64,000 nt of DNA, from positions 33,104,299-33,168,298 of the forward strand of contig NC_068983.1 of assembly GCF_001194135.2 (NCBI RefSeq), read 5' to 3'. Under the pieces are notes generated by a model. That model saw only the letters and a list, made by a program, of their open reading frames with translations, made no database searches and was not told the DNA's origin. Each line of letters starts with the position of its first letter. Position 1 is the first letter of the stretch. This document shows positions 1 through 64,000 of the stretch, in pieces. The position numbers were made by a program, and so were the translations under genes. This stretch comes from Octopus bimaculoides (taxonomy: Eukaryota).

Positions 1-1200
1 ACTGAATTCTAGAAGGACTGTGTGTTCCGCCCACTTGTAACAATAAAACTTTTCACACATCCTATCCCAACAAACCAAACATCTCTTCCCTTCCTCACAT
101 CTCCTCCTTCATGCTCTCTATTTATCCCTCACTCCCCAATCCTGTCCTCATGGTTCTGTTCACTGTATAATTGCTATCCAGTAGCTCTCCACAAGATATA
201 TATCCAGGTTTTCACCACTCATTACATTGATTGAATCAGAGAATTAGAATAAGTGTGCAGGTGTCTGTGGAATATTCAAGCATTAATTTCCTCAGCAGGA
301 ATTCAGTTTATGAAATACATGTATGCTAATATGTAACATTGATAAAGCATCCACTGATATTGTATATATTTTTAAAACTGTACTTTTCATAATATGTACT
401 TTTCACACATCCTACCCAAACAAACCAAACTATATCTCTTCTCTTCCTCACATCTCCTCCTTCGTGTTCTGTTTCTCTCAAGATATACACCCAGATTTTC
501 CCCACTCACTACATTTCCTCCCTCACTCTCTACCCATGCTTCTTTGGCAATACCCTACCACCCATATTATGACCTCCATACCTCAAGGGTATGTCCTGAC
601 ACTTGCCAGCATATCTCTCTCTCTTCTTTTACTCGACCACCCCATTTATATTCTGATCCCCATCCCTCATGCATATTCCTGGCATTTTGCCACCATCACT
701 CTCCTGTTCTGTCTTGCACTCCTGTTGTCTCCCTCTCTCTCTCTCTCTCCTTCTGCTGCTCTTCCCTCAGGCTGGGTAACCATGTATCTCCTTTACAGCA
801 GCACACCTGTTTTTGTCTTCATTCTTGATCTCTCTCTCTCTCTCCTCCCCCTCCGAGTAACCTTGTACCTCCCCTACAGCAAGACACCTGATTCTCTTTC
901 TGTGTCTCACTATTACCTTTCATCATCTGTCACAAGAAGATTGGATGAAAGGCAAGAATATCTGACTAGATGCCTTGTGGTACTTGTTCCATCTCTTTAT
1001 GTTCTGGGTTCAAATCCTGTCATGACTTACTTTGGTGATAGACTTAATCTGTCACCTGATCTAACATCACTCTGCTGCAAGGTTTCAAGTTTGAGGATGC
1101 ATTCCTTTCTACTACCACCCATCTAGTTTTAAAGGTCCCGCAAAGGGTCGTGAGTTGTGCCTTCTTTTCTGACTGAAGGATAAAAAGAAAAATTAAAAGA

Positions 1201-1270
1201 ACTAAGTGTGATAGTGTTTAAGTTCTATTGCCACTAAGTGTGATAGTGTTTAAGTTCTATTGCCACTAAG
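1201..1270. repeat. Perfect 32-bp tandem duplication
   Basis: actaagtgtgatagtgtttaagttctattgcc at 1201-1232 and 1233-1264, then actaag. Confidence 0.95.
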
Positions 1271-1799
1271 CTAGGTTTCTAAATACAATATCATGTTAAA
1301 ATAGATATTACTTAATAATTACACTTTGCAACACACAACATATAACAGATATTACACTTAATAGATTTAATGTATGTGGGAATATATAGCATTGATGTAG
1401 AAATTTGTTTGATCTAAAGGAAACCATTGATTGATGGGTTGGAATGCTATAACCAATAATACTTTTGATCACAAGTACATGACAAAAAAATTGTGATACA
1501 TTATTATAAACTATTGAAATTTCTATTCTCAACTGAATCTAACAGACTGAGATTAGTTGATTCATGCTCTTCTTAATCAAAGCATATAGCATAATACATT
1601 ATATAAGTGTATTATGTTATATTAAATGTTTGCCCAAGAGGTTCCCTAGAAGTAGCAGATAGTTTTTGTTACCTAGGTGCCTTGATTAACAGTGGAGGAG
1701 GATGTTCTGAAAATATAGTTGCTTGAATAAAAACTGTCTGGAAAAAGATCAGAGAGCTCTAACTTCAACTGGTAACAAAGGGTGTCTCTTTCTGTGAAA

Positions 1800-2190
1800 G
1801 GCAGATTGTACACTACTTGCGTATGAATAGTAATGTTTCAGAATAGTGAGACAGGGGTTTTGAATGCAGAAGATATGAGAAGACTTAAAAGATATGAAAC
1901 ATCAATGTGCATGTATGACAAACCGCAAATGTATTAAGAGAAAAACTGGACGTAGAGAAGTTAGTTGCAATGTTTAAAAGAGAAGACTGTGTTTGGTATG
2001 GTCATGTGAAATGTACGGATGAGAACAGCAGTATAAAGAAGTTGTGATCACCAAACATGGATAGAACCCTTGGAAGAGGGAAACCCAGGAAGACAAAAAT
2101 TGAAGTAACGTTGACCAAACTCAGGATGTTTAGCTTCACCAAAGACTGAGATGATTAACAATTTGCTGAAGAATACTCGTCTGTCTCAAC
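1800..2190 (+). mobile_element. Degenerate RTE-clade LINE 3' ORF fragment
   Basis: Decayed W(Y/F)GHV..RGxPRKT-type coding sequence resembling 2978-3277. Confidence 0.6.
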
Positions 2191-2994
2191 AAAAATAAGA
2201 TCTTATATGCTAAGTTGTTCATGTCATTCCTCTACACCCATTCTATCTTTGTCAAGCCTTCCCAAATCTTATCTTCCTAACATCTACCCTTCCTCTAATT
2301 ATGGCATTAGTTACTCAGCTGCTGTAATTATAACAGCAGAACTGCACATATTTCACCCACGTTAGTGCTTTCTTTTATCAATTCCTTCTCACACGAAAAT
2401 CTACTGAACACTCCTTTCTCCAGAGCTTATCTTATGACTGCCACACCTCACCCTTAATATACTCTCATAACTTCTATCATTCTCAACTCTTCTCTCTGCC
2501 ATCAACAGATCCACCCCACCCCACCTTTGTTCATCACTCCTATGTACTTCTGACCTCCACTGTGTCTCCCCTTCTACTTTTTCTCACTCTCTACATCATC
2601 TCTGTAGCCCTCATATGTCTATGGTTGTTATTACTCCTCTTCAACCCATCTTTCTTGTACTGAAACGTACCACCACCTCCTCCCTGACTCACTCCTGTTT
2701 CCTTCACTGTCACCCCATCAAAAGATGATAGTCACCATCAACCATCCCTCCATCCTCATTTGCCATTCATTACATTCACCTCTATCCCCGTCTCTAGCCA
2801 TCTCTCACTCTCCTTAACAAACCTACCCAAATGTCTCTATTCTCTTTTATACAGAGATAAAACTGAGTAAAATTTAAAATAAGACTGACATACAATATAT
2901 ACAATTTAAAAACACAATATACAATATGTACACACATGCTGAAATACAATATATAAAATACAGAGAGAGAGTTTAAAATGCAATATATACAATA

Positions 2995-3847
2995 TACACA
3001 TACAAACACAAAGTTGGACCTAAGAAGCATCAAATGTGGTGTGCAAGAGAGACGACTGTGCCAGTATGGACATGTGGTGCGAATGGATGAGGACAGCTGT
3101 GTGAAAAAGTGCCACACCCTAGCAGTTGAGGGAATCTGTGGAAGAGGTAGACCCAGGAAGACCTGGAATGAGGTGGTGAGGCAAGACCTTCGAACATTGG
3201 GCCTAACCGAGGCAATGACTAGTGACCAAGACCTTTGGAGATATGCTGTGCTTGAGAAGACCTGGCAAGCCAAGTGAAACCATAACCCGTGGCCTATGCC
3301 AGCAGTGTAACCAGCCTACTTATGCGTTGCTTGCGAAGACCTATTGAGGCAAATGAAATCACAATCAAAATCGCTGATGTGGCTAATGACAGTACTGTCT
3401 GACTGGCACCCGTACCAGTGGAACGTTAAAAGCACCATCCGAGTGTGATCTTTGCCAGGGCTACTGACTGGCTCCTGTGCTGGTGGCACATAAAAAGCAT
3501 CATTCGATGTTACCAGCGTTGCCTTACTGGCACTTGTGCTGGTGGCACGTGAAAAAACATTCGAGCAAGGTTGTTGCCAGTGCCAATGGACTTGCTCCTG
3601 TGCAGGTGGCATATAAAAAAACACCATTTATGCTTGGCTGTCACCAGTACCGTCTGACTGGCCCTCATGCCAGTGCACGTAAAAGTACCCACTACACTCT
3701 CAGAGTGGTTGGCATTAGGAATGGCATCCAGCTGTAGAAACTCTGCCAGATCAGATTGGAGCCTGGTGCAGCCATCTGGCTTGCCAGTCCTCATTCAAAC
3801 TGTCCAACCCATGCCAGCATGGAAAGCAGACATTAAACGATGATGAT
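2995..3847 (+). mobile_element. 5'-truncated RTE LINE: ORF2 C-terminus, 3' UTR and (GAT)n tail
   Basis: ORF 2978..3277 contains RRLCQYGHVVRMDE..GRGRPRKTW. It is followed by the abundant tail ending ccagcatggaaagcagacattaaacgatgatgat. Confidence 0.85.
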
Positions 3848-4764
3848 ATTGTTAGGTCATGAAATTCTGAATTTAGTCCACACATCCCCACTATTACTGC
3901 TATGAAACCTCAGTACATATGTTAGGAACCAATACTCTATTATCACAGTAATCCTTTCTGCTATAGGTACAAGGCCTGAAATTTTTTAAGGGAGATGATT
4001 AATTGATTACATCAATCCCAGTGGTCAATTGGTATTTATTTCATTGACCCTGATCTTGGTAGAACATAGAGACAAACAAAACACTGTTAAGCATTCTGTC
4101 CAGTATACTAATGAATCTGCCAGCTCACCACCTTACCCGACTATTATAAGAAAAGCATTGGAAAATATGTTTCCCCATAGAAATGCCGTCTCCTCTGATG
4201 CTACTATAATGACCTCTATCCCTTGGAGTTGTCTGGTCTCATACCGTCTCCTCCTTCTCTGCTCAGACACAACAGCTGTCTTATCTCCACCACACTTCAT
4301 TCCTGTTGTCCTCCCCACACTAGCAACAATACAATACTCAGTAGTTCCTCTCCAGAAGGTCAGTGTTCTTGAATCTTCTGTTTTTATGTATTTTCTGCAA
4401 CAGTTTAAACAGAAGTTTTCTCAGGGATGCATCAAAGGGCTATGGAAACGTCCCCTTATTCCAGCTTAGCAAGTTAGAAACAAAATTAACAATGCAAGCT
4501 GAAACACCTTTGATAAAAAGCTTGATTAGAGTTGACTTCGGCGCTATACAAATCATTCAGAGACCACCCAATATTTTGGTGGAACATCATACAAAATGAT
4601 GCAACAAGTTCTCTATTGCTTTATCTGGAAGAGGGATGGTTACTTGGCTGATATTGAATTTAATAACATGCAAATCACTGATAGACGAAATGGTAAGTCG
4701 AGCAGGACACCCAGTTAACACGACCAGCTGAGAGCCTTTCATCAGCACATTAATAAAATATAGG

Positions 4765-4975
4765 CAGTGAGCTGACAGAATCATAAGCATGCTGGGCAAA
4801 ATGCTTAGCGGTATTTCGTCTGTCTTTATATTCTGAGTTCAAGTTCCAGCGAGGTTGACTTTGCCTTTCATCCTTTTGGGGGTTGATAAATTAAGTACCA
4901 GTGAAACACTGAGGTCGATGTAATAGACTAGCCCCCTCCTGCACAATTTCAGGCCTTGCACCTATAGTAGCAATG
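4765..4975 (+). mobile_element. tRNA-derived SINE (family C; gagctggcagaa..gttcaa..gaggtcgactttgcc)
   Basis: Near-identical copies at 10290-10523(-), 28295-28500(+), 36925-37072(+), 59880-60098(-) and 61935-62150(+); B-box-like GTTCAAAT. Confidence 0.8.
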
Positions 4976-5284
4976 TTCGTTAATAAAATATTCAATGAAG
5001 AAGAAAAATGGAATGTGAAGACTGGCTGTAAAATTAATAGTCTAAGTATGTCTGTGTGACTGAGAAATTCACTTCCATACCACAATTTTCAAGTTCAGTT
5101 TCCCATGTGAAGAAACTTCTCATGAGCAAGTTTCTTCCACTAGTGCCCCAGATCAACCAAATCCTTGTAAGTGGATTTGCCAGCATTAAACTAATGATGA
5201 CGAACTAAATATTCATATCACATCACGTTTCTCAAGTATGGCAACAACTGTTCATAATCTTGGCAATTTTTATTTTATAAATAA

Positions 5285-5329
5285 AGTAAAAAAGAACAGA
5301 AACAACGTGTTTAAATTTTGAATTTTATT
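5285..5329 (-). terminator. Probable polyadenylation signal of the WBP1/VOPP1-like gene
   Basis: AATAAA on minus at 5329-5324, followed about 20-35 nt downstream by a GT/T-rich element (ttgtttctgttcttttt). Confidence 0.5.
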
Positions 5330-5549
5330 TTATATAAAATAGTCATTGAATTCTTTGCAATTGGTTTTTTTTTTAATTCCTTTATTTTTATTTATTAACA
5401 CTTTTTTCTTCATTAAAAGCACTCTGTAAACAGTTACAAATCAGAGTTTTCATAAGTTTTTATAAGGTACAAAAATACATAATCACAAAAACAGCATAAA
5501 TAAATTAATTGAAATATAATTATATTCATTGCAGTTCTCTTAATATTCT

Positions 5550-5576
5550 TTAATTTGGAGTATAGGGTGGTGCCTG
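5550..5576 (-). CDS. Exon 5, terminal coding part (QAPPYTPN*)
   Basis: Acceptor tttttttatcatatttcag|CAG. In-frame PPY motif then TAA, followed by an AU-rich UTR. Confidence 0.75.
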   Translation of the reverse strand, partial: QAPPYTPN

Positions 5577-8500
5577 CTGAAATATGATAAAAAAATGAAA
5601 GTAGAAAAGAAATGCAGATAAATACACATGTAATATCTTTGCAATGTAACCTTAATTCCCAAAGTCATAAATATTTGACCCAAAAACTTAACCCCAAATT
5701 TTTCTCCATTAAATTGATCTCGCATACATTTGAATCAGTATGAGGTGACGGTTGTTGCTAGGTTGTTACTCAATGTAAAGCAAATACTATCATGAATGAT
5801 ACCCAGGCTACAGTGGAAAAGGCAAGCCACAGGATTTGGTTAAAAGGAGACAATGAGCAAAGCTAGGAGAATATTGAGTCAAGTCTAGTAACCAGTTGAT
5901 CTAGCATGTGAGGTCTTACCTCAGTGAGGAATGAGGACAGATAGTGTGCAATAATGCCATTGAGAGAAGGCCCTAAAATGGCACACATTCTCTCTTTATG
6001 AACTCATAAGCCTGTTAACATCCAGCATATAGAGTGTTCAACTAGTGGCCCTTGTATCTGCAAGTTGACTGCAAATGATTTATTGGAGAATATATTTCTA
6101 TAGAATTTCTTTTTCTGTTTAACTTTCATCATATACATTGAATACATCTCTGTTAGGTACTTAGCATTAAAGTAAATGACTACGACAGAATTTTTTAAAG
6201 TGAGTTAAGTATGGTTGTCAGACCCCCACTCATATCATATCCTTTCCTCATTTCAGGATGGGCATTAGCTGCACTAAGATCATCAGTCTAAAATGCTTTC
6301 ATGACAGTCAAACACATGCCCCTCCTATAATGTATTAGAAACACACAAGGTGTCAAAAGTTCGCTTCATGGTAACAAGTTAACTCAATCTGACTGCATGG
6401 TTTCTTGGTCAAGTTCTGCTCCAGCCTTGAAGAATACTTTCAACTATCTGGGTCCTTGTGCATTTGTTTTAACTTGTTTAACCCTTTAGCATCCAAACTG
6501 GCAATTTCAGGCCCAAATATTGCACATGTTCTACATTCCAACCGACCAAATTTGGCCTCTCATACCTACCATAAAATGTCTAAGATATACTATCACATCA
6601 TTGAAATTTAGAAGCAATGAGATAATGCACAATTAAGTCAACCAATTTCAATAAGCATTATGCTTGACAGAATATTCTGAATGCTAAAGAATTAAAACTT
6701 AGTGTTCATGTCCTGTAAAGGGAATCAACAAACTGATAACTAAGTACCAGACTAAAATAAGTACCTGGAGTTCTTAACTGAACCCTTGATAGTAGTGCCC
6801 CAACATGACCAATGTGGAAAGAAGATATAAACCTTATACCAGAAACAAGTTCTCTTTACATTGATGTACTGCTCAAACACTTGGTTACTGCTCCTCATGG
6901 GTTCATCTTAGCACAGCTATTTTGGGGTATTACTTAAATACAGAGGTCCTATAGGGTTAGGGTTAGTCATTAGGGACCTCTGTATTTAATACTCATTTTA
7001 CTTATTTAGTGTTATTGATTCAACACTGACTTATTTGGCATCAGACATTTTTGTTTCTCTTGTTCGTTCCTGCCTCCTCCTCTCTTTGTGAGCATATTTC
7101 TCTTAATGTGTGTGAGGAGAAGGAAAGTCTATGTCAATGATGTTCAATTAATAAATAAAAATGTTTCTCTCAACCTGTCACTCTCTTTATTCATATATTT
7201 CTGCATGTTCTCATGCACTTGCCTCCACTGCCAAAAAAGTACTAGTCACCAAATCAAGTTGAGTGTCCAGTCATCTGCAGTAAATAATCTCATTTCATCC
7301 CAATATACACACATTCAAAACAAAACAGTCATCTGACTCGCAGGCAAACAGTCATTCACTCACTTCAACCACATGCCATTCTAAAATCTAAATGTTACTA
7401 CAATGATATTTTTCTCCGTATTCAAGCTGCTTATTACCTCCACTGAAGGAGCCTCTAACAAGCACTTGACCTACAAACATGAACTGAACCCCCATATCTT
7501 GGGGATTAAACTATCTATAAGATGGCCTGTTGCATATCATGGTCATTGAAACAGTGTTTCAATTATATAATATCTGCAATTTTGTCACAAATACATTGCT
7601 CTTCCATTACAGCAGTAATTTCTAACTGTTACTTGCAAACTTACTCAATGCTCACTAAATGAAGATATTGTTGTCGTCTCGAAAGTTATAAAAATATGTT
7701 AATCTTCAGAAGATTAATCTAGAATTGAATCATCATCGTTTAACCTTCGCTTTCCATGCTAGCATGGGTTGGACGATTTGACTGAGGACTGGCAAGCCAG
7801 AAGGCTGCACCAGGCTCCAATCTGATCTGGCAGAGTTTCTACAGCTGGATGCCCTTCCTAACGCCCAACCACTCCGAGAGTGTAGTGGGTACTTTTACAT
7901 GCCACCAGCACGAGGGCCAGTCACACGGTCCTGGCAACAGCCTCGCTCAAAAGGTGATTTTTTAAATTCCACCTGCATGGGAGCCAGTCCAGCGGCAATG
8001 GAATATAATTGTTCAGACCCAGTTCTTATCAAACAAGCTCTCTAACTATGTCCATCTTGTCTTTGCAATTTGCTTCTGAGATACAGAGTATCCACAAACA
8101 ATTTAACCAGCATTAAATTTTTTTTTTTTAGGGGGTGCTTTAAGGAAGATTTTTGCTACTACATCTCAAAGGCTGAGCAACCAAGTTAAGAGCAGCTACA
8201 AATGCCTACAACATATGAAAAACAATTTTTTGAAATATAGGCAAGAATCAAAACCACTTTTCCAAATTGATGCAATAACACAGTTTGCTCTAAGTATTCA
8301 ACCAGTATTTTGATATCTTCCTCCTAACAAAGTAAAGACTAAAATTGGGTTGGACCATTAATCATAAACTTTCATAATGCTATGTTTTCCGATATATTTC
8401 AATGATCTTTTTCTCACATTATCTTTCACTGTCCAAATACTAATTGTAACATACTCCTTGACCGGGTTTGAATGCAATGTGTTTAATTTAAAAGTGTAGT

Positions 8501-11500
8501 TTACACACAGATAAAAAAAATAAATGATAAAAATCTTTCAGTTGATAAGATACCAGTGTACTGCAGGTAACATTTTCATTGGGAGAAACTGAACTTAATA
8601 CCAGAAACCACTAATCATATCACTGTTAGAGAGAAATATGTACATACAGTTCCGAGAATATATCAATATTCAACACCTGCTCAAACCAGATGGGAGTTGT
8701 CCATTGAAAGTTGAGATGTTTAACCACACAAACAACAAAATACTGTGTAAGAGACGGACTGTGAACCCATGGTATCCTACCTACCAGCTTAGAGGCTCTC
8801 CCTTTGACTTAAAATGACCTGCTAAAAGCAGAAGCAAAATCTCCCTCTGTTTGTATCCTTTATGTCTTAAGATGAAAGGATATGTAAGATAATGTGATCC
8901 AAGAGACCTGAGAAAAACAGAATGATCACAGGTGGAATTCATTAGGTCACATGTTCACTGTCTGGAAAGATTTAACAGTTACACATCAACAACACCTTAA
9001 TCACTTTGTCAGTATGTCTAATCAGAAAATACAGAAATATGTAAATCTTACCATTTTATAAGGAGGAGGAGCAACAGGATTTGTTGTAAGTGGTTGTACA
9101 GGGACATTGTAGCCTTGGTAAGGTCCGACTACATATGCACCAGGTTGATTTGGTGGCGGTCCATAAACCCGGGTAGCACGAATAATTTGATTATTTCTAT
9201 ATTTTCTTTTGTAGCAGAGATAGGAACAAGAAATTATTCCAAGAAATATTAAGGACCATACAAACCAAAACCCTGAAAATATAAACAAAAAAAAACAATA
9301 GATAAATTACATTTATATTTAACATGAAAGAAAACATTGAATAATATTAACCTACATGTATTTTACATATCAAAAGTTTGATCAATCAAAAATGAGCTGG
9401 AAATAAACAATAAAAATATGAAATACTGAAGTAATATATAGCAGACTAAATGCAGCAGCAATTATTGATGTAATATTATAGTCATTATTATTATTATTAA
9501 TCAGGTCGCTGCCGTGAATCGAACTCGGAACCTTGGGGTTAGTAGCCCGCGCTCTTAACCACTACGCCATATGCCCATAGTCATCATTTATCATTAGTTT
9601 TTCATGTTGGTATGGGTTAGACAGTTTAACTGGACCTAGCAAGCAGCAGGGTTGTACCAAGCTCCAGTATAATCAAAATTTGGCATTAATTTAAAGAAAT
9701 TATTTATAAAATATTTCTATTTATTATCAGTGAAACAATTCCACGAGAGAAACAAGGTCCATCAGATTTCAGTGCCTCTTCTTTAAAAGCCTAATAATGA
9801 ATTAAGTTCATTTATAATCTTGAAATACAAGCTGACAGGAAAGTAAGATCTTCGGTCCTGTCAGAGTCACAAAGTAACCCTGGACATTACTGTCTCAAGC
9901 TGCAGAATTCAAATGGCCAGTTACCATGGTATATAAGATCACAACAGGACACCAGTCAGTCACAGAGTTACTCATTTACAACTGCATGGACTGGAGTAAT
10001 GCGAAATGAAGTTTTCTGCCCAAGAACTCAATGCAACAAATTAACCACTAGGCCACACTCCTTCACAAAACAAGAGAAAGTTATATAAGTACATCCTTGA
10101 CTAAGTACAAGATAAAGAGATTAAATATATCAGTGTGACCCTTTAGAACAAAGTTCCTTATTTCAAAACAATGCTAGCAATTGCAAATCTATATTAGTCT
10201 TTTTAGAGATAAAGAATTTAAAATCTTTATTTTCTCATGTTCAATTACACTCAAACAATAAACTTCAGGTCACAGCAATCAACCAGTGAAAAGAAAAAGT
10301 GTGTGTGTTATTTCTTTACTACCCACAAGGGGCTACACACAGAGGGGACAAACAGATTAAGTCAATTATATCGACCCCAGAGCGTAACTGGTACTTATTT
10401 AATCGACCCCGAAAGGATGAAAGGCAAAGTCGACCTCGGCGGAATTTGAACTAAGGCCGTAGCGGCAGACGAAATACCGCTAAGCATTTCGCCCGGTGTG
10501 CTAATGTTTCTGACAGCTCGCCGTGTGTGTGTGTGTGTGTGTGTGTGCGTGTGTGTGTGTTTAGCATGATAGACACATTGAAGACTTGTACATTATCATC
10601 ATTCAGGGTCTTGTTACATGCTGGCATGTGTTGGACAGTTCAACATTATCCAACAAGCTAGACTTGAGCTGCAATGTCTCTGGTATGAATTCTATGGCTG
10701 GATGCCTTTCCCAATGTCGACCACTTCACAAGAGTGTATTTGGTGCTTTTATTGTGGTACTGGTACTAGTGAGGTTAGCAAATACCTTGCAGGATGAAAC
10801 CACTTAACTGAGTTGGGGTGTAGTACTGAGATTGGTAGCTTTGTATCAGGTGCTGAGAAGGGAAAAAAAACAAGTTTTGCTCTGAAGGAGATACAAGGCT
10901 ACTCCAGCTGAAAAAGGATAAGGACTGATACCGTATGCAATCAAGTCGGTACATGAAGAGATTCAAAGCATTTCCTAGTCTCATGAGGAGGTAATGACTT
11001 TCTGATAAGCTAAAGTATGACAAAAGGTCAAGTACAGGTGTCTTGCTATAGAAGAAATAAAGAGTTACCTTGTATTAAATTAGGTTGGGTTGGAAAAGCA
11101 GGAAAGAAAATAGAGATGATGGTGATGAGAGACCAGAGCAAACTATAAAGGTACAAAAAGGTTTGTATAAAAAGAAAACAGAAAGAAGGGAAGGAATACA
11201 GAGGGAAGTAAAGAGAGGGTGGGTAATTCCATAAGAGTGTGAGAGGAGAGTAACAGATGGTTGGCAGTGAAGTAGAGTAATGAACAAAGATAGAGGTGTA
11301 GTTGATAGGAAATATTGGTACGGAGGGGTTTAGGTGAGAAAGAAGTAGCTCAAGAAGATGGGGATGATGTGCAAAGTGATGTACAATGACACAGATAGCG
11401 GTCAGAGGTACATAAGTGCAGCAATAGTGAATGATGCAATAATGATAGTGAGGGTGGGGTCATCAATGGTAGTTATGAAAGGGCATAGAGAATGATAGCT

Positions 11501-14500
11501 GATATGAAGTGTTAGTGACAAAATATAGCAGGTTTAAGATGTTGTACAGAAGAGGAGGGATAACTAAAGGCACAAACATCCATCATTATTTTAATCTAAT
11601 GTCACTTCAAGTGCATATATTGATATGCCATGCATAAATTTATCCCGAGAATAATATTACCATGTTCCTTTAAATTGAAAAGTAGTGTCCATTTTAGAGT
11701 TACCAAATCTGATTTTTAACTGATATATCTTTGTATTCACAATAGATAATGTGAATTTGGTAAGAGAATATGATAGCATAATTTGACATTTCTGAGAGAC
11801 TTTTGATATTTTGAATAATTAATCAACATGCAAATGTTAGTTTTATGTTCAATGCATGTTAGGTAAGCTTTGCTTTTATGGCTTCTTGACTCAGTTACAG
11901 TTCAATTTAAGACACCCAAGTCTATCAATCAACTTTATATACTCTCGTGTAACAGCAGGTGGAAAGATATACAGGGTGCACCAAATATTTTCACATAAAA
12001 CTTTAGTAGATTATAACTGGGAGATGATTTAACAGTATTTACATGAAATGCATCAAATTCTAACTTGCTCGTTTCTCTTTCAGATATACTGGCAGCATCG
12101 ACATGGCAAATTCCAATCTGATACATGATATAAGGGAAACAGTGCCAACAACTACTGTGACTTGGAGATAACTGGCTTCTTGAACATGAATGGTTGTATA
12201 TTCAGGGTCAGGAAAGAACAGGGGTCTTTTATAAGGATATTCCATTCAGAGCCAAGATGAGAGAATTTTCTCAGCTGCCAAACACTGTCAGGATGACAAT
12301 GCTTGCCCAGTTAGAAGAGGATGTTATCAATGACATTTCCATAAATGAGGGCCATCACCAAGCAATTCAAGATGGCACAGTTCACAATCAGATGAACGGT
12401 GCTCATCAGCCTTGAGAAATACAGGGCTGTTTTTTTCTTGTAAAGCCTGAGACAATATGATCATAAGACACCNNNNNNNNNNNNNNNNNNNNNNNNNACA
12501 ACAGCATGTAGCCCTTTAGCTCTTTTAATCTAAACCTTCTAGACTGCTGCATCTGTAGCACCATCTCTAATGTCATAATACCAAATAATTGTTGGGAGCT
12601 GCAAGGGGAGATGGAATGGGGTAGGGTTCAATTAATCTCGATATGCAATTATTGCAGGGCCACATTGGAGATGTCAATAGGGTTCAGGGTTAGTTTGTTG
12701 AATAACCTGTTTCTGTGATATACTTACTTGAACAGGTTTTTAATTTTTTCCCTGTGCTTATTGAGTTATGGATCATTTCCATAGTCATCCACACAGCAGG
12801 AGATTGGAACAGCATATGAACTGACATCTTCACCAGTATCCCGGAAACTCAAGTAACTGCAACAACCACACTTTCTGCTTTGCGGGGTTAGAGATGGGGG
12901 CAGTACCAATGACATTTGCAGGCTCATGAGAAACTGGTGAGACTAATGCGGCCAATACCAACAACTCCAAATCAATATATACGCAGGAATAAATGTGGGT
13001 GGAGAAATAACTGAGACAGGGATTAGTATGACTAACAGAATGCAATTCATTAAAATGTACCCAAGGACTAACACAGTAGGGTTAAACTAGGTGGCATAAA
13101 ATATAAAGGGTAGACTGTAACAGATTGAAATAATGTTTTCAAATCAAAAATAGACTGTTGTATATTCACAAAATTTACTTATTTTTTCCTGTAAATTTAA
13201 TTATTCTGTTTCTCAGCTGTAACACATTCTCTGAAGTTGTTAACTTTATTTATTGATAAAATTAAATTTTAAAATGCTAATTTATAATTAGAAGCAGTCA
13301 GAGACTAATGTATGTACTAAAAACGGTCGAAACTAGATACTACAAATTTGAATGTAATCTATCAGCATATATTTTTATAAAGCATGTCAATGTCATGCTG
13401 TTCTGAGTCACAATACAAACCTACAGTTTCATCAGCCAATAAGATGAAACTAGCATGCTCTCCAAGTACAATTCCATATCTGGTTTAAAATGTGATTATA
13501 CTTTTACTGATAAAAAAAAATCATTATGGATTTTAACCTTTACCTTCCTCAATTCAATAAAAACTCAATATCCACCACTTGTTACACAAAAGAAAATGAG
13601 AACAGTGTTACAATACTTCATACACTATTTACTAAATCTAATGGTTCTACTGGAATGTGTTGTTAGTGATTCTTATTATCTGGATGTAAAACTCACTGAA
13701 TGACCTGTCCAGTTACCTGATAGTACTCAAACACAACAAACCACCAGAGTAAGAGACCCGTTTGTAATAAAGATAAATGAACAGCAATTATATATAATTA
13801 TAGACAACTAACACCCTTTTGTTTGCTTATGTTTCCTTTTCTTTTCTAGGTATAAGTAGCAAAATGTTTTAAGCATAGATTCACACACACACACAGCAAA
13901 TGAAAAATGTCATAACTACTAATAAATTGGTTAACTACTGAAAGTTTAATTTTCAAGACAGGGACCATAAATGAACAACAGCTTGAAAATGATGGGAAAT
14001 GGAGCCAGTGAAATGGAACATCTTACTTGGAAAGAGAACCATTTTCAGGCAGCTTGCCAGTTCTTTCCTCACTGCGGTGCTGTGTTCATTTTCCTTTTTG
14101 TCTTTTGCTTTTCACAAAGTAATAAAGCAAAAGACAGAAGTAACAAATGGTTCTTGCCAGTTTCACCAGAAACAAGCTACATAAATGCGTAGCAGTCACA
14201 AATCATTTACTTTAATGAAACACAAAAGGTACAGAGTAAAGGACACAGTACTATATGGTCAGTAGACGAGTTAAAATATTTAAAACTGCTACTTGTAAAA
14301 TGCCTAGGTGAAGCAAATGAGAATTCTTATTGCTAGCATAAGAGCTCTTCCATCTCTAGAATGGCAGCCCTGCTGTCCATCCCTAGAATGAATGCTCATC
14401 AATGTAAATTCTCCATGACAGACTGATGTTATATCTTGTGCGAAGGAGAGGGGTGTAAAATATTACAAATACAAAGAAATAATGAAGTTCATCATCATCA

Positions 14501-17500
14501 TATAATGTCCATTTCCATGCTGTCATGGGTTGGATGGTTTGACAGGAGCTGGCAAGCCAGAGGGCTGTACCAGGCTTCTGTTGTCTGTTTTGACATGGTT
14601 TCTACAGCTGGATGCCTTTCCTAATGCCAAATTGTAAATTATCTGCATTACATATTATAGAATTGCTCCTCTATTCTAACCAAAATCAGTGAGAATTATT
14701 TCACAGAAGCACAAAGATAATACACAGGGATAAGGTGAGGAAGAGATTAAGATACAGAACTATCTACTCATGCATTGGGAATTCAAAATTAGTTATTGAT
14801 GCTTCTGTATGTTTCTTAGCAGAATATTTTATTCTATATTGCTTTAGTTTTTATTGCTGTCGAAAATAGGTCCCAAATCTCACAATGTTACCTTTAATAG
14901 ATAGGTGTCCCGTGAAAGGAACAATATGTCTTCAATACTTGACACTGAAATTCGATGGTTTCTGTTGTATTTATCCACGATCAACAGAGCAAGCAGACCT
15001 ATGATCTTTTAGGAAAGTGGCTATACACCATTAGGTGTATACCCGCTTCCGTACATTAAATTTCTAGAAGAAACAACGGAATGCAGATTCTGAACTATCA
15101 ACACAACAATATTTATTTACAGAGGAAATAGGCAGCACTTTGCCCATTTGGTTGCTGAGACGCCGTCAATGATGTTGGTGGTTATTTGTCTAGCTCCAGA
15201 GTTGGAATGTCGGAGAGAGACTGCTTGTACGTCTGAGCTCTCCGCCGGCCGGCGAGAAAAGAGAATGAAAAAGGGCGCGAAGCTTGAATATCGAATGACC
15301 ACGCATGCGCACGAGACTCTTCCTGTATCCCTTCCGGAACTAGTCCCTGCGCATACGTGGATAAGCTTTCCGGAATGTCTGCTATTAAGGCGTCACTACA
15401 ATCTAAAGGCATAAGAGTCATGATCATCCAGGCTAATTTGTATGATATATTTCTATCTCATTATCTACTGTACATTTTTTTAAAAATTAAAGCACCGATT
15501 TGTGATAAATTTGTTGGCTGCTGTATCTAGCAGATTAACTCGCCATGTTGTTCTTTTGTTGCTGCCGATTCAAATTTTTAGAAGAGAGAAAATAAGATCT
15601 TGTTGCATTTATGCATTTCCTTACAAATTAGCAATGCAACTGAAGTAAAACCCATTTGATTTGCGAATGAAGCAGTATCACCGAGTGAGCTTATCACAGG
15701 CGGAAACAACAAAAAACAGATAAAGAAGATTCTGCATGTTTGCTCAACTTACTAGAAATAACAGCCTACACCTGACTACCTTGATCAGTCTATGGCATCT
15801 CTGGTGCTCAACAACAAGCAAAACATTTCTGCTTTGAGATTCTCAAGTGGGGAGGATTAAAGAAAAGAATGTCTATGGCTTTTCCACAGTATAAAGTCAC
15901 TCAGACACGTTTCAGTTTCTAGCCTAAGCACACGGTATCCTCGATGGCTTTTCTACCACAACATAATGGGTTCTGCTTCCCAGAGCCTGGTTGGGGTTTA
16001 TGCCACCCCATCTCGGTCATTCCTGACCCACTTGTCTCTCCTCATCACTTTTGATGTAGCCAACTCCCAAACTAATCACTATGCCAAAATCTATCAACCC
16101 TAGTATGACAGCCTTCTCAAATTCCCTCTCTACCCTGTTTTTTCTGCAGATGTTGACTTACAAAAGATTCAAGTGAAACATTAAATGCATCACTCATTAC
16201 TCTAGGAGGGTCTGACGGCCATAAGCACTGGTTCATCCTTCAGCTCTGACAAATGTAATCAAGTAGATCCAATTGAAAATTGTCACTTCATGGCAATGCA
16301 TCCCTGATCCAATATAGGTATGTTTCAACAAATTAAACTGGATTACATACTCAAAGAGATTGTAAAAGGTTATTTGAATTAGCAAGAATAGCTTAATATC
16401 TACCAAATCCACTTTTTAAATGAGGGACAAGTTTAGATAATTAACCCTTTAGCATTTAAACCAGTCATATGTGGCCAAAAGATACTTGTTTAAACTTCAA
16501 ACCAACCATATTTAGCCTCTTACACCTACCCTACAATGTTGTTTTGAAAATAAACAATCACTGAAATCTCAAAGCTACGAGGTAGTACGTGATCAATTCA
16601 AAACTATGTGAATAAACAACCATTACATTTGACAATGTAATCTGAATGCTAAAGGGTTAAGGGGTTGATTTAATCCAACACCAAGCTGAATACTAGTACC
16701 TAGTTCTTGAGTAGTTTGAGCAGAGCCTACTCTGCTGCTAGAATCAAGCTACATCTTTCTGAAGATAACTTCTTCCCACAAGTCTCAGTTGCCCTGTAAA
16801 GATTCATAAGTGCTACTCTTCCTTACATGATTAAGTGAAAATAAGTGTACATATAGATGTATTATGTCTGAAAAAAATGCAATGATCACAGCTGGAATGC
16901 TTTTGACCATAGGCTTGGTCAATCAAGACTGACCTAGGGTTAAACAACACTATAAAGCTTACTTGGTCATATAATAACAGCTGTAATAGTAAATGTGATC
17001 TCTAGATGAGATAAAAAAAATAAAAGGAATAGAATTCATATTGCCTCAGTATACCATAAAGAACCAGAAGAAACATTCTTGACATTTCTTCCAATTCACT
17101 AAACTCTGCCAGCTCACCATTTTTAAACTAATCTATAATAATTTCTTTATCTTTAAAATTTATATTGATAGTGTATGAAGTGCGATAGTAGTGAAATGTG
17201 GAAAGACATGAACACTCAATGCAGAGGATTAGGGTTGGAGAGAAAGCATGCTTAGCTGGAGGTGTAATGTTGGTGTGAATGAAAGCTGTGATACGTATGA
17301 GCTAAGAGCTAAACTGAATAGAAGAAGAATAATTTTATGCATGAAAGCATGAAGGCTGCATTGGTAAATGACATGTAATAAAAAATGGAAGATAATGTAT
17401 GAGTAAAAATGTGCCAGGATATCAAAGTGGAAGGAAACTACGGAAGAGGTGGGCCATGACTGACAAGAGCACTAATGATGAAAGTGGATCTCAGAATGAT

Positions 17501-20500
17501 GAACCTCACGAAAGTAGTGACAAAAGAATGCAACATTTAGCAAGACAATGTGTTGGAGAGGACCTGTCTAATCTACACAAGCATGCAAAAATCATCATCA
17601 TCAATTTAGCACTCACTTTTCCATGTTTGCCTAAGAAGTCATTAAGGCAGATTTTCTATGACCAGATGCCCTTCCTGTCACCAATCCTCATTTGTTTCCA
17701 AATAAGGTAATATCTTTCCATTACTGGACAGGCTTTCATGAAAGATTGGAAACTAATGATACTGCTTGTATAATGGCTGCACTCATTTACAAAACAAACG
17801 GAAGTAACTAAATACAGCATAGCATTTTGTCATGCACTCAGCAGATTTGCCCATCCACCACCCATGTAAATATTTCTAACATGAGCACAATACCATGATT
17901 TTTTTTCAGGGAAGCGGGGAATTTTTTTCAACCCTAAAACTTTTATGATTTCTACAAGGATGATATAATTGACCTCAGCAGGATGTGAACTCAGTATGTA
18001 AGGAACCTGAATAAATATAACAATAACTGAATTGAGTAAAAATTACTTACACCATATACGATAAACTGGCCTGTAGAAACAGCAACTGCTTCCTGAAACA
18101 CCACAACAGTAAGCATTACCTGAAAAATATAGAAGATTCAAACATGTTAGGCACAAAAGAGAATATTAGAAGGAAAATTTAAAATTTATGCATGCAGCCA
18201 CTTGGGTGCAACATAGAGTAAGCTTGGCTAAAATTTGAGACAACTGGTTTTTGCTTATACTAAGTACAAGATATGTGATCAAAACACCATGTAATGGGAA
18301 GGATGCTGTTTAATTATACACAAGGTGAATCTATTTTGTTATGTTTTGGAATAATGTAAAGTAGCTGATATCGAAAGAGTAATTAAGATAGTGTAGTGAC
18401 TGGAACCTCAAGATAAATTGGCAGAAAAGAGATGAACAGGAGTCAACCAAAAATAGAATTTAAGTCATGGCTTCAACTGGTTCTGCAGGGCTCATTCCTA
18501 CAGAACATGATATATAACAATCATGAGCCAATGGAAGATGGAGTCACGGTGCAGTCACTTGCCCTGCTAGGAATAACAGTGAAATCACATTACATCCAGT
18601 TGGTGGGAGAAGGGACATTTAATGTCTGTTTTACCATTCTAGTACTAAAGTCTTCTTGAATAAAGTACCTTGCTATTATTTCAAGCTGGTTTGGTAACAG
18701 TATAAAGGACCCCTCCTTAGCTCAGTGCTTGGAGTTCAGTTCTATGGGATTACATCATTCTTCAGTATAGGCATTTGTTGTACTAAGAAAATAAGAGCGG
18801 ATTTGTTTTCTCCATTTTACTCCACTAAATTATGGAGATAAGTACCAACAAAAAAATGCTATTCATGGAAATAATCTGAATGAGCACAAAAATCCATCCA
18901 TTTTCTTTGCCTACTATTCCTGGGATGGTTGTGGGAGTCAAATCCTCAAGGAACCACCTTTATAGGGTCCTATCTGAAGCAACTGCCATTGCACTTTCCA
19001 GATGGATTCCCAAGTGTGCCTAGCCAAGATAATCTAGGATATTATCTAATCATCGCATTTTTTGCTCACTCCTTGGGTTTCACACCAGTTGTTTCAGTTT
19101 GTAGAATTTGTCCTGCAATTCTTTCCTGCAAAATTCTAAACACGTTCATAGTACCAGAGCTATGAATTCTTAATGCGAAATAGTGGCTGGACTTGGATCT
19201 CCTAGCTATCCACCTAATCAGAAGTCCATGGGTTAAATTTCCAGCAAAAATTTAATTCTATGTTAATTTTCTGTTGACAATTTCTCTCAAATTCCTTTAA
19301 GATGACAAATCTCACAAGGAGCAAAATTGGTTTCATTTTCAACTAACAAAATATAATAAAAACATGACAAGAGATATCATCTATGGGATTACATCATTCT
19401 TTGGTATAAGCTGAAAATAAATGCCATGGTGAAGTGAAGTTCACTTATTACATACATCTCTGTATCTACAAACATACACATTATACACACGTTACACATT
19501 CATAGTTATTGTTTTAAAAGCTGCAGACCAATAAACTGGACTGATTTCTGTCCGTGACATTTTTGGAAGCCAACTTCTATAAAGTAAATCTTATATTTAA
19601 GCAACGTTTATGATTTCTCCAAATCTTAGCCAACAGAATTGACAGAATAACTAAATTGGCATTTCATTATCAACATTTAACCCTTTAGTGTTCAGATTAC
19701 TCTGTTAAATGTAATACTTTTTCACTCAAATTGTTTTGAATTAATCATGCATTATCTTGTAGCTTTGAGGTTTCAATGATGCGATTGTTTATTTTTAGAA
19801 TGTCAATGTAGGTTAGGTGTGAGAGGCTAGATATCACCAGTTTGAATATAAAACGTAGAATATTTGGGTTGGATATGGTCGGTTTAAACACTAAAGGGTT
19901 AAAGGCCATTTTACATGGTGGCATGCGTTGGATGGTTTGACAGGAGTAAGGAAGCCAGAGGACTGCACCAGGCTTCAGTCATCTGTTTTGGCATGGTTCC
20001 AACAGTTGGATACCATTCCTAATGCTAACCACTTTACAGAGTGTACTGGGTGATTTTTATATGGTGCTGGCACAGGTGCTTTTCTACATGGCACCAGCAT
20101 AGGTGCATTTTATGTGGAGCCAGCACAGGTGCTCTTTCTGTGAATCCAGCATGGACGCTCTTTCTGTAAAGCCAGTAACCACAAGGTTACCAAGCAACTT
20201 GCAAGACAAGGATGTTTCAGCTAAGAGAGGAAGAAAAACCAAGTCAACTGGCAATGAGCTAGGCAAGAGGTTAACTCATAACCAAGAGACAGAGGTAGCT
20301 ATCTTACTACAGAGGAGATACTTGGTTATTACAGTAACAAAAGGAAGCAGAGGGAGGTGAGAGATAGAAAGAGAAAGAGTGAAGGTAAGAGAGAGAGAGA
20401 GAGAGAGAGAGGGAACAGTTGGGGAGTACAGAAATATGTATGTGAGAGGGGAAGTGGGGGTGTTATGACCATAAAGGACATGTTTGTATGTATAGATGGC

Positions 20501-23500
20501 CATAATTTTACTGAGCTTGAAGTGTTTTCTGAAGCATAGCAAATCATCAAATATAATTTCAAAAGTCTTACAAGCTGAAAATAAATGCCATGGTCAAGAG
20601 CAGTTCCCTGATTACAGACATCGCTATATCGATAAACATACACATTATACACATGTGTTACACATTTTATAGTTATTGTACGTTCTTTTATTTTTTCTGC
20701 TTTATATTTATACGTTTTTCCAGTCAAGCCTACCCTCCTGTTCACACACAAAAAAACTTTAATTTGTCAATACGTCATTAGGTTCCAGGATGACCTTATA
20801 TCTACCCCAAGGTTTAAAAACGGATAGCCTCAACCATATTGAATCTTGACACCTTATGAAGACAAAAATCTTTACTCTTTTCTAATGATCCACTGTCATT
20901 ACGGTGGAGGCGCAACGGCCCAGTGGTTGGGGCAGCGGACTCGTGGTCATAGCATCGCGGTTTCGATTCCCAGACCGGGCATTGTGAGTGTTTATTGAGC
21001 AAAAACACCTAAAGCTGCACGAGGCTCCAGCAGGGGATGGTGGCGAACCCTGCTGTACTCTTTCACCACAACTTTCTCTCACTCTTACTTCCTGTTTCTG
21101 TTGTGCCTGTAATTCAAAGGGTCAGCCTTGTCACACTGTGTCACGCTGAATATCCCCGAGAACTACGTTAAGGGTACACATGTCTGTGGAGTGCTCAGCC
21201 ATTTGCACATTAATTTCACGGGCAGGCTGTTCCATTGATTGGATCGACTGGAACCCTCGACGTCGTAAGTGACAGAGTGCCAACTGTCATTACAAAAGCA
21301 CTCAATGATCTGCACCCTATTAGTTGAAACTCCCGTTTTGACAATTTAACTTAAGTACTTAGTTAAAACCTCATCCTTATTTGAAATTTTCAGATTATTA
21401 ATTTTATCTTTCAGGAGTCTTATTTCTCAACCACAAGGTCCAGTCCTTGTTGTAGTTTGTTGGCTTGTTTGCCTCAGTGACCAAGAGCTATATTACTGGG
21501 GAAGAAGTTCCTGGTAGGACTTCCCATGATGGACAAGTCAAAGAATTGAAACCAGATTAACATGAACCACATCCCAAAGATGAAAATAGCTTTGTTTAGG
21601 GTCAACATTCCTACTCAGAAGAAGGAAAAAAGGAAAGTTAGAGAAGCATTGATGGCAATTCAAAACCAACAAAACTTGGGAGAGGAACGTCTTCCTTCAA
21701 GTCCTTCAAGATGGGACACTGAGGAAGAGCTGGAAAAGCAGAAATTCAAATGGAAAGAAGCAGAAAAGGCAGCCCAAGGTCAAGAACAGTAGAGAAATAT
21801 TGTCTATGGCCAACATTCCATGGGAAGAACTTAATGGAATAGAAATCAATATGCTAGGTTGAGAGGAGAGGTATATATTATATCAAAGTTTAAATTCAAC
21901 TGAGTGTCACCCTTAGTTGAACTATGGGTGAAACTCAGAGTAGACTGTCAACTTTACTATAATATATAAAAGTATTGTTCATATTATACATTTATCAACT
22001 TACCAGTACATAGAAAGGTACCACAAGTAATCGAAGCCTGTGTAAAAGAGAAAACAAAATAAACAGGAACTCGTTAATAGAAATTAAATAAATAAATGAA
22101 TAATATCTGATATTGCTTTAAAACAAGAACAACAAAATATTAAATTTGAATGTATTAACTAAAGCAGTTGCAACTGAAATTATTTTTGAGAAATATTGAA
22201 ATATTAATATTGCACATGAAAAAACAGTTTTAAATCATCCGAATTGTAGTGAACTTAGGAAGGATATATTAGACATCCTTGATAACATCTAAAGCAGTGG
22301 TTCTCAACCATATTTTGTTTACGGAACCTCTTTGATTCCTACTTTACTGGACTTTCATAGCCATTCACTATATATAAAAACAAATTTTGCTGTATTTTTA
22401 TAATTAAATATTATTAAGAATTGTAAAAAAAAAAATTTTTATATTTTGTGTATTGTAGAAATGTAAGTCATTGCACATAAATTTTAACAACAAAATCATG
22501 TATGGAACCTCAACCCGACTGAATGGTATGAAGTTTCATCATATGTTAAGCATGGAGCGATTCTTATTGGAAGAGATATATCGTCATCATCATCATCATC
22601 GTTTAACATCTGCTTTCCATGCTAGCATGGGTTGGACGATTTGACTGAGGACTGGTGAACCAGATGGTTATACCAGGTTCCAGTCTGATTTGGCAGAGTT
22701 TCTACAGCTGGATGCCCTTCCTAACGCCAACCACTCCAAGAGTTTAGTGGGTGCTTTTACATGCCACCGGCACGAAGGCCTGTCAGGAGGTACTGGCAAC
22801 GGCCGCGCTCGAAATGGTGTATTTTACGTGCCACCTGCACAGGAGCCAGTCCAGCGGGACTGGCAACGAACACGCTCGAATGTCTTACTCCATATGCATG
22901 ATGCAATGAAGACTGGAATGAAATTCGTTAAAGAAAGTTCAAAAATAGTTTTTAGATCAAAGATCTGGGCTAAGAGTATGCAAATATGAAGGTTGACTGA
23001 AAAGTCCTTAAACTGACCAAGATACTCTCATAGAAGCTAACCAAATGAGGTTTATTTTTCAACATTAGTCCTCCTTGCAGTTTTCACACTTCTTCCAATG
23101 GTGTTGCAGTGTTGGATCCCATTAAGGAAGAAGCTTTCATCCTGTTGGTCAAAACAGTCAACAAAAGATATGACATCATCGCCACTGTGATACTAGTTCC
23201 CAATCAAATGAATTTTTTTTTTTTATGTGGGGGAACAGATCATAGTTGGATGAGATTAAATCATGGAAATAAGGAGGGTGATCAATCAGTTCAAAGCCAC
23301 AATCACACACAGCAACCATTGAAATGAACTTGTGTACAGGAGCATTGTCCTGATGAGACGAGACCCCTTTTTGTCAGTTTTCTGGGTGTTTAGTCTTGAT
23401 AGCCTTTCATAACTGCTTCAGCAAGTTGGCATGTACTTTCCGTTGGTAGTGTAGTCCTTTTGAAGATAGTTGAAACTGAGCTAGCATGTGTTAGATTAGA

Positions 23501-26500
23501 ACCATCCAGCCAGTCACAACCATCATCAGCAGGGATATTAGTTGAAGTAGAATCAGACCTCTGACTGTTACTACCAACTCTTTTCTGGTGCCAGAGCTGT
23601 AGGTGACGAGCGACCTGCTGTCTATTCTGCTTACGTAGTGGAGGTGCAATAGCCCAGTGGTTAGGGCAGCGGACTCGCGGTCATAGGATCTCGGTTTCGA
23701 TTCCCAGACCAGGCGTTGTGAGTGTTTATTGAGCAAAAACACCTAAAGTTCCACGAGACTTCGGCAGGGGATGGTGGTGAGCCCTGCTGTACTCTTTCAC
23801 CACAACTTTCTCTCACTCTTACTTCCTGTTTCTGTTGTGCCAGTAATTCAAAGGGCCAGCCTTGTCACACTGTGTCATGCTGAATCTCCCCGAGAACTAC
23901 GTTAGGGGTATACGTGTCTGTGGAGTGCTCAGCCACTTGCATGCTAATTTAACGAGCAGGCTGTTCCGTTGATCGGATCAACTGGAGCCCTTGTCGTCGT
24001 AACCGACAGAGTGCCAACATTCTGCTTACGTTCATCTTCACTTAGAGTGAGCATTCTATTAAGTGGTGGTGATGGTGAAGCCCCATTCTGGATTGGAATT
24101 GCAGACTGTGAACTCACATTGCCAGAAGTGCCATTCTTAGCAAATACATCAGAAAATCTTGGAGAATTTATGCGGTGCTGGCAACCATTGGTGTGCATAG
24201 AAATCTGACATAGAATGAGTCATGCCATGTTTATCATGTGGAGGGTTTTTAGAAGTGTGACCTATAATGTTGTTTAACATGTCAATGAGGTTTTGTAGGT
24301 TTTTCAGCTATAGCAACAGAATCCATTGTAGCAGTTCCTGGGACAGTCAAAGATAGTTTTCTACCATCATTGCTTAAACTAATAGATAGGGATCCATGTA
24401 ATTTCCCTTCTTCTCTGTGGCCTTTAGATTTTGTTGACACAATGCCTTTTGCATCCCAAAAGACTGAGGCCATCACCTTCCCAGCAGATAACACAACCTT
24501 AGCCTTCGTCGGAGAAGGTGAGGAGTTTTCCACTGCATGGATTGTCTATCTCTGGTTCAAAGTGATAACTCCAACACTCAACCTGGGTTTTAGAAATGTT
24601 CAAGGAAACCAGCTGGATCTGCCTCAAACAATGCCAGGTTTTCCCCAATGATATGATCAACCCGGTGTGCTTTTGATCAGGTGTCAGAAGACATGGCATC
24701 CACCAAGCAGAAACCTTCATTATGTCACATTCATGATGCCAAATATTCGCAACTCTTTCATGAGATATGCTACTAGCATTGGCTCCTTGATTTATAGTCA
24801 GTTGCCTGCCATCCTTCATCATGTGACTGGATGTCCAAACTTAGGATCATCTTTACGACACTCCCTTACCCTCCTAAATTCAGCTGCCCACTTTTGCACT
24901 GTTGATAAAGCTGGAATGTTATTCCCTAATGTAGCAACAGGTCATGATGAATATTGTTGGGGGTTAAACTCTTGGCGAAGGTAAAGAATACACACACCCA
25001 GTATTTAGGATAAGGGTTATCCTAAACACTGGGTGGTGTGCGTATTCTTTACCTCCCCCTAAACTCTTTTTCAGCAGGTACTTGATAACACTGCCAAATT
25101 TTGTCCCTTTTTAAGCGAAGTCCTTATTAGGGGGGTTTTGTAGTCGTCTGTGAAGAGTCAGATGTCAGTTTACCTGGAAAGAAACAATGCAGTCATTAAT
25201 AAGATTTCACAGCTCGAGCATCCCTCGAATAGAAAAAAATCAAATCATCAAACTATATTTGTATATGAAGTAGTATTTAATAAGTTGGGTTAGCGAAGCC
25301 TGGAGCAGAAACAGACACACGGCAGCCTGTGAGATTTTATGAATGGCATGGAGATCTCAAGGACACAGTGAGGAACGCATGCGCCTGGCTCCGCGGAGCC
25401 GTCTTGAGGTCATTATCGAGGCTGAAGGAAGTTACTTTAAGTATACAGTTATCTCCCAGCCATAATCTAGTTGATACATGTTCGATTTTTTTTTTCTTTT
25501 AAATACGTTTACTTTTGGATGGAATATTGTTTTCTTTTCCTTTTACACAAACTGTCAAATTTAGCCCTGTACATTGTGTGTAATATTCGGAAATGAACAA
25601 CTGAACCCCTAAATGACTAACATGCTTGTTAAATATTTAGCCATTTAGAATCATTTTAATAAAAATTCAAAGTAAAATCATTTTACGTCCTGAAGCAAGA
25701 TTTCCCCATTTAAACCTATTCTTAAAACAAGGTGACCACGTTGGGTTCATTTATTTATATATTTTTTTATGACGAGGAAACTTCTGATAACCATTTCGCT
25801 TTGCAGTGTTTAATTTTAGTGCTGATTTTTTCAAACACGCCCTATATCATTTATCTGATATTACATCTGATAAAACAAAAACTAATACTTTGTCACACAA
25901 CTATAACCATCTAACGTTAGTCAAATTCAGATTTGGGAACTGCAAAATATTTTAGACGCCCTCTTCCGACCCAGCTTGTTTGTCATTGGAGATAGTTTTA
26001 GATGTAATTAAACATTTTGCACTACTAGTATTGTAGATATTTTTGTATTGTTCATTATGGGGTCATTATTCTTCATAGATAAGAAAGAGTGATTATAGAG
26101 ATTTAGCCGTGAATGTTAACAGGTCGATCAACCGTAGAGACGTTTCATTATGAAATAAACATAAATGTGAATAGAAAAAACACGGTAAATATTAACTACA
26201 GCAAAAATATCCCTATGACAAACTTCCGCAACATGCCATTAAAAAAATCCGGAGTTGCCAAATTCCATCCATCCATAGATGAAAGGGAAAATTGATCTCT
26301 TCCAGCATTTTTGAGTATCCTTCTTTCATACAACGGAAACTACGGTTTTTTACGATTTCATTTAATTATTTTCAAAAGTTTTGTGACAATGAAAGATAAA
26401 AAGGATCTCAGCGGGATTTGAACCCAGAATGTAAAGAGCCTATCAAATACAGAAATAGTTCAAAACTGATTTCGTAAAGTTTCTGTTTGAAAAGCATGAT

Positions 26501-27126
26501 GTAACCGGACGTGGAGCGGTGATCCTACATTTTAACAAATCGAGTTTAAAACTGCCAGCGAATAAATATTGAGTATTGATTAGTATTACTGTATTATTCA
26601 CTTATGTTTTAATGTCAATGATTAATAACATATAGGTTAAAGTTATTTATTGAAAAGTTGGAACAATTTTTTCTCCCAGCAACTAAGTTTGTTTTGTTTC
26701 TCAAAACGAAATACCGGCAACAAAAGTAAATATAAAATATGTTCAAATATATTTAATTATAACAAGAAATATATTTCGTACACTCAAGACGTGTTCAAAA
26801 CACCCTTATCCTACTGTTCTTTAATTAGATATCAACGAAAGTATTCCAAAATTTAACAGTATCGTATTTTGTCAGACAGTTTAGGTATCTTTTTTTAATG
26901 AGTTTGGAGAGATTTGACTGTTATTTTTAGCACGAGAAACCGCATCAAGACTACCATAGTACGTCGTCTGTTCTGACTGCGTTAAAAAATGACGGGACGG
27001 GGTTCAACATTCCAATAACGAACGCAATTAATAAACAAATGAATATAAACTTACCTCCACGATAGTTGCAAAGTTGAGAAAAATAAGTGGAAAAGCTCCG
27101 TAGGCGAGTGAAAGACTTCCAAACAT
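5550..27126 (-). CDS. WBP1/VOPP1-family single-pass membrane protein, 5 coding exons, 140 aa: MFGSLSLAYGAFPLIFLNFATIVEASITCGTFLCTGNAYCCGVSGSSCCFYRPVYRIWWFWFVWSLIFLGIISCSYLCYKRKYRNNQIIRATRVYGPPPNQPGAYVVGPYQGYNVPVQPLTTNPVAPPPYKMQAPPYTPN
   Basis: Exons 27055-27126, 22004-22037, 18051-18119, 9052-9272 and 5550-5576 all have GT-AG boundaries. Intron phases 0,1,1,0 join them into one 423-nt frame. The architecture matches WBP1/VOPP1: signal peptide, C..C...CCG...CC ectodomain, WWFWFVW start of the TM helix, basic stop-transfer, Pro/Tyr-rich tail with PPPY. The exact orthologue cannot be assigned. Confidence 0.88.
6478..6695. mobile_element. piggyBac-like MITE (TTAA|CCCTTTAGC...GCTAAAG)
   Basis: Same ~220-bp family as 16441-16659 and 19677-19902; the right end is decayed. 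Confidence 0.6.
7735..8010 (-). mobile_element. RTE-type 3' tail repeat
   Basis: Reverse complement of the 3600-3847 tail. Further copies at 14490-14630, 19910-20120, 22585-22900, 52570-52830, 53400-53540 and 57985-58235. Confidence 0.8.
9052..9272 (-). CDS. Exon 4 (TM helix and PY-rich tail)
   Basis: Lies within ORF 9022..9288. Acceptor tttatattttcag|, donor ATG|GTAAGA. Confidence 0.9.
9488..9559 (-). mobile_element. Minimal tRNA-only SINE / tRNA pseudogene with (AAT)n tail
   Basis: GGGCATATGGCGTAGTGG (A box), GTTCGATTC (B box), (AAT)n tail, 8-bp TSD atagtcat. The acceptor stem does not pair. Confidence 0.75.
10290..10523 (-). mobile_element. tRNA-derived SINE family C, near consensus
   Basis: Reverse complement of the 4765-4975 family; adjacent (TG)n. 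Confidence 0.85.
15008..15400 (-). mobile_element. Solo LTR (393 bp) related to the short LTR at 46.5-50.2 kb, in intron 3
   Basis: Starts TGTAGTGACG on minus and ends in the same terminal hairpin. Shares acgcatgcgcac, gccggcgagaaaagagaatgaa and aacggaa..actatcaac blocks. 4-bp TSD ATCT (15004-15007 / 15401-15404). Confidence 0.8.
16441..16659. mobile_element. piggyBac-like MITE
   Basis: ttaaccc(t)tttagcatt ... aatgctaaagggttaa terminal inverted repeats with TTAA. Confidence 0.75.
17220..17520 (+). mobile_element. Degenerate RTE LINE 3' fragment
   Basis: Decayed similarity to 2995-3270 (gtggaaggaaactacggaagagg). Confidence 0.5.
18051..18119 (-). CDS. Exon 3 (GNAYCCGVSGSSCCFYRPVYRIW)
   Basis: Acceptor tatttttcag|, donor T|GTAAGT. 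The trailing T plus GG from exon 4 gives Trp. Confidence 0.88.
19677..19902. mobile_element. piggyBac-like MITE
   Basis: ttaaccctttagtgtt ... aacactaaagggttaa. Confidence 0.75.
20903..21282 (+). mobile_element. Young full-length tRNA-derived SINE (family A, 380 bp)
   Basis: A box TGGCCCAGTGG-like, B box GTTTCGATTCC, 11-bp TSD actgtcattac. Confidence 0.92.
22004..22037 (-). CDS. Exon 2, 34-nt micro-exon (ASITCGTFLCT+G)
   Basis: Acceptor ctcttttacacag|, donor G|GTAAGT. Phase 0 to 1 bridges exons 1 and 3 exactly. Confidence 0.82.
22985..24975 (-). mobile_element. Decayed mariner transposon interrupted by a SINE and other insertions
   Basis: Fragments read WMPCLLTPDQK (WVPRLL-like), SAGKVMASVFWDAKGIV and PRKLTKRGL..QDNA-like. 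TIR-like TA-tgaaggttgactgaaaagt at 22985. Confidence 0.8.
23637..24018 (+). mobile_element. Young full-length SINE family A (382 bp) nested in the mariner
   Basis: 13-bp TSD attctgcttacgt; highly similar to 20903-21282. Confidence 0.92.
27055..27126 (-). CDS. Exon 1 (signal peptide MFGSLSLAYGAFPLIFLNFATIVE)
   Basis: ATG at 27126-27124, 24 hydrophobic codons, donor GAG|GTAAGT, phase 0. Confidence 0.8.
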
Positions 27127-27199
27127 TTTAAATTTAAAGAAACACAATATCCCAGTAATTAAAATGTCAATACAATATTTATATAAATGATATAGTACA

Positions 27200-27400
27200 A
27201 CCTAACTAGAATAATATACACGAAACACACACACAAAACAAAAACGAGTCGAGATGCTTTTGCGTCGTATAAAAAAAAATGTAAATAAAGAACTCTGAGT
27301 GAACGTGAAAGTTACTCCAGAAACAATAAATAGATAAATAAATGTTATTTTAATCGCTAACGATTGGTCAATTCATTTATCCTCTGATGTATGTGCGCGT
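27200..27400 (-). promoter_or_regulatory. Putative promoter / 5' UTR region of the gene
   Basis: Immediately upstream of the ATG, locally more CpG, CCAAT on minus at 27367-27363. The TSS cannot be determined. Confidence 0.35.
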
Positions 27401-27607
27401 GTGTATGTGTGTGAAAAAGAGAGTGAGACAGTAATGTACATGTATGTATGTATGTATGCAGGCGTAGGCTTGGCTGTGTTGTAAGCAGTCTGCTTCCAGG
27501 TTCAGTTCCACTGTTTGGCACATTGGGCAAATATTTTCTGCTATAACCTTGGACCGACTAAACCACGTGGGTGGGTTCGATCGACGGTAACTGAAAGAAA
27601 TTCGTCA

Positions 27608-27642
<35 letters not shown>

Positions 27643-27660
27643 TCTTTTACTTGGTTCAGT

Positions 27661-28232
27661 GGATCTATTTTAAAACGGGGGCCACATTTTTCATTAATGT
27701 TTTACGTAGTGTTTTTGGTACCGAAAGACTTTCAAACTTCGTATACTTATCTATTTTGTGTTATAGAACAGAAAAATACTTTTGTATTCGAATTTATTTC
27801 ATGTAAAAAATTGTCTTATTTCGATAATTTCAACCAATCACTGACGTATTCAGTTGTTTATATTTACTCCTTTGGCTGATTAAGCGATGTAAAGCGTATT
27901 TAATCTCCATACCTTCGTTTTATTTGCTTTTTTCATTTTAAATTTGCTTTAACCCTAAGCCTAACCCTAACCCTAAGGTTAGGGTTAGGGTTAATTGTTT
28001 CAGAATCGTTTGTTTATGTAGTCGGCACTTAATGGATATCGGCTGAATGGACGTCAGTGATTGGTTGAAATTACAGAAATACGACAACTTTAACATGGAA
28101 TAACTTATGGATTTCTTTTTTTTTAAAGAAGACTAAGAGAAAAAGATGTTTTATATGACACATTCTACCAGTGTTCCAAGTTTCAAAGTGTTTCGTTAAT
28201 GAAAAATGTGGCCCCCGTTTTAAAAAAGATCC
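27661..28232. mobile_element. 572-bp palindromic (foldback) MITE with central inverted telomere-like repeats
   Basis: The arms are reverse complements (ggatctattttaaaacgggggccacatttttcattaa / ttaatgaaaaatgtggcccccgttttaaaaaagatcc). The centre is (CCCTAA)n-(TTAGGG)n. Probable 8-bp TSD ggttcagt/gattcagt. Confidence 0.85.
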
Positions 28233-28591
28233 GATTCAGTCATTTAACTGCGACCGTGCTAACAGATTGTTTTATCATTAATAATAAGGCGCACAGCTGA
28301 CAGAATCGTTAGCACACCGGGCAAAATGCTTTGCGGAATTTTGTTCGACTTAACGTTCTGAGTTCAAATACCGCCGAGGTCAACTTTGCCATTTAACCTT
28401 TGGCGGTCGTTAAAATAAGTAGCAGTTGAACACTGATTTTGATGTAATCGATTTATCCCTCTTCCCCGAAATTGCTGGCCCTGTGCCAAAATTTTAAATC
28501 AATTATTTTAGAATTATAGCCTCCGACACTCGGCCTCCTATCTGTACAACGGTTGCATTCGACACAGGACAGTTGTTACATACATCTAAAG

Positions 28592-28721
28592 CAGTGGTTC
28601 CCAACCTGGGGTCCGCAAAGGTAGACTAAATTCAAAATTTTATATACGTATACATAAGGATAAGCATATTAAAAGGGATTTGTGGGAAAACTCATTTAAA
28701 GAAGTGGGTTGGGAACCATTG
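28592..28721. mobile_element. hAT/Charlie-type MITE (130 bp)
   Basis: TIR CAGTGGTTCCCAACC / GGTTGGGAACCATTG, 8-bp TSD atctaaag/atctaaca. A relative begins near 22293. Confidence 0.75.
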
Positions 28722-28744
28722 ATCTAACAGGTAAAGACCTCCTT

Positions 28745-29062
28745 GGTCATGAATGACCATGAGATTGCAGCTAGAAAGTTCCCTGCCGAGGCACAAGTCT
28801 CGTTGTTTATGGAAGACCAGCCGTCACTCTTGGAAACCAGCCTCCCCTCTCCATGCCACTGATGTTATCCAAGGGAAAGAGAAAGGGAAAGGCCGGTACA
28901 GCTTGGCACCAATGACGTCGCAATTCATTTCTACAGCTGAGTGAACTGGCACAACGTGAAAAATACAGTGACATGCTCAAGAACACAACACATAACCCGG
29001 TCGGGAATCGAACCCACGACCTTATGATTGTGAACCTGACACTCTAACCACTGAGCCATATC
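28745..29062 (-). mobile_element. tRNA-derived SINE (family D)
   Basis: Minus-strand head TGGCTCAGTGG..GTTCGATTCCCGACCGGG. Confidence 0.6.
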
Positions 29063-29609
29063 TCGTCTAATACGTCAGCAAGTATGGTACTTCGTTTCAC
29101 ATCACCACAGTCAACTAAGTTGTAATCAGAATCAGCCGGGTGCTGGCACAGTTCTCTCTTCCCTCAGCTGTTACCTCTAGGATACACCACTATTGAAAAA
29201 ATAAGGGCCGAGAAGCTATTTATATCTGCTGATGACTATATTGGAACTTTAAACAATAAGTGGAAGCGTGGTATATGTTACAAACCAGACTTGCTCGCGA
29301 GCACTGGCTGTACTGTTTTCTTTCCTTTTTGATGTAAGAATATTAATCATGTATATATTCTGCTGAACTGGTGACATTTGCAAAACTGATATTACTCGAA
29401 AATTTTAAGTTGCTTTCAGTTAAAGCAACAATAAATATCAAGTGGTTGTTGAATAATTAAATAGCTTTTCCGATTTAAGTATAGAAATTATAGATGTTTT
29501 AGATAATTGTAATTTTCTATATTCAATAAATTGCACTCTATTTACGTCTCCAGCGCAAATAAATGGTTAAAAATTCATAAATTGATAATAGATAAAACCT
29601 AAGCAATGC

Positions 29610-29611
<2 letters not shown>

Positions 29612-29663
<52 letters not shown>
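29612..29663. repeat. (GA)n microsatellite
   Basis: Direct reading. Other (TA)n and (TG)n tracts border most N gaps. Confidence 0.95.
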
Positions 29664-29670
<7 letters not shown>

Positions 29671-29984
29671 TTTTTAGCTTTCATCTACCGCAGGTCCGTC
29701 ATCCAAAGCAATAACAAAACAAAATTTACAAACTAAAAACTTGTAAAAATATAGAAACTTGTATCGCTTACGATTTCACCTGGACTGGCGATAGGAATGA
29801 ATCGAGAGGATTGTGTGATGAATGAGGAAAGGTTTTAAGTAACTGTAGCTTAAATCCAACTAAAGTGACATTGTGTAATAACACATTTGAATTTAAATTG
29901 CTGTAGCGAAGAATATTTTAAATGAAAATGCCTGGAACTGATTCAAAAGAAAATCTAGCTCTTACTAGACTACCAATAGTTCAA

Positions 29985-30300
29985 GGTACCCGAAAAAAAT
30001 CTGCGTAACTTGAGTTATTCTGTTTGCATTCACATTTCAATGGTACCTTACTTTCAGAGCATTTTCCCCATTCTACGCCAGTTTGACTATTTATAAAAGT
30101 ACCCGAAAAAGAACGCCTATCTCGGTACCCCGTGGTCCAATTTACGCGAAACTTGTTTTATTCCGTTTGTATTCACATTTCAACGGCACTTTTACTATCA
30201 AAGAAATTTCCCATAATACGCAGGTTTGGCTATTTATAAAAGTACCCCCCAAAAAAACATCACGTATCTCGGGAACCGTTGGTCCGATTTACGCGAGACT
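29985..30300 (+). repeat. ~142-bp tandem units (about 2 copies); a further copy at 33085-33260
   Basis: ttatt(c)cgtttgtattcacatttca recurs near 30015, 30157 and 33187. Confidence 0.8.
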
Positions 30301-30539
30301 TGTCTTTTCACAGTATTATTCACAAGTATTTTTACACAGAAAATATCAAGCCATTTTACACTATCACTCCATTTCACAATTCTTTTTTCCGTATCTCTAC
30401 GGATGTTTGACTATTTGTTCTGAAAGATTTTTCTGCTTAAAAAGTTGCAAAGTTAATGAAAAACTGATTTTATTTACAAAAATTTGAAAGGAATTACTCC
30501 TACTTGTCTTAGTTTTCCCCTTTCCTTTCATTTTCTGTC

Positions 30540-32870
30540 GTCGAAATTAATATTTTGTCATATTTAGGCTGTTATAGTTTGTTCAAAAGAATGCTTTTGA
30601 TGACAATATTTTTAGTTGACTGGCTACTCATCAGAACCATTGACATTTTCCTTTCGTTCTCCGCGGCTACAGACTACATGCAGTTGACCGTGTTGGAATA
30701 CAGGTCGTTCCAGATAAACCAAGACGTTTTCCCTAGTTTGTTCTTGTGCTTTATGAATAGTCATAGTGAAGCACGACTGAACAGGGAATTGGCTTCGCTG
30801 CAAAGGGATATTCTCACCTTCGGGTAGATTAATTGTTATTCTCGATATCATAATGATGTCATTTCTGAAAACGGCAGTGTTGATTCTATGAGCTTATCGT
30901 ACAGTTCTTCCACGATCATGCGCGTTTCATTACAAAGCCTTGGAGGACTCAACTTTCTCATTAGAATTATCGGTGATCCTTTTATCAATTCCAGGTTATG
31001 TGGTATGTGGTGGCAGTCGTAATAGTTCGACCGAATCAAGGAATTCAGTTGGGAAATGAGTGACATTGGCACCATCACTCACAGAATTATAGTATCGGTA
31101 CTCTTTTATGGTTCCAGAGAAGCGTCTGATACAGGTGGAATTGATGTTTCTCATAATTTCATTGAGAGGTACTAAAATGCAATTGTTCAAAAAGACTTCA
31201 GCTGGATTGTCGAATGAGGAATAGATGAAAGTCAATGCATTCTTCTATAGTTGTTGCTTGGAGAACCATTTCTTTTGGCAAAATAATTACTTCATTTTCA
31301 GTTTTTGGAATCTTATCTACTCGAATATCCAATAGGAACTGTAAATAATCTCCTGTTCCCTCGATCGCATGTTTGCATTCAACAGAAAATTTTTGAAGCT
31401 TTTCCACAAGTAGGATTTTGAAATGCATGCGTGTTCCACGTCTGCATCATTTCCCCTTTTTCACTACCGGAAGACGCTGACGGAAATCGCCACAGCAAAT
31501 TGTCAAAATTTCACCGAGTACCTCATTGTTGTCGCATATGTCACGCAGAGTGAGGTCAATAGCTTCGAAGCTTTCCCTCTGAATCATAGGACACTCGTCT
31601 CAAGCAATCAGCCTTGTATGCTGGAAGAGGTTTGCCGTCTTTGAGTTTCTATCAATATTGCACAGACCATTTTCTTTCACTACTATCAGTATTTTGAACC
31701 TAGAATGCACCGTTCTTCCATCAGGCATCAGGGATGCGGCAATGCCAAGTGACGCCACAGCGACACGTCACCGTTTCCCCTAACTTTTGAAAGGATGAAG
31801 TTAATCAGGAATGTCTTTCCTGTTCTACCTGGAGCATCAGTAAAAATCAATGCAGATGTGTTCCTCTCAAAACTGTTGCAAACGAAGTCATAAACATGTT
31901 TTTTTTCTCACTATTCAATAGAGGATCCCTCTCTTGTACAAATCGTCGTTGCTCTTCTCTGCTGTATTGCAATTCCTGCAATAACTTATATTTACCAGTA
32001 TTCTGATTAGCGACAATGTTATTTGGCGTTGGCAAGTTAAAGCCATTAAGACTTTTGCCTAGGTTAAGTTTGTCTTCAAAATACAGAAAGCATTGATCAT
32101 AATGTCTCTCACGAAGCAAAAGATAAGAGTTTCTGGTTGCCCTTTTTTCTATTTGAAAGTAATCCTCAGACAGCAAATTCTTAGATTGAACCCAGAAAGG
32201 ACTGGAATTATTAATTTCTGTATTTGTGAGGATCGCGATGAATAGATCTCTCGTGGCTTTGGGAAGCCGTGTTCGCTCAGCATCTTACAGTCTGCTGGTA
32301 ATGATCATCTGATTGGAGCAAACCTTTCTCTCTGCAGATGTCTTTGAATAATGGCAGGAGTTCACCCTCATACATTATCAAAGAGTTAAAGGATACTGGC
32401 CTGTTGACGTGATGAAGAAGGAATCTTAAATAATACAGGTCACCACTTCGTGAAGAAACAGTGTATACTCGTCCCAAAACGTTCGCCTCAAAAATCCGTG
32501 GAAACTGCTCAGCTATTTTCCTCACCTTCCTCCTTTCCCATCTCTTATTACTCCAAGTGTAAAACCTTGGAACATCAGCATAATACAATGTTTTTGCAAA
32601 CGGATCGCGAGCGCAAAGATCCATGAACTTAGAGTTGTCTTACGCATATTATTATTTACTTGAACAGCAGCATTGACCCGAATGATTTGATTTTCCTCAG
32701 GTAGATGAACTTGAAGGCGAACTACAGCTGGTTCCCTCTCATGAATTGGAAATCCAAGTACTGAGGCAACAGCTTCTGAAGGACCGAAATATTTTCCTGT
32801 TAAATACTCGTCCTTCCTGTTCACTCCAAACATTGCCCGATCACTACACTTCATGGTATATTTGATCGAT
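30540..32870 (-). pseudogene. Helitron RepHel C-terminal / PIF1-helicase pseudogene (many frameshifts and stops)
   Basis: Fragments SEAVASVLGFPIHEREPAVVRLQVHL, DPFAKTLYYADVPRFYTW, LGRVYTVS, SPIILMRKLSPPRLCNETR and QFPVQSCFTMTIHKAQ..VFQHGQLHVVCSR, in the expected order. Confidence 0.92.
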
Positions 32871-33293
32871 TTCTCGGAAGAACATATCTCTACGTTTAGG
32901 TGGCAGTTTTAATAGTCTCATATTGTGGGGAACGACCCATTCCGAAGTTATATTTCGACTTTCCCTTCCTTCTTTGTGCCCTTCAAATTGTCTGTTTAAA
33001 TACTCACTGCACAAACAATTTGCAATTTTTAGGTCATTTTCACTTTAAAATATTTTTTTAATACGCCAGGGTTATATCATTTTCGGAGTCTTTTCCCATC
33101 ATGCACCGTTTTCAGTATTTATGAATACCCCCCAAACCACTGACATCTCACAGGAATCCGTGGTCTGACGTACGCGAAACTTGTTTTATTCCGTTTGTAT
33201 TCACATTTCAGGGGTGGTTTAATTCATAGTATTTCCCCATTATGCACCAGTTTGGTTGTATTAAATTACAGGCAAGCAATCAGATAGTTTTAG

Positions 33294-33330
<37 letters not shown>

Positions 33331-36300
33331 NNNNNNNNNNNNNNNNNNNNNNNNNNNNNNNNNNNNNNNNNNNNNNNNNNNNNNNNNNNNNNNNNNNNNN
33401 NNNNNNNNNNNNNNNNNNNNNNNNNNNNNNNNNNNNNNNNNNNNNNNNNNNNNNNNNNNNNNNNNNNNNNNNNNNNNNNNNNNNNNNNNNNNNNNNNNNN
33501 NNNNNNNNNNNNNNNNNNNNNNNNNNNNNNNNNNNNNNNNNNNNNNNNNNNNNNNNNNNNNNNNNNNNNNNNNNNNNNNNNNNNNNNNNNNNNNNNNNNN
33601 NNNNNNNNNNNNNNNNNNNNNNNNNNNNNNNNNNNNNNNNNNNNNNNNNNNNNNNNNNNNNNNNNNNNNNNNNNNNNNNNNNNNNNNNNNNNNNNNNNNN
33701 NNNNNNNNNNNNNNNNNNNNNNNNNNNNNNNNNNNNNNNNNNNNNNNNNNNNNNNNNNNNNNNNNNNNNNNNNNNNNNNNNNNNNNNNNNNNNNNNNNNN
33801 NNNNNNNNNNNNNNNNNNNNNNNNNNNNNNNNNNNNNNNNNNNNNNNNNNNNNNNNNNNNNNNNNNNNNNNNNNNNNNNNNNNNNNNNNNNNNNNNNNNN
33901 NNNNNNNNNNNNNNNNNNNNNNNNNNNNNNNNNNNNNNNNNNNNNNNNNNNNNNNNNNNNNNNNNNNNNNNNNNNNNNNNNNNNNNNNNNNNNNNNNNNN
34001 NNNNNNNNNNNNNNNNNNNNNNNNNNNNNNNNNNNNNNNNNNNNNNNNNNNNNNNNNNNNNNNNNNNNNNNNNNNNNNNNNNNNNNNNNNNNNNNNNNNN
34101 NNNNNNNNGGGGGGGGAGATATATCGTTCTTATAAAGTTAAACTTGCAATGCAGAGAACTTTGGACTTCGAAACCAGTTCAAATTAACGTTCTTACGTAG
34201 GTGTAAGCGAAATTTCAAAGATAGTTATGTTGCTAAGTATGATATCTAGAGTTTTGAAAAACTCCAATTGACGAGATACAAAAGAGTGAAATTTTACGGT
34301 ATTTATTTGATACGTGAAAATCAATATAACAGAATCAGTTTGGCTTAAAGTGGAAGCCAACTTTGATTGAAAACTTCTTTCTAGATTCATTATACTTAAG
34401 TAATCATTTGCGGGAAGAAAAGAAAATATCAAATAGAGACCGCAACAGATCTTGATTCTTTATCTTTCTTTTATCCTTCATTTGCTTTTCAGTCACTGGA
34501 TTGCGGTCATGCTGGGGCACCACCTTGAAGGGTTTTAGTCGAACAAATTAACCCCAGTACGTACTTTAAAAAAAATCTTATGCTTATTCTGTTGGTATGT
34601 TTTGTCGAACCAGAACAGGAGGACGTAAACAAACGAGCATTAGTTGACAAGCGGTTGTGGGGAAACAAACACGGACACACACACACACACACACAATGAG
34701 CTTCCACACAGTTTCTGCCTACAAAATTCATTGACAATGTATTGGTCGACCCAGAACTATAGTAGAAGATATTTTCCAAAGGTGTCGCGCAACGGAAATC
34801 AATCCGAAACCACGTGATTGCAAATCAGACTTCTTAAGTGTACAGCCATACCTCAGAACCCTTCTGACCAAGCCACAGAACAATACAGAAAAATATATAC
34901 CCTTCAAATACAGCAGATAATGTCAAACGTATTTGATAGGGTTTATTTCACCTATTAAAACTACACAAACCACACATAAAACTTATTATATGAAAAATAT
35001 GTATACAAATTATAGAATAGAACGGACGTAGGCAATCATTTGTCGAAAAGTAGGCCGCTTGAGACATGGCTCACCATCAGGCTTTTTAACTCTTGAAATT
35101 AGGTGTGCTATTCAGGAAGACCCGCAGGTCGCAGTTTGCCCATTTTGGAATAGATTAATATAGCGAAATACGCACAAAACAAGGCTCAAAAAGTAATAGA
35201 CCATAAACTGGCATGCACATTCTAAGAAGCTACTAGATTTTAAAACCGTTTCAGAGTAATAAATTACAAAAATGTTTATACGTAAACAAGTACTGATCAA
35301 TGTGATATATAATTTCGACTGAAATCGCAAATAACAAAACAAGTCATTCAGCTCTGTCTTTAAAAATTATTACTTTGTAAGTAGGGAAGACAGGAGAAAT
35401 CATAGATTTACTGTTATTAAACACACTACTCTAGATTTTCTAAAAGTCTCGTGCATCCAGTTTCTGAGAAGCAATACGAATTATTGTCTTCTTCGTTTAC
35501 TGAGATTTGGTGTCTGAAAAACTTTGCAGCTAATGTGAAAAGATGTGTATTTTCTAAAGAGCAATCTTGACAATAACGATGAAAAATAGGTCTTTAATAT
35601 AGAGGCAGAGACATAAGAAAAGAAGGGCAAGAAATGTGGCTTAGTTAAGTATCGGCGACGAGAAATGAAAACGGTGACTGCATCCTTAATCCAAGGCACT
35701 TGTTCAAAAGTACACTCATTAGTAGGAAGAGAAAATAAATTATCCCACAGAGTACCACGTAGAAAATCTAGAAATATGCTCAATCATTTGTAGATATTTA
35801 TGCAATACAACGAAGGTCCGTTAGCGATTTCTTCACCTTCTTTGGGATTCTTCCTTTCTCCTTTCCGACGAAGAGCTATGCTCGAAACGTTAAACTCTCT
35901 CCTTTCACCGAGCGTCAAGCTAAAATACGTCTTGTGCACGTCCTCACGTTCGTTGTTTTTTTTTTTTTCATTTTTTTAATCCGTTTATTTGAATTGATTA
36001 TATAAGTAATGCTTATTGCAACACCAATATGGCTGTTCAACGTTTTTAACCCCATGAAGAGCCTCCTCCAACTGATTATCGATCCAATGTGCACCCAGTA
36101 TATACTGTAAGGAGGGGAGCAAACCCCAACCATCATCCAGCAGACGACGGGATCATCAGACCGAACCGTTTCAGGCTATTTGTGCCCATCGTCAACTAGT
36201 GCACACCCGGCTGCTAGAGATAGCAGTAATTTGCTCCAGCTTGCAATATATAGAAAACCAAGCGACAATCAGTCACTGATCTTACAACGAGCAAAGTAGC

Positions 36301-37242
36301 TAGTTAAAAAATCTCTATAAGAGATGAAAGGGTGCAAATTGCATCGATAACTCTCTTCCTTGGGTTAAAAACTGCAGTAACGTCGAACAATTATATTGAT
36401 GTGGTGATATTACTCCTCGATATAGTTGTCCATGTTTCTAAGCACTGCAACACATATGAAAGAAGTGTGTTGACCGCAAAGGGGACAATATTGGAAAATA
36501 AACCTCATTTGATTATATTCCATGAGAGTATCATTGTTAGCATAAAAACTCTTCAGTCAACCCTCGTGTATATGTGCGCGCGCGTGTATGTATACATACA
36601 TGTGTGTTTTTATATATGTATGTATGCATGTATGTATGTTTGCCTGTATATACAGGCTAGAAATGGTTAAGTAAATTATTTATTTTATTTGATAGAAAAT
36701 AGAGTCAAAATGTCAAAGCAAACACATCGTATGTTTGTGTGCGTGTGTGTGTGTGTGTGCATAATGTCAATGATATTATTAAGAACTGATAATGGTCATC
36801 GTTTCAGATAGATATCTACTTCAAAACTATACCAACATTTTCAATTGCTTTACTCATTTCATAAACGAATATCTTGATATCTTATGTCTGTGAATACCAT
36901 ACAGGAAAATTCGTCTGTCTTTACGTTCTGGGTTCAAATTCTGCCGAGGTCGACTTTGCCTTTCGTCCTTTCGGGGTCGATAAATTAAGTACCTGTTACG
37001 TACTGGGGTCGATCTAAACCACTGGCCACCTTCCCCAAAATTTCGGGTCTTGTGCCTAGAGTAGAAAAGAATACCATACAGGAAAATTCAAATATCTGCT
37101 AACCTAAGTATGACTTCCTATTTTGATTTGATCGTTGTAGCATTTTCGTTACATTATTAAGAGAGATGTAAAAAGACTACTACGACAATTTTTTTCTTAG
37201 AATTCACAAATTTGTCACTATGTAAGTATAATACTGCTACAA

Positions 37243-37417
37243 GGCGCAAGAGTGGCTGTGTGGTAAGTAGCTTGCGTACCAACCACATGGTTCTGGGTTC
37301 AGTCCCACTGCGTGGCACCTTGGGCAAGTGTCTCCTACTATAGAAGACACTCACAAGGCTGACCAAAGCCTTGTGAGTGGATTTGGTAGACGGAAACTGA
37401 AAGAAGCCCGTCGTATG

Positions 37418-37466
<49 letters not shown>

Positions 37467-37820
37467 NNNNNNNNNNNNNNNNNNNNNNNNNNNNNNNNNN
37501 NNNNNNNNNNNNNNNNNNNNNNNNNNNNNNNNNNNNNNNNNNNNNNNNNNNNNNNNNNNNNNNNNNNNNNNNNNNNNNNNNNNNNNNNNNNTGTGTGTGT
37601 GTGTGTGTGTGTGTGTTTGTGTGTCTGTTTGTCCCCCCTACATCGGTTGACAACAGATGCTGGTGTGTTTACATCCCCGTAACTTAGCGGTTCGGCAAAA
37701 GAGACCGATAGAACAAGTACTAGGCTTACAAAGAATAAGTCCTGGGGTCGATTTGCTCGACTAAAGGCGGTGCTCCAGCATGGCCGAAGTCGAATGACTG
37801 AAACGAGTAAAAGAGTAAAA
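37243..37820 (+). mobile_element. Full-length SINE family B with internal (TA)n/(TG)n tract (spans a gap)
   Basis: Head gtggctgtgtggtaag..gttcagtccc, 3' end tgactgaaacgagtaaaagagtaaaa. Relatives at 34495-34850(-) and 58820-59155(-); partial copies at 27470, 39925 and 61510. Confidence 0.85.
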
Positions 37821-37995
37821 AGTTGAAGAGTTAAAATATTTTTTTACTGTAATACATGCCAAAAATAAGACTGTTAAGCTGCAACAGGTAACCTAATTAG
37901 AACTGATGATGGATGTTTCGGAAGCATAGTTACCATAGGCGCTGGCGTGGCTGTGTGGTAAGATAGTTGCTTCCCAACCACATGGTTCCGGATCG

Positions 37996-39271
37996 TATAA
38001 GTTCTGTCAGAATTTTGAATAAAGAAAACAAGTGATCAAATGTTATATTTATTTGAAATTTAATCATCAATGTACCTTCCCTGATTATTTATGACTTCCT
38101 TCCATCTATTTACAAGCTTTTAAAATCCCATCAGTGTAAAACTCTTTTGGTTTCAAAGCGAAGAACTCTGAAATGTCAGTTTCAACCTCCTCCTGGCTTG
38201 TGAAAGTTATATCCCTCAAATGATTCTGTAAACTACGAAACAAATGGTAGTCTGAAGGAGCAAGGTCGGGAGAATAGGGTGGAAGAGGAATTTTTTTCCC
38301 AACCAAGCTCTTCGCTCTTCTGTGATGTGATCTTTGCAGTGTGGGGTCGCACATTGTCCTGATGAAACATCACTCCTTTTCAATTCACTAAAGCAGGTCT
38401 TTTTTTTCTTCAAAGCTTGGTTCAAACGCTCTAATTGCTGACAGTAGACTTGAGAATTGAATGTTGCATTAAGTGGTAACAATTCAAAGTGAATTACTTC
38501 TNNNNNNNNNNNNNNNNNNNNNNNNNNNNNNNNNNNNNNNNNNNNNNNNNNNNNNNNNNNNNNNNNNNNNNNNNNNNNNNNNNNNNNNNNNNNNNNNNNN
38601 NNNNNNNNNNNNNNNNNNNNNNNNNNNNNNNNNNNNNNNNNNNNNNNNNNNNNNNNNNNNNNNNNNNNNNNNNNNNNNNNNNNNNNNNNNNNNNNNNNNN
38701 NNNNNNNNNNNNNNNNNNNNNNNNNNNNNNNNNNNNNNNNNNNNNNNNNNNNNNNNNNNNNNNNNNNNNNNNNNNNNNNNNNNNNNNNNNNNNNNNNNNN
38801 NNNNNNNNNNNNNNNNNNNNNNNNCTTCAACTGATAGTGCAGGATTTTCTTCAAGTAATGTCTCAAGGAGCTTATCATCAAACTCAACTGGATGTCCTGT
38901 TCGATCTTCACCTTCAAGGCTGAAATCTCTACTTCTGAAGTTTGCAAACCATCTTCTACAAGTTCTTTCATTCAAGCATTCTTTTCCATAAATTGAGTGT
39001 ATATTTCGAGTCGCTTCTGCGGAACAGTTTCTCTTTTGTACTCATAAAGCATTATGTGCCTCAAATGCTCTTTGGATACTTCCATGTTAGAAAGGGTTTT
39101 AATCAAAGAAATTTTAATTCTATTGCTCTGGAAAATAATATTTAATTAGTTTAAATGTACACAAATGCATAAAAATAATTCTAAATTCCATTAGACATTC
39201 TAAAATACTATTAAATTTCATTCAATTTTAAAAAAAGTAAAATCGGACAGAACTTATGGGATGACCTGATA
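37996..39271 (-). mobile_element. Mariner (Mos1-like DD34D) transposon, decayed, spanning a gap
   Basis: YSPDLAPSDYHLFRSLQN, ERTCRRWFANFRS..DRTGHP and HQDNVRP-like motifs. TIR ataagttctgtc(c/a)g at both ends. Confidence 0.92.
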
Positions 39272-40360
39272 TAATTATTATTTTATGGTTAGGCGCACTG
39301 ATTGCTATATTCTGTTTTACTTTATGAACGGTTTGTTTGCTTCTACTTAAGCACTGTCCTTTTGTGAATACTGTATTGTTCTATTGCTTTATCTCCTATA
39401 TTGTTTCAATATCCACAATTGACTAGTGTTAGTTTTATTCTATTAATTTCAGTTGTCGTGTTCTTGTGTAAAAGAATCTAAATGCTCTTTTGTGGGTGGA
39501 TTTTATATCTTCTTCATGAATCATTATCGCTGCACATATCAGTGCCTTTTATATAAACATATGCGAAATATTTGTGGCTGTACTCGACATTGTTTAGTTC
39601 CGGGTCAGTTCTGAATGACGTTTCCAAATGTAACTTTATCTAATGCGTCTTTCCATTTTTTTTTTTTTAAGTAATAGGATATAATTTGAGAAACATGTTT
39701 CAAATATTTCTAGCAGGTCAAAACCACTTAATTTTCCTTTCTTTATACAGAAATTGCATTTATTTCTATAACATAGCAAAATAGAATTGTTGTGTCATTT
39801 GGAAATTCTGCAGAAGCTACTATGTATATTAAATCTAAGAACAATTGGTTTCCCGATTTTTCGTTAACTTCTTGATCCCCTTGGATGCGTCCATTATCAT
39901 AAATATATTTGATGTTACTTCTCACAGGCGTTGCTTTGTTAGGAAGCTTCTTTTGCAGCCATGTGGCTTTGGGTTCAGTCGCACTGCGTGGCACTTCACT
40001 TCAGACAGGCGTCTTCTACTATAGCCCCAAACCGACTGTTATGTATTCTTTTGTTCTTTGTGGGATAATAAACAACTCACTGAAGGCATGTTATGTTTCT
40101 ACGTGTTTACTTTATTTGACATGTTTACAAACAGTGTCTATAGCGGAGTGATACACGCTGTGCGTATCTGCCTTAAACACAGTTCATACTGCTTAGTAGA
40201 TGCGCTTAACAAAATAGTACTACTAGTGAAGATGTATTCATATATACGTATACCTACGCATGCACATAGATGTGAACATATAACACCGACCAATGGTAAT
40301 TTTTTTGCCAAATAAACACACACACNNNNNNNNNNNNNNNNNNNNNNNNNNNNNNNNNNN

Positions 40361-42010
40361 TACCCATAAAGGGCTATACAAAGAATTTTTAAGACATCAC
40401 AAAACATAAAGACAGTACAAAACGCAAACATAAAATCGGGGTAATTAAAATAAAATGATAATATGCAAGAATGAAAAAAGTGAGGCGCAATGTCCACTCG
40501 ATCCCTGAAGTCGGGTGGTTACATTTATCCAGTTTTTCACTTTTACGTTCAACGTCATGTAAACATTTTAACGGTTTTGCAACTCAAAAAATTCAAACAC
40601 TCGCGTTACCTTTCTTCCATTAATCATTGTTACGTCCGTCCTTAACAACTGCAAATAATCAGTTCTAGTGGGTGGTTTCTCCACCAACCATATCCATTTC
40701 GTTATTATATTTTCACCAAATTCTTTTATGCACTCGAAGCATCTTTCCTCACGTATCAAAATGCATTTTTCAGCACATTTCTCTGGCATTTTCACTCTTA
40801 TTATTTCTTCTAACCTCTCGAATTTTCTCTCCATCTGCTCGCAATTCTCGTACTTTATCATATCAAAAGCCCCTTGTATTTCACATCTTTATCCGTTCTC
40901 TCCTCCTCTTCTTGTACATTATTAGTTTCTGGCTTTTTTTATGTCTTTTTGTTTTCCGTTGACCGTTCCTTTGACTTATTTTTCCTTCACTTTTTAGGGT
41001 TAGTAGCTCCATTTTCGTTCTTCTCCTTTGTTTTCTCTGTTTCACACTTCTGTCTCTCTTTTATTTCCTCAGTGTGGTCTACAATTCTTTCCTCCTCTGT
41101 TTGTGCTTTCTTTTGCTGTGGCTGTGTGAACTCATATAGGGGGCATTTGGTCTTCATATGACCTCTCTCCTCGCATATATAACAATTTGGTTTTCTTCCC
41201 TCGACTACGACATTTAACGGTTTCTCGTCCTCCACTTCTATCTGGTAGGGAATTCTTTCTATGTCCTCGAATGTGGCAAAAAGCCACATTTCGAGTTCAA
41301 ATCCCCACCATTTGCACACTTTTGTTTTCGCCACTAGTCCCAATTCCGGCTCCTCCTTGGTTGCAGCCAGCACTGTTGCAACCAACCACTCTGGTTTAAT
41401 GTCTGGTGTAACTCTGAGAATTCGTATTTTCACACTTCTTCTTCCTCTATAGCTTGGTAGCAATGCTATTTTCTCACTTTTTAATATGTTAGTTGTATGC
41501 TTGGTTGCCTCTTCTATAGTGGCGAACCTCACCTCAACCGTACCGAACTTTCTTCCTCTGTTGATGTACGTGGCTTCATTGACAATTTCACCCAGGCACT
41601 CCTCGATTTCTTCTTCCGTCACCATTTCAATTTTAGAGGTTTCGACAGCCTGTGTACGATACACTACTGTGCTCAGAATTTTATTTTCTTTAGTCTCTTT
41701 TGGGGTACACAATTTGTATGAGTCTCACTCAACTTCTATCAAATTCCTGCTTCTTGTCACCTCCTCCATATCCAACTTGATTAACTTGGTTTCCAGCGGC
41801 ACTGGCTTCCTCACCGCAGTGGCCTTGGCGTAGCTCTCCATACTGGAGACACTACCACTTGCCATAGCTGGGAAAAATGCAGCAGCTCACGTGAAATGCA
41901 ACCGTAATAATTCCACACAAATCACAATTATTCACCGAGACAGTTTTCACAAAGTAACACAACAGTTTTCACAATAATTCACAGAGCCGTTATACCGCGA
42001 TGCAGTTCGA
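40361..42010 (-). mobile_element. ORF1-only non-LTR retroposon (half-L1/Tx1-like), gag-like protein with CCHC knuckle
   Basis: ATG at 41865 (MASGSVSSMESYAKA), one in-frame TGA, then ORF to 40987 with CYICEERGHMKTKC. A frameshifted C-terminal frame lies at 40568-40861. 3' end tagccctttatgggta next to a microsatellite. No endonuclease or RT. Confidence 0.7.
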
Positions 42011-43213
42011 CCGGCATGCTGACGTTTCTGCCAGTTCACCGCTCTACACACACTATATATTTGTTCATCACTTCAGATTTATTATTGTTCTTATTTTATT
42101 GTCGTTTGACTGAAAATCTTTCGTCACACATCTTGTGACCTCTTCAGCGATTCTCCATCTCACGTGTCTTTACCTGTTCTGTTTAGTCCATTCTGTCTAA
42201 AGAATGGAATAAACAGTGTTTTATACGTTTCGTTCAACTAAAACCCTTCAAGGCGGTGTCGCAGTACGGCTGCAATCCAATAACTGAAAGCATAAAATCC
42301 CAAGCTACATCAGCTGCATGCGTATAGTGGTGCTTTATTTTGGATGATTTATCCGATACGACATTCTTTTCTTGTTTAGTCTCTGTAGTTATCTTACAAC
42401 TACTTTGTTTGGTTTTTATGTGGACATAATTGTTTTCTTAAAACATGGTTAATACAGTATACCTACGGTTTTCCGATGTTAGTTCTCTTGTATAAACGAT
42501 GCTGTTACTGATCTCGCATACATTTGAATATTTTCGGCACATTTGTTTTTGTTAATCTTGACTACTAGTTTACTTAATAATCAAAAAGCAGGGTAATATA
42601 CTTGTCATGTCTACGGAATTTGTCTTCTTAACCACTTCTGTTTGTTTCTCGTTTCGTCGTACAGGTTAGCCTCTCATTAGAATTGTTTTGCACCTTATTC
42701 TGAGAATATTTCCCATGGACGGATGCATTACGTGTACATTCACAATAGAATTTCGTTAGTATACTCTGAGCAAGCTTGTTTCCCTGGTTATCTATCTTGG
42801 AAGAGGGATGACATGCTGCAGACGCAAGGTTTGGAAACATTACCTATTTTTAGTAACATTTTTTTTTAGTTCAGTATGAATATTCCAGTGGTATCAGTTA
42901 TTTCTAGTTTAAACCTAGAAAACATTTTATAGCTTATTTGAAGGAAGAAAGAAAGGAATATTTTCTAAACACAAAAAAAATTACCTGTCGTAAATTGATG
43001 AGATTCATAAAATGCCAGAAGAGTTGCAGATATTTGTTTTTTCCTTTCTTATTTTCTTTTTGCTAAAAAGATGTTCTCCACCATTTCCAATGGCACCTTG
43101 AGAAAAATCTGAAAAATCTCCGTCAAAACGGAGAAGTTCTTACTTGTGTATGCTACATATCGCTGACGTCCGCCTAGATGTGTGTCTACATGTACGTACG
43201 TACGTACGTACGT

Positions 43214-43576
43214 GTGGAGGCGCAATGGCCCAGTGGTTAGGGCAGCGGACTCGCGGTCATAGGATCGCGGTTTCGATTCCCAGACCGGGCGTTGTGAGTG
43301 TTTATTGAGAGAAGACACCTAAAGCTCCGGCAGGGGATGGTGGCGAGCCCTGCTGTACTCTCTTCCACCACAACTTTCTCTCACTCTTTCTTCCTGTTTT
43401 TGTTGTTCCTGTATTTCAAAGGGCCAGCCTTGTCACACTGAATATCCCCTTGAACTACGTTAAGGGTACACATGTCTGTGGAGTGCTCAGCCACTTGCAT
43501 GTTAATTTCACGAGTAGGCTGTTCCGTTGATCAGATCGACTGGAACCCTCGACGTCGTAAGCTATGGAGTGCCAAC
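43214..43576 (+). mobile_element. SINE family A copy
   Basis: TSD acgtacgt; small internal deletions relative to the other two copies. Confidence 0.9.
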
Positions 43577-45490
43577 ACGTACGTATGTATGTATCCACGC
43601 ATGCATTTATGCATGTATGTCTGTAAATATAATACATCCAATGAACAACCATATTCTGGCAACTACTTGTGTATGTATTTTCCAATTGTAATTCTTTGGG
43701 AAATTACTTGTAGCTCTTTTATATTCAGTTGATATCTCCTCTATTTGCTGTTCATTTTTATTGGAAATTTATTCTGTGTCCGCTGTGGCCCAGCTATCAT
43801 TGGTCTAAATAAATAACTTTTATATCAAATATACACTACTCATTGCCATTATTCTGTTAACGCAGCACAAATGACTACAATGCTAAAAGTGTATAGATTT
43901 CCTTCCAAACAACCAAAAGGTATTTCAGTTTATAAAAGCAACAGTAGTTTCTTCTGAATATCTAACGATATTGTCACTGGTTTTTATTACTGGAAATCTA
44001 ATATTATGTTGATTGTCGCTTTCAAAGAAACGATACTAAAAGGCTTTCTTTATCTAAGTTAGAAATGTTTCCTACGCCTTCTGTTTCTTTTAAGCTTTCT
44101 AGTAACTCTTTAGTTGAACGAATAATGTACCATTCAACTATGTAGTTGTTAAAATCAGTGTCAAAAGCAAAGAAGCTGATATTGTGGAGATCTGGAAAAC
44201 TTGATGTACTTAGGAGCGACAATGATTAATCAAGATAAAGAACTATTCAGAAAATAGGAAAATCCTTAGTGAAACAGATAAATGTTGTGGTGATTTTTTG
44301 GTTGTGGGAATGTGTGGGTGTCCATGAGTAACTCATTAGAATATTTCCACGGATATAGACGGGTGGTACTAAAGTGCCTAATATGTACTATGTGGATCTT
44401 GTTTCTTTCCTCTCTGTGTCTATCCCTTCTATGTATATCAATATCTACTCCTTACTGGGATTAAAGAAGATTGAATATTTCTTTTTAATGTTTTAATCTT
44501 TATTTTACCGTCGACGACTGAGTGGTCGACATACACTTCGGATCTTTCTGATTTGGCGGGCGCCACTTTTTATCTACCGAAACACTTTAAAACTTCGTAT
44601 ATAGAAAAATATAATAACTTTTCATCAGAAAAAAGCAAAATAGGCAGCATATTTGGCGACGATGGTGACGACGACGACAACAAAAACTGACTACATCAAA
44701 TATAGATTAAGCAACAGCTTACTCCAATCCATTACAGAGACGCACAACAGGAGCAGTAGTAACTAAGTTTCCTTTTCTTTGCCAAGGCCATAATGGTTTT
44801 CTTCACTTCATCCAAGGAAGGCTTGGAAACAGCCTTAACAGATATTTTTTGGTGAAATCTCTTTTTATTGCAAAAAGTACATATGGCACCATAAGTGTCA
44901 TCTTTAGAACAGGAGATAGGACTAAGGTGTAAGTTGAAATTGCTTGAGTGATAGCTACCCATCAATTGGTTCCACATTATTTGGCATGATAAAACACAAG
45001 GGTTACTGTCAGGGATATCAGTGACGATCTCAAAGTCTGGGTAGTCGTCAATTTTATTGTGCAATATGAACGGGTAATCACCAAATATTACAATGGCATA
45101 TAGGGAAAAAGGACGATTGGCAATTTATAACAGTGGTAGACTACCTATAACAATTAGATAATTTAATCTGTTTATAACATCTTCGATAAGTTAGATGATG
45201 ACATGCTACTTACGACTAGAAAATATAATAAATATAAATACTTCTTTAGCAGGAATCTGTGGTGATAAATCAATCACATATAAACTATAAGTATTTAATC
45301 ACCATAGATAAATTCTAGCTCAGACTATGTAAACGCTGTGGTGAGTTATACACACCACGATGCTGAACATGCATGCATGTTGCATATTAACAATCTCACT
45401 CGTTTTCACCGTTATAATAACAGTTTCAATAAGTACAGAAATAAGTTTTATCTATAGGTTGAAGAAACGAAGATAAAGAAATCATATACT

Positions 45491-48400
45491 TGTAGTGAAA
45501 CCTCTCTCTCGGGCATTCAATCATAAATGATAACGAAACTACTACTTCGGTTGCCTTGGACCCTTCTATTCATCATCCTGATTGGTTGTTATTTTGCGCG
45601 GCAATTATCCCCATGTTCTGCTTGCTAAGGGGGCATTACGTCCAATCGTGGCTTCAAATAAAGTCACGTGATAGAGAGTTTTTCTGGGTTTCCGGTGAGC
45701 CTTTTTCGCCTATAAATAAGCCCGATCCAACGACGGCAATCGTCTTCGATTCTAGATCTCTCGCTGGTCGTGTCGTTGACCACACATACAGAACACAGCT
45801 ACAGCCAGTTCCAGCGCCGACGTCTTCACCACCAATGTACTGTCTACCATTGTCGTCGCCAGCAACACCAACATCAAGCGCGGTTTTATCTCGACCCTGT
45901 TTGAGTGGATGTTTCCACTCACGATCAACAATCAAAACTAACCAGCTAGAATATACTATACCAGGTAACACGGTCACAGCATTCGACGCTCAAGACACAT
46001 AGTGTGATACTACAGCTCTGCTCCTTGGCCACAACTTCCTGCGTATGAACATTCTATTTCCTTGTATAACTCTTATATGAACTGGTATTTCTCTATTCTC
46101 AGTGTTTTAAGACCTTTTACAGTCTATGTTACAGACTCTTTTTCTATGTTCTGTGTTTCCTTTCATTCACACGCACACTTGTACTCTCACATATTGTACA
46201 CACACTATTGTTTATACGACTGTCCGTCACTTCACATTGTTGTATACATTCTCTTGTACACAAAGGCCTGATTTATCTACTGTGTTAATTTTATATGTCG
46301 CATGCACGCGCACACAGACACAAACAGTTTCACAATAAAATTTATTCTCATTATATATCTAACGGTTGAGTTTGTCCTAAGTTCTTTTACTGGCACTATG
46401 GCTCGTATCTCTTACGACGAGCCTTCTCTCTTATATATCTTGTTTTGTGTTCGACCGTGCGGCATAGTAAAAAGGAGCCTTTTCCGTCTACGTCGCCATC
46501 TCCTTTGGTTCGCACGGTCGAAGTTATAGTAGAAAGTGGGTTATACATCTTTAGATTGTATACCTGACTTTCCTACTATAATTTTAAAGAATATATAGGA
46601 AAGTGGGTTATACATCTTTAGATTGTATACCTGACTTCCTACTATAANNNNNNNNNNNNNNNNNNNNNNNNNNNNNNNNNNNNNNNNNNNNNNNNNNNNN
46701 NNNNNNNNNNNNNNNNNNNNNNNNNNNNNNNNNNNNNNNNNNNNNNNNNNNNNNNNNNNNNNNNNNNNNNNNNNNNNNNNNNNNNNNNNNNNNNNNNNNN
46801 NNNNNNNNNNNNNNNNNNNNNNNNNNNNNNNNNNNNNNNNNNNNNNNNNNNNNNNNNNNNNNNNNNNNNNNNNNNNNNNNNNNNNNNNNNNNNNNNNNNN
46901 NNNNNNNNNNNNNNNNNNNNNNNNNNNNNNNNNNNNNNNNNNNNNNNNNNNNNNNNNNNNNNNNNNNNNNNNNNNNNNNNNNNNNNNNNNNNNNNNNNNN
47001 NNNNNNNNNNNNNNNNNNNNNNNNNNNNNNNNNNNNNNNNNNNNNNNNNNNNNNNNNNNNNNNNNNNNNNNNNNNNNNNNNNNTAATTCCACGCATGCGC
47101 ACGGCGTTACTACAGAGCTCCCTCGCCAGAGCGGAAACGCACGATAAATGAAATCTGTTAGAACGCCTGAGGCAGGATGGCCACTGAAAACCACCCACAA
47201 GATGTGGCACACACAAAGAAAATTCAAAGAAATGAAATGTACACGTGTGAAATACATGCATGCAAGGTATAAATGAAATGACAATGACAAAACAACCGTG
47301 ATGACAACTGTCCAGGAAACTGGAATCACGCGATGTAAAAGTCTGAGTGTTTGTTTTCCCTGAAAGGAAAAAAAATGTATGAGTGCACAAGTGTGTGTGT
47401 GAGAAAGAACACAGAACAAGTGAAAGTGTCTGTAGTATAGACTGCGAAAAATCCCAAAACACCGAGATAGAGTTCATTGATGAAGNNNNNNNNNNNNNNN
47501 NNNNNNNNNNNNNNNNNNNNNNNNNNNNNNNNNNNNNNNNNNNNNNNNNNNNNNNNNNNNNNNNNNNNNNATTGGCGAAAACCTCGAAGAAAAATTTTCT
47601 TAACCCAAGATGAAAAAACGACCGTGTGAAATGAATAACAAGAGTTATTGTGTGGCATAAAAGATGTATGTGTATGTGAGAGTGTGAAATGCGACATATA
47701 AGAACATAAAAAGCAGGCCGTAATTCTTTGTCTGTTTTTCGTGAGTGGAAAAAGAATCCACTCTAACAGAGGCGAGAATAAAAACCGCTCTTGTTGAGTC
47801 GTGTTGACTATGGTTGGAGATGTTGGTAATGTGTAGTTCGGTCTCCATGGCCGTATTTGTTCTTTAGTCGAGTACACCAGTTATAAGTTGGTAGTCCAGA
47901 GTCCATGCTGCGTTTTTCTTCGTCGGGGGTCACCACTTTAGTAGAAAGTGGGTTATTGCAGCTCAGCGGGCTGCGTGATCGAATCACGTCGGGGGTCACC
48001 AGTTATAGGAAAGTGGGCTATACATCTTTAGATTGTATACCTGACTTTCCTACTATAAACTTAAGAATATAACGGAACGCTGAACTCCAGACTATCAACT
48101 TAAACAACACTTTTATTCAGGTGGTAAATATATAAACATCTTTAGTTCTTGTTGTTACAGCTTCTGTGTGTATGAGCATAGTGCTGGGACGTTGTTCTAT
48201 AGATGTGAGCGAGCTGTCGAGCGTAAGTCCGAAAAATGTAGAGAGACAGCTTAAACACACCCATGCTCAATCGCTGGCCAGCGAGAAAGAGAATGAATTG
48301 AGCGGGAAACGCTTGCTTGTTTAATTCCACGCATGCGCACGGCGTTACTACAAATATAACGGAACGCTGAACTCCAGACTATCAACTTAAACAACATTTA

Positions 48401-50206
48401 TTCAGGTGGAAAATATATACATCTTTAGTTCTTGTTGTTACAGCTTCTGTTGTTGGGNNNNNNNNNNNNNNNNNNNNNNNNNNNNNNNNNNNNNNNNNNN
48501 NNNNNNNNNNNNNNNNNNNNNNNNNNNNNNNNNNNNNNNNNNNNNNNNNNNNNNNNNNNNNNNNNNNNNNNNNNNNNNNNNNNNNNNNNNNNNNNNNNNN
48601 NNNNNNNNNNNNNNNNNNNNNNNNNNNNNNNNNNNNNNNNNNNNNNNNNNNNNNNNNNNNNNNNNNNNNNNNNNNNNNNNNNNNNNNNNNNNNNNNNNNN
48701 NNNNNNNNNNNNNNNNNNNNNNNNNNNNNNNNNNNNNNNNNNNNNNNNNNNNNNNNNNNNNNNNNNNNNNNNNNNNNNNNNNNNNNNNNNNNNNNNNNNN
48801 NNNNNNNNNNNNNNNNNNNNNNNNNNNNNNNNNNNNNNNNNNNNNNNNNNNNNNNNNNNNNNNNNNNNNNNNNNNNNNNNNNNNNNNNNNNNNNNNNNNN
48901 NNNNNNNNNNNNNNNNNNNNNNNNNNNNNNNNNNNNNNNNNNNNNNNNNNNNNNNNNCACACAAAGAAAATTCAAAGAAATGAAATGTACACTTGTCTGA
49001 GTGTTTGTTTTCCCTGAAAGGAAAGAAAATGTATGAGTGCACAAGTGTGTGTGTGAGAAAAAACACAGAACAAGTGAAAGTGTCTGTAGTATAGACTGCG
49101 AAAAGTCCCAAAACACCGAGATAGAGTACATTGATGAAGACGTCGGCGCAGGAACTTCTATAGCTGTGTTCTGTATGTGTGGTGGTAATGGGTCAGTTGA
49201 AACGGGGCGACTGCTTATAGTTGGTAGTAGTAATTGTTGTCGTCACGGTGGTAATCTTGGTTGGCGCACGACGCTGGTGGCGAAAAGGCTGTTTGGTGAT
49301 GAGTGTTTGAAGAGGTACGCTTTTACAGAACGATCGACAGACAAATCTCTGTATGACCATTAGTGAAAACCTCGAAGAAAAATTTTCTTAACCCAAGATG
49401 AAAAAACGACTGTGCGAACTCAAAAAGGAGAAATGGTGACGAATGGAATAACAGAGGACTCCTTTCATATAAACGTGTCACACGGTCGAAACCAAAATAT
49501 ATATCAAAGATGATATACAAGTAATTACGTTATACTACGAACATTAGTGAATTCGTAAATACCAGTAATGAGACGATAGAAAAAAACCAACCGTGTGAAA
49601 TGAATAACAAGAGTTATTGTGTGGCATAAAAGATGTATGTGTATATGAGAGTGTGAATGCGACACTAATAAAAACAGGCCGTATTTGTTCTGTAGTCGGG
49701 TTAACCAGTTATAAGTTGGTAGTCGAGAATTCTTGCTGCGTTTCTTCTTCGTCGGGGGTCACCAGTATAGTAGAAAGTGGGTTATTGCAGCTCAGCGGGC
49801 TGCGTGATCGAATCACGTCGGGGGTCACCAGTATAGTAGAAAGTGGGTTATACATCTTTAGATTGTATACCTGACTTTCCTACTATAATTTTAAAGAATA
49901 TAACGGAACGCTGAACTCCAGACTACCAACTTAAACAACATTTATTCAGGTGGAAAATATATACATCTTTAGTTCTTGTTGTTGGGACGTTGTTATGTAG
50001 GTGTGAGCGAGCTGTCGAGAGTAAGTCCGAAAGATGTAGAGAGACAGCTTAACACGTAAAGAGGCTGTCTCGAGAGTTCGAATATTAGAGACACTCTTGA
50101 CACGTCCATTGCTCTATGCTGGCCAGCAAGAAAGAGAATGAATTGAGCGGGAACGCTTGGTTGTTTAATTCTACGCATGCACACGGCGTTACTACAAAGT
50201 ATTACA
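45491..50206 (+). mobile_element. ~1.04-kb solo LTR (45491-46524 plus 50201-50206) split by a nested insertion
   Basis: Begins TGTAGT, ends ATTACA, flanked by 4-bp TSD TACT (45487-90 / 50207-10). Contains CCAAT (45580, 45642), CACGTG (45665), TATAAATA (45711) and AATAAA (46334). Confidence 0.78.
46525..50196 (-). mobile_element. Tandem array of a non-coding miniature LTR retrotransposon (TRIM-like), tRNA-Trp primed
   Basis: LTRs of ~350-365 bp at 49832-50196 and 48004-48352; partial LTRs at 48353-48457, 47084-47114 and 46525-46647. PBS at 49797-49830 and 47968-48001; PPT-like ggcgagggag at 47115-47127; 4-bp TSD AAGT (46521-24 / 50197-200). Three internal gaps plus one bordering gap limit certainty. 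Confidence 0.8.
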
Positions 50207-50859
50207 TACTAAATTTATTTATTTACGTTTATTTAATAATAGACTATGGTAAAGTTTCAATTCAGAGATTTGTTGGGAATATTTTCTTTTCGTTATCTTA
50301 TGTTTCGTCTCTTCTTCAATTTTGGCGTAAGCAAGGTAAAATCCTCCAAGTCGGAATCTGACCTTTCTAATCAGACTTTTACCCTATAAATAGGCTAATT
50401 ACCAAAACAAAAAAGTGTATTTAAGACCGATTATTTCAAGAAGTTTATTAAGTTTTGAGTCCATTTCATGTTCCCTGTTTTTATATCTGTTTAATCACGG
50501 TGGTCAATAACTACCGATTTTACCCAATTTTGATAGGTTTTGATGTTTGGTACCCAAATTAGAATTATACTTTCTGCGTGGTTTTTTAACCCCTTTGAAC
50601 TGATTTTTTTTCCACAGTTTACATAAAATGTTGAGGACGTCAAATATTTTAGCCCTTAATATGTCAAAATTTGTCATTAAAAAAAAAAAATTATCAAGTT
50701 TGAGTGGGTTTTACCAAAAATTTGGAAATTTTTTTATCAGAAACTTAAATTTTTCATGTATCTCCTATTTTCATAAATTTCTCAAATTTATGTTGGCCTA
50801 TGCACTCTAGGCTGTAGCTTGACTGAAAGACAATAAACATGCTNNNNNNNNNNAAAATG

Positions 50860-52150
50860 ATAAATTCCCACTCTGCGCACAATGTGCTCAGGTGGCACTT
50901 CAGATTGTCTAAATTTAGCACACTGCATGAATATTGCAGTTTCTTCTTCTGATCAAAATCTTATAAATCTCGATGAAAATTGATCAGTAGTTAACTCAGT
51001 GATACTTGATAGTTGCTTTTGATCATTCTGAATGTCTTTTTTCTCATGAATTTGAAACTTTTTCAAGATTCGGGGAATATTTAAAAGTGCCCTTGCCAAC
51101 ATATTTCAGTGACATCAAACATTTTGCCAGTTTCTTGTTTATTGGTATTCAGATCATTGAAAAGCGAACAGAAACTTTAAAACAAATGTTAACTTATGCA
51201 TCTCAGTTTAGGCCAGGCTGCTTCCATGCTATTGTAACCAGAGAAACTGTCTTTCATATTTGTACGCAGAGTATGTGAAAGATATGTTTATTGACAGACA
51301 CACATTATGAACAAAAGTTTCTCAAACAAGCATATTCTTATTGCTATATACACATGTTATGGAAAGAACTTTTTCATGCTGATGCATGCTAATTATCATT
51401 ATAAACAATACCAATATTAGACTGTGTAGTGTTCATTTATTTTAACTGCTTCTGTTTTCATTTGCTGCGATTCATTGTAACTGTTGCATTCTAGTTAAAA
51501 TATCAGCAAATGTGCTGATCTCCTCACTACCACTACCTTAGGAAGATGCATGCCATTTACATTCGTAGAACATGGTACTGAAAAATGCTTTTTATCTAAA
51601 TCATTATCAAACATGGTGGGTTTGTTCTTAAAACTTTGGGTATTCTTGGATAGTTATAGTCAATGCAACCCAGTTTCATCCTCATTATACATGTCGAACA
51701 ATTAAAAACTCCACATTGCTTGATTTTCTTGGTTAGTTGCTGCTTGTTTCTCTATGGCATTTTCTAAATTGCCATAACGACCCATTATTTGCTTCAAAAT
51801 TGTTGATACCAATATGCCTAGCTAAAGTGGCAGCAGACTTTTGATTGTCTGTCCCACATTGTTACCACAGGATCATTGATAAATAAACCACTTCATCATT
51901 GCCTCTTCAATATCTCTATCTTTTACACTTTCTTGCACCAATATATAATACAAAGAGAATTTGTATTAACATTATATTTCAAAATAAAAAAAAAAGATAC
52001 AGAGATTTTGTTCTCAGACTTGCAAGTATCCAAAACAGTTTACTCTTTAATATACTTTTCACAAAACTTCACCATCAAAGCACAGATTCTGACTTCCTTG
52101 AGTTTCAGTTCCTTGTTCAGAGATGTGGCCATATGCTTTTTCATTATATT
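50860..52150 (-). mobile_element. Degenerate pogo/Tigger transposase relic
   Basis: Minus-strand fragments GINNFEANNGSLWQFRKCH (CENP-B HTH) and YNEDETGL (DDE start). Confidence 0.75.
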
Positions 52151-53317
52151 CTTGGACTCCTTTGAAGTCATGATGTAAAATATAAGGCTGAAAGTTTCCT
52201 AATCATTGAATATCAATGAGAAAATATAAAGTAGTACAAGTGTGTTGCGGATATTGGTTAATGTTACAGTGTATTACCATGAAACCATGCTAAACCTAAT
52301 AATTTGGCATGAAAACTATCCAAAGGTAAACATACAGACTTTTGGCTACTGTCCAGTTGATCAGACTGTCTTTCCTTCATGGTAAGGAGGATTTTAAAGA
52401 ATTCTTGGTTCTACAGATTAGCTCCTTTTTTCATTCAGTGTAGGTGTCAAGGGATTACTTTTCTACTCTCAGGAAGCAAAGACAATTTTAATAAATCAAA
52501 AATTTAACTTGTATGTTATTTTATATAGCCTTATTCATCCACATATATATATATATATATATATATCTGTGCAGGTCACATGTAAAAACACCATCTGAGC
52601 GTGGCCATTGCCAGTACCACCTGACTCGCCCTTGCGCCGGTGGTACATAGAATTACCCACTACACTCTCAGAGTGGTTGGTGTTAGGAAGGGCATCCAGC
52701 TGTAGTAACTCTGCCAGATCAGATTGGAACCTGGTGCAGCCATCTGGCTCACCAGTCCCCAGTCAAACCGACAAACCCATGCCAGCATGGAAAGCAGATG
52801 TTAAATAATGATGATAATGATGATGATGATATTATATATATATATATATATATATNNNNNNNNNNNNNNNNNNNNNNNNNNNNNNNNNNNNNNNNNNNNN
52901 NNNNNNNNNNNNNNNNNNNNNNNNNNNNNNNNNNNNNNNNNNNNNNNNNNNNNNNNNNNNNNNNNNNNNNNNNNNNNNNNNNNNNNNNNNNNNNNNNNNN
53001 NNNNNNNNNNNNNNNNNNNNNNNNNNNNNNNNNNNNNNNNNNNNNNNNNNNNNNNNNNNNNNNNNNNNNNNNNNNNNNNNNNNNNNNNNNNNNNNNNNNN
53101 NNNNNNNNNNNNNNNNNNNNNNNNNNNNNNNNNNNNNNNNNNNNNNNNNNNNNNNNNNNNNNNNNNNNNNNNNNNNNNNNNNNNNNNNNNNNNNNNNNNN
53201 NNNNNNNNNNNNNNNNNNNNNNNNNNNNNNNNNNNNNNNNNNNNNNNNNNNNNNNNNNNNNNNNNNNNNNNNNNNNNNNNNNNNNNNNNNNNNNNNNNNN
53301 NNNNNNNNNNNNNNNNN

Positions 53318-53349
<32 letters not shown>

Positions 53350-53829
53350 ATATATATATAATGTATATATATATGATATATATAAATGTACCTGTCTCAT
53401 CATCATTTAACAGCCATTTTTCCACACTGTCATGGGTTGATGGTTTGACAGAAAATGATGACCTACAAGATTGCACTGAGCTCCAGTGTCTGCTTTGGAT
53501 GTCCTTTGTAATACCACCCACTTCACATAGTGTACTCTGTATACAAATAAACTTCCCACTCACGCACACAAAGGAGGAGTTAGTCAACAACTATTAGTGG
53601 TGTCCTTACTAATTCAGGTTTGATTTCCTATTTGGTACACTGACCTGTCTCTATAGTATTGGTGTATTTTTTCTGCACCACTCCTTGTAATGTAAAGTAC
53701 AAACACCATATATTGTCCATAAGGAACAAAGTTGGGCTCCTGTGTCTGTGAGAATCAAATCTAAATTATATAGCATTGGCTCTCCATCAGTGTCTGATAG
53801 AAAGACAGAAAGAAGCAGAGAAATATTGC

Positions 53830-54190
53830 CTAAGTTTTCTTCTAACAGCAGCTATGCATAAAAAAAAGCAATGAAAGATAGGAAAAATTAAAAACTGGTT
53901 GTAATAAAATGGCTTAACAATTTTAGCTCTGCATGGGACAAGGTGTCGAACTGTCTGGAAATCTGCTGGAAGAACAAGGAATTAGAACTAAATAATGGTG
54001 AGATTATAGGGAAGGTTAGTTTTATGAGTTCAGACAGAAACACAGCTTAAAGTATTATGCAGTGTGTTGTGGAAAGCATACAGCTGACAAGGATGCAAGT
54101 GCTATATTTCTTAAGCAGTTTGCGAAATTAGTTCCTGATTGAAAATTAACTCCTGAGCAGGTTTACAAGGTTGCAAGAAATATCCTGACA
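53830..54190 (+). mobile_element. pogo/Tigger (Jerky-like) fragment
   Basis: TADKDASAIFLKQFAKLV..LTPEQVY resembles SAD..AA..F..EF..L...LTPEQIYNADET. Confidence 0.6.
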
Positions 54191-54689
54191 ACTAAGAATC
54201 TCCGCTGTTACTACTGTTGCTATCATTGTGGTCATTGTCATTGTTGTCATCATTATTATTTAAAGTCCATGCTTGAATGGGTTAGACAGAATTTGTTGAG
54301 GCAGATTTTCTACAGCTGGAAGCCATTCCTGTCATCAACTCTCACCTGTTTCCAAGTAAGGTAATATTTCCCTATGACTGGACATGTTTCCACAAAAGAT
54401 TGCAAAAAAAAAGGACACCACTTGCATGACCGTGACACTTGGCAACAACTATCAAGTGATGTCAAGGCAAGAAGACCAACACACACACACACACACACAA
54501 ATGTGAATGATTATTGTGTGTGTATGTGTGTTTGAATGATTATTAGTTGCGGTGTAGGTAGACCAGAGTAGTAGTTGTGTAGGAAGAGGAACAAAGGAGG
54601 AGAGTATGAGCTTGAAGGGTGTGATTTAATAGTTATGTTGTATTTTATGATTCATCATTACTTTCTTTCAGCACATCACTTTCTATCAA

Positions 54690-55700
54690 AACATATTCCA
54701 TCATATTTTATAGTCTGTTTCTGCTGTTGTACTAGAAGCTCAATTTCATGTTTATACCATTTGGCTGGTTTAGAGGCAAAAAGACTCCCTGCACTTGTTT
54801 TCCACCTCATCCACATTACTGAACTTCTGTTCATGCAGGATATAGTCCATGGCTTGGAAAAGGTGGATATCTGATAGTTCAAGATCTATACAGTAGGTAG
54901 GGTGAAGCAGCACCTCCAACCCCTCAAGGCCCTCAAGGTTGTGTTTGGTCATGTTGGTAGTGTGTGCCAGGGCATTGTTATGCTGTAGGAGTGCATGTCT
55001 TCGATTGAGATTGACCACTGTTGGGTAGCAGGCTTTCAAAACATCATATACTCACTGCAGTTGTTGAGCATTAAAGTTAGTGTTCATAGTATGACCATCT
55101 AGTACAACTTCAAAGTGCAGTATGCTCTCAATCTTCCACCAAACACATGATCTGCTGTTCAAATCATGCTTGTATGATGACAGGTTTTGAAGCCTGACCA
55201 GAACAAAGTCACTGATTTCTCTTATTAGTATTACAAAAATATATTCATTTTTCATCCCAGTTACAATTAAACATCAAAACATCAAAAATGGATGTCTTGA
55301 GAATTTGCCAGCAGTTGTTTGCACATTGCATATCACTGAGCTTGGTCATTGGTTAATTCATGAGGAACTTCTCAACAGCATCTCTTTACAAGGTTGAGGT
55401 TATGGAGGTGTTGGTTGATGGTTCCTTGTGGAGAACCAAGTTCTGCCAACAATGTCTGAGTGCTTCTGCTAGGCTGTTGTTCTACCACTTCATACAAGAC
55501 CTCATCTCACACAATAGAAGGGCTCCCAGACTTTGGTTTGTTTTAGAAGCTGGTGTCACCTTCCTTTAAACATCTGAACCAGTTCTGTGCCACATGTTAG
55601 TTGGCAGTTCCTGGGTGTTCCACAACATAAATTTCTTTTGCCACTTCTTTCCACAGGTATCATAAAATAGCTGACATTGCAATGTTTTCACTACTCGTTA
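54690..55700 (-). mobile_element. Highly decayed mariner
   Basis: ALLQHNNALAH and HPTYCIDLELSDIHLF (YSPDLAPSDYHLF-like). Confidence 0.8.
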
Positions 55701-56270
55701 TGAAAGCTGTAAAATAAAGAATAAACAATTCAATAATGTTTGGATGAGTGTATCAAATTAATGATATAACATGGAGATACAAGTTGCCAAAATTCATTAA
55801 TGAAAATCTTAAAAAACTTTTGACTCAACATGGTACATACACACACACGCATGCGCAGGTGCACACACACACACCTTCATGCATAGAAATACACATATGC
55901 ATGCACACCCACTGTCCCACGTATCAGTTAGAGGTTGATTGTTTGTCTCAATGGCAAGAGACAGAATTGTCTTGCCAGAATCCATATGACTATGTTAGTG
56001 AAAAGGAGAAAAATATCTTAATGAAATTATTTCATCAAATTTTCTTTCTTTTAATTACACTTTTAAACATATTTAATATTTAATGTTTTTATACTTTTTA
56101 ATACTGGTATAGTTAGGATGGCTTTTATTACAAAGTTGCTTAACATAACACCTGAGATATATATATAGTTAATATGCTTGGAACATAACTGAACATTGTT
56201 AATCCTTAAGACATAGTAAGCAGGGTCACTGTCATCTGGTTGTGATTCCCAGGCAAATCAATTTTAATTC

Positions 56271-56309
<39 letters not shown>

Positions 56310-56327
<18 letters not shown>

Positions 56328-57151
56328 TTTTATTATTACTCATACGGGCTAACAAAGAGTGGGACATACACAACATTGGGGATATAGAACAATTAAAAAA
56401 ATAAAATGTATGATACAATGGAAGAACAAAGATGAATACTGGAAGTGATGTTACCTGCCCCATCAAGCCACATCACTTACTTGCCCTTGTTCCCTGTACT
56501 CCATAATATCTATACCATATTTTCCCATGAGTTCCTCACTGGTTATCTCACTCGGTAACTTGTCTGGATTACAGTTCACCCTCCATACCTCATATCCCTC
56601 TTCATATTTTTTAATTTCATTCCAATGATTTTCCCTTATCAACCCACTTGTAAATCTATCGCCGTCCTCGTCTTGTGCGTTCACAAGGACTATATCCCCC
56701 CATCCTGTTCTTATGTTTTGAAGTTCTTCTGCCTCCAGAAAAACTGTACATGCATAGCAATCAGTAGGAGGGGATGTTTCTAACTCTTTGTATGTATCGT
56801 TATTTCTTTTTTGTTTTCGTGTTGGAGGGGAATGGGTAGGTTTAGTGTCTGCAGGGGAAGGGTTTGGCCGAGGAGGGTGTGGATGGGCCTTGGGTGGGTT
56901 GGGTTGCATGTGAGAGGCCTACCTTCTTTCTCTTTCTTTTCTTCCTATTTCCTGCTCATTTCCCATTCTTGTTCTTTTGTTTCTTCCGCCTCTACCGGTC
57001 CTCTCTCCTCATTTACAGGTTCCTCTTGTGGTATTTCCTGGGGTAACCACTCCACTGCTTCTTTGGTCGATGGAGGGCAGTTCACTCTTATGTGGCCCTT
57101 CAGGTGACACTTAAAACAGTGGGGAATTCTGCCCTCCACCCTTACATTCAT
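56310..57151 (-). mobile_element. 5'-truncated ORF1-only retroposon related to 40361-42010
   Basis: VRVEGRIPHCFKCHLKGHIRVNCP, frameshift into ORF 56463-56909, short 3' UTR ending tagcccgtatgagtaataataaa plus a (CT)n tail. Confidence 0.7.
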
Positions 57152-57365
57152 TATGTTGATTAATTAATAAATTAATTTATATCTATTAGATCTCTCTGTT
57201 TTCTAACTCGATAAAAATGTTTGATATCTTACGATATTCTATATAATATATTCATTTAAGAATTATCTCGTCAATATTTGAGATATTAAACCAGTGTATC
57301 TTGGATGAATATCCCTATAAGAGGTTTAAATATCCTCATTGTGATTATATATATACATACATTGG

Positions 57366-57411
<46 letters not shown>

Positions 57412-60394
57412 NNNNNNNNNNNNNNNNNNNNNNNNNNNNNNNNNNNNNNNNNNNNNNNNNNNNNNNNNNNNNNNNNNNNNNNNNNNNNNNNNNNNNNNNN
57501 NNNNNNNNNNNNNNNNNNNNNNNNNNNNNNNNNNNNNNNNATATATATAATGTATGTATGTATATAAATATATATATAGGTATGTATGTATATATATATA
57601 TATGAATTAATATATGTCTATTGTCTATATATATATATACACACACACACACACATATATGTCTATGTAACCAATACTCTCATAAAGGTATGTTTCTTAC
57701 CATCTAATCTCTATAAATTTCTCCCTAGATATGAATTCAAATTTATGTTCATTGTTAAGAGATGCACATTAACACAGCAACATTTCTCCAGACATTTCTA
57801 CCTAAGTAGTTACTGAAAATTTATATTTATTGGGTTACATCATATACTCTTCCAGAAATCTGCATCTTATTATGTAGTCATAATATACATTTATTGTGTA
57901 GTATATCTTAATCCCTACAGTTCTGTACCTTGTTAAGGATTCAACATTTGTATTTATTATGAATAGAAAGCATTGGGGAGAGTACTGGTGCCACATAAAA
58001 AACACTGGAACTGATGCCATGTAAAAAGCACTGGTGTTAGTGCTATTTAAAAAAAAAAAAAAACATCCAGCACACTCTGCAGAGTGGTTGGCATTAAGAA
58101 GGGCATCCAACTGTAGAAACCAATCTAAAAAAGACTATAGAACTTGGTGTGGCCCTAGGTTGTGCCAGTTCCTGTCAAGCCATCCAGACCATCCCATCAT
58201 GGAAAACAAACATTAAGTGTTGATTATGATGATGATGTGTGGTATATTCTTTATACTTGCTATTAATTTGTACATTTTTGTTGGCAGTGGTGTGGGTGTC
58301 ATTTCATGCCTGTTTTATCACACTGGATGGGTTGTTGCGCATTCTCTTCTTTCTACTAGGTTGGAGTCTTTGGCGCATCATCAAAATGTATCTTGTCTTT
58401 CCTATAGGTATTTCCGTGGTCATTGCTTCAATGAATTTCCAACTAATGCCTTGTTTTTCTCTGGTCTATGATATTCAGTCCATTAGGCTTTCTAGCAATC
58501 AACATCCTTTGGACTTATAGGCCCCTTCTTTTCCTTCTTTGTAGTTCATTATGTTACAATAGCCTCAAGTATTGTTTGGGACAAAATTGTATGAAAAAAT
58601 ATTGTTTTTCTTAAATTTCATGTCTTGGGGCTTTCAAATATCTGTATATATTTTCACGTAGCTTTTACTTTAAATAAAACTGCCAACTTTTAGGAAAAGT
58701 GCTAACCCACTTTTATCTTTGAATATATACAACACAAATTCAGATACAAAATACATATATTTCACATGACATTATACTTTCATTGATCAATAGTGTTGTT
58801 GTTACAGTGAATCCGCCTTTAGTCAAGCAAATTGACCCCAGGACTTATTCTTTGTAAGCCTAGTACTTTTTCTATCGGACTCTTTTGCTGAACCCCTAAG
58901 TGATGGGGACGTAAACTCACTAGCATTGGTTGTCAAGTGATGTTGGTGGGGACTAACACAGACACACAAACATATATATACATATACATATATATGACAG
59001 GCTTCTTTCAGTTTCCGTCTACCATATCCACTGACAAGGCGTTGGTTGGCCCGAGGCTAAGGTAGAAGACACTTGCCCAAGGTGCCACGCAGTGGGACTG
59101 AACCTGGAACCATGTGGTTGGTAAGCAAGCTACTTACTACACAGCCACTCTTGCCCCTTGTTGAAAGTATGCTGTCAGTAACACTAACATTTGTAGTTGA
59201 GACCTAGCACATCTCTGATCAAGCAAATCTATAATATTAACTATCCAAGTTATAACTATCATGTTTATTCAGATATCTAGGATGACCTATATTATCCAAT
59301 TAATCCTTTTCGTTTCCTAGGCCACAGCACTATGATAGCTATTTCTAGGAGGTCAATTTATTATGTAAAGACTTGAATCTGTTGTTGATTTGGTGGCAGT
59401 AGTGTTAGAGTTAATGATATTAGTAGTGGTAGTGGTTGAGCTATCAGTGCCAATAATGATGGTAGTGGTGATGTCAGTGATAATAGTGGTGGTGGTAGTT
59501 TACTAATCTGCCATGATGAAGCAGATCTACAATCAAAAGCAATCCAGCTGTGACCATCTTGTCTTTATGAGATATTTGATACTAAGTTTGCTCATGTAAC
59601 TTTTTCTTAAGATAGTGCAGGGTATGATGTAAGAGAGTCTTGACAACTATTTCTCACAGGTTCTGAAACGATCATATAGAAATGTAGTGGTAACAGTTCT
59701 GCTGTTGCTACAGTTGCTGTTGTTATCACTGTCAGCGTCATTGTCATCATTTTAATGTTCACTTTCCCATGGTTGCAAGGATTAGATGAAGTTTATTGAG
59801 GAAGATTTTCTATGATTGGGTACCCTTCCTGTCTTCAACCCTTGCATGTTTCTATACAAGGTAATATTTCCCCATGGCCAGACATGTTTTTGCAGAATAT
59901 ACTTTTCTACTCTAGGCACAAGGCCTGAAAGTTTTGGAGAGGGGGGGGGGCAGTCAATTACATCGACCTTAGTATGCAACTGATACTTAATTTATTGACA
60001 CTGAAAGAACAAAAGGCGGAATTTGAACTCAGAGCTTAAAGACAGATGAGATACCACTAAGCATTTCGCCTGGCGTGCTGACGTTTCTGCCAGCTCGCTC
60101 CATTGTTTTTGCAACTATCATGCAATGTCAAGACAAGAAGATACAAACATTCATATACACATGTAAAGACATACACACATATACATACATATATATATAT
60201 ACATATATATACATACATATGTAGGGTCGGGTGTGGGTTCGGCTGAGGGTGGAGTAGAGGTGGGGTATGTGGGTAGGAAGAGGGTAGGGGTAGGTATGGA
60301 TACAAGCTAGAGAGGTCAGCCAAACCCTCTGTTGGTGTGTGTGTGTGTGTGCACATATAAAAAAAAAAAAAATTTTTTTATATGTGCACACACA

Positions 60395-60442
<48 letters not shown>

Positions 60443-63400
60443 ACACTTACACATATATATGATGTATGTGTATGGCTGTGTGTCATTGTGTGTGTGGAAG
60501 GGGCACACAAGTGAAATACAGGGTAGTAAAAATAATACTCAAATACTAAAAGTAGAACCAAGTAGTTGTATTGGATTTGAAAGAATTTTTCCTGTTACTC
60601 TTAAGTTTTACACAGTCAGTTCTTTGAAAAACTCAGGATAATGGTTTGTGAAGTTTATCAGTGGGATGGTGAACATTCAGTGCTGAAAAGAACAATCAAA
60701 CAGTGTTTCAACTCTGTGTGAGTATATGTGTGTATGTGTGTGCATGTACAGGGGAAGTATGTGAATGTTTGTATGTGTGAATCAGCGTTCTTTCAGTAAC
60801 AAATGATGATCGATGTCACATCTCAAAAGACAACCACTAGATAACATTGACAAGTGTATTAATTTGATTTACCATCCATATTCTATCCCGTATTTAGTTA
60901 CGGCCAGCTTTATGTGGCCTTAAGTCGTACAAGAAGGAAGGAAAACTTAAAAAATTCTTTTGAAAGAAACAAGCAATCAAGAGATGTTAGTTGCGGAGAG
61001 ATTTTCAACAAAAAATTTGGTAATGAAAGAATTAGTCTAAAAACTTGGTTTTGTACCTTATTTATATACAAAATACCACAATTAGCTGTCATTTTTTACT
61101 GCACGGTGCCAGCTAGTATATATATATCTTTTGGCCTAATGACCATCCTGAGATACATCAAACTAGGTCAACACACAAGTTGACGTAAAAAAATCTTACA
61201 AACCAAATACAAAAATGAAATACACTGAAGCAATCTCCTGTTGTATTTCCTCAAGCTTCTACTTGGTTGACAAATCAGCATTTCAATGTTAATGACATGT
61301 TTTTACAATAATAACTTGATGTATGATGATGTGCTTGCAACAGATTATATAGTTGATTGTTTATGCACTCCCCATTACTTCCTTTACATGTCTAATACCA
61401 CTTTTATTAACTTTCAAGAAATGTATTCTGAACTGGATTATAGGATGATGTAATTGAGTATTGCCTTATATTTATTTATTTATTTATTTATTTATTTTTT
61501 TACTTGAATAGCAGGCACGGCTGTATGGTTCGGAAGCTTGTTTCTCAACCACATGGTTTCAGGTTCAATCACACTCCATGGCACCTTGGGCAAGTGCCTT
61601 GGGTCAACCGATGCCTTTTAATTGAATTTGCTTGGCAGTAGCTCCTGTCATGTGTATGTGTGAAAGTGTTTGTGTCTCCTTTAATAAATAGGAGGGAAGA
61701 TATTACCTCACTTAGAAATAGATGGGGGTTGGCATCAGGAAGGGCATCCAGCAGTAAAAAACCTGTCACTCAAATATTCAAAGGAGAAAGTCTTTGTGAC
61801 TCTCTTCAGATCCACCATCATTGGTGGAAGGAAGTGGGGGAAGTTATCTTCAGATTGAAGACCTAAACCAAAAGCTTGGAACAGAACGGACTCCAGTAAA
61901 AGCATTGCAATGTAACAGTATTTGTTTCTGCTAAGGCAGTGAGCCGACAAATATCTTAGCATACCAGGCGAAATGCTTAGCAGTATTTTGCCTGTCTTTA
62001 CATTCTGTGTTCATATTCCACCGAGGTTGACTTTGCCTTTCATCCTTTCGAGGTTGATAAATTAAGTACCAGTTGCATACTGGGGTCGATCTAATTGATT
62101 CGCCCCCTCCCAAAAAATTTTGAGCCTTGTGCCTAGAGTAGAAAAGAATATTTGTTTCTGCTACTCCACAGCTCTTACCATACATGTCAACTAAGCAATG
62201 TTTCTGTTGCCTTACTATATAGTTGTCAGCTGTATAGCATCTTTTAACTCTTCATTGAACTGAACCATCAGAAGACAATTTGTATTTTAGTAATGGATGC
62301 TATAAACTCTAGCAACACAGCAAAGAACACTTTTTCACAATAAGTCATTTAAAAAAAGACAGCATGAATGTTTTTGCTCTTTTGATTAATCCTAAAGCCA
62401 ACAGAAAGCTGAACTGGACCTACTATCTAATTGGCACGATTTTCTTATTAATCACAGATGGACTGATAGATTAAAGACTTGAATGAACACACTAATCTGA
62501 TGGGATTTGAAACCCTAATGCAGGAAGAAAAAACTAAATAATTTCTTTGTACTCTTCTGCCATCACACACAATTCAACAGAATCTGTAAAAATATTTTAG
62601 GTTTGTGCATTAAAACATGTTACAACTGACAACAGTGGCATTTATGTGTGTGTGTGTGTGTGTTTTCATACATACACAGAGACATATATGTATATGTGTA
62701 AGTGTGTGCATGCGTGTGTGTGTGTATGTATGTTTTCATACATACACACACACATATGATATATATATATATATATAGGTGTATGTGTGTGTAGGTTTGT
62801 GTGTGTGTGTGTATGCATTTATCAGAAAGAAGGAAAAGATAATTATCTCTCAATTGGTGTAAACAACAGTTTCCATTTCAGGTTTGAAAAAGCTGAATAA
62901 TGTTATGCTTGTGCAGCGAACACTTTCATCCCATTGTCTCACTCTAAACCAATCTTTGTCACAACAACATCAGTAAATAAAAGAAGTAAGAAACATTGTT
63001 TTGTAAAAATTACACAGAAACTTTATAGGTAGTTGATAAAAAATAATTTCACAACTTTGTTTGCAGAGTTGAATTCTGTTTCAGTTAAATACATTTTGTT
63101 CTGGTATTAATGATGGTAGTTTTGCCCACTGTGACTTGAGGCGAATATTTCGTTGCAGTTGTTGTTCATGTCTGAAATAAGTAGACAGATAGAATATTTA
63201 ATAACAAGGCTACACAATTTCAAATTACACCATACAGCAAATGCATTAGCAGAAAATATGAAGTGGTCACACTTCTTCAAAAAGTTTGTGAGAATTGATC
63301 ATCAATGTTTGCACGAATGACCAAACTGACGTGTTCAATTACACCAGCAGCAAATATTTACTCAGTAGAAGTAGTTCTTATCACTATGTAAAAATTAACG

Positions 63401-63732
63401 GCTTTCCAAAGACTATTACCAGGGACATAAGTTTTAATAAAATGTTCTGTATGTGTGCAATTAATAAAGAGTTTGGAAAACACCAAAGACACAATATAAA
63501 TATTAAAAGGTAGAATTAACAAACATTAGAGATGCATGATAAGATAAAAGTGAAGATCTTGAAAGTATTGTCCACAATAGCTAGTATTATGTCAAAGATA
63601 AGGACTGTTTAACCAGGTCAAGTTATAGCAAAGCATTTCAATGCTTTTTAATTTGAAATTGCTCTCCATGTTCATGTTGGAATCAAAGTTGTTCTAAACA
63701 CAACTGAGTAAATGTAAGAGTCTTTATATGTG

Positions 63733-64000
63733 TACTAGCAGTATAACCCGACCTTGTCCGGGTGTGACTTATTATGTCATCTACGATAAGTCTTGCTAGC
63801 TGAAAATCAACTAAAAAAGAAAGCCTTACAACGAAAAAACCCTTATGATGTAAATATGTTCATAATTCAAAAGACGATGAAATTAATAGGGAAAGTCTGA
63901 AGGCTGTTTAGCGTAAAATTATTAAGCATACGTAAATTTCATCCGTGCAATTGGCTATAGAAATGCTTGTGCAAAACAACTTTTTGCGCTGCCCTGATTA
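63733..64000. mobile_element. Probable terminus of a non-autonomous Helitron-like element
   Basis: tactagcagtataacccgaccttgtccgggt: CTAG plus a short GC hairpin (acccg..cgggt). Confidence 0.4.

Follow-up and report, generated by a model that had tools for sequence, protein, structure and literature searches.

Positions 45487-50210 of the Octopus bimaculoides sequence analyzed here (a stretch of 64,000 nucleotides, hereafter the window) hold three nested LTR-element layers, the junctions of which can be read directly. It is highly probable that this structure is a three-level nest produced in the Octopus genome by three separate integrase-mediated insertions, and the order of events is outer element, then E2, then E1. 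Specifically, a solo-LTR-like element on the plus strand is interrupted by a 3.67-kb insert consisting of two copies of one family, E1 and E2, both of which lie on the minus strand, with E1 (46594-48352) situated inside the 3' LTR of E2. The original prediction had described a nested LTR structure with TACT as the outer and AAGT as the inner 4-bp duplication, which direct reading confirms, and had taken the insert for a tandem miniature element that arrived as one unit. The locus is instead an ordinary pile-up of mobile elements that merely resembles a tandem array: the apparent tandem repeat and the three assembly gaps both stem from the presence, within 3.7 kb, of two copies with approximately 95% similarity.

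Three layers and the order of their insertion

The outer element comprises 1040 bp (45491-46524 together with 50201-50206, plus strand) and carries the TG...CA ends originally proposed, its full termini being TGTAGT...ATTACA. Its main part starts TGTAGT and closes with AAGT, the four bases that served as the E2 target, while its last six bases, ATTACA, follow the right-hand E2 duplication and occupy with it positions 50197-50206. The TG...CA termini and TACT duplications (45487-45490 and 50207-50210, both read directly) immediately flank this single outer LTR, an arrangement that is statistically weak when taken alone. A TATA-like motif at 45711 and an AATAAA at 46334 lie within the element, GC content changes from 27% to 42-54% at its border, and its CpG observed/expected ratio is 1.10 as compared with 0.52 for the window. 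The outer ends are placed only by the TG/CA termini, the target-site duplication, and the GC and CpG step, which leaves the TACT pair weaker than the others: with borders free over about ±200 bp, approximately 0.7 chance 4-bp pairs are expected by our own estimate. The outer element has no internal terminal repeat and no second copy in the window; its 148-aa ORF gave no Pfam match and no homologue in a protein search, and the sole array that Tandem Repeats Finder reported in the region is a 15-bp repeat within the outer LTR. A candidate inverted repeat in the host flanks (45461-45481 and 50288-50309, picked out by eye), which would have pointed to one more layer (for example, a MITE), was rejected with a blastn E value of 3.3.

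The insert itself (46525-50196) measures 3672 bp, 1021 of them N, and is enclosed by AAGT at 46521-46524 and 50197-50200. As originally predicted, it lies antisense within the last 10 bp of the solo-LTR-like element (6 bp from its end plus the AAGT), and it contains four LTR copies of about 350 bp, all on the minus strand. These are the 3' LTR of E1 (A', 46594-47114, broken by the first gap), the complete 349-bp 5' LTR of E1 (B, 48004-48352), the complete 365-bp 5' LTR of E2 (D, 49832-50196), and the 3' LTR of E2 (C), which is present in two pieces: a distal 69 bp severed by E1 (46525-46593) and a proximal piece that enters the third gap (48353-48457). The last four bases of the distal piece and the first four of the proximal piece are AATA (46590-46593 and 48353-48356), and this pair, the left and right duplications of E1, constitutes a third duplication that had been missed and that changes the interpretation. 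The distal piece of C is identical to D 49832-49900 at 69/69 positions, as compared with 63 matches, 3 mismatches and 2 gaps against B, and the proximal piece (48353-48439) is identical to D 49897-49983 at 86/87 positions, after which a 15-bp indel separates C from D where the gap begins. Placed on D, the two pieces share the AATA at 49897-49900 and nothing else, such that an intact LTR can be rebuilt from the flanks of E1. Consistent with this reconstruction, the uninterrupted E1 target, TTTTAAAG-AATA-TAACGG, persists in D (49889-49906), and the right-hand junction of C and E1, ...GTTACTACA|AATA|TAACGG, is ungapped sequence. The chance of a 4-bp flank match is p ~0.005 at local base composition and, since the ends of E1 and E2 are fixed independently by LTR homology, the AATA and AAGT duplications are not attributable to chance.

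Variants within the LTRs pair the four copies in the same manner. A' starts TATAGGAAAG, as does B, both having a deletion of 2 nt that are present in C and D (reading TATAG--GAAAG); the right-hand 31 nt of A' match B at 31/31 positions and D at 29/31, and the remaining readable part of A' matches B at 53/54 (one gap of 1 nt). C and D, for their part, agree in three indel or substitution states, so that diagnostic variants join A' with B and C with D, whereas B and D are only 94.6% identical and differ by 47- and 29-bp indels. Each of E1 and E2 thereby possesses two long terminal repeats in the same orientation that are nearly identical in their readable parts. In the sense orientation, B displays a TATA-like motif at 219 and an AATAAA at 236, and E1 is inserted 3' of the conserved AATAAA, within the predicted U5 of the E2 3' LTR. 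The inner LTRs begin with TG, and their first six nucleotides are those of the outer element; their 3' end is TA in all four copies rather than the canonical CA, and TG...TA is a recognized non-canonical type of LTR terminus.

Because D is without E1, yet both LTRs of a new copy share one template, E1 must have arrived after E2 had integrated at this site. The history would begin with an LTR retrotransposon bearing a 1040-bp LTR, whose insertion would have generated the TACT duplication and which would later have lost all but a solo LTR, presumably when its two LTRs recombined. The second and third steps are those written in the junctions: insertion of E2, a non-coding LTR element of approximately 1.7 kb, in antisense orientation 6 bp from the end of the outer LTR, giving the AAGT duplication, and insertion of E1, a diverged copy of the E2 family in the same orientation, at a point in the predicted U5 of the E2 3' LTR, giving the AATA duplication. 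The elements have CpG observed/expected ratios of approximately 1.0-1.1 (0.52 for the window) and LTR pairs that are about 99% identical, which indicates that the insertions are young. In repeat-rich plant and animal genomes, LTR elements are found within the LTRs of older elements, each layer with its own short duplication; removal of an inner layer restores the empty site, and the outermost layer may be a solo LTR. The octopus nest does not differ essentially from these classic cases, except that two of its three layers derive from the same small non-coding family.

Competing explanations and the assembly gaps

Unequal or ectopic recombination is the usual origin of multi-LTR arrays, and the adjacency of the inner copies could in principle have arisen in this way between neighboring elements after insertion. 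Indels between the copies do fall at microhomologies, and TRIMs provide documented cases of the mechanism (PMC6934838, discussion); recombination between LTRs, however, yields a hybrid shared LTR rather than an LTR divided at one exact point and bearing a 4-bp duplication, and it cannot give an element whose two LTRs carry private shared variants. No mosaic middle LTR without flanking AATA was seen at the locus, and we regard this route as very improbable. An equally slight chance attaches to the entry of a tandem-array TRIM (LTR-I-LTR-I-LTR) into the outer LTR as one unit, as first proposed. The 1.83-kb periodicity of LTR plus internal region, the single AAGT duplication enclosing the entire 3.67 kb, and the existence of tandem TRIM arrays in bivalves and plants (PMC6934838) all speak for such an event. 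The middle of the insert is nevertheless not a shared LTR: a complete B meets C at position 66 of the latter, AATA occurs on either side, and the 69 bp that C lacks stand at the far end of the insert. Moreover, there are four LTR equivalents for two internal domains, not x and x-1; C holds E1 and D does not, which is impossible straight after reverse transcription of one RNA, and the predicted U5 of the 3' LTR, where E1 sits, lies outside the genomic RNA. The splitting of C by E1, the displaced 69 bp, and the separate AATA duplication thus identify a nest rather than a tandem-TRIM array.

A different concern is that short-read contigs of dispersed copies were mis-scaffolded, in which case the nest or its second element would be absent from this site. 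Three N gaps are crowded into 3.7 kb, and each coincides with the edge of a repeat; colinear sequence in the paralogous copy spans every one of them: gap 1 (46648-47083, 436 N) corresponds to 263 bp of B (48059-48321), gap 2 (47486-47570, 85 N) to 219 bp at 49140-49358, and gap 3 (48458-48957, 500 N) to the rest of the LTR (~185-206 bp) plus the 95 bp at 47115-47209. Given these counterparts, nothing points to a hidden gag-pol. The lengths of the N runs (436, 85 and 500) depart from the 263, 219 and ~290 bp expected, the 402-bp contig between the first two gaps (47084-47485) is anchored by scaffolding only, and the 15-bp difference between C and D sits at a contig end, each of which, like the clustering of the gaps at repeat edges, favors an artefact. 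The nest junctions, on the other hand, all fall in ungapped contigs (...-46647, 47571-48457 and 48958-50843), including the diagnostic boundaries between outer element and E2, between C and E1 on both sides, and from E2 through the outer remnant into the flank; the junctions share only 4-5 bases, too few for a k-mer chimera, and three independent contigs yield a consistent nest with exact duplications and an exactly restored empty LTR site. An artefact is accordingly improbable, though somewhat less so than either of the array explanations. Doubt is greater, and confined to the outer layer, as to whether the 1040 bp are a fragment or some other repeat whose TACT and TG...CA borders are coincidental, which we consider unlikely but far from negligible. 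The sequence has one copy in the window and no homologue in searches elsewhere (protein searches and pattern scans), independent homology covers only 45779-46520, and the first 288 nt have no counterpart. Set against this are sharp GC and CpG steps at both proposed borders, a TATA-like motif and AATAAA in LTR-like order, the termini themselves with their six initial nucleotides in agreement with the inner LTR, and the fading of homology to a block in E2 within ~10 nt of the proposed 3' end. The three-layer nest remains the reading adopted below.

Internal domains and primer-binding sites

The internal domains of E1 (47115-48003, including gap 2) and E2 (48958-49831) are non-coding and lie on the minus strand. 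The indels between them noted in the original prediction were measured, from HSP coordinates, as three: 92 bp (47249-47340), 120 bp (47729-47848, with a 13-bp overlap) and 155 bp (49427-49581, between imperfect direct repeats of ~26 bp). These indels indicate that E1 and E2 derive from different source copies. The longest N-free ORF in either element is 108 aa and has no Pfam match. A purine-rich GGCGAGGGAG with one pyrimidine within it, constituting a weak tract, is located 3 nt from the 3' LTR in E1; the corresponding region of E2 falls in gap 3. Scrambled pieces of the outer LTR type are also found inside the internal domain, and E2 contains blocks homologous to the outer LTR, in one of which the resemblance ends about 10 nt short of the proposed outer 3' end. 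The E2 interior was also considered as an entire miniature member of the outer family, running from LTR end through spacer to LTR start; this idea was rejected because the first 300 nt of the outer element showed no significant similarity to the E2 spacer (z = 0.2 and -0.3).

Beginning 1-2 nt past the 5' LTR is a primer-binding site matching the 3' end of tRNA-Trp, in agreement with the primer originally named: the plus-strand sequence TCGAATCACGTCGGGGGTCACCA agrees with the 3' 22-mer of mouse (not octopus) tRNA-Trp-CCA at 21/22 positions plus one extra G (PMC7555719). The motif occurs four times, all within E1 and E2 and on the minus strand only, where 0.03 occurrences are expected. Each element thus holds two primer-binding sites (47921-47935 and 47987-48001 in E1, 49750-49764 and 49816-49830 in E2) with further tRNA-like sequence between them, and in E2 a 36-nt perfect repeat is seen (49750-49785 and 49816-49851). 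Similarity to tRNA-Trp presumably extends beyond the 3' 22 nt into the T-arm; we know of no open paper that prints the longer string. ARAGORN found no tRNA in the nest, a search of Rfam over 5.7 kb returned no match at E <= 1, and a search with the 76-nt primer-site region returned only two chance lncRNA matches (E 5-7). Folding of the 46-nt tRNA-like stretch was uninformative (z = -1.6).

Retroviral clones with tRNA sequence beside the LTR are known. In principle, reverse transcriptase can continue past m1A58 into the primer tRNA while plus-strand strong-stop DNA is being made (PMC8599865). Such read-through would leave an LTR end, a primer-binding site and further tRNA complement, as found in E1 and E2. 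In E1 and E2, by contrast, the product would have become fixed in a transposing family and been followed by a second LTR end and primer-binding site, through a presumed mechanism. As a speculation to which we give little weight, the leader may be a fixed fossil of a reverse transcriptase that read approximately 46 nt into its tRNA-Trp primer, past m1A58, and re-primed, leaving two usable primer-binding sites, with the internal domain having been built from pieces of outer-family LTR.

Relatives of the family and its significance

The family comprises elements of ~1.6-1.8 kb with LTRs of 349-365 bp (1759 bp for E1 with N counted, or ~1.6-1.75 kb when corrected for gaps), and its non-coding, presumably trans-mobilized character was correctly anticipated: no ORF has a Pfam match. 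With no gag or pol of its own, it would be transcribed from its own LTRs and rely upon the proteins of an autonomous element for packaging, reverse transcription and integration. That partner is most likely of the Gypsy type, as judged from the 4-bp duplications, which are compatible with Gypsy and no more, the superfamily being defined by phylogeny of the reverse transcriptase and integrase and by domain order. A link to Gypsy has been made for animal TRIM-like elements that produce 4-bp duplications, and a Gypsy element that uses tRNA-Trp is on record (PMC10886601).

TRIMs are usually defined by LTRs of about 100-250 bp and a total length below 1 kb (PMC6934838, PMC10886601). Like the octopus family, they are non-autonomous, lack ORFs, have two LTRs with a primer-binding site by the 5' LTR, are mobilized in trans and, in animals, produce 4-bp duplications, yet the sizes given above exceed these limits and place E1 and E2 outside the strict definition, so the label of miniature element or TRIM does not hold. 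Tandem-array TRIMs follow LTRx-I(x-1), neighboring units sharing an LTR (PMC6934838), whereas the octopus arrangement is nested; the biv-TRIM of bivalves has no recognizable primer-binding site (PMC6934838), while that of the octopus family is clear. In size, the family falls between the TRIM and LARD classes. LARDs measure several kb and have long LTRs; they and other deletion derivatives of autonomous LTR retrotransposons share with E1 and E2 a non-coding internal domain of unrelated or rearranged sequence, set between functional LTR and primer-binding signals and, in E1, a putative purine tract. Helenus/TRIMp3 elements are likewise small, non-autonomous LTR elements with tRNA-derived sequence, the animal members having 4-bp duplications and being linked to Gypsy (PMC10886601). 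The Helenus LTR carries its tRNA-like part in sense orientation, and this part is a putative Pol III promoter (PMC10886601), whereas the octopus counterpart belongs to the leader, runs antisense to the tRNA as an extension of the primer-binding site, and is scored by no tRNA model. Neither Rfam nor ARAGORN gave a match to the octopus LTRs, the position at which Helenus-type elements have tRNA-derived sequence with Pol III promoter boxes.

A blastn comparison of 45400-50300 with the window found no further copies outside the nest, and the window holds no autonomous partner. Metagenome, prokaryotic-genome and viral contigs were scanned, without any result, for exact matches to an LTR 28-mer, to a 22-mer common to the two families, and to a 24-mer spanning LTR end and primer site, and exact look-up of 10 nest ORFs in a protein collection gave no match. 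A neighboring transposable-element ORF matches proteins of O. bimaculoides and O. vulgaris, at 90-94% for O. bimaculoides, in accord with the cephalopod origin proposed at the outset. The order of insertion and the young copies suggest a non-autonomous LTR family recently active in Octopus.

Nothing about E1 and E2 bears on a long-standing open question. The value of the locus lies in annotation: a tandem-TRIM lookalike resolves into two ordinary sequential insertions, its three gaps are explained by near-identical repeats and not by hidden genes, and repeat annotators and assemblers should model the structure as a nest. The double primer-binding site, with its extended complementarity to tRNA-Trp, is a minor oddity concerning errors of reverse transcription, and the family may help in the cataloguing of cephalopod repeats. 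Were both parts of the speculation about its leader and internal domain true, it would represent an uncatalogued cephalopod family, possibly preferring insertion into LTRs, that records the capture of a primer tRNA, once suggested as a step by which tRNA-derived SINEs arose.

Three nested insertions and their order

Direct reading of 44800-51000, with all junctions printed, places a 1040-bp solo-LTR-like sequence, the outer element, at 45491 (TGTAGTGAAA...) to 46524 and 50201-50206 (ATTACA), flanked by a TACT target-site duplication (45487-90 and 50207-10). Lodged within this element is an insert of 3672 bp (46525-50196), of which 1021 are N distributed over three gaps, bordered by a second duplication, AAGT (46521-24 and 50197-200). 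Analysis with a repeat finder and self-blastn shows that the insert repeats at ~1.83 kb and comprises two internal regions along with four LTR-like copies. Self-blastn detects no recurrence of any part of the nest elsewhere in the 64-kb window, and searches of metagenomic, prokaryotic and viral contigs and of proteins likewise returned no further copy. The outer TG...CA ends, the TACT and AAGT duplications and the four LTR copies of the original prediction are all present on direct reading, as are the two internal regions differing by indels, which measure 92 bp (47249-47340), 120 bp (47729-47848, with a 13-bp overlap) and 155 bp (49427-49581, flanked by imperfect direct repeats of 26 bp).

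The original prediction had further read the insert as a tandem element that arrived as one unit, and here the junctions argue otherwise. Specifically, on the plus strand, the first 69 bp of the insert (46525-46593) agree at 69 of 69 positions with the beginning of LTR D (49832-49900), and a new LTR opens directly after them, TATAGGAAAG.... At the far side, the complete LTR B ends in ...GTTACTACA at 48352 and is followed by AATA and then TAACGGAACG..., a stretch that represents the LTR from position 66 onward and matches D (49897-49983) at 86 of 87 positions. Given these LTR pieces on either side, and the presence in LTR D of the uninterrupted target TTTTAAAG-AATA-TAACGG, LTR C is split by a same-family copy, E1 (46594-48352), which made its own 4-bp duplication, AATA (46590-93 and 48353-56). 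Private LTR variants agree with this arrangement: the deletion TATAG--GAAAG is common to A' and B, which are also identical at their far end (31/31, vs 29/31 for A' and D), while three indel or substitution states are common to C and D against B, and identity between B and D reaches only 94.6%, with indels of 47 and 29 bp.

The nested LTR structure of the original prediction thus stands as three layers, each with its own 4-bp duplication: the outer LTR (TACT); E2, consisting of 5' LTR D, internal region 2 and the split 3' LTR C (AAGT); and E1, consisting of 5' LTR B, internal region 1 and 3' LTR A' (AATA). Since a single template serves for both LTRs of a new copy, the presence of E1 in C and its absence from D place the arrival of E1 after the integration of E2 at this site. 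Integrase-type insertion, each time with a 4-bp duplication, is shown to have occurred three times and in this order, and arrival as a single unit is excluded.

In addition to its TG...CA ends, the outer element carries a TATA-like motif at 45711 and an AATAAA far downstream at 46334, and sharp GC and CpG steps coincide with both of its proposed borders (GC rising from 27% to 42-54% at 45500 and falling from 47% to 21% at 50200). It is represented by one copy only, and by our own estimate TG/CA ends with a 4-bp match are not rare if borders are allowed to float; for these reasons it is best called a likely solo LTR.

Assembly gaps in and around the nest

A coding region concealed in the gaps had been set beforehand as a test of the original prediction. 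Gap 1 (46648-47083, 436 N) has its counterpart in LTR B at 48059-48321, giving an expected 263 bp; gap 2 (47486-47570, 85 N) corresponds to E2 49140-49358 (expected 219 bp); and gap 3 (48458-48957, 500 N) corresponds to the rest of the LTR (~185-206 bp) plus E1 47115-47209 (95 bp), or ~290 bp expected, the N-run lengths being rough only. All three are spanned by colinear sequence of the other copy, with flanks in the correct order and orientation, and nothing suggests a hidden coding region of 4-5 kb.

Given two copies that are ~95% similar, a short-read assembly would be expected to break at these points. The junction-bearing stretches are ungapped (up to 46647, 47571-48457 and 48958-50843), and the 402-bp piece at 47084-47485 is the sole piece held by scaffolding alone. 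At the edge of gap 3, LTR C (48440-48457) contains 15 bp (ACAGCTTCTGTTGTT) absent from its partner LTR D, a difference explained by loss from D through a microhomology deletion after insertion, or else by an error at the contig end. Several assembly gaps are adjoined by TA-rich microsatellites (33242-33330, 37420-37466, 52850-53360), translated as YIYIYI, and gaps in the window thus tend toward simple or interspersed repeats.

Signals, class and age of the inner family

Four copies of the motif TGGTGACCCCCGACG lie in the window (0.03 expected), all on the minus strand and two in each element, with the LTR-proximal copy 1-2 nt from LTR B or D; this strand and position indicate that E1 and E2 read on the minus strand. 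In both complete LTRs, a TATA-like motif and AATAAA lie 17 nt apart in sense orientation (D 234/251, B 219/236), positions that suggest a very short R followed by a U5 of ~90 nt; E1 inserted at sense position 297-300 of LTR C, within the predicted U5. All four inner LTR copies start with TG, but their last bases are TA where CA would be canonical (sense 3' ends 46525, 46594, 48004, 49832), and their first six bases, TGTAGT, are common to the outer LTR. Only one purine tract is visible, a weak GGCGAGGGAG in E1, 3 nt from the LTR.

Each element possesses two primer-binding sites, in minus-sense leaders at 47921-48003 (E1) and 49750-49831 (E2). In E2 they form part of a perfect 36-nt repeat (49750-85 and 49816-51), of which 16 nt belong to the primer-site region (a 1-nt spacer and the 15-nt motif) and the other 20 nt are the final bases of the LTR. 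Between the primer-site copies, 30 nt presumably prolong the tRNA-Trp complement into the T arm and beyond, by the standard of vertebrate tRNA; this tRNA-like continuation is confirmed by none of the tools applied and receives no score from Rfam. The predicted Trp primer site is supported in that plus-strand TCGAATCACGTCGGGGGTCACCA matches the 3' 22 nt of tRNA-Trp-CCA, with mouse as the reference, at 21 of 22 positions with one extra G (PMC7555719). Plus-strand strong-stop synthesis usually stops at m1A58 (PMC8599865), and the double site may be a fossil of such synthesis running beyond m1A58 into the primer tRNA, followed by re-priming.

N-free ORFs reach at most 108 aa and lack Pfam matches, consistent with the predicted non-autonomous nature of the family. 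Its size (~1.6-1.8 kb, LTRs of 349-365 bp) exceeds the strict TRIM limits of <1 kb and 100-250-bp repeats (PMC6934838, PMC10886601) but is far below that of a LARD, and the layout of E1 and E2, with LTR C split by an AATA-flanked copy, does not fit the LTRx-I(x-1) order by which tandem TRIM arrays are defined (PMC6934838). Taken together, the original interpretation holds as to a nested, non-autonomous cephalopod element, while its tandem, single-unit and miniature parts do not. Pol II transcription would start in the 5' LTR and tRNA-Trp would prime reverse transcription, with packaging, reverse transcription and integration presumably performed by proteins of an unseen autonomous element. This partner is most likely Gypsy-type, since Gypsy has been linked to TRIM-like families of animals that make 4-bp duplications, and one Gypsy primed by tRNA-Trp has been recorded (PMC10886601). 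LTR pairs are ~99% identical, and CpG observed/expected is ~1.0-1.1 in the nested elements vs 0.52 in the whole window and 0.35 in the right flank; together these values indicate that the insertions are young.

Neighbouring repeats and outer-type sequence within the inner family

An ORF at 40987-41712 (minus strand, 241 aa) with a CCHC zinc knuckle below the Pfam cut-off has multiple paralogues in Octopus bimaculoides and O. vulgaris (39-94% identity); matches of up to 94% to octopus proteins identify the host as octopus, in keeping with the predicted cephalopod origin. The ORF probably represents the gag-like portion of a different repeat, one with no LTR in common with the nest. Pieces of a mariner/Mos1-type transposase (38216-38975, minus strand; Transposase_1, with HTH_48 below the Pfam cut-off) flank a gap at 38502-38824. 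Additionally, interspersed repeat families of ~270 bp and ~388 bp, unrelated to the nest, occur in both orientations at 77-90% identity, in two coordinate groups (3554-3866, 7729-8001, 14489-14631, 22576-22886 and 52567-52833; 20899-21284, 23631-24019 and 43209-43577).

The internal domain of the inner family (47374-47806, 49028-49664) contains five blocks homologous, in the same sense, to the outer element at 45779-46520: 45779-45841 (87%), 45863-45936 (76%), 46091-46195 (79%), 46296-46393 (66%) and 46429-46520 (z ~9 vs shuffles). The blocks are rearranged and resemble two partial runs, and no block in the internal domain derives from the first 288 nt of the outer element. In the last block, similarity stops ~10 nt short of where the outer element is proposed to end on its 3' side, mild support for this border. 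The nest is an ordinary pile of retrotransposons, and, to judge from these shared blocks, the inner family evidently made filler out of an outer-type LTR.
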